Of a stretch of DNA of 64,000 nucleotides, positions 1 to 64,000 are shown piece by piece. The first letter of the stretch is position 1; each line of letters opens with the position of its first letter. The notes beneath the pieces are model-generated. The model was not told where the DNA came from, searched no databases, and saw nothing but the letters and a program-made list of their open reading frames with translations. Both the position numbers and the translations under genes were made by a program. The stretch is taken from assembly GCA_029717555.1 (NCBI GenBank), contig JAMDHS010000020.1, positions 62,001 through 126,000 on the forward strand. The letters are read 5' to 3'. The DNA is from Peribolospora baueri. Its lineage: Eukaryota.

Positions 1-1773
1 ATCGGAGAAGTCAGAAAGAACCATTTCCCGGATGTCTTCCGAAAGAGCGATGTCATTCGGATCGCGTTCTCGAGATCGACGGTCACTTCGCTCCTCCTCC
101 GCGGGCGCAAACGACTCGCCGCCCCCGCGACCACCTTCAAAGATGGCCTCGTCACCAGATGTGCCTCCGAGACCTAGATCATCGTGCTCTTTGCGCATTT
201 CCTTCTGGAGCCTGTGAGACGAGGTGCCAAGCCCGGTTAGCTTTCAACCCCTTGGGTCGCGATCATCGATTTCATATAGAAAGAAAAGCAGCAGCGACTC
301 ACCTCTTGACATTCTTGACGTGCCTCTTCGACCGTTCATGATTCTCCCACGCTTGTGGAGATTTGAACCTCTTGTCGCAAGCCCAGCAGGTCAAGTCGTC
401 GTCCTCCCCATCGAACACCCCGTCTTCCGCGCCCATCAGCTCGTCTCCATCCATCTCGTCCTCGTCCTCCAATTCATTAGCTCCCGACCCCCCTCCTTCG
501 TCGTCAGAGCCGCTTACGTCGTACCCTTCCTCCTCCTCTCGGACTTTCTGCCATTCCTGCTCCTTGTAATTCCGAATAGCTTCCTCCCTCTCCCGCTGCC
601 TCTCCTCAGTTGCTCTCCGCCTGGCATCCGCCATCGCCGCAGATGAAGACGGTCCCGAAGTTTGCGCGGCCTGAAAAGACTTGAAGCGAGGATCACGCTT
701 GCGGATGAACTGCGCGAGAGAGCGAACGACGTCATTGTACTCTCGCCTGGCCGCATCGCGAGCTCGCTTGTTATCTTTCTCCATGAGCCTGCGAGAATGG
801 CGATCATTGGTCAATAAATGAAGGCGCGGCGATGGGCAATGACAATCAGCGAAACTCACCTTTTCACACGCCGGTCCGGAGCGTCATTGAGACGATGCTC
901 GTCCTTCCAAGCGAAACACTTGCGCGTCGCGAAGTTCATCCAAGCGCTGTAAAAGTCCCTCACTGGGACTTGATGATCTGCAACGGCCTCCGCATATGGC
1001 GTATGCGAGTAGCCGAAGCTGGGGTAGGAAGGGGCTGCGTCTTTGTAAGGCGGGTCAGAAGGATAGGCGGTCGCAGACACCTCCTCTTGGGCGAGGCGCT
1101 CAAACAGACGACGGTAGGTACCGAAAAAGGATGAGTCTGAATCGCCAGCGAGGCGCGCCGGGGATGAGAGCGAGGGGTCAAAGAACTTCATGATCTGATG
1201 CGTCGTGAGACCGGGGCCGCTAGAAGGCCGAGGTCCATCCGCTGCCCTTCCCGTGCGAACCGATTCAAAGAGGGCTTCGTCGTCTTCATCTTCTCCTTCT
1301 GTATGATACGGGGATCCCGGAAGGAAAGAGGTGGATCCGGCTTTAGAATCGCACACGTCCGCTCTGCCGACGCTGCACCCAAACCCTGCTCACCGCCTCT
1401 GAGGATAGAATCTCTATGCTGATCATACCACGCGCGCTCTTGCTCATCGGATAGAACTGAGAACGCATTCTGCAGCTGAGCGAAGATCTTTGTAGCCTCT
1501 TCCACATTGTCGGGATTCTTGTCAGGGTGATGAATCTGGCAATGTGAAACGAACGGGATTGCGATTGAGCAGGTTACCTTGCCAAGACGGAGGCCCAGAC
1601 GCATTAGCTCCACTCGAGTCTGTTGCACTTACGAGTGCCTTCTTCCTATATGCCTTCTTGATCTCCTCGCTCGTAGCGTCGACGCTGACGTCGAGAAGAG
1701 CGTAGTAATCGACAGGCCCTTCCCCATCTTGTCCTACCCCTTCGCGCCCGCTCGCAGATTGCGAAGCACCCAT
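1..1773 (-). CDS. JJJ1: DnaJ-domain + C2H2 zinc finger protein, JJJ1/DNAJC21-like (3' end runs off window)
   Basis: Spliced frames give MGASQS..DYYALLDV..EIKKAYRKKAL|..HPDKNPD..LSDEQERAWYD (J domain with HPD), VRDFYSAWMNFATRK..APDRRVKR, and CWACDKRFKSPQAWENHERSKRH (C2H2). ATG at 1773. Confidence 0.9.
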
Positions 1774-2301
1774 CGTCCGCGCGCAATCTCTCCGGTGCTC
1801 GACCCGTGCAAACCGTACAAACTGGCGTTGCCACCGACGAAGACGATGTCCGAGGATGCGTGTGAATGGATGTGTCACGGTGTGGCCAATTCCCCGTTTC
1901 CGACCTGGAGAAATATTACTGCGGTAACGCCTAGGAGATCTCTACGTCGTGTTCAGGCTTCCCTAGAACGCCATGCACACGACATCTCCGTTCAAACAGG
2001 TCGGGAGAGGATGCGGGGATAACTATCTCCATCTCTTTTTGCAGGCCAAGCCAAAAACGTTCCCTGTTCAGTATGGATGAAACGTCCCGGCTGGGACAAG
2101 CCGCTTCACTTGGAGCGGTCGACGCCCGTCTTACATCCCGACGATCACGCACAGATCACAAGGACTTATCACTGAGCACAATGATTGCTTTTACCCGAGC
2201 GAAGGTCTGTATGTCAAGACACTGGAATGGGCACATCCGGCGCCCTCTTACTATCCACATGCCGCTATCCTCCACCCACGTTTCCGATACGCGCTCTCAT
2301 C

Positions 2302-3243
2302 TCAGGGCTCCAACGAGTGCGGGAACCGGCCCTCCTCGCGCTGCTCGTCCCACTTGGAAATCTATAGCGGAAAAGGGAGAAGGGACTTGTAAGTTTGCGC
2401 CGACAACAGTTGCGAGCAGAACGACATCTATCCTGGCAACCGTAGCCTGTGCCCTGCTCGACCGTCGTGACATATCAGACAGAAAGAAGACTTACCCATT
2501 CGTCTACAAGGGAAAAAGGCGATGAAGGTCGCAGAGACAGGGCAAAAGGTCCAGGTGTGAGCAAATACATTCGAAAGGAGGGGTGTCTTGCACGGGTCCC
2601 GCGATAGAAAAGCGGCTAGAAGCACGAGCCCCATGATTCCAGCTATCCCGAGCTCCTTGCCTGCCAAGAGTCCAATTGCCTAGAAAACGAACAAGAAAAC
2701 AACCAAAATACAAGAAGAACAAAGACTCACTAGGGCAGAGAGAGTGGTAGGCGCGGAAGAACTGCTTGCACGGAGCGAAGTCCTCGCCCTTGGCGTTGAT
2801 GCACTTGAAGTAGTCGACATAGTTCTGCCAGCTGACGGATTGGACAAGTTATCGAAAAAAGTAACGCGTGATATGGACAGGAAAATAATTTAGCTATGAA
2901 CGGCGGAGACAGCCATGCAGCTTGGGGAGACCGCCGAGAGGTGAACGCACCAGTGCTTGGTCTGGTTTTGGTTGGGCTGAAAAAAAGGAGCAGCATGATG
3001 AAATTCTTTAGCGCCGCGCGCTTGAACCACCCTACCATCACCGCCTACTCACGAATCGGGCGTCGAAACCCGCGGTCTGCGAAAGCGTGGACGGCGATAG
3101 GGAAACGGAAGGCTTGATCAGTTGGAGCGCCTTTGCAGACTCGAGGCTTGGGGTCGGCTCGGCACGGCTCGGCTCGTGCCTCAACGACAAGCGAGAAACA
3201 GATCGCCCACCTGGAGAGTGTACTGCTTCTGCTCGTCTGCCAT
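2302..3243 (-). CDS. COX12: Cytochrome c oxidase subunit 6B; six exons, missed by the ORF track
   Basis: Exons 3211-3243, 3053-3076, 2951-2976, 2731-2831, 2496-2503, 2302-2361 joined at GT..AG give MADEQKQYTLQTAGFDARFPNQNQTKHCWQNYVDYFKCINAKGEDFAPCKQFFRAYHSLCPNEWISKWDEQREEGRFPHSLEP*. Confidence 0.96.
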
Positions 3244-4934
3244 AGCGAAGAGAAGGGCGCGATGGAAGGAGGAGTAAGAGGAGGTAAGAGGGATGAAGGT
3301 GTGCGTAACGTGCAAGCAAGCACTGAGGTGATGCACTCATCGCAGCACGGGAAGACCGGGTTCCGACGAGCGCGAGCCACTTGCCGCAGCGGCGGCAATT
3401 CTCACGCGCTCGTGGCCCCGCACGTGAATCATCCATTAGGACAGCCGCATTTATAGCTAGAAGATGGCAAGCACCTGGAAAGGGCGACGGAAATGGACAG
3501 CAGAGAGGAATGATGACACCTCGAGGAAGTGCGCAATACGTCCAATGGTGCCACTGCCACCTCCATTACGCCTGGCCGATGGTGGTCAGTCGACAAGACG
3601 GCTGTCCCCCCTGCTAATCACTGCACGTGCTGCGGTGCAGCGGGCGTGCGATGAGTGCGCCCGTCGTCAAGGAAGGGCGTTGTGTAGCAACAACCCTCAT
3701 CGGGCGTCACACCCCCTTGTGCAGCGCGAGGGGAGCAGAGTCTGCTGATCGTTTGGTCGCCGTTTCTTCCTTGCCATTCTCGTCAAATACGGAGCAGCGC
3801 ATGGAACAATATGCCACTGCGAACTGGTGACGTAAATCTTTCGTGGGACTGCAGATGGAGTTACTTTCGTACGACCGGGCGCAGCTGGAGACCACATTCG
3901 GCGGTTGTCAAATCCTGACGTCGGGCCCTTGGAGCCATGGTCACGACCGTCAGAGCTGGCTATCTGCAGCTGCATGTACCTTCAGTGACTGGTGTCCATC
4001 GACCGAAGACGACCGAGATTACAGCCAAGCTATGGCGGCGGCGATGACGACGGTCTCTCCTCGTACTAACACACTTCTCCTTCCTTTCCTTCATCTCGCT
4101 CCTTCACTCTCACCACTTTCTTCCTTTCTCTTTGCTCTCCACTCTCGGTCTCTCTCTCTCGACCGTGAGCGCGGTGCCAGGCACACCAGGGCCCTTCACG
4201 CAGACCGATTGAAGCGGCTCTGATCACCAGCAACAGCCCTGGCACAAAGGTTATAAACTGGCCCTTTTCGGCTATCATTGCCTCGTCATCGCCCTCACCC
4301 GGTCTCTCCTTCAGCGTTGACACCACCTCTGACGGCACGTCGACCGTGATCGTCTAAGAAGACGGTTCGCTTCAGACCGTCAGTTATTCGAACGACGCCC
4401 CCGACACTCGTTCCCATTTTTCTAGTGCCGAGCACGCTCTCTTTCTGCCTATCTATTTTTTTTCTCACAAGGCTCGCCTCCTCGGTCCACCTTACACCCT
4501 TACCGGACAACCCGCAACTGCGCGACCTCGCTCGGCGTACATGAACTAACCCGCCTTCCAAGCTTTTCATTCGCGAGATGAGACTAGGTCGATACGGAAA
4601 CGGCCGTGTCTGGGCCCCACTACTACTGACCATCCTTGTAGTGGCGTCGACGGCGGCCGTCGCTCTCGATTCCAGGATGGCAATCGGGGACGTTGCTTGT
4701 TGCCGTCGGTCGCTTCGCAAGCGCTATCGAAGCAACCTCGGCCACCTCGACGTCTTCACAGATGATCAAGCTCTTTGGTCAGTGCAGACGGAGGAGCAGT
4801 TCCAGAGGGCGACGCGCATCTCTCACGCATCCGCTCTTGTCCAACGGACATCACGCTTTTCGTTTGCACGCTTCAGTTCGCCTTGGAAGGCGTCACGGAT
4901 GTCGGCTTTGAACGTGGCCGTGCGGGCTTACGGG

Positions 4935-7628
4935 ATGGACTCGTTTTCTCCATTAGCCACGGCATCCCTCCTATCTTATCCTTCTGTCGTCCTCGAAGAT
5001 GCCAAAGGACTAACATGGAGCAGCAGCCTGGCTGTGATCGAAATCTTGAGCGATATACCCCTCTTCGTGCTAGGCCCCGCATCCATCATCATCACCGGTT
5101 ATATGATTCTCGTCTTCGGTGGTCTCACGGACAGAGGTGTGCTCTATCTCCTCCTCGCGCCCATCCTCGACTTCATCGGCGGCATCCTCGACCTGTCCAG
5201 GATCCTTGTCCTGGACGCCAGACCCACCACCGTCACCACGCAGTCGTCCTCAACGGGTACGACGGCAATAAACGCTACCACGCTCTACACCTCGAACATG
5301 ACCAGTCTGTCGGTCGGCTCGACCATCTTCTTCGCCGTTGCCGTTTTCGCCAAGTTCCTATTCCTTTACCGTGCCACCTGCGGCGACGGTCTCCCGAGGC
5401 ACGTCGGTTGGAAATTGGAGCCCGACGAAGAGGAGGGGAACGACGACAAGGAGCGACCGGAAGTGAATCGAGCTCGAGTCGCGAGCGATACCGTGATTCA
5501 AAGGCCACGGAGGGCCCTGAGCCGTCAGATGGTGGGGGTTGGCGGCCAGCAAGATCAGAATTTTGGTAAGGAGGGGATGCCTACGTCGGCCCTCGACTCT
5601 GTTCGGCCAGATGGCGAAGAGCGTGAAAGGAGAGGGTGGGCGACGCTCGGCTTCTTGGGCTCTTTGGCCAAGTTCGCCCTCATGTTTGGGGCGGCAAAGT
5701 GAGTAGATGTATAGGTGGTATCTCCGACTAGGAAGTAGACTCGGGGACCAAATACCCAACTCATGCCGACGACGTCTCGTTTAGCATTGCGGTCTTGTTC
5801 ACCGTTCAGAACATCGGCAACCTCGTCTCTGTACCGTCGTTCACCGCCGTCCGAAAGGCCGAGAGAGCGCTAGAGGTCGTTCTGTACGTCTCTATCAGCG
5901 CCGTCCTGATTTGGATCTACGGAATACCGCGCAACGTCCGTGGACTCTTGGCAAGGGTAGAAGTCTTGCCCATCTTGGCCGGCAACTCTATCGGCTTGAG
6001 CGTCAGCATAGTTGGTCTGGCGATCACGACGTTCGACACCACTGTCGTCGGCAGACTTCTCATCGCTGTCCAGCTGGTAGGTTTGAGCCTAGTCTTCTAA
6101 GCCGAGGTTACAGTACGTGTCGTGCTCACCCTCGTCGTTTCCGCTTGCAGTTCATCTACCTGTTCGATGCCATGGTCTCCCGCAGCCGGCTCGAGATCAA
6201 TGAAAATGCGCTTCGCAATCGCGGTGATCCTCCCCTGCGCAACTTGCTCCTTCCGACGCCACGAGCCTCCACCTTCCGGATCACCTTCCGGAGCGGTCTA
6301 AGTCGGTCGACGCCGTCTTTCCTCTTCAGACGTGTCTCGAGTGACAGGAGAGTTCCGTCCCGTTCGCCATGGCAGGGAGCCCTTAGAGGACTGGAATTGT
6401 CGACGGTACAGGAGCGGAACGATCGGGATAACGACGGCGCTCAGAGCACAAGGGCGATCAGCGGTCCGTCGCCAGGCCGCTTCTCGGCAGGTTCGGCGCC
6501 AGGTCCGTCCAGCTTGGTCCAGGAGAGCCGGAGATGGTTCAAGTGGATGCGTTCGTCTAAAGGCTTTGCGGAAGTCGATCCCGAGCTGGTAGCAGAGGAC
6601 GACTTGCCAAGCTCGTCGTACAAATACGCCCTCCGTCCGCCCGAGTCACCTATACGGTCCAGCTTGGACAGCTCAGAGAGACGAGCCGAGGCGTTACGAA
6701 GGACTCAGAACGCCTTGGAAGGCTGCAGCGCCGTCACGTCGACGTTTGACCTTGAGAGCGGCAGAAGGGAGAACGAGGCGAGCCCGCAGTTCGACATGAT
6801 AAGGAGCGAACCTAGTGCTGGCCCGAGTGAGTGTTCTTGGTCTATTTCGCAAGAGTATGCGCCATGGGGGGCTTACTGGTGCGCGCGGCTCGTCCTGCCG
6901 TTGTCTAGCAGCAGCAGGCACTTCCGTAAGACGCCCACGGCCTCCGCTTGCGCAGGACACGCGGGAGGAGTCCGAGGAGTACCGACTTTACACGTCCGTT
7001 GATGACGCCCAGGCCGACCCGGCGAGAGTCAGCTCGGACGTGGAGCCGGAAGATGATGACGTCCTGAGCGAGGCAGCCATGGTGACCCTTCGACCACGGA
7101 GAATGAGCGCTGCCATGGTGACCGGTGGTGGGCCGCCGCGGCAAGCACTGACAGCCAATGCCGCCATCATGGCCGACTCTGTCCGACTCGTTCGAGTTGA
7201 AAAAGGCCAGCAGCCAGGGTCAAACGGTCCAAGTTTAAAGCCGAGCGGGCGTACGGATTCGGACGGGTCGAGCAAGCGGCCATCCGGCATCCTCTCCCGT
7301 GGAGTATCGTCCAACATGTCGGGCTCCTCCTCCCAGGACGTCGAGCTGAGCGCGTTGAGTCTTAGCGGGTTTCCACAACCCCCGGACGCGCTCCTCCGGC
7401 CGCCGAGCTCGGCGAGAGAGGGACTGATGAGCCGAAGCTCGGGGCTGAGCGTGCCCGAGACGCCTTGGGTGCCTTCGTTCCCGCTGTCGCCGTCCGACGC
7501 GGCGACGCAACGCAACGACGCTTCTCGGTACGTTCGAGACGTGACCTCGTTCATCGACCCTCGCTTCTCCAGCCTGACGACGTCTCCGCCAGGGAGCGCG
7601 AGCGCGTCGAGCAACATGTCCCGACAAA

Positions 7629-7659
<31 letters not shown>

Positions 7660-8275
7660 GGCGGGGGCAGGAGGCGCATGGCGACCGGAAAAGGCGCAGC
7701 TGGTGCGCAATTTGACCAACGTCACCGAGGCGTCGCGGGAAGAAGGGTCCAGCGAGGCGGCGAGCTCGGCGCGGGACAGCGCCCAGCGTCAGCTTCAGGC
7801 CCAGCACCAGGCCCAACCGACAGCCGGCTCGAGCTCGGAGCGGACAGGAGGAGAGAGCGATGGAGAGCTGCTGGAAGGCGTCATCCGGAGGGCCAAGTAT
7901 TCGGGGCAGATGCGCACGCCGATCCTGACGCGACAGATTGCGATGGCCGCGGCCGGTGCCGGCACCGGCCGCGGCGGCGCAGGACCTCCAGGGCAAGGGG
8001 AGGATGGGCAACGTGAGCGCAAGCCTCTGCCGCCCGTACCCGCTGCCAGCCGCCACGAGAGGTCAGGTTCGTCGACGTCCACGTCGGAGGTTCGCGGGGA
8101 CAAGGCTCGTCCGCCGCCTTTGGAGCTGCGTGTATCGAATCTGAACGAGCGACGCGGACGCGGACGCCATCGAGGTGGCTCGCCCGAGCGGGACGGGGAC
8201 GACTGGATCGTGAAGACGAGACGCGTTCACGTTGGCCAAGCTCGGGATGGCCGGGGCGAGGGCGAGGGCGCATAA
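4935..8275 (+). CDS. Uncharacterised multi-pass membrane protein (about 7 TM) with a long low-complexity C-terminal tail
   Basis: ORFs 4578-5702, 5795-6100, 5911-7002 and 6815-8275 join in frame through introns 5699-5784, 6077-6150 and 6827-6908. Seven hydrophobic stretches are followed by a Ser/Arg/Gly-rich tail. Start uncertain (ATG 4578, 4899 or 4935). Confidence 0.7.
7631..7666 (+). repeat. (GCGGGC)n coding repeat giving an Ala-Gly run
   Basis: gcgggcgcgggcgcgggcgcgggcgcgggggcgggg, translating to AGAGAGAGAGAG. Confidence 0.9.
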
Positions 8276-8278
8276 ATC

Positions 8279-8330
8279 TCGTTTCGTTTCGTTTCGTTTC
8301 TTTTTTTTTTTTTTTTTCTTTTTTTTTTTT
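8279..8330. repeat. (TTTCG)n plus poly-T tract right after the stop codon
   Basis: Directly visible. Confidence 0.9.
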
Positions 8331-8646
8331 AATCGGTATTCGCCGCCTTTTCTCAACGGTCGGTCGGTCATCTCGTCTGTACGAGTCCTGTCTCGCTCTC
8401 TCTGGTGTTTCCGATCGAGGACGACCGTCAAAGGTCGGCCTTTGGAGGGAGCAACGTCTCGAGAGACCTCAGATAAGTCGAAGAAACGACGAGAGGCAAA
8501 CAACATTCAATTCGATTCCGTTCCGCAGCGAGCGGAGTGAGTGAGTGACCGTAACCGTGACAGCCAGAGTGTATTGTGAGTGCATGCAGAGCGTATCCGA
8601 TCCTAAAGCAAAGGACAAATCGCGACGACGAGGAAGCCAATTTAGA

Positions 8647-11090
8647 TTAGAGCCTGTTTTGAGGCAGGATGCCTTGAGAGGCCAGCTTCTTCTCTGTGGT
8701 CGGCGCATTATAGAACAAGATGGGAAGATGGGGTCAGGGGACGGACGGAGGAGGAGGAGGACGTAAGAAGAGAGAACAGCTGACGCACCGAGCTTAGACT
8801 TGATGTGGTCGAGGAACTCAGTCGTGGCTGAAAGACGAAGGAAGGGGGTGAGCGGGCAAGCTGGCGTGACCGATGCGGCGGGGCAGTACTCACTGACGTA
8901 GTGCTCGCGCTTCATGTTCTTGCCGTGGAGGCTCAACGCGAGGTCCTTGGTCATGACAGAGTCGACTGAGAACGGCGTGCATTGCAGGTCAATCACAGCG
9001 CGAAAACGTAATTAACTCAAGAAAAGGGAAAACGAAAAGCTCACCGTCAATGGCCTCGACACAAGCCTCCTCAAGGTCATGGGCGAACCTCCGCAGCGGA
9101 TCGTTGTGGTCAAGCTTAGCACGGAAGGCGAGGCCTCGAGTCCAAGCAAAGATCTGTGTCGACGGAACGGAAGGCGATCAATCGGGTCAGCTTGAGCTTG
9201 GCCTACCACCGCTGGCAGTGTGGACGACGCTCACCGAAGCGACCGAGTTGGTAGAAGTCTCGTTGCCCTTCTGATGCTCTCGGTAGTGGCGTGTGACGGT
9301 ACCGTGAGCGGCCTCAGCCTCAAGGGTCTTTCCATCGGGCGTGACAAGTTCAGATGTCATCATGCCGAGGGATCCAAAGCCCTGAGCGAGGATGTCAGAC
9401 TGGACATCACCGTCGTAGTTCTTGCATGCCCATACAAAGCCGCCGGTAGACTTGATGGCCTGGGCAACCATGTCGTCGATGAGACGGTGCTCGTACCAGA
9501 TGCCCAGCTCTTCGAACTTGGCCTTGTACTGGCTGTCGTAAATCTCCTGGAAAATGTCCTTGAACCGTCCGTCGTACTTTTTCAAGATGGTGTTCTTCGT
9601 GCTCATGTACTGCGGTGCAAGAGGGGCCAATGAGCCGCCGAGTCGACTCTGCGTCGGTACAAAAACCCCAAAGACCTCACTCACCAGCGGCATCTTCTTC
9701 TCGATGGCGACGTTGAACGAGCTGTGGGCAAAGCCTTGGATGCTCTCGTCGGTGTTATACATGGACATGGCGACACCGCCGGACTTGGGGAAATGGAAGA
9801 CGTCGTATTGCTGCTTGGGGAGGGAAGGGTCGTCGGGGGTGTAGATGAGCTGGAGCTTGCCGGCGGCGGGGGCGACGAGATCGGTGGAGCGGTACTGGTC
9901 GCCAAAGGCGTGGCGGCCGATGACGATCGGCTTGACCCAGCCGGGGACGGGGCGAGGGATCTTGTTGAGAATGCTGGGCGGTGAGGGCGTGATGAGGTGA
10001 GAAGAAGAAGGGCGTACGTAAGCGGAGGAGAGAGGAGAGAGACGCGGGCGTAGCTAAGCGGAGGAGAGAAGACTCACATGGGTTCGCGGAAGACGGTACC
10101 GCCGAGGATGTTCCTGATGGTGCCGTTGGGAGAGCGCCACATCTGCTTGAGGTTGAACTCTGGACGGCGAGGGGAGGAGGTGAGCGTGGTGAACAAGCAA
10201 AGCCGGACGACAACCGACCTGAGGTCACTCACCCTTGACGCGGGCCTCGTCCGGGGTGATGGTAGCGCACTTGATGCCGACGTTGTACTTGAGGATGGCC
10301 TCTGCAGAGTCGACGGTGACCTTGTCGTCGGTCTTGGGGAGGGAGGGTGAAGGAGACAGTCAAGTCAGTCCCTCGCTCTCTCTGGCAGTCAGTCAGTCGG
10401 TCTGAGTGAGACCCGCCCTGCCCAGATGAGGATCGGGCGGGGGGAACGAGGCACATACCGCATCACGGTTCTCGATGCTCAGGTCGTAATACTTGATGTC
10501 GACGTTGACGTAGGGGAGAATGAGCTGGAAGAAGGGGGTGCATAAACTCGTCGTGGTCGTCAGCTAACAAGAAGAAGGAAGAGGAAGAAGAAGAAGAAGA
10601 AGAAGAAGAAGAAGAAGAAGAAGAAGAAGAAGAAGAAGAAGAAGAAGAAGAAGAAGAAGAAGAAGAAGAAGAAAGAAATACAAACCTCATTCTTGATCTT
10701 GTGCCAGATGATCCTGGTCATCTCGTCGCCATCGAGCTCCACGACGGGATTGGCGACCTGGATGCGGGAGTCGGTGGCCGACGACGCGGCGGTGGAAGCG
10801 GTGCGTGCGGAGGACGCCATGGCGGTGGTGGGGAAGGTGGAGGCGAGGGCGAGGGTTGGGGATCGGCGGTGGTGAGCGGGGAGGTAGAGACGAGGAAAAG
10901 AAGAGCGAGTGGAGAAGGAACGAGTTGTCGAGGTGGAAGAGAGGGAAGCAGAGAAAGAGGAAGGACGACGGCGGGAGATAGCACGGAGGGAAGAAGAGGC
11001 GGAGGCCCGAGCGAGGGAGGAGAGGACGGAGGCGGAGGCGGAGGACGAGGACGCCGAGCCGGCGGTCAAGGCGGTGACGGTAAAGGCCAT
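8647..11090 (-). CDS. IDP1: NADP-dependent isocitrate dehydrogenase with N-terminal mitochondrial-type presequence
   Basis: [89 protein letters not shown]. Last exon [15 protein letters not shown] with stop at 8647. Many introns. Confidence 0.96.
10584..10673. repeat. (GAA)~30 microsatellite inside IDP intron 1
   Basis: Uninterrupted gaa run of 90 nt, just inside the 5' splice donor on the minus strand. Confidence 0.95.
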
Positions 11091-11930
11091 GGTTGGGAGG
11101 ACGAGGACGAGGGCGGGCGTGCAGGCCAAGGACAAGGGCAAGGGCAAGACTACGCGGGGCCGTGTCGTGGGTGGGTGCGGGGGGAGGGCGGGGCGAGGCC
11201 GGGACGGAGAGAGACGGAGGAAGGAAGGATAGACAAATTGGCTGGGCTGCTGTTGGGGTGAGCGACCGAGAGAGTTGGCTGGGCAAGCTTGGGCTTGGAT
11301 GGGTTGGCTGGCTAGCTGGCTGACCTGGCTGGCTGACTGGGCGAGGGTAAGTCAGACGAAGGAGGGAGGGAGACGGATGGACGTCAGGGCGAAAAAAGGC
11401 GAAGAAGGAGGAAGAGACCGGTGAAGTCGGCGAGCGGGCGAGACGATGATGACGACGATGACGACAAGGACAAGAAGAACAAGGACAAGCAAGGAACAAG
11501 CACAACTGGGACGACGATCCGACGACGACCCGACTCGTCCGCAATCTTTTTCATCTCGACATTTCTTCTTCTCTCTCTCTCCTCTTCTCTACATTTCCTC
11601 CACTCCAGCCACGTCAATCAGAGTCACGCACGCGCAAAATTCTCATCGTCCGATCTATCCCCATTCCCATTCCCAATTCCCTTCCATTCCCCCGCGTCGG
11701 CCGATCCGATCGGGAATACTCGGGGCGCCGGCGTCCCAAGCCGGAAGCCCCCTGCTGCGGCTGCGGCCCAGTCGCTCGCCATCGCCTCGGCGACCGGGAC
11801 CGACAGTGGTCCCCGCACGCGAGGCTCGCGAGGTCTGCCGATGGCATGCCACGGTATGCCATCGCTCGCCGCCCTCGGGACACTCGGGCGCTCGGGCACG
11901 CTCGGCGCACCTCGGTATCGACCCAGACGC

Positions 11931-11966
11931 GATCAGATCAGATCAGATCAGATCAGATCAGATCAG
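11931..11966. repeat. (GATCA)7 intergenic microsatellite
   Basis: Directly visible. Confidence 0.9.
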
Positions 11967-12308
11967 CGAGCGAGCGTCTCGACCGTGTTCGCTCCAAGGC
12001 GGCGGAACTTTGGGGCATGCGTTGCCTTCGCGGATAATACGTTCATCCTCCCGGCGCCCGACCGGCCAAACACCATACCAGAACAAAACAAAACAAAACA
12101 GAAAAGAACGACACCGACGTCGCCTCCGTTCCATATAAAAATACAAAACCTGCCGTCCGGAGGAGGAGTGAATACGAGTGTGCTGAGGCGAACGACGAAC
12201 AAACGAACGGACAAACAAACAAACAAGCAGCAGTCATAGGAAACAGAGGAGCGGCCGCATAGACGCACGCGACCGACCAAACGGACGGCCCGCTATCCAG
12301 TCAGCTAA

Positions 12309-13377
12309 CTAGCTATCCAGCCCACCTCCCCCCCCGCCAAACCCAGGCCCGATCCCAAGGGCAAAAGAGTTCATCGTCTCCAGCAGCTCCGCCGCGCCCG
12401 TTCCGCCAGTGGTCGTGAGCGTCTGCTGGGAAGGCCCGAAGAGGCTGTCCCAGAATGCCCACTCGTCGTCCGGCTCTGGCTCGGGCTCCGGCACCGACGA
12501 CGACGCCGCCATCGCCATCGTCTCTCCGTATTCGTATTCCTCCTGGTCCTGTCCTTCTCCGACTTGATGTTGTTCTTTTGGCACGCGGCTCGGGGACTGG
12601 AACAGCAAGACAGGAGTAGGCGAGACGGCCACTGACGTCGCCGGGTCCGAAGACGGGTACTGTGCCCGGACGGACGTACCCGTACTCGCGCCCGCCCCAC
12701 CGACGGCGGCGGCGTCGAGCGACACACCTTCATCGACCGTCAAAGAAGGAGGCGCACGCTCCCCGTCGACCGTCTGTCGTCGACGACGCTTCCCCGAACG
12801 TCCTCCATCTGCTTCTCCTCCTTCTCCTTGTCGAGACTTGCCCCGCCTTTGCTCCACCCGTTCACACCGCTTCCCCCCTTGCTCCAGCAGCCGAGTCAAC
12901 ACGTTGACCGCTCTATTCGCCACCGTGCTCACGTTCGTCGCAGCCCTACAATAGTTCGAGTACCGAAAAGGAGCGGCGGAGGGATCAGCGCGATCCAACG
13001 TAGGCGTGCCCACGGACTTACTCACCGCATCGCCTCAATCGCGCTTTGCACATACCGCCTGTTCTCCTCCGCGACCGCAGGCGCATGCGGCCCCACACAG
13101 TAGAGATCGATGCAGAGTGCGACGGCAGCGGTAAAAATCTGCACGAGAACGACCCACCAGCGCATGCCCGGAAAATCGACTTTGCGAGCCTGCCGGACGA
13201 GGTCGAGGCAGTCCTTGGCCGAGACAAGCGTGGCGTCCTTGGAATGTCCGTACCTTGCGTCGCTGTACCCGCGCGCCATGAACGGGCGATGAAGGCGCAT
13301 GATCCGGTTGTGCAGCGTGAGACCGATGAACAGCCTCTGCCACACCAGCTGCCGCCGTTCCGAATTCCCTTCCGCCG

Positions 13378-13414
<37 letters not shown>

Positions 13415-15125
13415 GACAACGTCATAGCGGAGGTAGCCGGGCAGGTTATAGAACGCCGTTCGAAGCTCGCTTTCGAGCGATGCGATCGCGTCGTACGATA
13501 TGCCCTTGTTATACAGGTCCACGAATCGGCGTGCGCCTGCCGAGCGCGGGGCGCGGTGGTGGGACAGAGCGTGTGAGCCATCCATTTTCTCCCATCAACG
13601 GCTCGCTTCGATTAATACGCGAACGGCGACAACCACTCACTCGTCGCAAAAGGCACCTTGGCAATGTGATAGCTCGAGCTGGTGGCCGTGCGACGGAGAT
13701 CGTGCGAGACGATGGAACGGTCGTCGACCAGCTCTTCGTCGTCCACATTGGAGAACATCTGTGTCTTGACCTGGTCTGGGTGAATGCTGTAACTGAACTG
13801 GCACGACGATGCCACGTACCAGTCCTGACACGTCAGGCTCCACCACATCCGTCGGCCGATCTCCCGCGACACGGCACCCATCCCCCGTCTGTCCGCCCCC
13901 GGAGCGTCGAGCCGGCCGAGACCCATCGCGGTGGCCATCCTGATCGCCAGACCGAGGTGGGCGTGGTGGAGGCCGCTAAAATCGCGGTTGTTGAGCCAGA
14001 GACCCATGATGACGAGCGTCTGCAACGCTTCCATCGAGTGGTACGCCGCAAAGTTGGACTGAGCGAGCGCCCTGTGGCTCGCGTGGTAGTACATCTCATC
14101 CTCCCCGTGCCCGACTCCTGTCGGCGCAGGAGACCGTCCGTCATCAAAGTGCTCGCCGAGGCAAAGGACGATGAACAGCAGCGCCAGCCATCGCGCCGAC
14201 TCGTGCCGTTCATTCTCGGCCCAGAACCGTCGATATCGTGAGAGGAATGACGGAACGTGCAGCGGATGATGGATCCATTCGACCCGATCCAGGTAGACGT
14301 CCACGAGATGGTCGCACCTTTCCTTCGATGGCAGCAGGTCGAGCAGATCGTCGTACGACCCCAGAGGAGACGCAACAGCGAGCGGGTATGCGGCTAATCC
14401 AGATTGCGGTGAAATAGTAGGAGAAGCGGACTGGCGTCTGTCGTCGGCGATCCGCTGAGATGCACCCACGAGGATGTGATGGTCGAATAGGTCGTGCATG
14501 GACACGTCCAGCTGCTGCGGACCCCGCTTGGTCGCGAGGTCAGCAAGATCTGCCAGCGTCCCCGCCGATTCCTCCAGGGCATTCGAGACCGCCCTGCCGG
14601 CGCCGTAAGAGGGAGAGGAAGAAGTTTCGGGATCGCGTACAGGTTCAGGCTCGGGCGAGGGAGAACGTTGGAGTCCCGATCGGGCGATGACTCGTTCCAG
14701 CCGCGCCACTCGTCGTTGCAGATCCGCCACGCTCTGTTCGCTGCGACCGCCCTCATCGTCGCGGTCCTCTCCGAAGAACGGGGCGGCGCCGGCGCTCCAG
14801 GTGCACGTCTCCCCTCGTCGGATGCAGTTCGAGCATTGGCGTTTGCGGTCGCACTGCGTAGCAGGCCCCAAAGGACGAAGAGAACGGAATGAGGGCCAGT
14901 TGCGGAGCACGGGCGAGAGATACGGTGTATCAGACGGCTGCAGTGTCGGCATCACGAGGACGACTCACCCTGACCTTCCTCTGACGACATTGGACGCCTG
15001 TCGCGGAGGAAAGGACGAAATGAATGATCGGGAACGTGTCTCACTCAGAGCCTGCGCTGGAGCCCCAGAGCGGAGAACAAGAAGCACTCACAGGAGAAAC
15101 TCGGTCGGCTACCAGCGCTCGCCAT
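12309..15125 (-). CDS. Zn2Cys6 transcription factor with fungal-specific TF (middle homology) domain
   Basis: Spliced N-terminus MASAGSRPSFS|CVQCRQRKVR|CDRKRQCSNCIRRGETC has the six-Cys binuclear cluster. Downstream: YLDRVEWIHHPLHVPSF, AIRMATAMGL, EIGRRMWWSL..QDW, LHRPF. Coding (CGA)n at 13379-13411 gives poly-Ser. Confidence 0.92.
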
Positions 15126-15439
15126 GAGTGAAACAAGCCGGCCTGTGCAAGTTTTGGCTTCGCGCGACGGGCGAGACAAGCTGCTGGCGGAGTGGTATGA
15201 GTGGGCGGTCGAAGTAGACGCCGCCAGATCAAGGCCAGATAAAGTGTCGCCCCACGGCCGCAGCCGATAACTCGTCCGCCGATCGCCTTCGTCGCTCGCT
15301 TGCTACCGGCATCAGCGCACCCCCAGCGGCCAATGACGGTTACGATCAATCAGGCTTACGAGCCACCACCACACATACACACACACACACGCAACGCCCG
15401 CCCGCGAGCGACGACCACATCGACGTTGAGGATGAGGTG

Positions 15440-17138
15440 ATGGAGAAGCCATTTCTGCGTCGCGCACCTCCAACCGAGCTCGCCGTCGCCTTTACGATGG
15501 CCGCACGGGCCCAATTCGTTCGGATCGTCGCCACGGGTGGTCACAGTGGCCTGGTGAGTCTGTAGTTACCTATATTAGGCCCCGGTTCAAAGGACTGCTG
15601 GACACCTGGCGTCGGCGCTGCGAGATCGTTCAGCCTGACTCGTTCGCGCTCTCGATCCTCCTCTAGGGCTTTGAAGCGCTCCGACAAATCTTCCTCTCCC
15701 CGCCCTCCACCTTTCCCGCGCCCTATCACCTCATCCTCTTCGTGCGCTCTCCCGACTCTGTCGCCGTCGCTTCCTCCATTGTCCATCTCCGCCAACTGCA
15801 GCCCGGCTCGCGCGTCGAGGCGCGCAAGCTCGACCTTGCGTCGTTGGAGACGGTGCGCTCGGCGTCGCAGGAGCTCTCAAAGGATCTGCAGCGGGAGAAG
15901 TTCGAGGGGACCGGGACTGGGAGGGCGGATCTCTTTCTGCTTTGCGCCGGAGCGGCAAAGGCGAAAAAGGAGACGACGGAGGACGGGTTCGAGGCGACTC
16001 TGCAGGTCAACCACATTGGTAGGCAGTCCGATTATACAGTCTCTCCCATCGTCACCGGCGTGCGCCATTCATTTCCTTTTCTCTTTCCCGCACCTCCACG
16101 GCTGCATACACCAGCCCACTGGCTCCTTCTATCCACCCTTAAAACCCACATCGCCGACCAGGTTCTTTGCGCCGATAAAACCTTGCCGCCCACGAGGATC
16201 GTGTTCGTCTCTTCGGACCTTCATCGGAGGGTCAGGGATGTGTGTGAGTTTGCGAACGGGGTTTTCGTTCAATCAGGGCCGATAGTTTATCAATAGATGC
16301 TTGATGAAAACCATATGTTGTGGTTCCTGATTAGCCGATCTCCGTGGATGCTGAACCTTCTCTATTTTATCGTTTAAAGCCAAGATAGATTCTTTGTTCG
16401 ATCTCTCCAAGGAGGAGTGGAGCGGAATGGCTGCCTACGGCGCGTCCAAATTGGTGCAGCTCGCCAGCATTCAGCGGTGGAGGCGAGAGTTTGAAGCTCT
16501 GTGCGAGGAGCGCGACCAGTCTGGCGATGGGCACGAAGGGAAGCTGGAACTCGTGTCCGTCACGCCGGGTGAGGATAATATCTCCTTCGCCGGAGCTGAG
16601 CTTGTCTGTCCGCGATTCATTCACGCATGTTCGCGCGCTGATCGACGTTTCACCCTTGCCCGCCGGACGGGCCTCGTCAGGCTTCGTTCCGACCACCGGG
16701 TTGGACCGAGAAATGCCTTGGTACAGCCGACTGTGGATGAAAAGCGTGATGCCTTTCCTGACCGTTATCGTGACCGGGATCTCACAAGGTGAGCGAAATG
16801 GGTCGAGCGTCGCGGTCCCTTCGTCCGCTGCACCAAACCAGGTAGAGCCGACCGATGTGATATGCTAATGGACCGGGTGCCATCATCTCGAAACCTTTGC
16901 TTTTTTCGCTCCCCTCGCTCTTCCAGCCGGCGAGGCCATCTGTACCGCTTGCACGGCGCCCTTGATCACCGTGCCGCACTCGACCGCCCGCCCGCCTTCG
17001 CCCGCGGTGACGCCGTCCGAGGACGACGGCAGACGAGTCCGCGTGGCCGCGCTCGACAAGCGTCGCGAGCTGGTCAACCCGGACGAGCGCGTCTTCGACG
17101 AAGCGATGCAGGACAAGTGGTGGCCGAAGATTGCGTGA
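15440..17138 (+). CDS. Short-chain dehydrogenase/reductase (retinol dehydrogenase/WWOX-like)
   Basis: IVATGGHSGL|GFEAL (TGxxxGxG), LDLASLETVR, TEDGFEATLQVNHI, RIVFVSS, YGASK (YxxxK), VTPG|FVPTT; ends DKWWPKIA*. Start at 15440 or 15497. Divergent from the Zn2Cys6 gene. Confidence 0.88.
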
Positions 17139-17309
17139 AAACCGTTCGGGAGATTGGCAATCGAATGGGCGCGCCCGCCGCTCTTCCTTCTTCTCCTCAG
17201 CTTCTGGCACGGTCTTTCAGGTTTCTTGGTACGCTCCCACGGTGGACGCTTCCCCTGCCGGCCGCGCAGTCCAGTTCCAGATATCACACGATATCGCCTC
17301 TATTGTATT

Positions 17310-18967
17310 TCAGAGAACGAATGTACCGACGTAGCCGATCGCGGCGGCGGTACCCAAAGCCGTGACGAAATTGACCTGGTGTGATCGAATGAGCACGATC
17401 GTTAGTTAGTGCCGGGGGCGCGGGGAAAATTAGAGAAACATTGCACTCACCGCACTGTTGCTCAAGACGTCTATGCCACTGACGGTTTCCCAGTCGTCTT
17501 TGCCGTCGTCGTCTGACCTTTTCCTTTCGCCGGCTTTGGGCAGTCGAGATGCGAGTAGGACCTTTCCGCGCGATGGCGAGTAAAGGGTGCGCTGGAGCGT
17601 GGCGCCTAGGAGGGAGTCGAACTGGCGACATATGGACAAATTAAAATAAGACTTAGAATCAGGATCAAAATTAGGATCAAGCACCCACCAAACTGCCGCA
17701 GAGACCCGCTGCGCCGGCCAATGCCACAACCTTGGCCCACTCGGCAACGCTCAAGGCTTTGCAAGAGGCGTTGCCGAAGTAGAGCGAGGTGACGCAAACA
17801 AGGCCAACGAAGAGCCCTCCAGCGAGGGAGACAAAGGTGCCAAAGGCGGTGACGCCGCCGTTCGTCCCTGGAGGCACCTGTCGAAAGGTGGTAATCAAGC
17901 GGGGCTTGGAGTTGGCAAGGATACCGAGCTGTGAAGGTGAAGAGGTGATAGAAATGGTCAGATATGCAAGACCGCATGGTCACTCCGCATTAAGGGGACG
18001 GGGGAGATGATTGACCTCGCTGGCAAGGGTATCGCCCATACACGTCGCGAAGTGTCTGAAAGCGACAACAAACAAGCAGGTCGAGGACCGGGTTAGGCGA
18101 TATGCAGTATCCCCCATAGTTGGCCTCCGACAAGAAGGGCGAAACGCGAGGTTACTCACCCGACTGCACACAGGACGAGGAACCTACTGAGTCGAAGTTC
18201 TTGCGCGGAACTAATAGCGCACCATGCCTTTCCGTCGCCGAACGGGAGCCCTGGTACCATAGGGGCGAGCTCTTGAACGGCCGATTGCAGGGAAGCGGGG
18301 AGTGAGGTGGACATGAGGAGCGACGTGGCGAAGGCGATGCGCCACAGAATAGCTGCGCTCGCACCTATTTTGGGCGAACCACGAATTGACTCTTAGCCAT
18401 ACGCCGTAAGGGAGAGGGTGAAAAGAGGAGTCCACCAGACTCACCGGTCCAAGAATTGCAAAGGACCTGAACGGCGTCCCGTCGCCCTCCGCTCGCCGCC
18501 TTGTGAGACGCTGTGCGGGAGCTCGAGCGCACGTCCGAGGCTTCCACTTCCAATCTTGCCTTGCGAGCCGCACCGACCTGGAGGGCGAAGAGGGGAAAAG
18601 AAGACGGTGAGTGCAGGACAAACGTGAAGGCGAGTTTCGATGCTTGGGAGACAGAACAAGGAGAGACAGAGCTCGCCTTAGTTGTCCTCGAGCCGGTGAA
18701 GTAGAAGGCGAGCAACAGGGCCGCCCATACGCTCAGCGGGTTCTGTGAATCGACGTTGACGCAAAGAAGAGTGCGAATGGGGATCGTGAGAGTGTGATCT
18801 CTCTCGACGAACCGACGGCCGGGACGCACCGCCAAGCTCGCGTAGCCCACGACCGCGGCCGCGACGGCTCCGTCGAGGGAGAGGGAGCCTTTTCGGAAGC
18901 CATGAGCGCCGAGGGCGAGGGCGAGGAGCAGACTGCCGGGGTAGAGGTCGCTGACGCCTATCGTCAT
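17310..18967 (-). CDS. TMEM19/DUF92 integral membrane protein
   Basis: GFRKGSLSLDGAVAA, GGRRDAVQVLCNS, ATCMGDTLASE, ITTFRQVPPGTNGGVT, DSLLGATLQ, G.DVLSN.AVNF. Confidence 0.9.
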
Positions 18968-19734
18968 TGCCTTTTTTGTATTTTTGTGGAACGGAGTGCG
19001 AGCGAGGCGCGAGGCGTGTATAATAGGCGATCGGATGAACGCGGCGCGTCGGTGCGAGAGGACGACTTCGCTTGTCGCGTCTCGTTTTACGTTCGTATCT
19101 TCCAGTCGAACTGGCGTTAACGGAGAAGGAGGACCACGTGGGTCGGACGGGCCACGTGGGTGGAGACGGAGACGTCGTCCGCCCTTTATTATCTTCCTTG
19201 TCTTTCGTTGTCTTCGGCCCGCAACCCCGTGTCGACACCGTTCCGACAGCCGTCTGCGCTTGGTTGGGCGGAGGGCGAGGGCGAGACGTTCGAACCGAAA
19301 AGGAGACGAGACTCTGATTGAAAAGCGTCCCACTCAACCTCACCTTTTCCCCGCCCGCCTCGACGGCCTGCCTAGGCCTCTGGGATGATCTCAACTGTCT
19401 CTTGCATTCACCCTCGTTTGTCCCTATATGACTTCGCCGCCGGGCGCGCTTTCTCCTAGCTTTGCTCGCTTACTCTGATAACATCCGACAGCATCATCGC
19501 GCTGACAACAACTTTCTCCTTCCTCTCAACCGCGCCACTACAAATCTGCGTCTCGAACGCTTTTTAGCTGCTCACGAGAACGCCGACGTCGTTGACCGGA
19601 CGAGGTCGTGCACGGAGGGGGTAGGGAGCTGTTTGTAAAGAAGTACGCAAAGATGATGGAGACGCTGGGGTTGGTAGAAAGGACGAGTTAGTCGACCGTT
19701 CGGAGGGATCGATCTGTTGGATTCGAGAGACACG

Positions 19735-19788
<54 letters not shown>
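19735..19788. repeat. Compound (GT)n(GA)n microsatellite
   Basis: Directly visible, intergenic. Confidence 0.95.
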
Positions 19789-19791
<3 letters not shown>

Positions 19792-20019
19792 AGCGCAAAG
19801 ACGGCGTCCTCGTATCTCCTAATGTCCCGACGTCCTCGTGTAACTGGCGTAGTGACCCAATGCCCTACCGTAGCATCGCCATGTCGTCGTGGAGCGATGT
19901 GAGGCTCGCGCTCGCTACCCGCCGGGCCGCCCCACGCCCTGCCAGTGATCGACCGCAGCGGCGACAATACCTCGCGTCCATCGCTCGTGCCCATTCGCCT
20001 TGTCGCAACGGCATTGGCA

Positions 20020-21098
20020 ATGTTCGCCGACTTGACCGAAGAGGACAAGCAGGCCTTCTTCGCCTTGCTGGACGAGTGAGCAACCCAGAGGGCTGGACAA
20101 CCCTCTTCTGACGGTCGGCCAAATGTCCGCTGCTCATCGTCTTTTCAACTCGCGTCAGGTACTTTTCTTCACGCCCCCACCTCTTCCAAGCGCGCGATGG
20201 CGTTAACCCGTCCTCCCTGGCGCGAAGAGCCACCGGCATTCTAACAGCCTCGAATGTGTCCACGCCGCCGCTTCCGAGGGCAGCGGGCTCAAGCAACGAC
20301 AATGCCGTAACGACCTCCAGCCCCCCTCCACCTCCGCCCTCGTCAACTAGACCTTCGCTCGTCGTGAGGGGTGTGCCCGGACAACAGGCCAGGTCTACCC
20401 CAACGGGCCTCTCGACAGGGAAGGTGAGCAAGCAAAGACGTTCTTTCCTCCATCACTCAATATTACCGTCTAGTTGTCTCCTTGCACATCTTGTCCCAGC
20501 GTTGTGCGACTCGCGCTCAGTCTCTGCTCCTTCGGTTTACATTTCCACTTCCCCTGTATCACTCGCCATGCAGGCCATCAGCTCCATGTCGACCGCCTCC
20601 GCATCATCCGCTTTTGGCTCGCTCGTCAACCGAACGACCCCAGAGCAAAAAGCGGCCGCCGCCAAGGCTCAAAGAGAGAAAGACGCTCCGCCGACGAGGA
20701 GGACGATGCCTCCACCGGTGAGAAGAGGGATGCAGGAAGAAGACGCGGATGCGCAGGTCGATGTGGTTGAGCACCAGGCGGAGGGCATCGGCGAGGCAGA
20801 AGCCCTTTACGACTACGCAGGCACGGTGAGTTTCCTCCCGGAACCGCAGCCATTCCTTTGTCAGACCGAGCTGAGCCACCGGTAATCGCCTTCTCTTCTC
20901 TCATCATCCTTCTGCTCTTACTCTCTTTCCTTACCTCATTCGTCTGTGACCTTTCAGGACCCGGACGATCTGGAGTTACGCGAAGGTGACAGGATCGTCA
21001 TCACGGAGAAGGTGGACGAGAACTGGTACAAGGGTATCGTTCAGGACGCCTCCGGTCGGCGCGGCATGTTCCCGGCCTCGTACGTGAAGGAGCTGTAG
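20020..21098 (+). CDS. Proline-rich protein with C-terminal SH3 domain
   Basis: MFADLTEEDKQAFFALLDE|YFSSRPHLF, a poly-Pro region, then AEALYDYAGT|DPDDLELREGDRIVITEKVDENWYKG..GRRGMFPASYVKEL* (SH3 signature). Confidence 0.88.
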
Positions 21099-21947
21099 TG
21101 CGACACTCGAGCTCGAGCTTGGGAACTTATTTACTTGGCTTGCAAATCTTCACGGGGAGACCGTCGGCTGTTGCGGGAACACCGCGGCCCGCAGAGGCTT
21201 CAGAGCGCTAGCAGATAGATGCATGCTCCTTCTGACCGGCAATGCCGACCAACAAAACGGCCTGGCTCGGCCTCTGAGTGCCGAGATGTCGCATTTTGCC
21301 GGTCAGATACTATCGGCGTCTGCAACTCGCTTTCCATACACGGGGAAGACGCACATGTTGCACGATTCAGCCACGGCGCTCCACCAGCACCGTGGGCTCA
21401 TTGTGCGCGTCACACCAAACCACAAATGGCGTACATGTGTGCCGTCGAGATGGAAGCGAGAAAGAGATTTGATTTCGTTCCAAGTGTCTATATAGGATAG
21501 TCCTATGTTGGTTACCTCCCGCGACGCCTTTCCGTTCCGAGTCGAGAGTGTGGCGTGCACAGCCGCCGCATTCGGGTTCAATTTGTTTTGCGGTTGCCAG
21601 GCAGACGCGGTTGCGCGCGCCGTTCCACACGACCAGATCGGAGGAGCGCCCACCTGGCGACCACAACGGTGACAGCAACGATTGCAGCTCTCATATGAAG
21701 GACTCTGCCTCGTGAGAGCAGTCATGTAAGAGAGACGGATCCTCTCCTCCCCTCACTCCTCATCCTCTACCATCGCCCATCCCGGCCAGGAGGCACCGTC
21801 CGCCGATCTGTTCATATTCAACCTGCTTGGCCGCGTTGATCGCGGTCCAGGGCACCTGCTTTCTTTCCATCCTTTCTTTGCTCCTTCCTCATTTCACTTC
21901 TTCTCAGCTAAAGAATCCGATCAGGCGTCTGGATAATCGACCCAACC

Positions 21948-22611
21948 ATGGCGGTCCGCAAGGCGCCTTTGCTCCTCGCCGGCCTGCTCCTTGTCTTCTT
22001 CACAATCGCCTCGAGTCTCGGCGTTCGTGGCGGCCTTTGCGCACCGGCAGGACATGATGTGGCTGCTCACTCTCTTCGTCGGGAACCTACCGGCGCCGTT
22101 GGTCCCGATCTCCGGTGGGCAAGACTGCATTCCAAGGTCTCCGTAAGGCAGGCTTGGGTTCAGCACCGGAGGGACGACAACTGCACGGGGTGTGGTCTGA
22201 GCATGAGGCGACGCGATACGGACGACAAGGACGAGAACGGCAAGCAAACCTCCTCAAGGTGAATCTGATTCGTTCTCTGTTGGACATTTTACCGCATACT
22301 GACGTCTCGGTGCGACCCGTTATCCTCCCCCGCGCCGGCCCCCCCCCCCCCCGCCCCACATCACATCAAACACGAAACCTCATTCAAGTGAGTCTTCCAA
22401 GATAGCCACAGCACCCCCGACGCTAACGCAAACCCCGGCACCAGCGCCTACGGCCTCATACACGCCCTTCCAACAGTTCCCGAAAAGCATCCAATTCAGT
22501 TCGAACGGCGATGTCGTCGATATGCTCTCTGACGTGCCGTTAATCTCCATGGGCCCATTGGCGCTAGCGTTGTCCACCCTGTTCGTCAAACTCTGGCTGA
22601 GGGCGTTTTGA
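21948..22611 (+). CDS. Putative small secreted or surface protein (orphan)
   Basis: Signal-peptide-like MAVRKAPLLLAGLLLVFFTIASSLG and three RR sites. Unspliced ORF ends at 22262; a possible intron 22259-22388 adds a Pro/Thr-rich exon with a hydrophobic C-terminus. Confidence 0.45.
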
Positions 22612-23150
22612 TTGGTGAGTTTGTTCCCTTTCTAATTTATACGATTGGCCGCGGCTGAACGAGAGTCTTGTCAATCCCTCCCTCCGTGCAACGCTTTCAG
22701 GGCCGCTCTTTTTCTGCTTCTCTCTCCTTTCTTCGCCTTCCTTGCCTCGACGATGGACCTGACCTTGTCAGCGGGTCTACGTCTCGAGCCCGTACCAAAG
22801 TTTCCGACACCTCCCAAACTTCGAACGCTCACTTAGTTATGGTTTACGATTGTAGCCATGCATGTAGAAGATATTTGAAGCGATTGCGAAGAGGGCCCGG
22901 CACAGGGAACGTAGAAGAGGAGGGGGGACTAAGCAAAGGGAAGGTCTGGTTGAAAGTGAGGCCGATAAATTCGGCAGAAAGAAAGAAAAAAAACAGAAGG
23001 TGTTGGCCGTTAAACATTTGCTTAGGGCTTGTTTCGATCAGCCCAGCATACGTTTCAGTCGCCGATTCCTTGACTCGTGCACGTAGTTTGGGGGTGGAAG
23101 GTGAGCTCTCCAATAGCCTGCCCAAAATCCGGCGAGCAGTTTTAAGGCGA

Positions 23151-23388
23151 TGTCAAGATGCCGTCGGCGGCAAGTCGGCTCTGATTTGAAGTCGAGGGCA
23201 TAGATAGGCACGTGATGATGCGTCGTCACGTATTCTTCTGCCCTGAACAACTAAACACCCTCTCCCATTTCCTCCGTCGTACACCTCTCTCTGTCTATAA
23301 GTGAGTTTTTCATGGGCACGTCATCGTCGCCCGCCTCTAGTTGGCTTTCCTTCTGTACGGCGAGCTCCACGATAGAGAGGAGATGACA
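23151..23388 (+). mobile_element. Candidate solo LTR (238 bp)
   Basis: Starts TGTCA, ends TGACA. Flanks GGCGA and GCCGA match at 4 of 5 bases (possible degenerate TSD). Internal TATAA near 23296. Adjacent to Gypsy fragments. Confidence 0.4.
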
Positions 23389-23469
23389 GCCGAGCGCGTG
23401 GGACATGACCGCGGTGGGTCATCCAGGCAGAGTCGTCGGTGTCGCTAGCCCCAAAGGTCCGCGCGCGCT

Positions 23470-24303
23470 TCGCCGAGGCCTATTCTCAGGACCGACAATC
23501 AAGACCATCCACGAGGAGTTGCGCGGTCAGAGGGAGTCGGAAGGAGGCGGCGGAGCAGTCTTCCGGGCGCGGGGTTACGCGATTGACCGCGACGACTTGC
23601 TCTACCTGATCGATCCGGTCGACGACCACCTTCGCCTCTGTGTGCCGACGCAGCTGCACAAGGAAGTCTTGGAGATTTGCCACGACCGAGAAAACCATCA
23701 AGGCGTGGACGCAACCTACCAGCGCCTCCAACGGGACTTCTATCTCCGCAGCATGTCGAAGGTTGTGCGTGGCTACGTGGCCCACTGCCCGTCGTGCGAG
23801 GTCAACCGCACGCACCGACATCCGCCCTACGGGGAGCTCCAGCCGATCTCGGCGCCGGCGCGCCCTCTGCACACCGTCACGATCGACTTTGTCGTCAAGC
23901 TCCCGCCGTCGCAGACGCCGGCACGTCGCACGATCTTCGATACCATCCTCACCGTCACGGACAAAACGAGCAAGATGATTATGCATGTACCGGAGATGAT
24001 CTCCGACCGGGATGCGCGGTTTACGTCTGCGTTCTGGAACACGCTCATGAGCCTCCTCGGTGTTCGTCTCGCCTATTCAACTGCGTACCATCCGCAAAAG
24101 CGAGCGGAGCAACCATACGGTAGAGATCACGCTCCGGTACTATGTCAACGCTAACCAGGACAATTGGGTTTCTGCCCTCGGGGACATCGAGCATGCCTTC
24201 AACAACCGGCGATTTACGGTCACGTACGTGGCTCGCTCTCAACGAGGTGCTCTTCGGTTTCCTGAAGCGGGACGCAAGTAGCATCCTCAATCTGTCCGCC
24301 CCG
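23470..24303 (+). mobile_element. Ty3/Gypsy integrase fragment, copy A (degenerate)
   Basis: HHCC zinc domain (CHDRENHQG..VAHCPSC), TIDFVVKLP, MISDRDARFTS.FW, STAYHPQ, ERSN. Frameshift near 24100 and an internal deletion. Confidence 0.92.
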
Positions 24304-24335
24304 GCTCCTGACGCCGTCGCCGTCGCATACAAGGA

Positions 24336-25000
24336 CGGGCCGGACGGATTGAGGATGCTGCCTGCGTCCCGCTTCAGGAAACCCGAAAAGCACCTCGTTG
24401 GGAGCGAGCTTCGTGACCGCAGATCGCCGGATGTTGAAAGCATGCTCGATGTCCCCGAGGGCAGAAAACCAGTTATCCTGGTTAGCGTTGACGTAATGCC
24501 GGAGTGCGATCTCCATCGTCTGGTTGCTCCGCTCGCTCTGTCCGTTGCACTGCGGTGATACGCGGTGGAGTGAGCGAGGCAGACACCAAGGAGACCCATA
24601 AGCGTCTTCCAGAACGCAGACGTGAATCGCACATCCCGGTCGGAGATCATCTTCTCCGGCATATCCCAATACCGTCGCACGCTGGCGATGAAGCACTCCG
24701 CCCATTCCTCCGCGCCCCAATCCTCCCGTCCCGGGATGAGCATGATCGCCTTGCTCGTTTTGTCGGTGACGGTGAGGATGCTGTCGAAGATCGTGCGATG
24801 GGCCGGTGTCTGCGACGGCGGGAAGCCTGACGAGCAGATAGAGGTCCCGCTGGAGACGCTGGTAGGTCGCGTCCACGCCTTGATGATTTTCTCGGTCGTG
24901 GCACATCTCCAAGACTTCCTTGTGCAGCTGCGTCGGCACACAGAGGCGAAGGTGGTCGTCGGCCGGATCGATCAGGTAGAGCAAGTCGTCGCAGTCAATC
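24336..25000 (-). mobile_element. Ty3/Gypsy integrase fragment, copy B, inverted relative to A (degenerate)
   Basis: Reverse complement reads DDLLYLIDPADDHLRLCVPTQLHKEVLEMCHDRENHQG, ILTVTDKTSK, MISDRDVRFTSAFW, GQSERSNQTMEIALRHYV, with frameshifts. Confidence 0.92.
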
Positions 25001-25002
25001 AC

Positions 25003-25110
25003 GCCAATGCCGGCCACGTCGTCTGCCTTATGTGGAACGTCAGCGGGCGCTGTAACCGCGACAACTGGCCCCGCCAGCACGTCTGCGCGGAGTGTGCGGA
25101 CCCTCGACCG
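25003..25110 (+). mobile_element. Possible Cys/His zinc-finger remnant from another retroelement gag (DIRS/Ngaro-like)
   Basis: CLMWNVSGRCNRDNWPRQHVCAECADPR resembles a CxxWN..C....C...HxCxxC finger with one Cys changed to Trp (TGG). Confidence 0.35.
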
Positions 25111-25409
25111 CGAACCTCTGTGGCTGCATCAGCACCAAGCCTGCCATCCACCCGGCGTCGCGACCAGCGGTGGCGCCTACAACATGAACGGGTCGTACGC
25201 TGTGAGGCTCGCTTTCAGAGACCTCACCCGACAGAATACCTATGCCTTCCACTTCTTAACCCGACGTAAGTTCGCGAGCGGAAGGAGACATCATTATCAT
25301 AGGGCCTTAGTAAATGGGAGGCAACAGTCGAGAGAGCGGCCATTGGCGTGTAATAAGCGCCTCGTCACGTACGCGGAACCGCTACCATTTCACGGGCGGA
25401 ACGACGGCT

Positions 25410-27565
25410 TCAATCAAACCTCATGTGCTTGCCCTTCTTCTTACTCTCCGTCTTCCTCCTCTTGGAGAGCCCCTTCGTTACGTCCAGTCCGCCGTCGCGT
25501 TCTTCCCGCACGCTGCCATCCACATCTCCAGAACCAGTAGACGGTCTGTCGATCCCTGCTATCTCCGCGTCCTTGTGTCGATCTCGCCGCACAGGCTCAC
25601 CCTGCACCCGACCACCTCGGCCTTCTGAACCTTCACTGACACTAGTGGCAGCTCGCGCGGCGGCCTTTGCTCGCGCTGCCTTGCGAACTGAAGCCGGAAG
25701 CGACATCCAATATTCTCGCTCTCGCTCTCCCGAAAGCAGCTCCATTTGAATCGGCGCACGGTCGCCCTCCAAGGCCGCGTCGGCGGTGGTCGCTGAAGAC
25801 GCATCGGAGGATGGTAGGTAGGTTGGGTTGGAGGAAAAGTATGCGATCAACGACGTCGCATGGGAAGCCGTCCTCGCACGAACGTAGCACTGACGCACGA
25901 TCAAGCAAAAGGCTCAAAACGTTTCAGCCACACCTCTGACAAAACACCGGTGTTTGGCAAACTCACGTCGGCAGACCTATCGTGGCGATCTATATAGTCC
26001 ACGGCGCCAGGTACAGACTTGTCGAAGAGACTTGTTAATGTTGTCTTGTTTGCTCCAGCAGGGATATGACGCCCAAGAAGGATGACTCCAAAAGGGTATT
26101 CGGCTGTCGCGGAGAGCGGAGAAGCTGAGTCGGAGGGATTCGTACGTGGCATGTTGGCTACAAGAGTCTCGTGTCGCGCCAGTGGGACCGATGGTTTGAG
26201 GTCGCGACTGACTGTCAAAGCTTCGGCCTGTCGCGCTGCGTGGTTGGACTCTTGCAGTCGCTTCTGCAAGGCGAGGTATTCGTCCCTTAAATGGTCCCAC
26301 GCTGGCCTGGGAGTTTGAAGCGAATGAATTCAGTCACGTCCAAGGTCGTATTAAAGAGGTAAAATACGGTTGCTCACTTGGACAGGACTCGGAATCCATC
26401 CCCTCCGGCCGTGTGCTCGCCCGTGTCCAGCTTGCTCGCATCGTCTGTTCGGTCTCTCTCGGCCACGGGCGAAAGCTTGCATCCAGCTGCTCGACCCTTT
26501 GAGCTGCTCAGATCCCACGGCCATCGCTCTTCCATTGTGCGCACGTCGTTTTCATCGCCCAACACGATGAAAGCGAATCCTCGAAACTCGCTGCCGCCCA
26601 GTTCTTCTTCAAGTTCTAAGCCGTGTTCCTTTTCTTTTCCCTTGAACGATCTACGGGCGGTGGAAAACGCTTCGCTTTGAGCTTGAAGAGGACGTTGGCA
26701 CGGGCCTGAAGCCAGACGAGGAAAGAAAACAGCCTGTACCGACTGATCCGGACTTGTGGCAAGAAGAAAGCTGGCTACGCTGGCGGCGGAGTGGACCCAA
26801 GATGGAAAATTCTCCTGCGATGGACAGGTCAACTCAATGGGTCAGAGACGCCTCTTGCACTGGACACAATTCGCGAATGAACGCACCACTCACCGCATAG
26901 ATCGTACGACGCAGCCAATATTCCGTGCCTCGTCGTATGTCCGACTTGAAAGCATTATTTCGCCGGAAACCAAAACCGTTCGGAGACAACTGAGGAACAA
27001 TGAAAACCCGGCGTTTAGCGAGTCTGCCACAGCTTTCGTACCACGATTGCCTGCCTACCGTGATATTTTGGACAGGGAACCCTTTCAATGCCCGGATGAT
27101 GTCAGCCTGGGAGCTGCAGACTTTCGCAATAGCGAGTACGTCTAGCAGACGAAGGATATGGACATCTACATTGCAAAGCAAAATCACGGCGGACGCTCAA
27201 AGTGGTCAGCACGAACGAGCTCAGAAAAGGTTCAGAGCAGGGAGAAAGCAGTCCAGTCTGCCGACATGGTCCAGCTCACAGTCATCGCCAGCGCCATTCA
27301 CAGCCTCCCGTAACAAGTCATTCTGCGGTTTTGACAATCCGTAGTCAGACAGCTCGAGATGAACCGCTGCAGAGATCTCTTGAAGACGCTTGCGCTCCTT
27401 GGACGAGGAGGCTTCGGCAGCGGTGGCCTGTCTCGTAGACCCGCTACCGCTGGGCTCAGCATTGCGGGGGGCACCGCCGGAAGGACCAGGGTCCCTGGAC
27501 ACCTTGACAGGCGGTCTGCGTGAAGCGCCTTGGTGGACCCGCCGGGGAACGAAGGGAAAGGACAT
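25410..27565 (-). CDS. La-related RNA-binding protein, LARP7/Pof8/p65 family (La motif + RRM1 + xRRM)
   Basis: Spliced: LELSDYGL..DD|YVHILRLL..DIIRALK..IT|LSPNGFGFRR (La motif); RTIYA|ENFP..FRGFAFIVL (RRM1); YPFGVIL..VDYID..|CYVRAR..ELLSGEREREYW (xRRM); C-terminus KKGKHMRFD*. Confidence 0.82.
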
Positions 27566-27802
27566 CGAGGGACTTTTGGTGTGGTGGTCTGCAAACGATC
27601 GCGTCTTCGAGCCCGCACGCGTTCTTTTTGTCTCCCGCTTTGTCGCCGTCGATCAATCTCATTCTCTCCCCTTGACCACGACCACCACGACCATCAGCCA
27701 TCACATTGACCTCAACTCGCCGAACGCTCTGCTCGTCACGCTCTCCTTATACCCTCCTTCCCAAGGGCTGACCAGCAAGCACACGGTGAGGAGACTGCCG
27801 TC

Positions 27803-30800
27803 ATGGCGTCAACGTCGGTCACCACAGGCACACCGCCGGCCGGGGCCTCGTCTACGGTAGTAAATGAGCGTCGCCTCTTCCGGTGAGCAGACCCCTCGGA
27901 CCGCATCTTTCGTCCGAGTCTCTGTGACGGCTACTGACACTCATGTGCATTTCATTCACGTCCCTCGCATCGTGTGAGCGTAGGTCATACCGAAGCATCT
28001 ACGAAGCCCTCGACTCCAACCGCCCAGCGGACGCATACGAGCTCAACGAGCTGCTCGACGCTCGCTTGCCCAAACTGAAAAGCTGTGCCGAACCCTTTGG
28101 CAAGCCGTCTTCCGATTCCAGGACCAAAGTAGAGAGCGGCAGTGTTGAGGTGTATGGTGTCGAAGTCAACGTCTCGGAGACAGAGAAGAAGCTCGCCTTC
28201 AAGATCAGCAAACGCTTCGACCTGGACGAAATCGAAGCGTTCATTCTCCTCCGGTCATACTTTCAGACCGAAGAAGAGGTCGGGCACATTCTTGGTGACC
28301 CGGAAACATCACCAAAAACGGTCGCTGCGAAGGAGGGGCTTCCAGATGACTTCATCGACGCATTCTACTTCGACGAGCGGGTCTTTCTCAGGCGCATTGT
28401 CAGTGCCCTCCTCCGGATTATCGGACACCAAGGTCTGCATTCTTTCGGCGGGATTGCGAAAGAAAAGGTCATGTTCATATTCACCGATGGCTTCACACTG
28501 CGGCTTCTTGACAAGTTTCGGCGTACCACCCAGCAACAGCTCCCCGAGTTCGTCCGAGCAAGCTTTCGGGACGCGGGCGCGTGGGCGAAGCAAATCGTGC
28601 GAGAGCAGCAGAGCCTGCTGGAGGTCATATTCCTCGACTTCTACCAACGCGATCGCCCCGACGCGGCGGCCATCGTGATGATCCTGCGAACGGCTCTGGA
28701 TACTGTAATGGGCGCAAAGCAAGAGATTGCCATCTTCTTTGATGCGGAGGCCAACGATCTCATGGTTGAGGTTCAAGGTTTACTCGTCTTGATTGCGGTC
28801 GAGGTCCTTTATCTGGAGGACATACCGGAGGAGTTCTTATTAACCGAAAGCCCTTCGCCCAACGACATGATGTTATCGCCCGAGCACCTCAAAGAAGCCA
28901 CCGAAATCGTCCAGTCATTTCCCTCCGACGCCATCTTCAGCCCCATCATCCTCGCCTGGTCTTTCTTGCTGAGCAGGGTGACGAATGTTCTCTTCGAGAA
29001 CGAGGACCCCATGCCGGAAATTTTCCGGGACTTCGCAAGAGCCGTCTATCCTTCACATACATCAATCCGACCAGATGGGCCGATGGAACCCCCGCTCTGG
29101 CAAGGACTGACTACCATAGCTTTGGCCCCCGACATGCAACTGTTCCCGACTCTGCTTCGCATCCTCGCCCCGCCACTGGTCTCCGGCGTTCCCTCCTGCA
29201 TCTCTCCGGACTCGCCCAACGCCCTCGGTGCCCGCTCGGTAATCAAAGGTCTCATTATGGCTCTCTCTGATATAGTACGCGTTGAGCACGTGCCGGACTT
29301 TGATGGCTTGGTCGACGTGTGGGTCGCCCTCTTCGGCATGACCGAAGACCCCGCGGGAGAGACGATTCGAGCGAAAGGCATCGCCACTCTTTGTGTCGAG
29401 TTCTGGCAAGTCGACTACGAGCAACCTCAGCGTAGGGCCCTGCTCGAGATGGCCAGGCAACGCTTCCCCGTTCAGCCGCGGCCTCTCCTCCGTCTTCTGC
29501 GCGCCCTATCTGGACACGCTGAAGAAGAAGATTTCGATGTCGACGGCCCGGCTTATCGTTGCTCGTTGTTCGTGCTAGACTACTTCTCCTCGCTGCCAAC
29601 CATCGCCTCCGTCCTTCCTCCCGATCGCCCCGCGACGCCTTCACCATTCTCGGTAATCTCTGACGGCGTCTTCGAGTCTGTGCGGCCAATTCCCGTCATC
29701 GGAGGCATTTCCGTGCCCCCTGGTGTGCGCGGTCATCTGATCAGCGAGCCAGGGCGTACGCCTATGGTGGTTAGCTGGCAGTGGCAGAATTCCGGTTTCA
29801 AGCTCGTTATGGCCATTCTGGACTCCCTGGTAGGACATTCCAGCCAGGACCGGGAGTCGGAGCCGGAGTTGGACAACGTCTTTCAAGGGAAAGAGCCCGC
29901 TCCGACTTTCTTCGACCTCGTACCCAACGCCGAACCAGGCGACGAGGTCGACGTGATCACGGACATTCTCGGCCTGATCGAAGCCCTCTTCTCCACCGGG
30001 AAGAACGCCACTAGTCGCTTCCTCGACCATGTGCTTGGGGCGGGAGTAGACTGGACCGACGACGAGGGGATGGAGGCAGACGAGGGTGCTGACAGAGACC
30101 AGGACGAGGGTCTGAATCCGAGCGCTGGTGATTTGGTGTCGATTGTCTTCAAGATCTTGGAACGAGCCCTGTCGGCTCGCGCCCCGCCTCCACAGATCGT
30201 CACTTCAATCTTCAAGATCCTAACCCAGGTTCTGCCGATCTATTCCGATTCGATATGGATGCTTCTGCGCAGCTCCAACATTATTATCGGCGCTCCCGGG
30301 CTTGCCTCAACGGCCACGTATGGAATCGACAGCAGCTTTGCAAGCCCACAATCAACCATTCTCCGCGCCGATCGGGCACGAGGGACGTATCTCATGACGT
30401 TGGCCTATCTTGACTTCGTCCTGGAGCTTCTCGCCGACGTGCGACTTTCCCAGTTGGACGCCCCAACCGACGTTTTGCAGATGAAAGCGGTGGTATTGCG
30501 CCGCGCTCTTGCCTTCGTCAATACCGAGATCTGGTCGGAGTATCAGTCGTGGCGATTTGATGTCGTCAGGCAGAAGTTCGAGATCGGCTTGCAGACGGGG
30601 AGGCTGGCGGAAGAAGTGCTCGCCGACGTCTCACTTCTCCGACAGAGGGAAGGTGGCAGAGTCGCCGACATGGGTCCCCTCGGCATTGTCGGTGACGAGA
30701 TCATAGGTCGCTTTGTCACTGGGACCAACTCTGCTCAGCTCGCTCCTCTCTTTAGCGTCCTCAGTCGCGGTCAGCAGCAGGTGACCGCTCTCGACCGTGT

Positions 30801-33800
30801 TTTGCGGCCCGGCGACGTACGGACGCTGGAGTCGCTAATTGAACAGCATTTGCGTCTATCTCGGCTCATCCTGTCACGTCGGCTCGCAGCACTAAAGGAT
30901 CGCCCTTGCCTCCTGGAAAGGCTGTTTTTCGACCACGCCACTGCCGGGTTCCGCCTCAAAGGCTCGATTACGGGTACTCGCATCGTCCAAGTCGACCTTC
31001 TCGATGCTCTCTTCGGCTACGTATCTTACTCGATTTTAGCCGCCAACTACTCCATCGGCACCGAAGCGTCCAACTTGCTCACGAAGCTGTGTACTCTGAC
31101 AAAACTCTGGCAGCCGAACCCTCCAGCTCTGGTCAGTTACCTCGGCTCGCCCGACGATCTGGAAGGGACGGTCTCAGAGATACTCGACGTCCTCGCCAGC
31201 GAGTTTCAAGAAGATCGCCTCAAAGCGTCTATCTGGTCTTTACTCGCCAGCATCATGGATTCGCAACCTGCCCTTGCAACGCTATTCATCACCGGCAGAC
31301 ACTTGGCTCATCGCATCGAGACCCAGATGGACCGGAAGGCGAAAGGCAAAGGAAAGGAAAGTCAATCGCCGGGTCTACCGCGAACGGCCCTTGGAGTCGC
31401 TATTGAGCAGCTGAAGGCTTGGAAGTCGCTCTGGGACGAGAGTCCATTTATGCTTGAGCCCATCCTACGCTTCGTCGACCTCGCCTGGCAGCGAATTTAC
31501 GAACACGGTCTGTCGTTCGAGGAGCGCCGCAAGGACGTCGCGTTCTGGAAAGAGCTGGGAATGATCGCTCTTCAAGATCTTGGTCGGGATCCGCCCCTTG
31601 CGAAGGAGTCTGGTGTGGCCGGCGGATATCTCGATCCGGGCCGACCCGTGGAGGTGGAAGAGTATTGCTATCGCATGCTTTCGCGGGCCAGGGCAGTCAA
31701 CCTGCTCACCACGGAGATCGGTGCTTTACCACGGACGGCTGAGACTGATCAGCAAAAGCCAGAGCCGTTGAAAGCACTTCTCCTCAACGTCGTCAACCAG
31801 AACGGTCTGAAAGCCATCGTTTCTGCGGCTATGGTTCGGACCGTGGTCGTGAACAGGTTGGTTGTTGAGGCGGAGATGGCGCTCATGAAGTCGTGGCGGG
31901 CGTTGTTCGAGACGTCTGTACCATTCTTCGTGGCTCACGGCGAGCCGGAAAAGGTTCAGTCTGCGTTCATCGCTGCCGCCAAGCTCGCAGCTGGAGAGAT
32001 CGCGGAAGAAGAGGGACGGGGCGAGACAGTGCTCAAGATTCTCGTCGAGCGCTCACGCCTCCTCTTGGTCCTGACGGAGATCGCTATCACACCGCCGGGC
32101 AAGGCGCGGAACGTCCGCGAGGCGGTCGAACTCCTGAAGGAGATCGTTCGGGTGGCTACAAGCGACACTTTCAGCCTTTTCGACTCTGTACAACGGCTGA
32201 TCACGCCGCTTTTGCACCGCGCCGTGTTCTCTTCGATCCTCCTCGTTCTGAGGCACATTGTCGCGCTTATTTCCGCCGGAGAGTCGTGCAAAGCTGAACG
32301 GCCGGATCTGCAACAGGCGGTCATGACTCTGCTCAACATGACGTTCGGCGCCGTACGTCGTCTCTTCGATGTCGCCCGGACAACCGAGACGTTGGACAAC
32401 TCGTTGGCGGTCGACGTAGATCTGAAGCTTCTGACCGCCGTGTTGGCGCAATTGATCCGACCGGAATTGGGTAGCACGCCCAGTATCTGGCTCGCACAGT
32501 GTCAGGAGGTAGAGTTCTTTCGCTCGGCGTTTGAACTGCTCGTTCTGTCTCGGCCAGTGCCGTTGGACAGCGGCGGTGGGTCAGGGGCGGCCAAGCCTCT
32601 GTACACCCAGCATCTTCTCGACCTCTTTCTCGCACTCACTGTCGTCCCACAGGCCGCAGAGCAGATGGCCCTGGACGGCGTCATGACGGCCCTCTCTTCC
32701 AACGGGTCCTTGACGCCGCTGGCGGAGGCCGGACAAATAGCTTCCACGGATCCGGCGTTCCCAGGCGAGCGTAACCCGTCACATACGGCGTGGTGCACGG
32801 TGTTGGCCATCGTGGCTGGGCTGATCGACGTCCTCGGGTTGACCAGTTCGCACTTCGTCGAGGTCGAGGTCGTAGCTTTCATCCACGTCTACGGCACCCA
32901 GCTTCTGCGCGGCCTGAGTTATCGTGCGCCCGGGGAGCTGCCGCGGCCGGGTGAGGGAGGACTGATGGTCATGTCGGAGCTGCTGCCGGAGGAGACGCAC
33001 GGAGAGGGCACGTTCACGACTGCGGACCTGGACGAAGCAGACAAGGTGGCGCGGCTGTTCTACGGTATCGCCGTCAGCACTACGCCAAGAGAAGAGCCGG
33101 CGAAGGCTCTGCAGACGCTGGCGGAGAACGGCCTACAGCTGCTCTCGCAGTATGTCTATCTGCTCACACACCCGCAAGCGACGGCTACTTTTCTCGAGCC
33201 CGTCACGCCAGAAGAGCGTCGTCTGTTGGAGAAGGAGGAAAATGAAGCGGATAAAGAAAGCCAGCGGGCGGGGACCAACGTTAGGGCGGAGGAGGGGGCG
33301 GACTGGAACTGGAGCCCGACGAAACGACCGCTTATGAACGACGTGCTTTGCAAAATCTTGCACGTCTCCGGTGTTCTCGTCTCCGCGGTCCTTGAGACGA
33401 GCAGGGCGACCGTGAAGGTGCTCACAGGGGAGCCTTTCGAGTGGCCTACGGACCGGACGATGGTGATACCGGTGAGTGGGATTATAAATTCGTAGGCGCT
33501 TGCCCCCGTCCCCCCCATTTTTCCGTTTGCTTCGATCATGCGTTCGGCGCTTACACTCAATCCTCGTGGCAACACGTCTCTCTGCATCGCCTTCCAGACT
33601 GCACGAACCAGCCTCGAAAGGCCAGCATCTTTCGGCACGCTTCTTGATCTTGCCTCTCAATCTCTCGACTTGCTCTCTCAACCGGCTTCGGTCATCACAG
33701 CTCCAAGACAACCGATGTCGCCTTGGCTAGTCACTCCTTTGGCGTCGTCGGTGGCCGCATACACGCTCGAGCGCTCTCTGACGCTCATCGTGACCCAAAT

Positions 33801-34104
33801 GGCGCTGTGGAACTACGTGCCGGCGGACATGAGGACTGAGCTGCTGGCTGTGTTGGGGAAGGCGGCGAAGCGTATGCGTGCCATGGGTGCGGTAGGTGGA
33901 AGGGAAAAGGAAGGCGCATTGGGTTCCTCGTTGACCGGTGCTAAGAGTTGGGGGGCGAAGGGCCCGGCGGCGTTCATTGAAGTGCTTCACAAGTTTGTCG
34001 AGCTGCGCTTAACTCAGGAGACGCGCGGCGGCGGGGCGGTCGAAGGGGAGGTCCTCGACCGGCGAAATTCTTTGGAAGGATCTCCTTCCTTTGGGCTGTT
34101 TTGA
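27803..34104 (+). CDS. NUP188: Large scaffold nucleoporin, Nup188-like
   Basis: About 2000 aa helical protein: ISKRFDLDEIEAFILLRSY, FYFDERVFLRR, WAKQIVREQQSLLEVIF, ARQRFPVQPRPLLRLLRAL. Short first exon from ATG 27803; last intron near 33472-33597. Confidence 0.82.
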
Positions 34105-34352
34105 GTTGCACTCGTGTAAAATAGGAACGCCTATTTTTCCCTTCTGGTCAATGGAATCTACGTCCAGGGAAGCGTTGCGATGATGACCACCACCAGCTCC
34201 TCCCTCCGATCGTGCTGTCGCCGCAAGCAGGTGATCTCAGATGATCGGAGCCCTTCTCAACGCGCGCTCGCTGCGCTCCTCTTTCTTCGACCAGCAAGAG
34301 ACAGCAAAGCGAGATAGAGAGATAGAGAGATAGAGCGCTTGCTTGCGTCGCC

Positions 34353-37300
34353 ATGTCGGCTCTGACACCCCCCCTTTCTCCCACAACGTCCCCTCCTACC
34401 ATATCATCTCCTACCCCCATTTCACCGCTCCCCCGCTCCCCGCTCCCCGCCGCTCCGTCTAGCACGCCCGGCGCATCGAACCCGATCAACGCCAAGCTCC
34501 GCTCCATTCTCTCCAACAATTTCGAGGACGAGGCCACGCGGAACGCCCTTCGTACCCTTGATGGATTTTACGTGAGGCAGAAGGACAGGGAGAAGGGGAA
34601 AGGGAAGGAGAGGGAAAAGGACGGGGCTGGAGAGCGCTCGGGGAGAGGGACGGTGGACGTGACAAGTGCGAGGAGGAACTTGAAGAGGAACGTTCAGGGG
34701 AGGATGGAAGAGGCTAGCGAGCGCGTGCTTAACGTCTGCAAGACGCTGGACGAGGTGAGCCCGCACGCTTTGCTTTTCGTACCTCCAGCGTCTCAGCGAG
34801 CTATCCGAGCGTCGCTGACACCGACGCCCGTCTTCTCGTCTCCTCGTCCCTACGCTGCAGCGTCTCGGAGACCTGGAAACGAACGTGGGCGACATGCACG
34901 CCTGCTGTGACGAGGTGGAGACGAAGCTGCGTCAAGCGGCGAACTCGACTCGGTACCTCATCCAGCATGCCCACGGCTTACAGCAACAACGGTGCGCCGT
35001 CCAGCGAAGCACGAGAGCCTGCTCGTCGCGCTCACGACGGCCTTCTTCCTTTTCCTTCTTCCACTTCTTGTTGAGCAGACTGCACGCCTCTCAGCGAGCC
35101 CGCATCCTATCTCTTTTCCTGACTCGCTTCACTCTCTCCCAAGCGGAGTTGCAGGCACTCACCGTCCCAGCGACCGAGGAGCCGGTCGGAAAGACGATGT
35201 TCGCAGCGATGGACCGAGTGGAGCAGATCCGAAAGGACTGTAGGGCGCTGCTGGCGGGTGGCGGGGAGGGTGGAGGTGGGATGCGCGCTGGGTGAGTGAA
35301 AACCTTTAGGCCCGTCTCTAACAACTGCTCATCTGGTTTGCCGACGTTCCCACATCGACATCGCTCAGCGTCGACATCATGTCGACCACCTCGGAGTATC
35401 TTGAGGCGGGCTATCAAAAACTCTACAAGTGGTGCACTTTCGAGTTTAGAGGCTACGTCAAAGAGGGAGAACTTCTCGAAGTTGGACCCGGCATGCGCGA
35501 GGCGATTCGGCGGCTCAGCGCCAGGGAGGACCTGTACGAGTGAGTGCATGTCGTGCGCTTGGACGCAGATTTGCATCCTTCGGCCTGACAATTGGATGCT
35601 GTTTGTCTCTGGATACAACACGCTCATCCCTTCTTGTTCCTTCACCGGCGCAGCCTCGCCCTACAAACGCTCATCACTGCCCGTTCATCGACCATCCTCC
35701 AGTTGTTTATCTCAGCTCTGACAGTAGGCGGCCCAGCTCCGACTTTCCTGCCTCGTCCCATCGAGCTGCACGCGCACGAGCCGACTCGGTACGTGGGCGA
35801 CATGCTCGCCTGGGTGCACCAGGCCCTGGCAAACGAGCGCGAGTTTCTGGAAGGCCTTTTCGGTGCCAAGGAGCTGGGAAGGAGGACCGGCGAAGCGAGA
35901 CAGGGGTTTAAGAAGCAAGACGTCGCTGGAGGAGAAGCTTCCTCTGGCGACGTGGGCGAAGCGGAGAAGACGGTGAGGAGGCTGTTGGATGCGAACATGG
36001 AGGGAGTCTGTAGACCATTGAAGGTGAGACCCTTTGTCGCTCGGCACTGTCATGTCCAGCACGCCGGCTGGTCTCATTCTGGCCTTTCTCACACGGACGG
36101 CCAACCTTCGCTGCCATTGTCTAGCTCCGCGTTCATCAGACGGTCAAATCCCAGGAGGGCTCAATTACGGCATACCGCCTGGCCAACCTGGTCGAGTTCT
36201 ATCGCACGACGATGGAGCATACGATTGGGCCCAATGCGAACTTGAGTAAATCACTTCGAGAACTCACCGAGCTTTCCTACCGTGCCTTCTTCGCCACGTT
36301 GGAGGCCCAGGCGAGAGGTCTACTCAGGTTCAACGAGCCTCCCGCCTCTGACCTCACGCCGCCTGCTCCGCTGCTCGGCAGTACGGTCACGCTCAAAGAG
36401 CTCATGGCCGTGCATAACTCCTCCTTGCTAGAGTCCATAGAAGGTGCCGACGAGGCCCAGGCGGGGGAGAAGTCGCTGGAGGAGGAGACGGCCATCACCG
36501 ACTTCGAAGAAGTCATGGATAGGCTGCTGGACCCGATGCTGGACATGTGCACCAACCTCGGGACACTCCTGCTTAGAAAAGGCAAAGGGGCTCGTAAAGA
36601 GGCGGAGGGAGAGTGGGAAAGGGGCATCTTTGAGATCAATTGTCTGGAGTATGTCAGGGTGAGTCCTTTTACTGCTGCCAAGTGACGGATTTCCCATTTC
36701 CCAGAGCCGGAACCACTTCGTTTCATTTTAAACACGAACGTAAATTGATTGCTCATCCTGCCTTCGTTTCCTTTTCTGCCAGAACGCACTCTCCCCATAC
36801 CCCTTCACTACCATCCGGGTCATTCACATTCAGAAGAGGATTGACGAGCACGCAAGTCTTTTGACGGACGCGCACGTGCGTGGTCGTGCTTCTTACCCCG
36901 TCTTTTGGTGGCCGTCCTCTGACCCTTGTCTCTTCTTCCTGGTCGATCTGCTGTAGTTCAAGTACCTCCTCGGCGAGAGCGGACTCGCCCCCATTATAGA
37001 TGCGTTGGATACGAAAGACGCAGATGTAAGCTTCTTGAATATCCGGCCTTTGTCTCCATGCGCATCTCGTTCGAGCTGAGCCAGATGACTACGATCTCCC
37101 CCGTCGTTTCCTGAATTGGTGCTGACATCTATCACGCTTTATTCTTTCGTCACCGCGTGAACAGACCCCGCTGTCCCACAACCCGCCAACGGCGCCTCAG
37201 CTGCTGACGACCTACCTATCGACGTTCTACTCCTTCCTTTCATCCCCTCTCGCGCTCGCCTCACCTCGCCTTTCCCTCCTCGTTTCACCCTCTCTCCGTT

Positions 37301-37461
37301 TTTCGATCCATCGTGACGCTCTGAGGCGCGTCGGAGAGGCATATGGTCGCGTGATCGACGCCGTGAGGGAGCCCAAGAACAGGTATGAGTGGAAGGAAAG
37401 CTTGGTTAGAAGGAGTAAGGAAGAGGTCGAGGTGCTGCTTGGGGTGGAGCAAGACGCCTGA
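34353..37461 (+). CDS. COG6: Conserved oligomeric Golgi complex subunit 6
   Basis: ARRNLK..V, LFLTRFTLS, LEAGYQKLYKWC, PRPIELHAHEPTRYVGDMLAWVHQALANEREFLEGLF, PPASDLTPP, RRSKEEVEVLLG. Multiple introns. Confidence 0.93.
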
Positions 37462-37938
37462 GGTAGTCCGGAGTACGTAGAAGTAGCTTGTGTTGGTACT
37501 TGATCCGCTTGTATGAACACAGCGTCGTGACCACCCTCATAACGCGCATCGTCCCCAAAGACCAGCTTCCGCTTGCTTGATAGGCATAGCATCTCCAAGA
37601 CGCACCAAAAGCACACCTCTGCCCGCATCGTGACACACAGACACAAAGGAAGCAGAAAGAATACATTCATGTCGCTGGTAGTTTTGCATAAGACAAAGGT
37701 GGGAAGGAAAGGGACATGATGGAAGGGGCCAGACAGACAGTCGCGGGAACGGACACGCACACACACGCCGTTCCCTCGCTCCCTTCCAGCAGCGCGACAC
37801 AATCCCGATCCGACCGAACGACTCCCTTCGCTCTCTCCCTGCTGCCAACCACTCATCATCCCCTCCCCGCAGACCGCGCCCCCCTTACCGCCACCATCAC
37901 TCCCAGTGATACGCCGAAAACCGCGCCAAAGGGTAAGC

Positions 37939-38507
37939 TTAGGCGACGAGAGTGGATGCGGTGGCGCTCTCGTACTTGAAGGTCGGGGGCAGCTGACCGC
38001 GGGTCTTGTAGTACCGGCTGAGGCGGTGGATACGGGACTCGATGAGAATGAGGCGGAACTTGGAGTCCTTGTCCTTGCGGTTGCGCTCGAGGTGCTTGCG
38101 AACGGAGACGGCCTTCTTAATGAGGTGGTAGAGGTCCTCGGGAATCTCGGGGGCGAGGCCTGAAGAAGAAGGGGGGAGTAGAGCGAGAAGACATGGCCGC
38201 GGCCCAAGTTGAGCGACGTGGACCGATGGGAGCCACGCACAGGCTGCTTCGCGCGCCCGCTCGGTCACTCACCGTGAGTCTTGAGGATACGGAGTATCTT
38301 GTTACCGGTGACAAAGCGGACCTGAGCAATGCCGTGCGAGTCGCGGAGCTGGACGCCGATCTGGGAAGGGGTCAAGCCCTTGCGAGCGAACTTGGTGATC
38401 TGGTCCACGACCTCCTCCGAGGTGGTCTTGAGCCACGAGGGAGGGGTGCGGCGGTAGGGGAGGGCGGACCCGCTAATACCCTTGCCCTTGGAGTGCATGC
38501 GACCCAT
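37939..38507 (-). CDS. RPS13: 40S ribosomal protein S13 (uS15)
   Basis: [36 protein letters not shown]..|[40 protein letters not shown]. One intron, about 38161-38271. Confidence 0.98.
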
Positions 38508-38639
38508 TTTGGCTAGCTTTTGTTGACGTTGGAGACGAAGGGGCGAACGATTCTTGACGGCGGCTTCGTCGTTTGCGTGACGGACGGTCCAGTCGGTGGT
38601 GACCTTCGGATTCTCAAACCTGGCCTTGGCCTCTCACCG

Positions 38640-38689
38640 GTAACCCTAGCCAGTCGCGCACCAGGGAAGGCGCGCGTGAAGTAACCCTA
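38640..38689. promoter_or_regulatory. Two GTAACCCTA (telobox/Tbf1-like) motifs in the RPS13-RPS6 bidirectional promoter
   Basis: Identical 9-mer at 38640-38648 and 38681-38689 inside the 367 bp between the two ATGs. Confidence 0.55.
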
Positions 38690-38874
38690 CTCTTAGGCGT
38701 AGTCCGTCTGCCGCTAGCTATACAGTTTCCCTTGTTCTCGGCGACAAGCGGAGAAAAGCCTGCGGAGGCGACTGCGGCGGAGGAAGGACGGCGAGGTCGG
38801 GGCTGGGACAGACAACAACGAGCACAAGACAGGGCCGACACTCTCTTTATCCTTCAAGATCCCCACCGACAAGC

Positions 38875-39950
38875 ATGAAGCTCAACGTCGCCAACCCCGC
38901 CACAGGGGCCCAAAAGTCCTACGAGATCGACGATGAGCGCCGCGTGCGCATCTTCTACGACAAGCGCATGGGCCAGGAGATCGAGGTCGATACGCTCGGC
39001 GACGAGTGGAAGGGCTACGTGCTCAAGATCGGCGGCGGCAACGACAAGCAGGGTTTCCCCATGAAGCAGGGTGTTCTCCTCCCCTACCGTGTCCGCCTTC
39101 TCCTCTCTGAGGGCCACTCCTGCTACCGTGCTCGCCGCACCGGCGAGCGCAAGCGCAAGTCGGTTCGCGGCTGCATCGTCGGCCCCGACATCGCTGCCCT
39201 CCACCTCATTGTCGTCAAGCGTGAGTGTCGCTTCGTCTCCTTCGGCGGTCGAAGGGCTAGGGACGGAGGAGGTTCACTGGAGAGATGTTTCGCAGTTGTG
39301 GAACGAAGGTGGAGCTAGCTTTGGGTTGATCGTCTGGTGTGCTAACGTTTCGGCTCCACCGGATTCACCGTATTCAGAGGGCGAGCAGGACCTTCCCGGT
39401 CTCACCGACGTGACCGTCCCTAAGCGGTGGGTTCTCACCTCAATCTGTGTTGGATTATTGGAATATGCGCTTAACTGAACATTGTTTTCGTTCTTTTCCT
39501 CCCACAGCCTTGGTCCCAAGAGGGCTACCAAGATCCGCAGGTTCTTCAACCTGACCAAGGAGGACGACGTGCGCAAGTTCGTTATCCGTCGCGAGGTTCA
39601 GCCCAAGAAGGAGGGCGCCAAGCCTTACACCAAGGCGTGAGTGTCCAAGCAGCGAGGCGGGGCGGGCCGAATTACGCGGTTATCACAGGCGTTTATCCCA
39701 CTGACGTCCTCTTCTACTCGCTCTGGCTGCACCGACCTTGCACAGTCCGAGAATCCAGAGGCTCGTTACGGACAGGCGCCTGCAGCACAAGCGCCACCTG
39801 CGTAGCCTCAAGAAGAGGCGGTTCGAGAGGCAGAGGGAGCAGGTCAAGGAGTACAACGCCATCCTCGAGAAGCGCATGGCGGAGAAGAAGGAGCACGTCA
39901 AGGCCGTCCGTGCGGCCAAGAAGGCCAAGCGCGTCGCCGCCTCTGCCTAA
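38875..39950 (+). CDS. RPS6: 40S ribosomal protein S6 (eS6)
   Basis: [68 protein letters not shown]. Three introns. Confidence 0.98.
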
Positions 39951-40485
39951 AAGCTGCACTGGCCGAGTCGACGAGTCTCCCATCGGCTCAATCCTTTCTC
40001 TCTCGCCATGTGGCCATGAAGATGACCGTCTTTTCCGCTCTCTCTCGGCCTGTCTTTCTGTTTCGCGTCCCTCTTCTTGTCAACGATGACGAGTTGGTGG
40101 GAGTGAAAACGGGTGGTCGCCAGACAGGTTCGATATGTACGCTACATGCACGCGCCCAGTCCATGTCTTCCCCTTTTATCTTTCAAAAGGCCATCTTACC
40201 CAATCTTCAGCGGCGATGCGGTGGACGAATTTCGTGACTGACTGGCTTATTCGCTATCGTGTGGTGTGACGCGTTGTGGTGGAATGCTTCTGCCGCCATC
40301 GCCCAAAGAGTCGTAGCAGGGTGGTCCCTTTAGCTCGAACTTCCACCACCGTCATTTGAGAGCAGCTGGTGTGCAGTCAGCCGGTGCTGCGGCAAGTGCA
40401 CCAGCGATCAGCGAGTCTTCGACTCGTCTTTCCACTCACCGGCCACCAGCTGACCCATCCTCGCCCGATCATTTCCGCGGCCAGC

Positions 40486-41603
40486 ATGTCTCAGCGCAAG
40501 TCGAAAAGCAAGTCTGGTAGCTCGTCACCCAGTGGTGCCGGCATGGCGATTGACAGTCTTGAGGCGGAGCGGAAGGGCGCGCACCTTCAGAATGGGAGCG
40601 CAGTTACGACTACTGAGGCGGCCTCCACTGCCGGGGGAGGCGCAGAGGAGGAGGTGACGCCCATCAAGGTGGACGTGGCTAACTTGTCCGAGCTGAAGAG
40701 CACCTGCGATGAGGCTGTGGAAAGGGTGAGCTTGTTTACCTGGACGGGCCAACGCTATGGGGAGCGGCATACAGCTGACGTAGCGACTTGACTGTCCGCC
40801 TGTCTCCATCTAATCCTGTTCCGAACATCGTCGCAGATTCTCACCAAACCTTCAGGTCCACTCTTCAAGGCATCACACTTCCACACGGACGTTCGGCTTG
40901 TCCTCGGCTTTACCTCGGCGGCCATCATGGTTGGCACGACGCTCTGGAGTTACTTCATCGAGAAGGATTGGCAGAAGAACAAGGGTTGGACGGCCGTGTC
41001 GGTGGCTGCGTGAGTGGTGCCGCTCATCCGTGTCCTATTGTCTTCAGCCGCCGTTTCTCTGTTCCACACAAGCACAGAAAGACCCTTTGTGCTTACTCCA
41101 CATGTCGCTTCTTGTTCTCGGACGGTCTTGGGCTCTCTCAGGTATATCATCCTTTCCCTCATCCAAACTGTATACGCGTATTACGTCGAAGGAGACGTCA
41201 TCTTTACCGGAAAGCGCAAGATGGTATCTAATCGAGTTGAGTGACCTTCTTCGACCTCACTACGGGCGAGAGATCGACTGACCATTGTCGTTCTTCCACA
41301 CAGATCGAGACCGAGCGCCTAACCGTCTCGTCCCCTTCCCTTCCCCCACCCACCAAAGCCACCCCGTCCTCCGCTTCCACTGCCGCTCCAACGGCTAAAA
41401 CGGCGATGGTCCCGCCGGTCTACACCCTCAAGTTCTCCTATCTTCGCTCCTCCAACGGCGGCAAGAGCATCCTCCGTCGCTCTCGCGAGAAGGTGACCTT
41501 GGGCCACTTGGGCGAGTGGTTCACCAGCGACGGCGAGTTTGTGGAGGAGGAGTTCGAGAGGAGGTTTCTGAAGGGACTGGAGAAGGTCATGGGCAGCTCT
41601 TGA
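40486..41603 (+). CDS. SPC2: Signal peptidase complex subunit 2
   Basis: KVDVANLSELKSTCDEAVER|..SHFHTDVRLVLGF (TM)..|YIILSLIQTVYAYYVEGDVIFTGKRK..WFTSDGEF. Confidence 0.88.
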
Positions 41604-42237
41604 TGAAGGCAAGTGGTAAATGGGCTTGGTTTGGTTCAACGGCGTCGTCGATGGCCAAGTTTAGGGTTGGAGCGATGAATTCGGTCCGTCGGCTCGAGCG
41701 AAGTCCACCCACGCGGGGGAAGTGCGAGTGTGGACGGACGGGCGAACATAGGGGTTTACCCAACTCACGCATATACCGCTGAAGGTCGACGTCGGCATGT
41801 AATCGTCATCTGTCCACAGATTTATCGAAGGCCGACCCTCTCTCACAGTCAGTCTGCGCCAAGGATAGTCGTTTTCCGATCGCTCACATGAAACACCTCT
41901 CCTCGCGCGAGCCGTCTGCAACCTCGGTGTCCCCTCAGGAAACTGAATCGCGTCGCGGATGCATAAAAAAGGGCTCTGTTGACGCTGCGACGATGGGGAA
42001 AGACCGGAAATGCGGGAGACTATAAAGGATGAGGAGGACGAAACGGGTCGGGTGGGTATAGACAGAACAAACGATGGACACGTCGGATTGTGGAGGAGAA
42101 ACAAAAAGGCGGATCGTCTTCGACAAGAAGAGGTCGGTCGGTCGTCGCGGGTCATTACAGGATCGTGTCGTTCGGTTCGGTTCGGTTCGGTCCAGTCCGG
42201 CGAGGGTGCCCAAGGTCCACAATGGCCGCCCGTTCCT

Positions 42238-43341
42238 CTATGCCTCGGACCCGTCCCTCTCCGCCTCGCCCGCCTTTTCGCTCTCCTCCACCGTCTCCCC
42301 GCCTTCTTTCCCAATCAACGACGTCGAGCTATCTCGATGCCGCATCGTGCCTCCCATGCCGATACCTTTGAGCTTGTGCTTAGGAACCGGCTCCCCCTCG
42401 TCCACCCCGTGGTCCTCGCGACGCGTCGAGACCAGGTTAAGGCTCTGAGCGAGTCCCAAGAGGAGAAAAAAAAGTCGTCAAGCGTAGTGAGGGTGTGTGT
42501 CGGGAAAGAAGGAGCGACGAACGTCGATCGAATCGAGTCGCGCCAAAGAGGAAGATTTGACAAGTGTGCCCCAGAAGAGCCATGTGGACTCTTGCTCACC
42601 TCGTCGAAGCCGTGCTTGCCCAGGTCCGCCCACGTCTCCGAAGGGTCGTTCTCCGTCTGGAGTGAGTACATCTGCATGAATCCCTCCAGCTGTCGCATCG
42701 AACGGGGAAGAGAGAGGAAGTGAGTGAGAACGGGTGGCGGTCGGGCGCGTCATGGAACGAACGGCTCTCGCACGACGACGTTTCCATGTGTCCGTCGTGC
42801 ACTCGTTCCGCACAAGCAGAGCGCGGGACAAGGGAGGAACGCAACTCACTGTCATGAATCCCTGATCGTTAACGTCCAAAAAGTCCAGGATCTCCTTCTT
42901 GCTCTCCTCGTCGAACGGGCTACCGTTCGTGTCGATCGCGAACCGGTCGAGACCTTCCGTGGTGAGGTAGGCATCTACGGGAGGCTTCCTTCCGCCGGAA
43001 AAGGGAAGCGAGGTCGGAGAAAAGGGCGGCTTGTCGTTCGCAAGGGCGACCGACGAGGAGGAGGGGGAGGAGGTACCATTCGCGCTGGTCCCTTCCCCCG
43101 CTTGTGACGCGGCCGCGGACGAGGAGGTGCAATATTTGCTGAAGATGTAGGTCAGCGTGTTCTCGAACTGTAGGCAACAGAGCGAGGCGAGGCAGACGGA
43201 AACGAGGTGGACGTGAGCGATTACGGTGCCCAGGGAGGACGGCGAGCTTCCATCGGCTGGCGTGGGCCAAGGTCGTGCGTGGTTGGGCAGGCTCACCTCG
43301 GGCGTCAGTTCGCCGTCTTCGTTCAAAAGGGTAGCCGGCAT
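42238..43341 (-). CDS. Small EF-hand-like conserved hypothetical protein
   Basis: MPATLLNEDGELTPE|FENTLTYIFSKY..GLDRFAIDTNGSPF..FLDVNDQGFMT|LEGFMQMYSLQTENDPSETWADLGKHGFDE|SLNL. DVNDQGFMTLEGF resembles an EF-hand loop. Confidence 0.7.
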
Positions 43342-43597
43342 CCTTCCTTCCTTCCTGCCCTGGGAGGTGCACGAGCGCCTGATCAAAGGGTGAGTGTGAA
43401 AGGGAAGGAGATGACGAGAAGGACGGTGGGCGAGAAGGGAAGGGACGGCGAAGAGGGACTGACTAGCTAGCAGGAGAACGGGTGACTGACGCACGGCGGA
43501 CGGGAGGGAATCGCGTTGCCGCAGTCTTTCGTCTTTCTCTGCGACAAGCGGCAGGGCAATCTCCCCGTCCGCCCGGCTGGGTACACACACACGCACG

Positions 43598-46500
43598 ATG
43601 GCCGTCCAGCGAAAGGCAAAACAAAAAACGACGGAGGGGAAGAGCAGCTTCAAGAAGAGCGTTCCCGTACGGCTCCTCAAGGAGCAACAGATGAAGAAGC
43701 AGCAGCGGAAGGAGGCGCAGAACGTCTCGCGAAGGGGCGATCGAGAGGACGACGACGAGGCGCGGGTCGACAAAAACGGCGCCGACGGCGCTTCTTCGCC
43801 CCGCAAGAGGCGTCGAACGGAGAAGCAGAAAGAGGCGTCGGCGTCGACCTCGTCGGAGGCTCGCACGCTGTCCTCGAAGTTGCTCGTCCCGCAGGACAGG
43901 CTGCCATGGAAAAAGCTGGAGCGCCCCTTTGAGGCGGGTTTCGATCTAGACGGGGGCCTGCTCGAGCTGGAGGAGGTGGACGGGGTGGAGGTGCGGTACG
44001 AGGAGCAGGAGGGGGGAGGGCGGATTGTCAAGTTTGCTTTGAAGGAGGAGCGGGGAGAGGGCGAAGGGAATGTAGGCGAGGAGAAAGAGGAGGCGGAGGG
44101 AATTTCTTCAGATGACTCGGAAGAACAGGAGTCTCGCGATGAGAGCGGCGAGGCGCCAGGGGAGGAGGCGGAGCGGGAGAATGCGAAGGGGAAGGGCGGA
44201 AAGGAGGACGGGGTGAAAGCTCTTTCCAGCGGTTCGGAAGAGGAGCGTGTCGAGGAAACGTTTGACGGTAAGCCCCGGCGCCGAACCGGATTCTAGGCAC
44301 GATCCTTCCATTCTCATTGGCACGATTGGGGCCTGATATCGTCTCGACGTGTTTGTTTGCAGACGCCCTCCTCCCAGCTTGGTCGTCCATCCCTCTCCAC
44401 CCGTCGCTGAAGCATGCCCTGCTCGCGATGAACTTTACGGCGCCCACCAACATTCAGGCGGCTGCGTTGCCGAAAGCTCTGGAGGGCCGAGACGTGGTCG
44501 GCGTCGCGGAGACGGTGAGTCCTGAGCAGCATCCCGTCCAGCCCGGATCTAAGGGCTTGCACACGTCTTTACGATCAGATGCGATGAGACAACATGATAT
44601 GAGATGAGATGAGCGCCTTGCTGACCGGCATCGCCTTGGATTTGTTTATTCAGGGCTCCGGTAAAACGCTAGCGTACGGGATGGCGATCCTTCACCACAT
44701 CCTCGCCAACACGGAGGACACGTCGCCGAGCGAACATGGTTCGCCTCGACGACCCCTTTCCGCCCTCGTCCTCGCCCCGACGCGCGAGCTGGCGCTCCAG
44801 GTGACGTCGCACCTGAGCGCCGTGCTGGACGCACGGCACGCTCGCGCCGCCTCTTCTTCGTCTTCCGACGGAGGGCCGCGAGGGAGGAGGGTGGTCGTGG
44901 CGAGCGTGTGCGGAGGGATGAGCGTGCAGAAGCAGAAGCGGGTGCTAGGGGCGGGACCGGACGTGATCGTCGCGACGCCGGGCCGACTGTGGGACTTGCT
45001 CGGGGACGACGACGATCTGAGTCGACAGGTGAAGTGGGTGCGGTTCCTGGTCGTCGACGAGGCGGATCGGATGATCGAGGCGGGCCACTTCAAGGAGTTG
45101 GACAGTATCCTCAAGCTGACGCGTCGTCGCACCAAGTGAGTAAGAGAGAGCGCGGGCGCTCGGTCGGTCGGTCGGTCGGTCGGTCGAAGACGAGGTTCGA
45201 CGTGTGCAGGCTGACTGATTTCGCTGACTGGCTTTCTCTCTTCATGTCCGCCGCCGCTGCGATCACCCTGGCAGGAACGACGAGGGCTTCAAAGACGAGT
45301 TCGACGCGGATGAGGCGGGCGCTGCGGCGACGGAGGCGCGGGAGGACATTCAGACGTTCGTCTTCTCCGCGACGCTGAGCAAGGAGCTGCAGCGGGACCT
45401 GAGGCGCGGGAGAGGCGGCGCTGGAGGGCAGGGCAAGGGCAGCAAAGACAAAGGCAAAAGAGGGACGACGCTGGAGGAGCTCGTTCTGAAGATGGACTTT
45501 CGTGACGAGCATCCATTCGTCATCAACCTGGCTCCCGAGAGGGGCGTCGCGGATACGCTCATGGAGGCCAAGCTGGAGTGTCTGAAGGAGGACAAGGCGA
45601 GTCGGCGGGACGGGCGGAGGGAAGGAAGTAGGTTTTGAGCGACCATTACTGACGCTCGTCCTTCTCTTTTCTTTTCTTTCAGGACCTCTACTTGTACTAC
45701 TTTCTGCTCCGCTACCCGGGGCGGACGTTGGTATTCGTGAACAGCGTCGACGGCATCCGGCGACTGCAGCCGCTGCTCTCGCTCCTCCGCTTCCAGTCGC
45801 TGCCGCTGCACTCGCACCTGCAGCAGCGGCAGCGGCTCAAGAACTTGGACCGGTTCAAGGCGGCGACCGAGGCGGTGTTGCTGGCGACGGACGTGGCGGC
45901 GCGTGGGTTGGACGTGCCGAGCGTGGAGCACGTGGTGCACTACCAGCTGCCTCGGACAGCGGATGCGTACGTACACAGGAGCGGGAGGACGGCACGAGCG
46001 AAGAGTGAGGGCGTGAGCCTGGTGCTGTGCGGGCCTGAGGAGAAGAAGGGGATGACGGAGCTAATGAGGAGCTTGCGTAGAGGTGAGCATCGGGCGCCCT
46101 TTCCAAGTCGGGCCTTCTTTTTCTTTCTCTTCGCGCGCTGAAGAAAAGCGAGCCGTTTGTCCGTCCGTTCGTCTTTTCGGCAGAGGACGAGCTGCCAGAC
46201 TTACCGGTGGAAGCGTCCTTCCTGGCGCGCCTGAAGGAGCGCATCGAGCTGGTGCGCCAGATCGACCAGGCGGAGCACAGGCTTCGGAAGGAGCAGCATG
46301 ACCGGAGCTGGCTGAGGGAGCAAGCGGAGGCGTTGGAGATTGAGATGGATTCGGACTTTGTGTGAGCGTTTGTTTCTTTTCGTCGTCGTCGAGGATCCTT
46401 CCGTCCGTCTCATCCCGCTGCTCCGTCCTTCCTTGCTTCTTTCTTGCCTCTTACAGCAGCGACTCGGACGACTCGAACTCGCCTGCGCATCGCCAGTCCA

Positions 46501-46874
46501 AGGGAAAGGCGAACGGGAGCTCGTCCAAATCGCGCGAGCTCAAGGCGCGGCTGTCTGCGCTGCTGAAACAGCCGCTGACGGCGCGCGGGGTGTCGCACCG
46601 GTACATCACGTCAGGACGGCCGGGCTTTGTGGAAGGGCTGCTGGACGGGAGGCGTGAGTGGGAGGGGGCGAGGGATGGAGAAGAGAAGAGACGGGCGGCT
46701 TTTCCGCGGACCGGCCAACTGATCTATCTCTGTTTCTTCCTTCTTTCAGAGCACGCGACGCTATTGGGGGTGGAAATGTCGGCAGCGAAGGACGATGTGG
46801 GGGTCAACGCGTCCAAGGTGGGCAGGGGAGGGAGCAGGAAGCGACGGGGCGCGGTGGAGGAGGAGGCGAATTAG
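43598..46874 (+). CDS. MAK5: DEAD-box RNA helicase MAK5/DDX24
   Basis: [73 protein letters not shown]. Confidence 0.93.
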
Positions 46875-47369
46875 GCGGCACGCAGCGCCGCAGTCAAAGT
46901 TCGCTGAATGAATGGACGAGCGGAGGCGGGCAGGAAGGGGTGCTTGTATGCGCCACGTGGCGTGCCCGCCCATTCATTCCATTTCATTCTAGTCAGTCAG
47001 TGACTCGGCAGGGGCTAGTGACGCACAGAAGAACGCCACTCAGAGTTTGTCGTTGGAGAAGAAAAAAAAAAAAAAACCTCGGGAGTGCCGAGTTTGGCCT
47101 CGAGACGGACAGATAGGCTAGGCTCATTCACGTCCTTGTCCTTGTCCGGGCGGGGGTGGAGTGACGTCATCGGCGCGTCGCCCATGAGCGAGTGTGCGAT
47201 CGATGCGTGCGCTGCGCCAGGGGCGACGGGCCGCGTGCCCCGCGTGACGCGACGCAGCGTACAACAGACGGACGGACGGACGGACGGACGGACGGCCGAC
47301 ATGGACGGGGGGTGGTGTACGTCAATAATAGCGAGTCACACGACGCGATCCGGCCAGGCCAGCAGCAGC

Positions 47370-48294
47370 ACTCACTCAGGTGGGCCAACGACCGAGGAGG
47401 ATCTCGAAGCCGTAGATGGCGCCGACGGGGGTCGTGTCAGTGACCGTGTAAAGAAGACCGCCGCCGATGGCGCTCAGCGCGGCTCCGAGCATGATCCAGG
47501 GAGACCACTAGGACTATGGCTAGAACGGGTCGAGGTGCGCGAGTTGGGAAGGAGCGGGAGTGAGGGCGGCGGCACGGAAGACGTCCGACGGACGACCGGG
47601 TTCGCACCTCTACGAAGGAGCCGGACATCATGATCGAGATCGTAGAGGACCGACCTTGATGCAAGTGGCCCAGGATGCGCCTGTCAGCGAGATCCATATG
47701 GCCCTCAACTTGAGGTCGGTCGGTGAGCCTGCCGACGACGTAGTACACGCCGACGAAGATGCCCGCTCCGCCGACTCGAAGACGACCAAGGTCTGTGGGA
47801 GGGGAACGCCGAACGGCGATGGCGGTGAGCTCGGTGCCAGGTGACCGCGGATGTCGGCCTCGAGTTGGCAGGCATGTCACGTCCCGTCGCGCTCACCGCG
47901 ATGAAGATCCACTTGGCGTCGAAGGAAGCGAAGATGCGTCCTGCAGCGCGCGGACGGAAGGATGGGGATGTGGATGTGAGCGGGCGGGTGGGGCATGTCA
48001 CATCGCATTGCTTCGCATCGCTACGCGACGACGCGACGCGACGCAACGTTACGCAGAGGTCTCACCCCATGAGAGCATGAGGGCGACGCTAGCGAGAAGT
48101 TAAGAGGATTGGAGCCAGGAGATCTTGTCGAACGTGTCGAGCTCGCGGCGATGACGGGCGCGGCGGTGCCTGAGGGCGAACAAGCGAGCGAGGGAGCGAG
48201 GTGGGCTGAGCTTGGTGGGCTGCGAGAAGAGGAGCCGAGCCACACACGCACTTGATCCCTCACCTACGACGTTCGAGTCGATGCCGTTGAGCAT
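47370..48294 (-). pseudogene. Degraded MFS drug/metabolite efflux transporter (DHA2-like)
   Basis: MLNGIDSNVV|GTAAPVIA [frameshift] ELDTFDKISWLQSS*LLASVALMLSW|GRIFASFDAKWIFIA|TLVVFE [deletion] GGAGIFVGVYYVVGRLTD [frameshift] LKLRAIWISLTGASWA..VGPL [large gap] PWIMLGAALSAIGGGLLYTVT. Introns are still recognisable. Confidence 0.75.
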
Positions 48295-49472
48295 CTCGGT
48301 CAGCACGGTGGCGAAGCGGCCACGGGCGAGGGCCGGCGGCGCGGGTAGGGACGGTTTGAGTGCGTGGGGAGGTGGTGGTGGGCGACGACGACGACGAGGC
48401 GCAGGTCTCGGTATCTTGCTGTATCTCTGCCTGCCTGCCTGCCTACCTGCCTGTCTGTCTGTCTCTTTCTCCCCTCCTTCCTCCCATTCTATCTTTCTCT
48501 CTCTTCTCCTGCTCTCATTCTCTATGCCAAGTGCGCATTGGGAGACGTCTGGTCGAGCCATGCGAATCGGAGCGAACGACGAAGCGCTGGCCTGGTTGGT
48601 CTTGCCTCGACAATGCGTTGTCCTGTCTGCGAGGGCGATGGCAGGCGTTTTCACGGTCGACGTCCACGCGGACGGCGTGGTGCGGAACGAGCGCGGGCAC
48701 GGCGCGGCATGAGTGGGCGTGAGTATCGTGTGTCTCCTCCGAAAGCGCCTGCCTGTGATTCTGTCTGCCCGCTCTGCTCTGCTCTGCTCTCCACTGCGCT
48801 GCACGCCGACCGGTCCGGTGGATAGGAGGACGCGCCTGCCTACGCCTTGGTGCCCCCGCCGGCCAGGCCAGGATGTGACCACCGCCTCTTCTTTCCCATC
48901 CGTTCTCCGTCCAGCCACGGCGCTTTGCCGGACCCTGGGTGTGTGCCGGAATGAGGGCCGGGCTGGGTGCCGTTCTGGGCCACACACAGACACGCCCGTT
49001 TTCTCCTGGCCGCACCCAGACCCAATCCAGACCGCATCCAGACGCGCGCCCACTAAGCCCCGTCACCCGCACTCGCTCTCGCACTCGCACTCGCACGACG
49101 GTTCCGTGTGGATAAGAACGGGCGTGCACTTTCGTCGCCTCCGTCGCTTGTTCTTCTCGCCGACGCGATCGCCACCCGCAACACAAACACGGACACGGAC
49201 ATGGGTCAGGGCACTACGTGCGTCCGCACAGGTCTGCTGGACCTGACCCGCGCTGCCCTCACTCGCCCCGCCGGCCAGATGGGATAGGCGCCTTCGTGCG
49301 TACCGTACCTTGTCATCCGCCGAGTCGTTTGCGACTGCTCCTGCGTGGGGGATCTCGAGTCCGAGCCCGGGCTGGAATTCGTCATCCTTATACCAGCTGT
49401 TCACCTTCCCCCCCTCCGTCGCCCCCGCTTGGCCCTCTCTCTCTCGCCCCCATACCCGTCTTCTCTACTCAG

Positions 49473-51349
49473 ATGGGCCTCCTATCGCTCCCTTTGCCCT
49501 TCGACCATGTCCCGCTGCAGGGCTTCGCCGCCGGCGTCCTCGTGCTCTGCATCCTCGCGCTCCTCTTCCGACGCGTCGTCTCGCCCTGGAAGAACGGCAA
49601 GCGCTCCCACCCGTTGCCAGACTCGCCTCCCGGCGCCTTGCCCTACTTGGGCCATCTCTTCTATGTCGCCAAGCCGAGCCTGATGCGCTCCAACTTTGAG
49701 AAGTGGGGCCCCAACTTTGGCGATATCTTCACCTACACAATCGGCCCGCACCGGTTCCTCATCCTCAACAGCACCCACGCCATCGAGGAGCTCCTCGGAA
49801 GGAGGGGCGCCATATACAGCTCGAGGCCGATGGATGCCAGTGAGTCGTCCGTCAGTCCAGTCCAGTCCAAGCGTCGGCGCCGCTTGTCGCCTGCGGCCAG
49901 TCGGCCAGGCCAGACTGGGGACGACTTTCGACGGTATGCTCACCTCTTCTCGCCTCGCCCGGCCCGGGACAGTCGCTCGCGCCTTCTTCACCCAGAAAGC
50001 CACCTCGTTCACCCCGTACGGCCCCGTGTGGAGGCACGCACGCACGCTCATCTCCAAGTCGTACGGACCGGCGCACGCCGTCTCCGACTTCACACGACGA
50101 CTCCTCGAGACCGAGGCCGGGGCGCTCGTCCAGAGGTTGGCCAGGGAGGTACCGTCGACGGAAAAGTTCGATCTGAACGTGGGCTACTACGCACTTGCCG
50201 TATCCTGGCGGACCATCTTCATGGCCGAGGAAGTGGACCCGGCGATCATCGAACCGGCGACGACGGCGGTGCGCGGCGTCACCAAGGCCGAGGGCTTCGG
50301 GTCCAAGATGGTCAATCTGTTCCCCTTCCTCGAAAAGGTACCCGGCTTCCTGCACCGCGACGTGTCGGCGGCGATCGAAGCGCGCAGGGACCTGTCCGCC
50401 ATCTTCGCCCCTCGCTACTACGAAGCCTTGGCCAAAGTCAAGGCAGAGCGTGACGGAAGGCCTCTGCCGTCCGGGCTCGAGCCGGACTGCCACGCGCGTT
50501 TCGTCGCAGAATCGCAGCTGGACGGCGAGATCGACGAAGAGCGGGCCGTGTTCCTCATCGTCGGCCTCCTCTCGGCCACGTCGGACACGACGAGCGGGAG
50601 CGTGAGCTGGATGGTCAAGTACCTGGCCGAATACCCGGAGGTGCAAGCCAAAGCGCACGCCGTGCTGGACGAGGTGGTGGGCCGCGACCTGTTGTCGCCG
50701 CCGACGCTGGCACACGACGCGCGCGAGCCCGACGGCCACTCGGCGCTCGAGTACATCCGCGCCATCGTCAAGGAGACCAACAGGCTCAACCCGGCCTCTC
50801 CCACCGGCGGCCCGAGGGTGGTGGAGCAAGACGACGCCTACAAGGGACGCTTCATCCCTCGCGGCTCCATCGTCTTGCTCAACCTCGGCCACGTTCAAAG
50901 GGACCCGGCGGTGTACGAAGACCCTCTCCGCTTCGATCCCGAGCGTTGGCTGCGCGCTGACAAGACGGGCAAGCGCCCCGGCCTCGACCTCGCCCACGAC
51001 GTGTGGCCCTGTGAGTTGTTTGCTCAGCCCCACTCTGTCCGTCTGTCCATCCATCCCTTTCGATCCTTCCCAGACGTGTGCCCGGAAACAGACCTGACTC
51101 TGATCACCCTCTTTCTCTATCCACCCCTCGCCCCCCTTTCCCCCATCAGTCGGCGCGGGCCGCCGGATCTGCCCGGGCATCTATCTAGCGACCGAATCTC
51201 TTTTCATGGCCATCACGTACATCCTTTGGGCGTTTGAAATTCGACCCCGCCACCCTTCTGACACGCTTGACACGGCCAAGGACCCGGGTGTGGGCAAGAT
51301 CGTGGTGGCACCCACGTCTTTGGACGTCGTTCTCGTACCCCGTCTGTAA
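49473..51349 (+). CDS. Cytochrome P450 monooxygenase
   Basis: N-terminal TM, PPGALPYLGH, IYSSRP, I-helix LSATSDTT, KETNR (ExxR), FDPERW, spliced heme motif F|GAGRRICPG. Introns near 49839-49972 and 51011-51149. Confidence 0.95.
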
Positions 51350-51457
51350 TAATTGTATTCATTGTGACTGCCTGCGCCTGCGCCTGCCCCCCCAGCACAT
51401 TCCGTTCCCCTATCCCTTTTTCATTCCTTCATGACCTGTAATCCATTAGTGACAAGC

Positions 51458-52464
51458 CTATTTCAAAATCTGCGCTCCAGACAAAGCACCCTTGGCGGCG
51501 GAGAGCGTAGAGTAGGCGTACTCGTTGAGGGCGGCCAAGTCGGTCATGACGGCCAACAGGGACATGCCTCGTCCGGCGTTCTTGCGAGTCAGGGCCACGC
51601 CGGCGTCGACGTCGATGGCGGCTTGGGCGGGAGCGGAGAGAGTGCCGACGAACTTGTTGCGCTCACGCGCCGCGGCGGCGACGGAGGCGAGGGCGGCCTC
51701 GAATTCGGCCTCGTCTCCGTCCAATCCGGGAGGGAGGTGGAGGGAGAGGCGCAGGTCGGCGGGGCCGACGAAGGCGCCATCGATGCCGGGCACGGCGAGG
51801 ATGTCGCGCACGTTCTCGACGCCTCGCTTGCTCTCGATCTGCGCCATCAACGTAATCTCCTTCGAGTGCTTGAAAAAGTACGAGGCCACGCCCGGCCGCG
51901 TGCCGCCGCCGCCTGCTGGACCGAGTTGCCGTGGCAAAGCAGCGATGGCGTGGAAGGGTCCGAAGGAGCGCGACCCTTCGGGCGGGTAACGGGCGACATC
52001 CACGATGGCCTCTGCCTGCTCTCGCGTTTCGACCTTGGGTACGATGAGACCGCTGGCGCCTGTGGTGGGGGAAGAGGTGGAAGACAAGAGTTAGCTTAGC
52101 GTGTCCTCGGTGTTTCGCGTCCTCCCCGGCCTTTCTCTCCCCCTTCTCTCTCTCTCTCTCTCTCACCCGCGTCCAACGCCCACTTGACCCAAGCGATATC
52201 ATGGCTGGGCAAGCGAACGATAGGCGCCGTTCGGCCCGCGCCGCCCATGGCGATCGCCTTGACCAGCTCGTCCATCTCCGTCGGACCGAGCGGGCAATGC
52301 TCGGCGTCGATGACCATAAAGTCAAAGTCATGGGTGTGTGCGAGCGTGCGAGCCAGGACGGCGCTGCCCGAGACGAGCCACATCCCGAGCAGCGGCTCGT
52401 CCGCCTTGCGAGGGCCGGCGAGCCGGGAGCGCAGGGAGAGAGACAGGGGCACGTCGTCGTCCAT
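51458..52464 (-). CDS. HpcH/HpaI-family class II pyruvate aldolase
   Basis: IDAEH, PIVRLP, KWALDAG|ASGLIVPKVET, RYPPEGSRSFG, AQIES, FVGPADL. One intron containing (GA)n. Confidence 0.93.
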
Positions 52465-52977
52465 CGCGGCGATGGAAGGAGCGTTTCGGAGGAAGGGGGC
52501 CGAGCGTGGGTGGGTAGAGCGGCTGGCGGCAAGTCGGCCGAAGCTGGCATCTTCCGGACTTCCGCGCCAGGACGGGGAAGAGGGTCTGTCGTTGATCAGA
52601 GCCCATCCCATCCTTGCGCTCTACGTGCATACACTCCCGTTGCGATACAGATCCAGAGTCGGACGTGCATGCGATCCGTAATCGCACGGTCGCTCCTCGA
52701 TCGACTAGTGGGGACCATTCAGCCCCCGTGGCCGACTGACCAGCTCAAGGAACGACCAACGAATGGCATCGCCGCCTTCCACGTCCGAGCCCGAGCCCAA
52801 GCCCGAGGCGAGAGGAGAAGAGACGAGACGAGACGAGACGAGAGCACGGCACGAGCAGCCGGAACACGAACGAAAACTTTCATATTCATTCCCGCCTTTG
52901 GCCATGGCCTGGCGCAGCCCGGACAGCCCGTGTACGCCGTGCCTGCCAACCTTTCCTTCCCTCTGGCAGCTTTAAAA

Positions 52978-54833
52978 ATGCAATCCGACTGCGACACCGT
53001 CGTCGTCGGTGGGGGCGTCGGTGAGCGAGCCGCACTCCATCTCCGCAGACCTGAGTCGGTGAATCACGCTGACCCCGCCGCTGTGGATCGTTCGCAGCGG
53101 GCCTTCAACTCGCCCTCCGTCTGCTCCACGCCGGGAAGAAAGTGGTAGTGGTCGAGAGCTCCGATCGGGTCGGCGGTCGCATCCGAGATGTCGACTTTGG
53201 CGAGGGCATCGAGATCGCCGGTCTCGGCGCCTGGAGGTACAACGCCAACGACAACAAGGTCGAGGCGCTCGTGAAACACTACGGCATCGCTACCGGCTCG
53301 TGGGCCAATCCGACGAGGCAGTACGCGGCGAGGAACGGTGAGCTGGCCGATGGATGACCTCTTCTTTCTCGCGCAAGGATCAAAAATGACGAGAGCGGAG
53401 ACGAGCGGCTAACGTCCATGCGCCCTCTTTCCTGCGGACCAAGTCGTCAAGCCGAGCGTGCGCGCGATTCGACAATCCGTTTTCCCCTCCATCGGCGAGG
53501 ACCATCCGCTGGCGTCTCTGCCCGAGGACGAGGTGGACAAGAGGGCGAGAGAGATCGTGGCGCAATCCTTCCTCTCCTTTTCTCCCAACGAGCATGCTGG
53601 CGACCCACCGACGGGGGGCACTCCCCCCGTCATGTCTACCATCGTAGAAGACGCATTCGGCACGGAGACGGAGCAGTTCTTGTCCTCCGTCTCCCACAGC
53701 TACCACGCCATCTCCGGCCTGCCCGTCGACTTTGTTGTGAGTGCTCGCTAGAGCGGACCCGCCGCGGCGTATGTATTCCAACCCAACCTTGCCCTTCACA
53801 TCTGTCCAGTCGCTCATCCGGTCCGCAAACCCCGAAGAAGACCACCCTTCGAGGCCCGTGCGAGGGATGAACGCCCTCGTCGAGGCGATGGCCAACGATG
53901 TGACCGCGCGGTCGACCGTTAGGCTCAACAGCGAGGTGGTCGGCGTGCGCAGGAGCGACGGCGACGACAAGGGCGGCCGCAAGTATACGTTGACGCTCGC
54001 TGGGCCCGGTGCGACGGGAGAGAGCGGCCATCGAATCACCGCCGACTCCGTGGCGTTGGCCATCCCCTCGTCGTCGCTGCGACGGCTCGCCACGGCGTCC
54101 TCCCTTCTTCGCCCCTTGGCCGAGAACGCGCTGTTGTCGGCCAGCTACGGCATGCCCGCGTTCAAAGCGGTGGCTCTGTACCCCAGCGCGTGGTGGAGCG
54201 CGGCGGCGGTGGCGAGTGACGGGGACGACGAACGACGAAACCTCCAAGACCGCGAGTTCCTAGTGACTTCCTTCTCCAAACTCGGCCTGGTCATGCCGTA
54301 CGCGGGCAGAGGTCCGCGCGGGGAGGCGGCTCTCCACCTCGCCTATTGCAATGACCACCACGCGGCACAGGGCGGTCACTGGGCTCGGCTCGTCGAACGA
54401 GCGAGAGGGGACCGAGAGGAGATCTACGCCAGCGTCGAGTCTGAGCTTCAGGCCCTCTTTCCCACTGCGGACATACCGCGGCCGATACGCTTCGAATACG
54501 TCCTGTGGGCGGACGGGTCGATGTGAGTTACGTTCCGGCGGCGGCCCCGGGGGGGGGGGGCGGGCGCGTTCAGCTTCGACTAACCATCGATCTCTTCTTC
54601 GGTTTTGACACCCGGAACGCGGCGCTTGGGCCAGACACGTTCCTTGTCTCGTCCCTGGTGCGGAACGGGGATTATCGCGCAAGGTCCTCGAGGATTGGGC
54701 CGTCGGCGGACCTCTTCCGGGCGAGCAGATCGTCCTTGCCGGCGAAGCGTTCGCGAATCGGTGGGGCTGGGTGGAGGGGGCGCTCGAGACGGCGGACAGG
54801 GCGGCGGACGTGCTGGTGGGTATGTCCGAATAA
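52978..54833 (+). CDS. Flavin-dependent amine / L-amino-acid oxidase
   Basis: Five exons: VVVGGGV|AGL..VVESSDRVGGRI, GLGAWRY, GMNALVEAM, LAIPSSSL, FKAVALYPSAWW, YVLWADG, LAGEAF..GWVEGALETA. Frame stays open across all four GT..AG introns. Confidence 0.9.
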
Positions 54834-55077
54834 GAGAAAAACAACGAGAAACCAAACTGGCTTTGCGACTTTGTTTTTCCCTCGAAAACGGATATTGTAA
54901 TGACGTCGTTTCGATATCGTCTTAAGGAGATGATCTAATACATCTAGGGGAAGAAGAAAAAAAGAGGCCCCACAAAGATCCATTACGCACACACCCACAC
55001 CCCGCCCAAAACCGTCAGGACTACCCATTCATTAGAGCGCGCTGGGGAAGTTCGAGAGACAAAGGGACGCGGGGTTT

Positions 55078-56673
55078 TCAACGAGACGAAACGGAGGCGC
55101 AGGCGCTGCCGAGGGCGAAACCCTGGTAGAAGAGGCAGGACGGGTCCCACTGGGCCTTGAGGGCCTCCAAGGCGGGCAAGTTGGTCTGGTACAGGTCCTG
55201 AGGGCCGAGATCGGCGACGGAGGCATAGTTGGGGTACGCGCCGAGCGGCTTGCCGTCGCCGCCCACATCGATGCCGGCGGTGTGAGCGAGGGCGGAGAGC
55301 TGCTTGCGGAGCTGCGTCGCGGCGGCGGCGGCTTGAGAGTCGAAGGAAGTGTCGGTCCAAGTGAGCTGGATGCCGACGATGGCACCGAAGGTGTAAGGCT
55401 GCGGGGGCCAGGCGGCCTTGGCGTTTGAGATGACGTCGAAAGCGGTCTTGCGCACGGGTTCGAAGAGGACGGCGCTGCCGTTGTTCACCTGCGGGTAGGT
55501 AGCGAGGAAGGAGGTGTAGGTGGAGAGGGCCTGCTCGAGGAAAGCGGCAGGGAGGGAAGCGACGGTGAGGGTGTCCATGATGTAGCGACCGGGCGGAATG
55601 TTAGCGTCCTGCTCCTGGTTGACCTGGACGTAGTTCTTCTCCGCGGGCGGCGGCAACATGGGAACGGAGACGAGCTTATCGAAGCCGGCAAAGGCGCCAG
55701 AGCTGTTCGCCGCGGCGGCCGTGCCGTTGAACCACGGGTTGGCGAGGATAAAGACGGTGTTGTCGAGAGCGACGAAGGAGACGATCGCGTTGGCGCTCGT
55801 TCCGGTGTCGCTGGCCGTCATGGTGTCCATGGCGCTGGAGACGCCTGCGATGTCGTTGGCGCTGTAGAGCCAGAAGCCGGACCACTGCGTGGGCGAGACG
55901 GGGAGGGTGTTGAGCTCGAAGGAGGTGACGACACCCAACTGGTTCAGGGTGCCGCGAAGGCCGAAGAAGAGGTCGGGGTGGGAAGAGGCGGAGGCGGTGA
56001 CCACTTGGCCTTGGGCGGTGACGACTTGCATCGAGACGATCTGGTCCGTCGCAAAGCCGGCCGCGCCGGTGAGCCAGCTGTCGCCGCCGCCGAGGAGGAG
56101 GCCGCCGACGCCGACGTCGGACACTCTTCCGCCGAGGGGGAACCGGGTGCCGCCGGTGGCCGTCTGCATGGAGGAGTAGACGTCGCCCCATCGCGCGCCG
56201 GGGCCGACGGTAACGCGTTGGGTCTGGCTGTCGTAGCTGGTTTTGTTGAGCGCGCGCAGGGAGAGGACGAGGCCGGGCGGGTACTTGCCGGGGGCGTCAA
56301 ACTTGTGACCTCCGGCGAGGACGGCGTAAGGGATCTTCTGCGAGGAGATGCAGCTGATGATCTCCGCCACGTCCTTGCTGTTTGCGGGCAGCGCCGCGAC
56401 GGTGGCCTGGGAGTAGGCCACGTTGGCGGCGAACCTGCCGACGGCGTCCTGGAAGCCTGCGTCGGACGAGTTGAGGAGCACGTTGGCCGACGACAGCTCG
56501 AGTTTGCACCTGGACAGCGCCGCGGCGACGTCCTGAGGCGTGACCGTCGGCACAAACTCTGGAGCGCGCCGGCCACGACCGCCGCCTTCGTGCCCGTGCC
56601 CGTAGGCGCTGGAGAAGCACAAGCCGGTCAGGGCGCAGAGCAAGCCGAAGGGGGTGTTTGCGGGGAGGCGCAT
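55078..56673 (-). CDS. Secreted FAD-binding PCMH / berberine-bridge-like oxidoreductase, intronless
   Basis: Signal peptide MRLPANTPFGLLCALTGLCFSSAYG, LAGGH, VGPGARWGDVY, GGRVSDVGVGGLLLGGG, PDLFFGLRG, YPNY, LKAQWDP. Confidence 0.93.
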   Translation of the reverse strand: MRLPANTPFGLLCALTGLCFSSAYGHGHEGGGRGRRAPEFVPTVTPQDVAAALSRCKLELSSANVLLNSSDAGFQDAVGRFAANVAYSQATVAALPANSKDVAEIISCISSQKIPYAVLAGGHKFDAPGKYPPGLVLSLRALNKTSYDSQTQRVTVGPGARWGDVYSSMQTATGGTRFPLGGRVSDVGVGGLLLGGGDSWLTGAAGFATDQIVSMQVVTAQGQVVTASASSHPDLFFGLRGTLNQLGVVTSFELNTLPVSPTQWSGFWLYSANDIAGVSSAMDTMTASDTGTSANAIVSFVALDNTVFILANPWFNGTAAAANSSGAFAGFDKLVSVPMLPPPAEKNYVQVNQEQDANIPPGRYIMDTLTVASLPAAFLEQALSTYTSFLATYPQVNNGSAVLFEPVRKTAFDVISNAKAAWPPQPYTFGAIVGIQLTWTDTSFDSQAAAAATQLRKQLSALAHTAGIDVGGDGKPLGAYPNYASVADLGPQDLYQTNLPALEALKAQWDPSCLFYQGFALGSACASVSSR

Positions 56674-57436
56674 GGCGGTAAGCGCACCGGGCGGGGGGCA
56701 AAGGGAAAAGAGTGGGAGAAGCGGAGCAAAAGAAAGGTGAGAGAGTGTGCGTGAGCGCTAGAAGGCCTTCCTCGCTGCCCCCTCCCAAGACTTCCTCGTC
56801 TTCTTTATGTCTTTTTTGCTCGAGACACGGGAGGGGAGGTACGAACGGTGGCGGCGGCGGCGGTGGACGAGGCGAGGTGGATATGCGTGTTCGTTCCATC
56901 TTCACCACCGGGGCGGGGGCTTGCGCCTTTACGCCCACGGCGAGGCGAGCTGGCGAACGAAGCCTGGGCCTCTGGCAGGAAAAATGCGGGACGGAGGGCG
57001 CCAAGGCAGAAAGGGGGGAGGGAGGTGAGTGAGGCCGGCGACCATCATATCTCCCTTCGAAGACGGCGCATAACCAAAGAGGTCGACGGACACATCGCCC
57101 GTGGCGTAATGCTTCTCCAATCACCCACACGCATAGCAGTAGCACGCACTGACCCGGGTCGAGGCGAGACGAGACCGAGTCTGGTCTCGAGAGATCGTTG
57201 CGGAAGAGCACGCACGACTCGGAACCGCATAATAATTCCTTCGGATGACCGGGAAAATTTTTAGTATTTCTTTTCCCACACAGCGGAAACAGAACATGGT
57301 AAATTCCCAGAAAAACACAAAAAGAATAATAACAACGACGACGAGCCCAACGGACTACGCGCACAGGAATCAAATCTGGCCAAGAAGGACGCTAAAGCGT
57401 CCGGCCGGACGGGTGCTTTTCTTTCGACAGGCTCGT

Positions 57437-59632
57437 TTACGCAGGCGAGATCTGGATACCCTTGTTGAAAACGTTCTCAGGATCGTACTTGGCCTTGAGC
57501 CGCTCCAGCCGGCCAAGGTTCTGGCCGTAGTATTCGGACGCCGGGACACCCGCGAGGGAATAGTTGGGGTAGAGCAACGCGCAAGCCGACTTGCCGCCCG
57601 CCGCCTCCGTGATCCGTTTCTCGCCATCGAGCAGGGCGTCCGGGACGAGGGCGTTGATGGAGGGATCGGGCGAGACGATGAGCAGCTCGAACACGTTCAA
57701 TTGCGGGTCGCCATGGGGGAACGCCGACGACTCGTTGGAGAAGTTGGCGAACGCGCCCTGCGGACACAGGAAAGGGGGGGTTCAGAGACCTTGGGTCAGC
57801 CCCTCGGCCCTCGCGACAGGCGGGGGCGGCATTCCCACCTTGAACATGGGCTCCACGAGTACGATCGTCCCCATAAAGCGCGGGTCGCGCCCGATCAACT
57901 CCTCCTGCCACTTGAGCGCCGCCTTAAAGACGTCGACGGTGAGCTTTGCGGGGGAGGCGGTGTGCATGAACGCGTTCAAAACGTTGGACGGCGTCGACAA
58001 CGAGTCTGATGGTGATGATGATGATGAAGAGGCGAGCGATCGATGCAGAACGAACGACGGGGGTCAGTCAGGAGAGAGCCGCACACGCACGCGACCAGCC
58101 GAGGAAGGACTCGCCCTGCATCGCGTTAACCTCTTCCCAAGTCATCTCCTTGGTCTGGTTGGCGACCGGCCCCAAATCAAGAGCCCATTTGAACACCTCC
58201 TGCCCTTCCTTCTCGGTGCCGTTCGTCAGCAGAGGCGCGATGACGCAGGCAGGGTGGTACTCGGGCGGCTGCCGCATGGTGACGAACAGCAGGGACGCTC
58301 CCGGGTCACGGTTGTTCGCGTGGAAAGTGGAGATGGCCTCTGTGAGCGCGTCGAACTTGTCCATAGTGAAAGCTGGTGGAGGTGGGGGGGGCCGGGGTAG
58401 AGAGAGGTGGGTGAGCACCGCCAAAAAGGCTGTTCTGGTCCGCCAGTCCTTTAGGTCCATGAACCGACCGACGTACCGATCACTCCAGACCAGCTTCGCT
58501 TCGGCTTCGGGAAAGCTCGCTGCGAGCCCCGGGGGGGAAAGGACAAAGAGGGAATTGAATACGCTTGCACGACAGCGTGGCGCAGAAGAAGCAGAAGACG
58601 GACTGACCAAGACAAACTCGGTGACGACTGCAAGAGGGCAAGACATGACATGAATGGCAAGACGACTCAGGTCAAGACTCCGGGGGGGGGGGGGTCATGC
58701 GGCTCTGCTCTGCTCGACTCAAGCCGCCGCATGCTCACCACCGAACTTGTTTCCGGCGCCTTTGAGGGCAAACATGAGGTCTGCGTCGTCTTTGGCGCGG
58801 ACGACCTCCCCGTTAGCGAGGACCACCTGAGCGGCGGGGGGGAGGGGGGAGGAAGGGCCAAAGTGCACGCGGGGTGAGCAGGAGAGAGAGCCAACGTGCC
58901 CCGGGGCCGAGGGCGAGCGGCCATCCGTCTGGCTCACCTCGGCATCGACGAGACTGTCGGAAGCGAGGCCGTGCTCGTGAGCGAGGTAGCTAATCCCACC
59001 GCCGAGGATGAAGCCGCCCACGCCGACGGAGCCGACCCTGCCGCCGAGAACGGTGACGTCGGTGGAGGCGAGCTTGCCATACACGGACGACCACGTCTGA
59101 CCGGGGCCGAGGACGACGGTGTTGTCCTTGGCGTCGTACTCGACTCTGAGACGGAGCGAGGTGATCAGCACACAGGAGAAAGGGGAACGACCGACGGTGC
59201 GCTAGCTAGCCAGGCCGGGCTGGCTGGTTGCTGCTGCTGCTGTTGCGGCTGCTCACTTGTTCAACTTGGCGAGGTCGATGACGACGCCCTCCGACTGCGA
59301 GTACGACATGCCGCCCGACCGCACAGCAAAGTCGATCTTGTTCGAGGCGAGCCATTTCACCTGCACACGAGGCCCAAGGTCGCGAGGCAGGAGCGGAGGT
59401 CAGGCAAGGCAAGCGACGGGCGGGCGCGGGAGAGCACACGACGAACGGTACGTACCGCCTTGGAGACGTCGTCCACGGTCGCGGGCCGGAGGACGGCTTG
59501 GGCTTGTTTCTTGTTCTGGACGCCCCACGAGGTGGTGGACTTGTTGAACTCTGCGCCATCGGTGGGGGTGATGACTTCGCCAGAGAAGGCGGGTCGGAAG
59601 GCGGCGAGCTGTTCGGCGAAGGAGGCAGACAT
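57437..59632 (-). CDS. Intracellular FAD-binding PCMH / BBE-like oxidoreductase, multi-exon
   Basis: AVLRPATVDDVSKA|..FAVRSGGMS, LGPGQTWSSVY, GGRVGSVGVGGFILGGG, DLMFALKGAGNKFG, YPNY..YYGQNLGRLERLKAKYDPENVF. No signal peptide. Confidence 0.9.
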
Positions 59633-60666
59633 GGCGGCGAGGCGAGGCGAAGCGAGGGAACGCGATCTGTGGCAAGCGAGGTCGGGCGTGAGGATGGTGG
59701 TGGGACGCGTCTTGCGTCTTGCTTTGGCGGTGGACGTGGCCGACGGGCGTGGCTGGCTGGCTATCTATCCAAGGGGTCGTCGTGACCGCCGATAGACACC
59801 CACAGCCGCCCGCCCGCCCATCCGACGGGCCGGCGAGCCCCGACGGGGGCGGTGGAGAATCGAGGATGCGGATGAAACACGACGGCGGTCGTGCGTGTCC
59901 GACAAGCTCGCTGTCCGTCGCACAAGGTGCGTGCGTTTGGTGCGAATACGGATGGAGCCTTAATGGCCACGTTCCCACGTTACGCCGCAGCCCCGTGCGG
60001 GGCATCGAAGTCCGCACGGGGCTGCGGCGCGCGACCCAGAAAGCAGACTCTGGTGCGGCCCAGACATACATACGTGAAACCGACGTGGCTTGCGGCACGG
60101 CGGCCGCATTTTAGAAGTGGGTGAGCGGACAAGGCTTGCTTAGAATCGCACGCGCCAGGGCCTCCCAGTCGATGGCCAATCGCCAATCGCAAGCGTCCAT
60201 CGCCCATTCCACCCGTCCCTCGGCCTGGGCCCTGCAGGGCGCCGCTTGATCGCCGTCCGACGTCGGACTGACCGTCGGCGAGCATCGAGATCGATTGCGT
60301 CGCGTCGCGTTCCTTTTCCTACCCCGTCCTCGCTGTCCTCCTGTCTGATCGCGGCTTGAGCGCCGGTGTACCGCCTAGTTCGATACTCGAGTGAAGAAGG
60401 TTCCGCGACCGTGAATTAAAGGAACGCTCGCTCGCTAGTTGGAAATCTATTCTCCGCGAAACGACTAAAACGGCCAGTCAGGTCTAGTCTACATTATTAT
60501 AGGTCCGCAAGCGGGGTAGGTAGCAGGGGGGACGTGTCTACGATGAAAACAAGGTATACAGAATGGAACCATGCAGAGAAAGGGTAGCGAAAAAGGGAAG
60601 CGAAAGGAAAAGAAAGGGTGGTGCAGAGGGAGAAAGAACAACAAGCGCGGACGGACGGCCCCACGT

Positions 60667-61980
60667 TCAGGCGCGGCCCCGTTCCCGAGCGTAGACCTCT
60701 GGGCTGAGGTAGATGGTAACGTCGCGCTCGCCGTTCTTGATCGCGCATCCGATCATGGTCTGCAATCCGGATCGAGAATTCAGGTCGCGGTGAGCGCCGA
60801 GTCGACGTACGAGGTCGGAATACCAACCGCGCTCGCGAACGAGACCGTGTCGGACCAAGAAATCGTCCATCCGGTCGGCCAATAGGGCGTCGGATCGGAA
60901 GTAGTGTCGCACGGGGAGATAGAACTTGGCCGACGGTAGAGGTCGGCCCTTGCGGAGCTCGTAGTAGGCCACGATGCCCTTTGTTCGCTCTGACTGGCCG
61001 TCGAGGTCTTGGCACGCCAGCACCGAACTAGAACCGGTCGTCGCCGTCGTCGTCGTCGCCTGCGTGGCCGGCGCGGGAACGTCCACAGGCACCTCACAGA
61101 ACGCCGCCCAGAGGTCCTGAGCGGCGCTGATCTGAGACTGCAGGGCGGCGTCGGTGGAAGGGACGGCACCGCCGAGAGACAGGTGCGACACCAGGTCGTC
61201 GAGGCCGGAGACGCGGAAACGCACGTAGACCTTGACGCGCGCCAGCTCTGGGGAAAGGCAGTCGACGCCCAAAAATTCGACCGTGCCCGCGGGCTCGTCG
61301 GGGCGACGACCGGCGTTGAGACCGCGCAGGTAGGCGTCGATGGCGTTCCACCCTTGATCGAGGCCGATGGACCTCATGGCGTCCGCGTAGGCCGCTTCGA
61401 CGGGTTGACGACGACGACGGTTGTGGGCGCGCTTGAGGGCGTCGGTGCACATGTACGCTTTCAGCAGCGGCTCCCGGCCAACGAGGTCGCAGCCGAACGC
61501 CAGTTGGGTCAGACCTTTCGCTTCGTCCGGCACGTTTGGGCCCGGGTCGAGGACGAGGTGCTTGCGGAGTTGGTGGAACCAGCCGAGGTCCATGTTGGGC
61601 GAATACGCCTGGTGCTCTTCGACCCATGCCAGCGGCGCCAGCGCGTTCACCGGGTCGGCCCTCTGCAAGGCCTCCGTAGGTGGCGCGGGCTCAAAGGAGA
61701 AGCGCACCTTGGCGCCGGCGTTCTTGGAGATGCTGATTGAGTACTCCACGGGAGAGTGGTCGTCGGTCATGTACGACTTCCAGCGCGCCGTCGGCAAGCC
61801 GCCCGGGCCATCCATCGGGGGGTTCGGGCCCAACGCGCCGGATCGGACGACGCGTTCGATGAAGAGCTCGCGCGAGGCGGCCGCCCGGCCGACGTCCTCT
61901 TCGCAGGCAGACAAGAGGATAGAAAGTTGCTCTACCAAGAGAGCGGCGCGGAACCATGGCGGCTGCTCCTTCTGCTGCAT
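60667..61980 (-). CDS. DMATS-family (ABBA) aromatic prenyltransferase, intronless
   Basis: LGP.P, WKSYMTDDHSPVEYS, VRFSFEP, LKAY, FLGVDCL.P..ARVKVY, YYELR..LPSAKFYLPVRHY, GLQT, TIYLSP. An upstream in-frame ATG exists at 62094. Confidence 0.94.
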   Translation of the reverse strand: MQQKEQPPWFRAALLVEQLSILLSACEEDVGRAAASRELFIERVVRSGALGPNPPMDGPGGLPTARWKSYMTDDHSPVEYSISISKNAGAKVRFSFEPAPPTEALQRADPVNALAPLAWVEEHQAYSPNMDLGWFHQLRKHLVLDPGPNVPDEAKGLTQLAFGCDLVGREPLLKAYMCTDALKRAHNRRRRQPVEAAYADAMRSIGLDQGWNAIDAYLRGLNAGRRPDEPAGTVEFLGVDCLSPELARVKVYVRFRVSGLDDLVSHLSLGGAVPSTDAALQSQISAAQDLWAAFCEVPVDVPAPATQATTTTATTGSSSVLACQDLDGQSERTKGIVAYYELRKGRPLPSAKFYLPVRHYFRSDALLADRMDDFLVRHGLVRERGWYSDLVRRLGAHRDLNSRSGLQTMIGCAIKNGERDVTIYLSPEVYARERGRA

Positions 61981-63747
61981 CGCCGAAGCGGTACTCGCAG
62001 ACCTGACCCTCCCGCCTAGTGCGGACCGGAGGGTGGGTAGACAAGTGGAGAAGGTGGGTTTAGAAGAAGCGAGGGTCTGCTGAGGGGCGAGCATCACCGT
62101 CGGAGGGGTTTATTAACGTAGAGCGGGAAGCAGGAGCAATGACCGCTATGGAGAGACGCGAGCAGGATAGGATCGCAAGCGCTCTGATTGTGAGAGGGAG
62201 AGAGGGAAGGTGAGGGCCATCCGAGGCAGGTACGGACGGACCACTCTGCTTTTTTTTACTCTTATCGGGTCCGGACAAGCGATCTCATCCTTACGGGGCC
62301 ACCCACTGCGGGATGGCCGTCTGAACAGACCCGTGGGCTGGGCTGGGCTCGGAGAGGTGCTTTCCGCCGCAGGGGAGGGCGACGGATAGCAAACCGGAGG
62401 ACCGGTGGGGATGGAATAGTCAGCACGTTACCCGGAGACAGACCAGACCGGTAGGCAGGGCACTGCAACGACTCGGATAAGCGGTGGTGGACAACGGCGG
62501 TGCCGTCCTGGAACGGGCTTGATGCACCCGCTTGGAGTTTGCACATACGGCGCGCATGTTATCTATAGCCGTCCGTCCACTGAAAACTGAAGCGGGCACA
62601 GCCTGAGAGACGGGCTGACCTGGGCGTGTGCTCATCGCACCCGGAAGAGGCCAGGGCGTTCTCCAAGGCGGCGGAGAGCGACCCAGTTAGGTGTGCGCCC
62701 GCTGTACTCTTCTTGCTGTACTCCACCGGACGTTCCTCTCCCTGCGCTCAGGGCCGTCACGAGACGACGACACGTTCAAAGGCCATGGCAGGAAGCGCCG
62801 TCGTTGCGCGGAGCAGAGGAAGTATGCTCATATTAGCATTTTCGTTCGTCCCTGCCTCGCTCTCTCTGCCTCTTTGTCTCTCTGTCTCTTTCTGTCTCTC
62901 TCTTTCGCAAGCGGAGGTGGAACGGTGCGGACGGAGGGACGAGAAGACGAAGCGGGAGCGAGAGAGAGAGGAGAAGCGGATATGGACCGAAGATCAAAGA
63001 CGAAGAACCGCGCCGTGCCTACAGAGGACGTGGCAGACGAATACGAATACAAATTCGAATACGAACACGAATCATGACCGACCTGTCTCTGCATGGACAC
63101 GGATGGAGCTGCCAGGTGCCAGGCCCAGCGCGAGGGTCACTCTGGGCCTGCGCGCTGGCGGCGGTACCCTGGAGTCACCTCTTCGGAAAGCGGCTCCAAC
63201 TCGGACTAGGGCGGCGTTACGGTGTTCCTGCTGCGTCGTCATGGCTTATCATGCGTACGCACACCCAGCCAACACCCAGCAACACCCAACGACACCCACC
63301 GTCACGCTCGTCCCACTCTCTCAACACCCCGTGGCCGGGTGGACCTTTTACTCGAGTCCTGCCTTCTCCCGTCGGCATTCGCATGGATCCTGATATCCGG
63401 CTGTGGCCACCGCTCTCACGCCCGCTGACCTGCGCGCACAGCTTCTCCGTCGGCCTGTGCAGCCAGCAAGGCCTTCATGGCCCCGGCCTGGTGCTCCATG
63501 ATCTGCACCGACAGGCGGAACAATGTGTCCACCTATAATCTCATCATCGTCCCCTGCGGCGCGTGCTCCAACCAAGGCACGCAGCCAACGACACACCCTC
63601 TTAAAGCTCCACGGGGCCTCTCGTCGCACCGTCAGGTGTCCCTCCTTCCACCTCCACCGCCTTCGCCGCTTTCGACTCCATACCCATTCCCCTCTCCACC
63701 AACCCGTCCGGCGCGTCGTCCATCCACCGCCCTTGACATCGCTCAAG

Positions 63748-64000
63748 ATGGATCCGAGCGCCCTTCCGACGATGACCATCCCGGTCGTCAGCGAGACGCT
63801 CTTGCGGCAGCAAGGTGAGCAGTAGCAGTCACGAGCCGCCGCTGGGCATGGGCGAGAGAGAAGAAAAAAGGAAGGAATGAAGGAAGGAAAGGGCGCCCAC
63901 GCCAGCGTCGCTCGTCCGCCCCCTCGACTCTTCTCACCTCCGTGCGTGCGTCCCACCTCGCGCCTATAGCCACCTTCAACTACATTCAGGTAGCCTTTGC
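63748..64000 (+). CDS. 5' fragment of a probable gene running off the window
   Basis: ATG 63748 MDPSALPTMTIPVVSETLLRQQ, intron gtgagc..tag (63815-63969), then ATFNYIQVAF. Too short to assign. Confidence 0.35.

Follow-up and report, generated by a model that had tools for sequence, protein, structure and literature searches.

The host of the 64,000-nt stretch of DNA analyzed here, which we call the window, is a high-GC fungus, probably a basidiomycete. Six enzyme genes follow one another with short spacers over 12.6 kb of this window (49473-62094): a microsomal cytochrome P450, a class II HpcH/HpaI aldolase, an L-amino-acid-oxidase-like flavoenzyme, two BBE-like FAD oxidases (BBE1 and BBE2), and a DMATS-type prenyltransferase (Table 1). 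Pfam comparison returned family matches for 10 of the 84 stop-to-stop ORFs between 42.5 and 64 kb, namely DEAD and Helicase_C (44603-46141, + strand), p450 (two, +), HpcH_HpaI (two, -), Amino_oxidase (+), FAD_binding_4 (two, -), and Trp_DMAT (-, E 7.6e-61). At the exon level, the six genes cover nearly the whole of their profiles in order, each gives an open frame when assembled with GT-AG introns, and the catalytic motifs sought were mostly present, the exception being BBE2, which carries GGM in place of GGH. The six contiguous, apparently intact enzyme genes proposed in an earlier sequence-only reading of this DNA were thus confirmed by Pfam matches, open spliced frames, and motifs.

We detected no additional genes between these six (49473-62094), and no transcription factor or transporter was found in the cluster. 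Pfam identified no PKS, NRPS, or terpene cyclase domain in 110 ORFs of 140 aa or more between 1 and 44.6 kb or in the ORFs scanned between 42.5 and 64 kb, and no adenylation domain was found among the ORFs scanned in the window, so the claim that the window holds no such backbone enzyme stands for these ORFs.

The cluster had been proposed to start at 47370, next to the housekeeping gene MAK5, and to include a decayed MFS pump. The neighbor is a DEAD-box helicase by its Pfam DEAD and Helicase_C matches; the name MAK5 is the label of the sequence-only reading. The pump was not recovered. The interval from 47.0 to 49.4 kb gave no Pfam match and lacked both a coding signal and any series of transmembrane-like segments; third-position GC (GC3) periodicity was weak there, and a single low-complexity hydrophobic patch was present. 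The MFS family was matched by none of 35 ORFs of at least 45 aa at 46.9-49.5 kb (Pfam, E up to 1) and by none of 80 ORFs at 56.7-60.7 and 62.05-64 kb (Pfam, E up to 0.1). Since no pump was found at 47.0-49.4 kb, we place the start of the first gene at 49473 rather than 47370. The spacer upstream of it contains a CTGC/CTGT microsatellite (48427-48504).

Table 1. Features of the cluster and its helicase flank, in window coordinates.
Feature	Position	Strand	Exons and size	Basis
DEAD-box RNA helicase (housekeeping neighbor)	43598..46365	+		Pfam DEAD 2.9e-24, Helicase_C 6.2e-26; approximate model
Helicase-P450 spacer	46900..49472	.		No gene detected; no coding signal, Pfam match, or TM-rich frame
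Cytochrome P450	49473..51349	+	3 exons (49473-49839, 49973-51010, 51150-51349); about 535 aa	Pfam p450
Class II HpcH/HpaI-family aldolase	51458..52464	-	2 exons (52464-52167, 52059-51458); 300 aa	Pfam HpcH_HpaI
L-amino-acid-oxidase-like flavoenzyme	52978..54833	+	5 exons (52978-53020, 53098-53337, 53444-53736, 53810-54522, 54635-54833); 495 aa	Pfam Amino_oxidase; manual model
BBE-like / VAO-type FAD oxidase 1 (BBE1)	55078..56673	-	Single exon; 532 aa	Pfam FAD_binding_4 3.1e-23
BBE-like FAD oxidase 2 (BBE2)	57437..59632	-	About 9 exons; about 470 aa	Pfam FAD_binding_4 and BBE
DMATS-type aromatic prenyltransferase	60667..62094	-	Single exon	Pfam Trp_DMAT 7.6e-61

The flavoenzyme had been read as L-amino-acid-oxidase-like, and its matches agree. 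Its exons align to positions 3-77, 198-381, and 408-442 of the 443-position Amino_oxidase profile and include the dinucleotide fold motif GGGVAG. When its family profile was compared with the PDB, L-Lys oxidase (7eih, 2.2e-25), an ancestral L-amino acid oxidase (8jhe, 7.7e-22), and the L-Trp oxidase VioA (9.4e-17) all scored better than MAO-A (2.9e-08), which places the enzyme, at the level of sequence, nearer to L-amino-acid oxidases than to monoamine oxidases. It shares the flavin amine-oxidase fold with VioA, RebO, and StaO, whose oxidation of L-Trp opens the bacterial bisindole pathways. However, because the matches to L-Lys and broad L-amino acid oxidases are stronger than that to VioA, the enzyme is not assignable as Trp-specific, and, unlike the bisindole pathways, the cluster has no VioB/StaD-type heme coupling enzyme.

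The aldolase is transcribed divergently from the oxidase out of a shared 513-nt upstream region and converges on the P450, 108 nt away. Its exons align to positions 2-76 and 86-209 of the 221-position HpcH_HpaI profile, and D-x-EH, VRLPSH, QIES, and GPADL are all kept in the alignment with homologues, so the enzyme retains its catalytic residues. The HpcH/HpaI family includes a fungal enzyme of secondary metabolism, macrophomate synthase, and the window aldolase shares its fold and its metal and arginine motifs, as it does those of bacterial HpaI, YfaU, and hydroxyketoacid aldolases. Nevertheless, the window aldolase is closer to the bacterial enzymes (hydroxyketoacid aldolase 6r62, 1.6e-17) than to macrophomate synthase (1izc, 3.3e-09), and it is only 30-47% identical to anything known. 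Its closest relatives are Logan proteins (46-47% identity) and proteins of Fonsecaea and Exophiala (37-40%); bacteria account for the majority of the other organism-labelled matches.

The DMATS protein has 476 aa if translation begins at the first ATG (62094) and 438 aa if it begins at the ATG of 61980. Its best PDB match is Claviceps DmaW (8day, 2.9e-21; 79.6 bits compared with at most 42 bits for all others), to which its SPxEYS, K-x-Y, R-x-K-x-Y, and Y..Y blocks align. The P450 exons cover positions 3-71, 85-393, and 405-455 of the 462-position p450 profile. The protein starts with a membrane anchor, and its heme loop FGAGRRICPG is encoded by the last exon; which acceptor site intron 1 uses is not certain. 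In the PDB the enzyme is matched best by generic microsomal class II P450s, such as CYP17A2 (2.1e-19). BBE1 has a signal-peptide-like N-terminus, a GGH motif at the position of the histidine-flavin link, and Val where bicovalent enzymes carry Cys, and its FAD domain, the only part matched, resembles EncM (2.4e-23), a xylooligosaccharide-oxidase-type enzyme (5k8e, 4e-23), and glucooligosaccharide oxidase (2.3e-19). BBE2, which has no signal peptide, matches FAD_binding_4 at profile positions 17-54 and 58-134 and the BBE domain at 1.2e-09; its gene model was spliced by hand and has four in-frame variants, with uncertain exon borders at 58.3-58.95 kb. Since GGM replaces the GGH seen in BBE1, BBE2 probably lacks a covalent flavin link.

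For the DMATS, the aldolase, and the oxidase, the database searches returned no close orthologue; comparisons for the P450 and both BBE-like oxidases were with Pfam and PDB only. The DMATS had 8 matches at E<=0.001, the closest being Agaricales aromatic prenyltransferases (38-43% identity). Exon 4 of the oxidase had 22 matches at the same threshold among 1.84 billion representatives, which marks the oxidase as an apparent member of a very rare family. Judged by these matches, all three genes are rare and patchily distributed. Two scans of metagenomes for co-occurring cluster genes found none. A homologue of the oxidase (P0130, 44% identity) and one of the DMATS (P0005, 35% identity) were each seen on exactly one ENA contig, and because both contigs measure 6014 nt, the sole basis for linking them, the two homologues are probably neighbors on one contig in another organism.

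A sister organism diverged by ~2% (organism B, run X3) has contigs colinear with 44.6-59.7 kb of the window at about 1.6-4% mismatches. In organism B, position 48517 is joined to 51840 on a bridging contig. The 3322 nt skipped begin at 48518, inside the helicase-P450 spacer, and take away the whole P450 and, starting with the QIES glutamate, the aldolase codons for the metal-binding C-terminus. A second contig-bridged joint links 53209 to 53311, with 6 other letters at the junction; the oxidase loses ~32 codons of exon 2 and goes out of frame. BBE1 carries indels of 18, 1, 19, and 19 nt. At least three genes, the P450, the aldolase, and the oxidase, are therefore knocked out in organism B, and the helicase side stays colinear. 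Colinearity stops at 59670, between BBE2 and the DMATS gene, which lies beyond that point. Since the deleted part of the aldolase is homologous to the rest of its family, the intact state in the window is ancestral, and since the two lesions hit the P450 and aldolase on one hand and the oxidase on the other, the cluster genes appear to decay together.

On balance, we favor the reading that the locus is a genuine, compact, lineage-restricted DMATS-class secondary-metabolite cluster of new composition, with a putative oxidase-aldolase-DMATS-oxidation route. We infer the substrates, the order of the steps, and the participation of all six enzymes in one pathway from family-level chemistry only. 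The L-amino-acid-oxidase/VioA-like flavoenzyme would turn an aromatic L-amino acid, most likely Trp but possibly Tyr or Phe, into the 2-imino or 2-oxo acid. The Mg-dependent class II aldolase would then form a C-C bond with the arylpyruvate, which would serve either as acceptor, its keto group taking up a pyruvate enolate derived from pyruvate or oxaloacetate, or as the nucleophile itself; it is plausible that oxidase and aldolase would build the scaffold in this way. The DMATS would prenylate the aromatic ring, and the P450, anchored in the ER, and both BBE-like flavoenzymes would hydroxylate the product and cyclize it oxidatively or dehydrogenate it.

This proposed logic, from aromatic amino acid through arylpyruvate and C-C coupling to DMATS prenylation, resembles that of the terrequinone (tdi) and butyrolactone/aspulvinone-type pathways. 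Those pathways use an aminotransferase and NRPS-like A-T-TE coupling, whereas in the window cluster those roles would fall to the FAD oxidase and the metal-dependent aldolase. The cyclopiazonic acid cluster likewise combines a DMATS (CpaD) with an enzyme of the flavin amine-oxidase fold (CpaO) in one fungal cluster, but it is built on a PKS-NRPS, of which we found none in the window ORFs scanned, and its CpaO acts on the prenylated intermediate as an oxidocyclase. With the ergot early genes (dmaW, easF, easE, and easC) and other DMATS-only 'indole' clusters, the locus shares a committing DMATS, a BBE-like FAD oxidase, and the absence of a PKS, NRPS, or terpene cyclase. Because such DMATS-only clusters are a known class, the description of the locus as backbone-less holds for the window but does not make it exceptional. 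The class II aldolase and the L-amino-acid-oxidase-like enzyme of the window have no known counterparts in ergot clusters.

A rather unlikely alternative is that two or three unrelated units lie side by side by chance: an amino-acid catabolic pair, in which the oxidase yields a 2-oxo acid and the HpcH aldolase works on hydroxy-oxo acids in either direction, cleavage or synthesis; BBE1 as a secreted carbohydrate-type oxidase; and a minimal DMATS and P450 unit, perhaps with BBE2, that prenylates and oxidizes Trp or Tyr. HpcH aldolases are mostly catabolic enzymes, and relatives of the window aldolase are annotated as such (for example, RhmA and 4-hydroxy-2-oxoheptanedioate aldolase). The N-terminus of BBE1, with oligosaccharide oxidases matching about as well as EncM, would fit a pathway-unrelated function. 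The upstream regions of the cluster (n=5) have no common 7-9 nt k-mer, colinearity with organism B ends before the DMATS gene, and the two lesions there might reflect separate losses of dispensable genes that have nothing to do with one another. However, both lesions fall in the same sister lineage beside a colinear helicase side, the oxidase and DMATS homologues probably share a 6-kb contig elsewhere, and the DMATS, aldolase, and oxidase lack close orthologues in the databases searched, unlike conserved catabolic genes.

We consider it unlikely that the cluster is real but has a scaffold gene (NRPS-like, NRPS, or PKS) or a regulator past the end of the window, the oxidase only feeding arylpyruvate in the manner of terrequinone. 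NRPS-like enzymes do the coupling in known fungal arylpyruvate pathways, the window ends only 1.9 kb past the DMATS gene, and the 18446-nt contig of the source run continues for ~1.7 kb beyond its position 16735, where the window ends. Against this, the DMATS gene is followed by apparently non-coding DNA for at least 1.9 kb (62.1-64.0 kb; no coding signal, no Pfam match), and the intact aldolase in mid-cluster would have no obvious other role. An ergot/clavine-like early pathway, in which the DMATS forms 4-dimethylallyl-Trp and a BBE-like oxidase acts as the chanoclavine-forming EasE, would fit the BBE-like oxidases and the DmaW match but is highly improbable, as EasF and EasC are required for that pathway, no EasF-type N-methyltransferase or EasC-type catalase domain was found in any window ORF scanned, and that pathway has no use for the oxidase or the aldolase.

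If the favored reading of a single oxidase-aldolase-DMATS cluster is correct, the locus would encode what looks like a new pathway to a prenylated aromatic compound.

Family matches were found by Pfam in 10 of the 84 stop-to-stop ORFs between 42.5 and 64 kb, and these comprise a helicase, a P450, an HpcH/HpaI protein, an amine-oxidase fold, two FAD_binding_4 proteins (BBE1 and BBE2) and a Trp_DMAT protein. Gene models were built with a dynamic programme based on codon usage and GT-AG introns and were corrected by hand, with the order of the Pfam profile verified for each exon; model borders are uncertain at P450 intron 1 and in BBE2 within 58.3-58.95 kb. All six enzyme genes have an open reading frame, most of the motifs sought in them are present, and the six are consecutive, such that tailoring and committing enzymes are physically clustered.

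Gene models of the six cluster enzymes and the helicase upstream of them (window positions).
Gene	Position	Strand	Model	Source
DEAD-box helicase (DEAD + Helicase_C)	44603-46141	+		Pfam
P450	49473-51349	+	3 exons, ~535 aa	
Aldolase	51458-52464	-	2 exons, 300 aa	
Oxidase	52978-54833	+	5 exons, 495 aa	
BBE1	55078-56673	-	1 exon, 532 aa	
BBE2	57437-59632	-	~9 exons, ~470 aa	
DMATS	60667-62094 (or to 61980)	-	1 exon, 476 or 438 aa	

The sequence-only reading had named these same six enzyme genes, and they are retained here, but it had also included a decayed MFS pump and had started the cluster at 47370. No such pump was detected by lax Pfam searches, coding score, a hydrophobic-segment scan or a six-frame reading of 62.1-64 kb. 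In 46.9-49.5 kb, none of the 35 ORFs with 45 aa or more matched an MFS family (Pfam, E up to 1), nor did any of 80 ORFs from 56.7-60.7 and 62.05-64 kb (Pfam, E up to 0.1). Third-position GC and codon score were flat at 47.0-49.4, 59.7-60.65 and 62.1-64.0 kb. A lone low-complexity hydrophobic patch lies in 46.9-49.45 kb. Since neither an MFS gene nor a coding signal is found in 47.0-49.4 kb, the earlier start was set too early, and the cluster spans 49473-62094.

The DMATS gene encodes a full-length Trp_DMAT match (PF11991, E 7.6e-61, profile positions 40-348 of 357), and its nearest ESM Atlas clusters are all Trp_DMAT. Its blocks DDHSPVEYS, LKAYM, RVKVYVR, KFYLPVRHY and TIYLSPEVY align with their equivalents in the DmaW structure 8day, such that the protein has both the SPxE catalytic Glu and the Lys/Arg/Tyr diphosphate-binding blocks, whose roles we take to be those known from work on FgaPT2 and DmaW. 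Claviceps DmaW is the closest solved relative (2.9e-21), with GliD1, AuraA, FtmPT1 and FgaPT2 far behind. Eight database matches were obtained at E ≤ 0.001, the top ones being a Logan protein at 39% identity and, from Rhodocollybia and Mycena, aromatic prenyltransferases at 38-43%. DMATS is thus a predicted DMATS-type (ABBA) aromatic prenyltransferase.

The HpcH_HpaI domain extends over the whole length of the aldolase, with profile positions 2-76 and 86-209 of 221 spanning both exons (Pfam). Among 21 PDB relatives, bacterial HpcH/HpaI hydroxyketoacid aldolases matched best (1.6e-17), and the fungal macrophomate synthase matched at 3.3e-09. All four motifs sought (D-x-EH, VRLPSH, QIES and GPADL) align with fungal and bacterial homologues; from HpaI and YfaU structures, we take these to supply the catalytic His (D-x-EH), the Arg (VRxP) and the metal-binding Glu (QIE) and Asp (GPxDL). 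In the large sequence database the leading matches are Logan proteins (46-47%), followed by Fonsecaea (40%) and Exophiala (37%), and the other organism-named matches are mostly bacterial. By these motifs, the protein is a predicted class II (metal-dependent) HpcH/HpaI pyruvate aldolase.

The oxidase covers positions 3-77, 198-381 and 408-442 of the Amino_oxidase profile (Pfam) and carries both GGGVAG, the N-terminal GxGxxG, and a C-terminal FAD-binding helix, IVLAGEAF..GWVEGA. Its exon 4, searched alone, gave no PDB match at E ≤ 0.01 and no word-index match among longer proteins. A HMMER search with exon 4 through the full 1.84 billion representatives returned 22 proteins at E ≤ 0.001, seven of them at ≤ 1e-10 and none at ≤ 1e-30. 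Ten of the 22 were looked up. Four of these carry organism names, all as hypothetical proteins (one from Atractiella rhizophila, two from Hyaloraphidium curvatum and one from Cladochytrium replicatum), and one further relative is labelled just "hypothetical protein" by JGI. The two closest relatives, P0129 and P0130 (44% identity), terminate at the same residue as exon 4, which suggests that they have an intron position in common with it. No relatives of the family were found in JGI metagenome contigs with the family member P0133 alone or with a 3-sequence alignment of the family. The closest matches of both the oxidase and DMATS are from basidiomycete or early-diverging fungi.

A profile built from an 8-sequence alignment of the oxidase family matched L-Lys oxidase (2.2e-25), an entry named "amine oxidoreductase" (1.3e-24), ancestral L-amino acid oxidases (7.7e-22 and 8.3e-18) and the L-Trp oxidase VioA (9.4e-17) in the PDB, compared with 2.9e-08 for MAO-A and 1.3e-08 for putrescine oxidase. 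By profile comparison the oxidase therefore stands nearer the amino-acid oxidases than the amine oxidases, and the earlier label of "amino-acid oxidase" is supported for the family but not for the substrate specificity. A G(A/G)WR block is conserved between exon 2 of the oxidase and the three members aligned there (P0131, P0134 and P0135); we assume that it stands at the place of GPMR in L-amino acid oxidases, which would make its Arg a candidate for carboxylate binding.

BBE1 matches FAD_binding_4 at 3.1e-23 and has 77 PDB relatives of the BBE-like/VAO family, although the Pfam BBE domain was not reported for it; BBE2 has both FAD_binding_4 and the BBE domain (1.2e-09). BBE1 resembles EncM and secreted oligosaccharide oxidases to a similar degree, with the matches confined to the FAD domain. 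It has a signal-peptide-like N-terminus and GGH, whereas BBE2 lacks such an N-terminus and has GGM in place of GGH; Val occupies the Cys position in both. We take the His of GGH to be the flavin link and the Val to sit at the site of the second-link Cys. Neither protein has the His and Cys pair of bicovalent flavin attachment, and because of the Val at the Cys position (and, in BBE2, also the GGM), both appear BBE-like in fold rather than bicovalent BBE proper. With Met replacing the flavin-linking His, BBE2 probably binds FAD non-covalently. The heme loop of the P450, GAGRRICPG, is present, and by PDB comparison the protein is of a generic microsomal type.

Upstream of the cluster, Pfam gave no PKS, NRPS or terpene cyclase domain for any of 110 ORFs with 140 aa or more in 1-44.6 kb, and this region contains the housekeeping families DnaJ, isocitrate/isopropylmalate dehydrogenase, Nup188, COG6 and ribosomal eS6. 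The Nup188 ORF (27928-33492, +) is intron-free over 1855 aa and had only two matches among solved entries, one of them Xenopus-type (1.2e-08); it did not match the Nup188 entries of Chaetomium, Myceliophthora or yeast, which we take to be present in the structure bank searched. Together with the Agaricales and Atractiella matches of DMATS and the oxidase, this hints that the host is not an ascomycete, and a basidiomycete with a small genome seems the best guess; ribosomal eS6 is too conserved to be informative here. Within the housekeeping block, two opposite-strand ORFs at 23387-25128 with Integrase_H2C2 domains (1.1e-15 and 4.5e-07) are what remains of LTR-retrotransposon integrases. An ORF at 13615-14964 (-) encodes a fungal-specific transcription factor domain (3.2e-16); it is separated from the cluster by ~35 kb that include housekeeping genes, and is probably not the cluster's regulator. 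The five upstream regions of the cluster have no 7-mer in common apart from low-complexity ones, and no word of 8 or 9 nt is present in at least four of them. GC content in the window ranges from 0.56 to 0.65, with its maximum at 44-62 kb; it climbs from ~0.57-0.60 upstream to 0.61-0.65 over the helicase and the whole cluster (42000-62000), a rise that is not specific to the cluster.

Two sequencing runs carry the stretch fully (organism A, probably the source of the window), and two runs of a sister organism (organism B) share 30% of its words; contigs amount to ~23 million letters per run. Contigs of one run of each, X1 for organism A and X3 for organism B, were compared over 44001-64000. 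Organism B is colinear over 44584-59670, with ~1.6-4% mismatches per piece. A single contig of organism B joins 48517 to 51840, skipping 3322 nt, which deletes the P450 entirely together with the 3' portion of the aldolase. Because 51840 falls at codon 73 of aldolase exon 2, the loss takes in the metal-binding QIES Glu, the GPADL Asp and the remainder of the C-terminus. A second joint, from 53209 to 53311 and again within a single contig, replaces 101 nt of oxidase exon 2 with 6, which removes ~32 codons and shifts the frame. In BBE1, the listed indels are of 18, 1, 19 and 19 nt (57 in sum) and may or may not disrupt the reading frame, given another 47 indels in organism B outside the listing. 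A skip at 52345-52414, in aldolase exon 1, was set aside because unidentified letters lie between. X3 covers almost none of 60.0-64.0 kb, and its contig over 58038-59670 continues ~6.7 kb off the window; this thin cover with no bridging contig was not counted as absence of DMATS from organism B. Searches for repeats or mobile-element ends beside the cluster or the deletion returned a microsatellite and chance pairs only. Microsatellites of the CTGC/CTGT type lie at 48427-48504 and 62866-62907, the former 13 nt before position 48518, where the 3322-nt deletion has its left edge.

At least three of the six genes (P450, aldolase and oxidase) are thus disabled in organism B, while the helicase side is still colinear in this one comparison. 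Since the deleted part of the aldolase is homologous to its family, the window has the ancestral, intact arrangement and organism B carries a decayed remnant. Such joint loss would be expected if the genes belonged to a dispensable pathway and had no use on their own, although the lesions could also be two independent losses of unrelated genes. A further sign of association comes from P0130 and the DMATS homologue P0005 (35% identity), each of which is known from just one contig, 6014 nt long in both cases; because the two sizes are equal, which is the one basis for this placement, they probably lie on the same ENA contig and hence are neighbours within 6 kb in another organism.

On balance, we lean towards the locus being one real DMATS-type cluster, for which the analysis shows six compact and intact enzymes, their families and catalytic motifs, their joint decay in the sister organism, and the rarity of the families. 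The missing PKS or NRPS, which the sequence-only reading had treated as notable, is not remarkable in itself, since clusters with DMATS only are a recognised class, e.g., the ergot early genes; that reading's interpretation is supported in part: the family of the oxidase stands, and the pump falls away.

We infer the order of steps in a cluster route as follows. The oxidase would turn an aromatic L-amino acid into the corresponding 2-oxo acid, and the class II aldolase would then make a C-C bond with the arylpyruvate, either by adding a pyruvate enolate to the keto group or by using the arylpyruvate as nucleophile. The skeleton may be a 4-aryl-methyl-4-hydroxy-2-oxoglutarate (monatin-type) or an arylpyruvate aldol dimer. 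DMATS would prenylate the ring, and the P450 and both flavoenzymes would oxidise and cyclise the product. Known fungal arylpyruvate pathways use an aminotransferase and an NRPS-like enzyme, whereas the route proposed here uses a flavin oxidase and an HpcH aldolase. That this pair replaces the two known enzymes in building an arylpyruvate skeleton, which is then prenylated and oxidatively cyclised, is a tentative proposal that we consider rather unlikely, both in its oxidase-aldolase scaffold step and as a whole.

The genes could instead have come to lie together by chance, with the oxidase and aldolase forming a catabolic pair, a BBE oxidase being secreted, and DMATS and the P450 making up a minimal unit. 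We regard this explanation as an unlikely one. A real cluster with its scaffold gene beyond 64 kb seems to us improbable. An ergot-like early pathway, with DmaW as the closest solved relative of DMATS, is very improbable, because methyltransferase and catalase domains were not found in any window ORF scanned.

In the full-text literature, outside of which subscription papers lie, we found no description of a cluster with the accessory enzyme set of the favoured DMATS-type cluster. Within that literature, the locus appears to be new in its accessory enzymes, while its DMATS cluster type is already known. If the six genes act together, they would form a DMATS cluster with an enzyme set not found described there. 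Of the new leads, the most useful are the rare oxidase family and the pair of species with an intact and a decayed locus, organisms A (intact) and B (decayed) providing a natural producer/non-producer pair for metabolomics. A pathway of this kind would be relevant to pathway discovery, to biocatalysis that forms C-C bonds on arylpyruvates, and to secondary metabolism in small-genome fungi that are probably basidiomycetes, a subject that has had little study. If the proposed route is true, fungi can build an aromatic scaffold by an oxidase and an aldolase without a thiotemplate enzyme, and this thiotemplate-free route would lead to a new class of prenylated metabolites in a probable basidiomycete.
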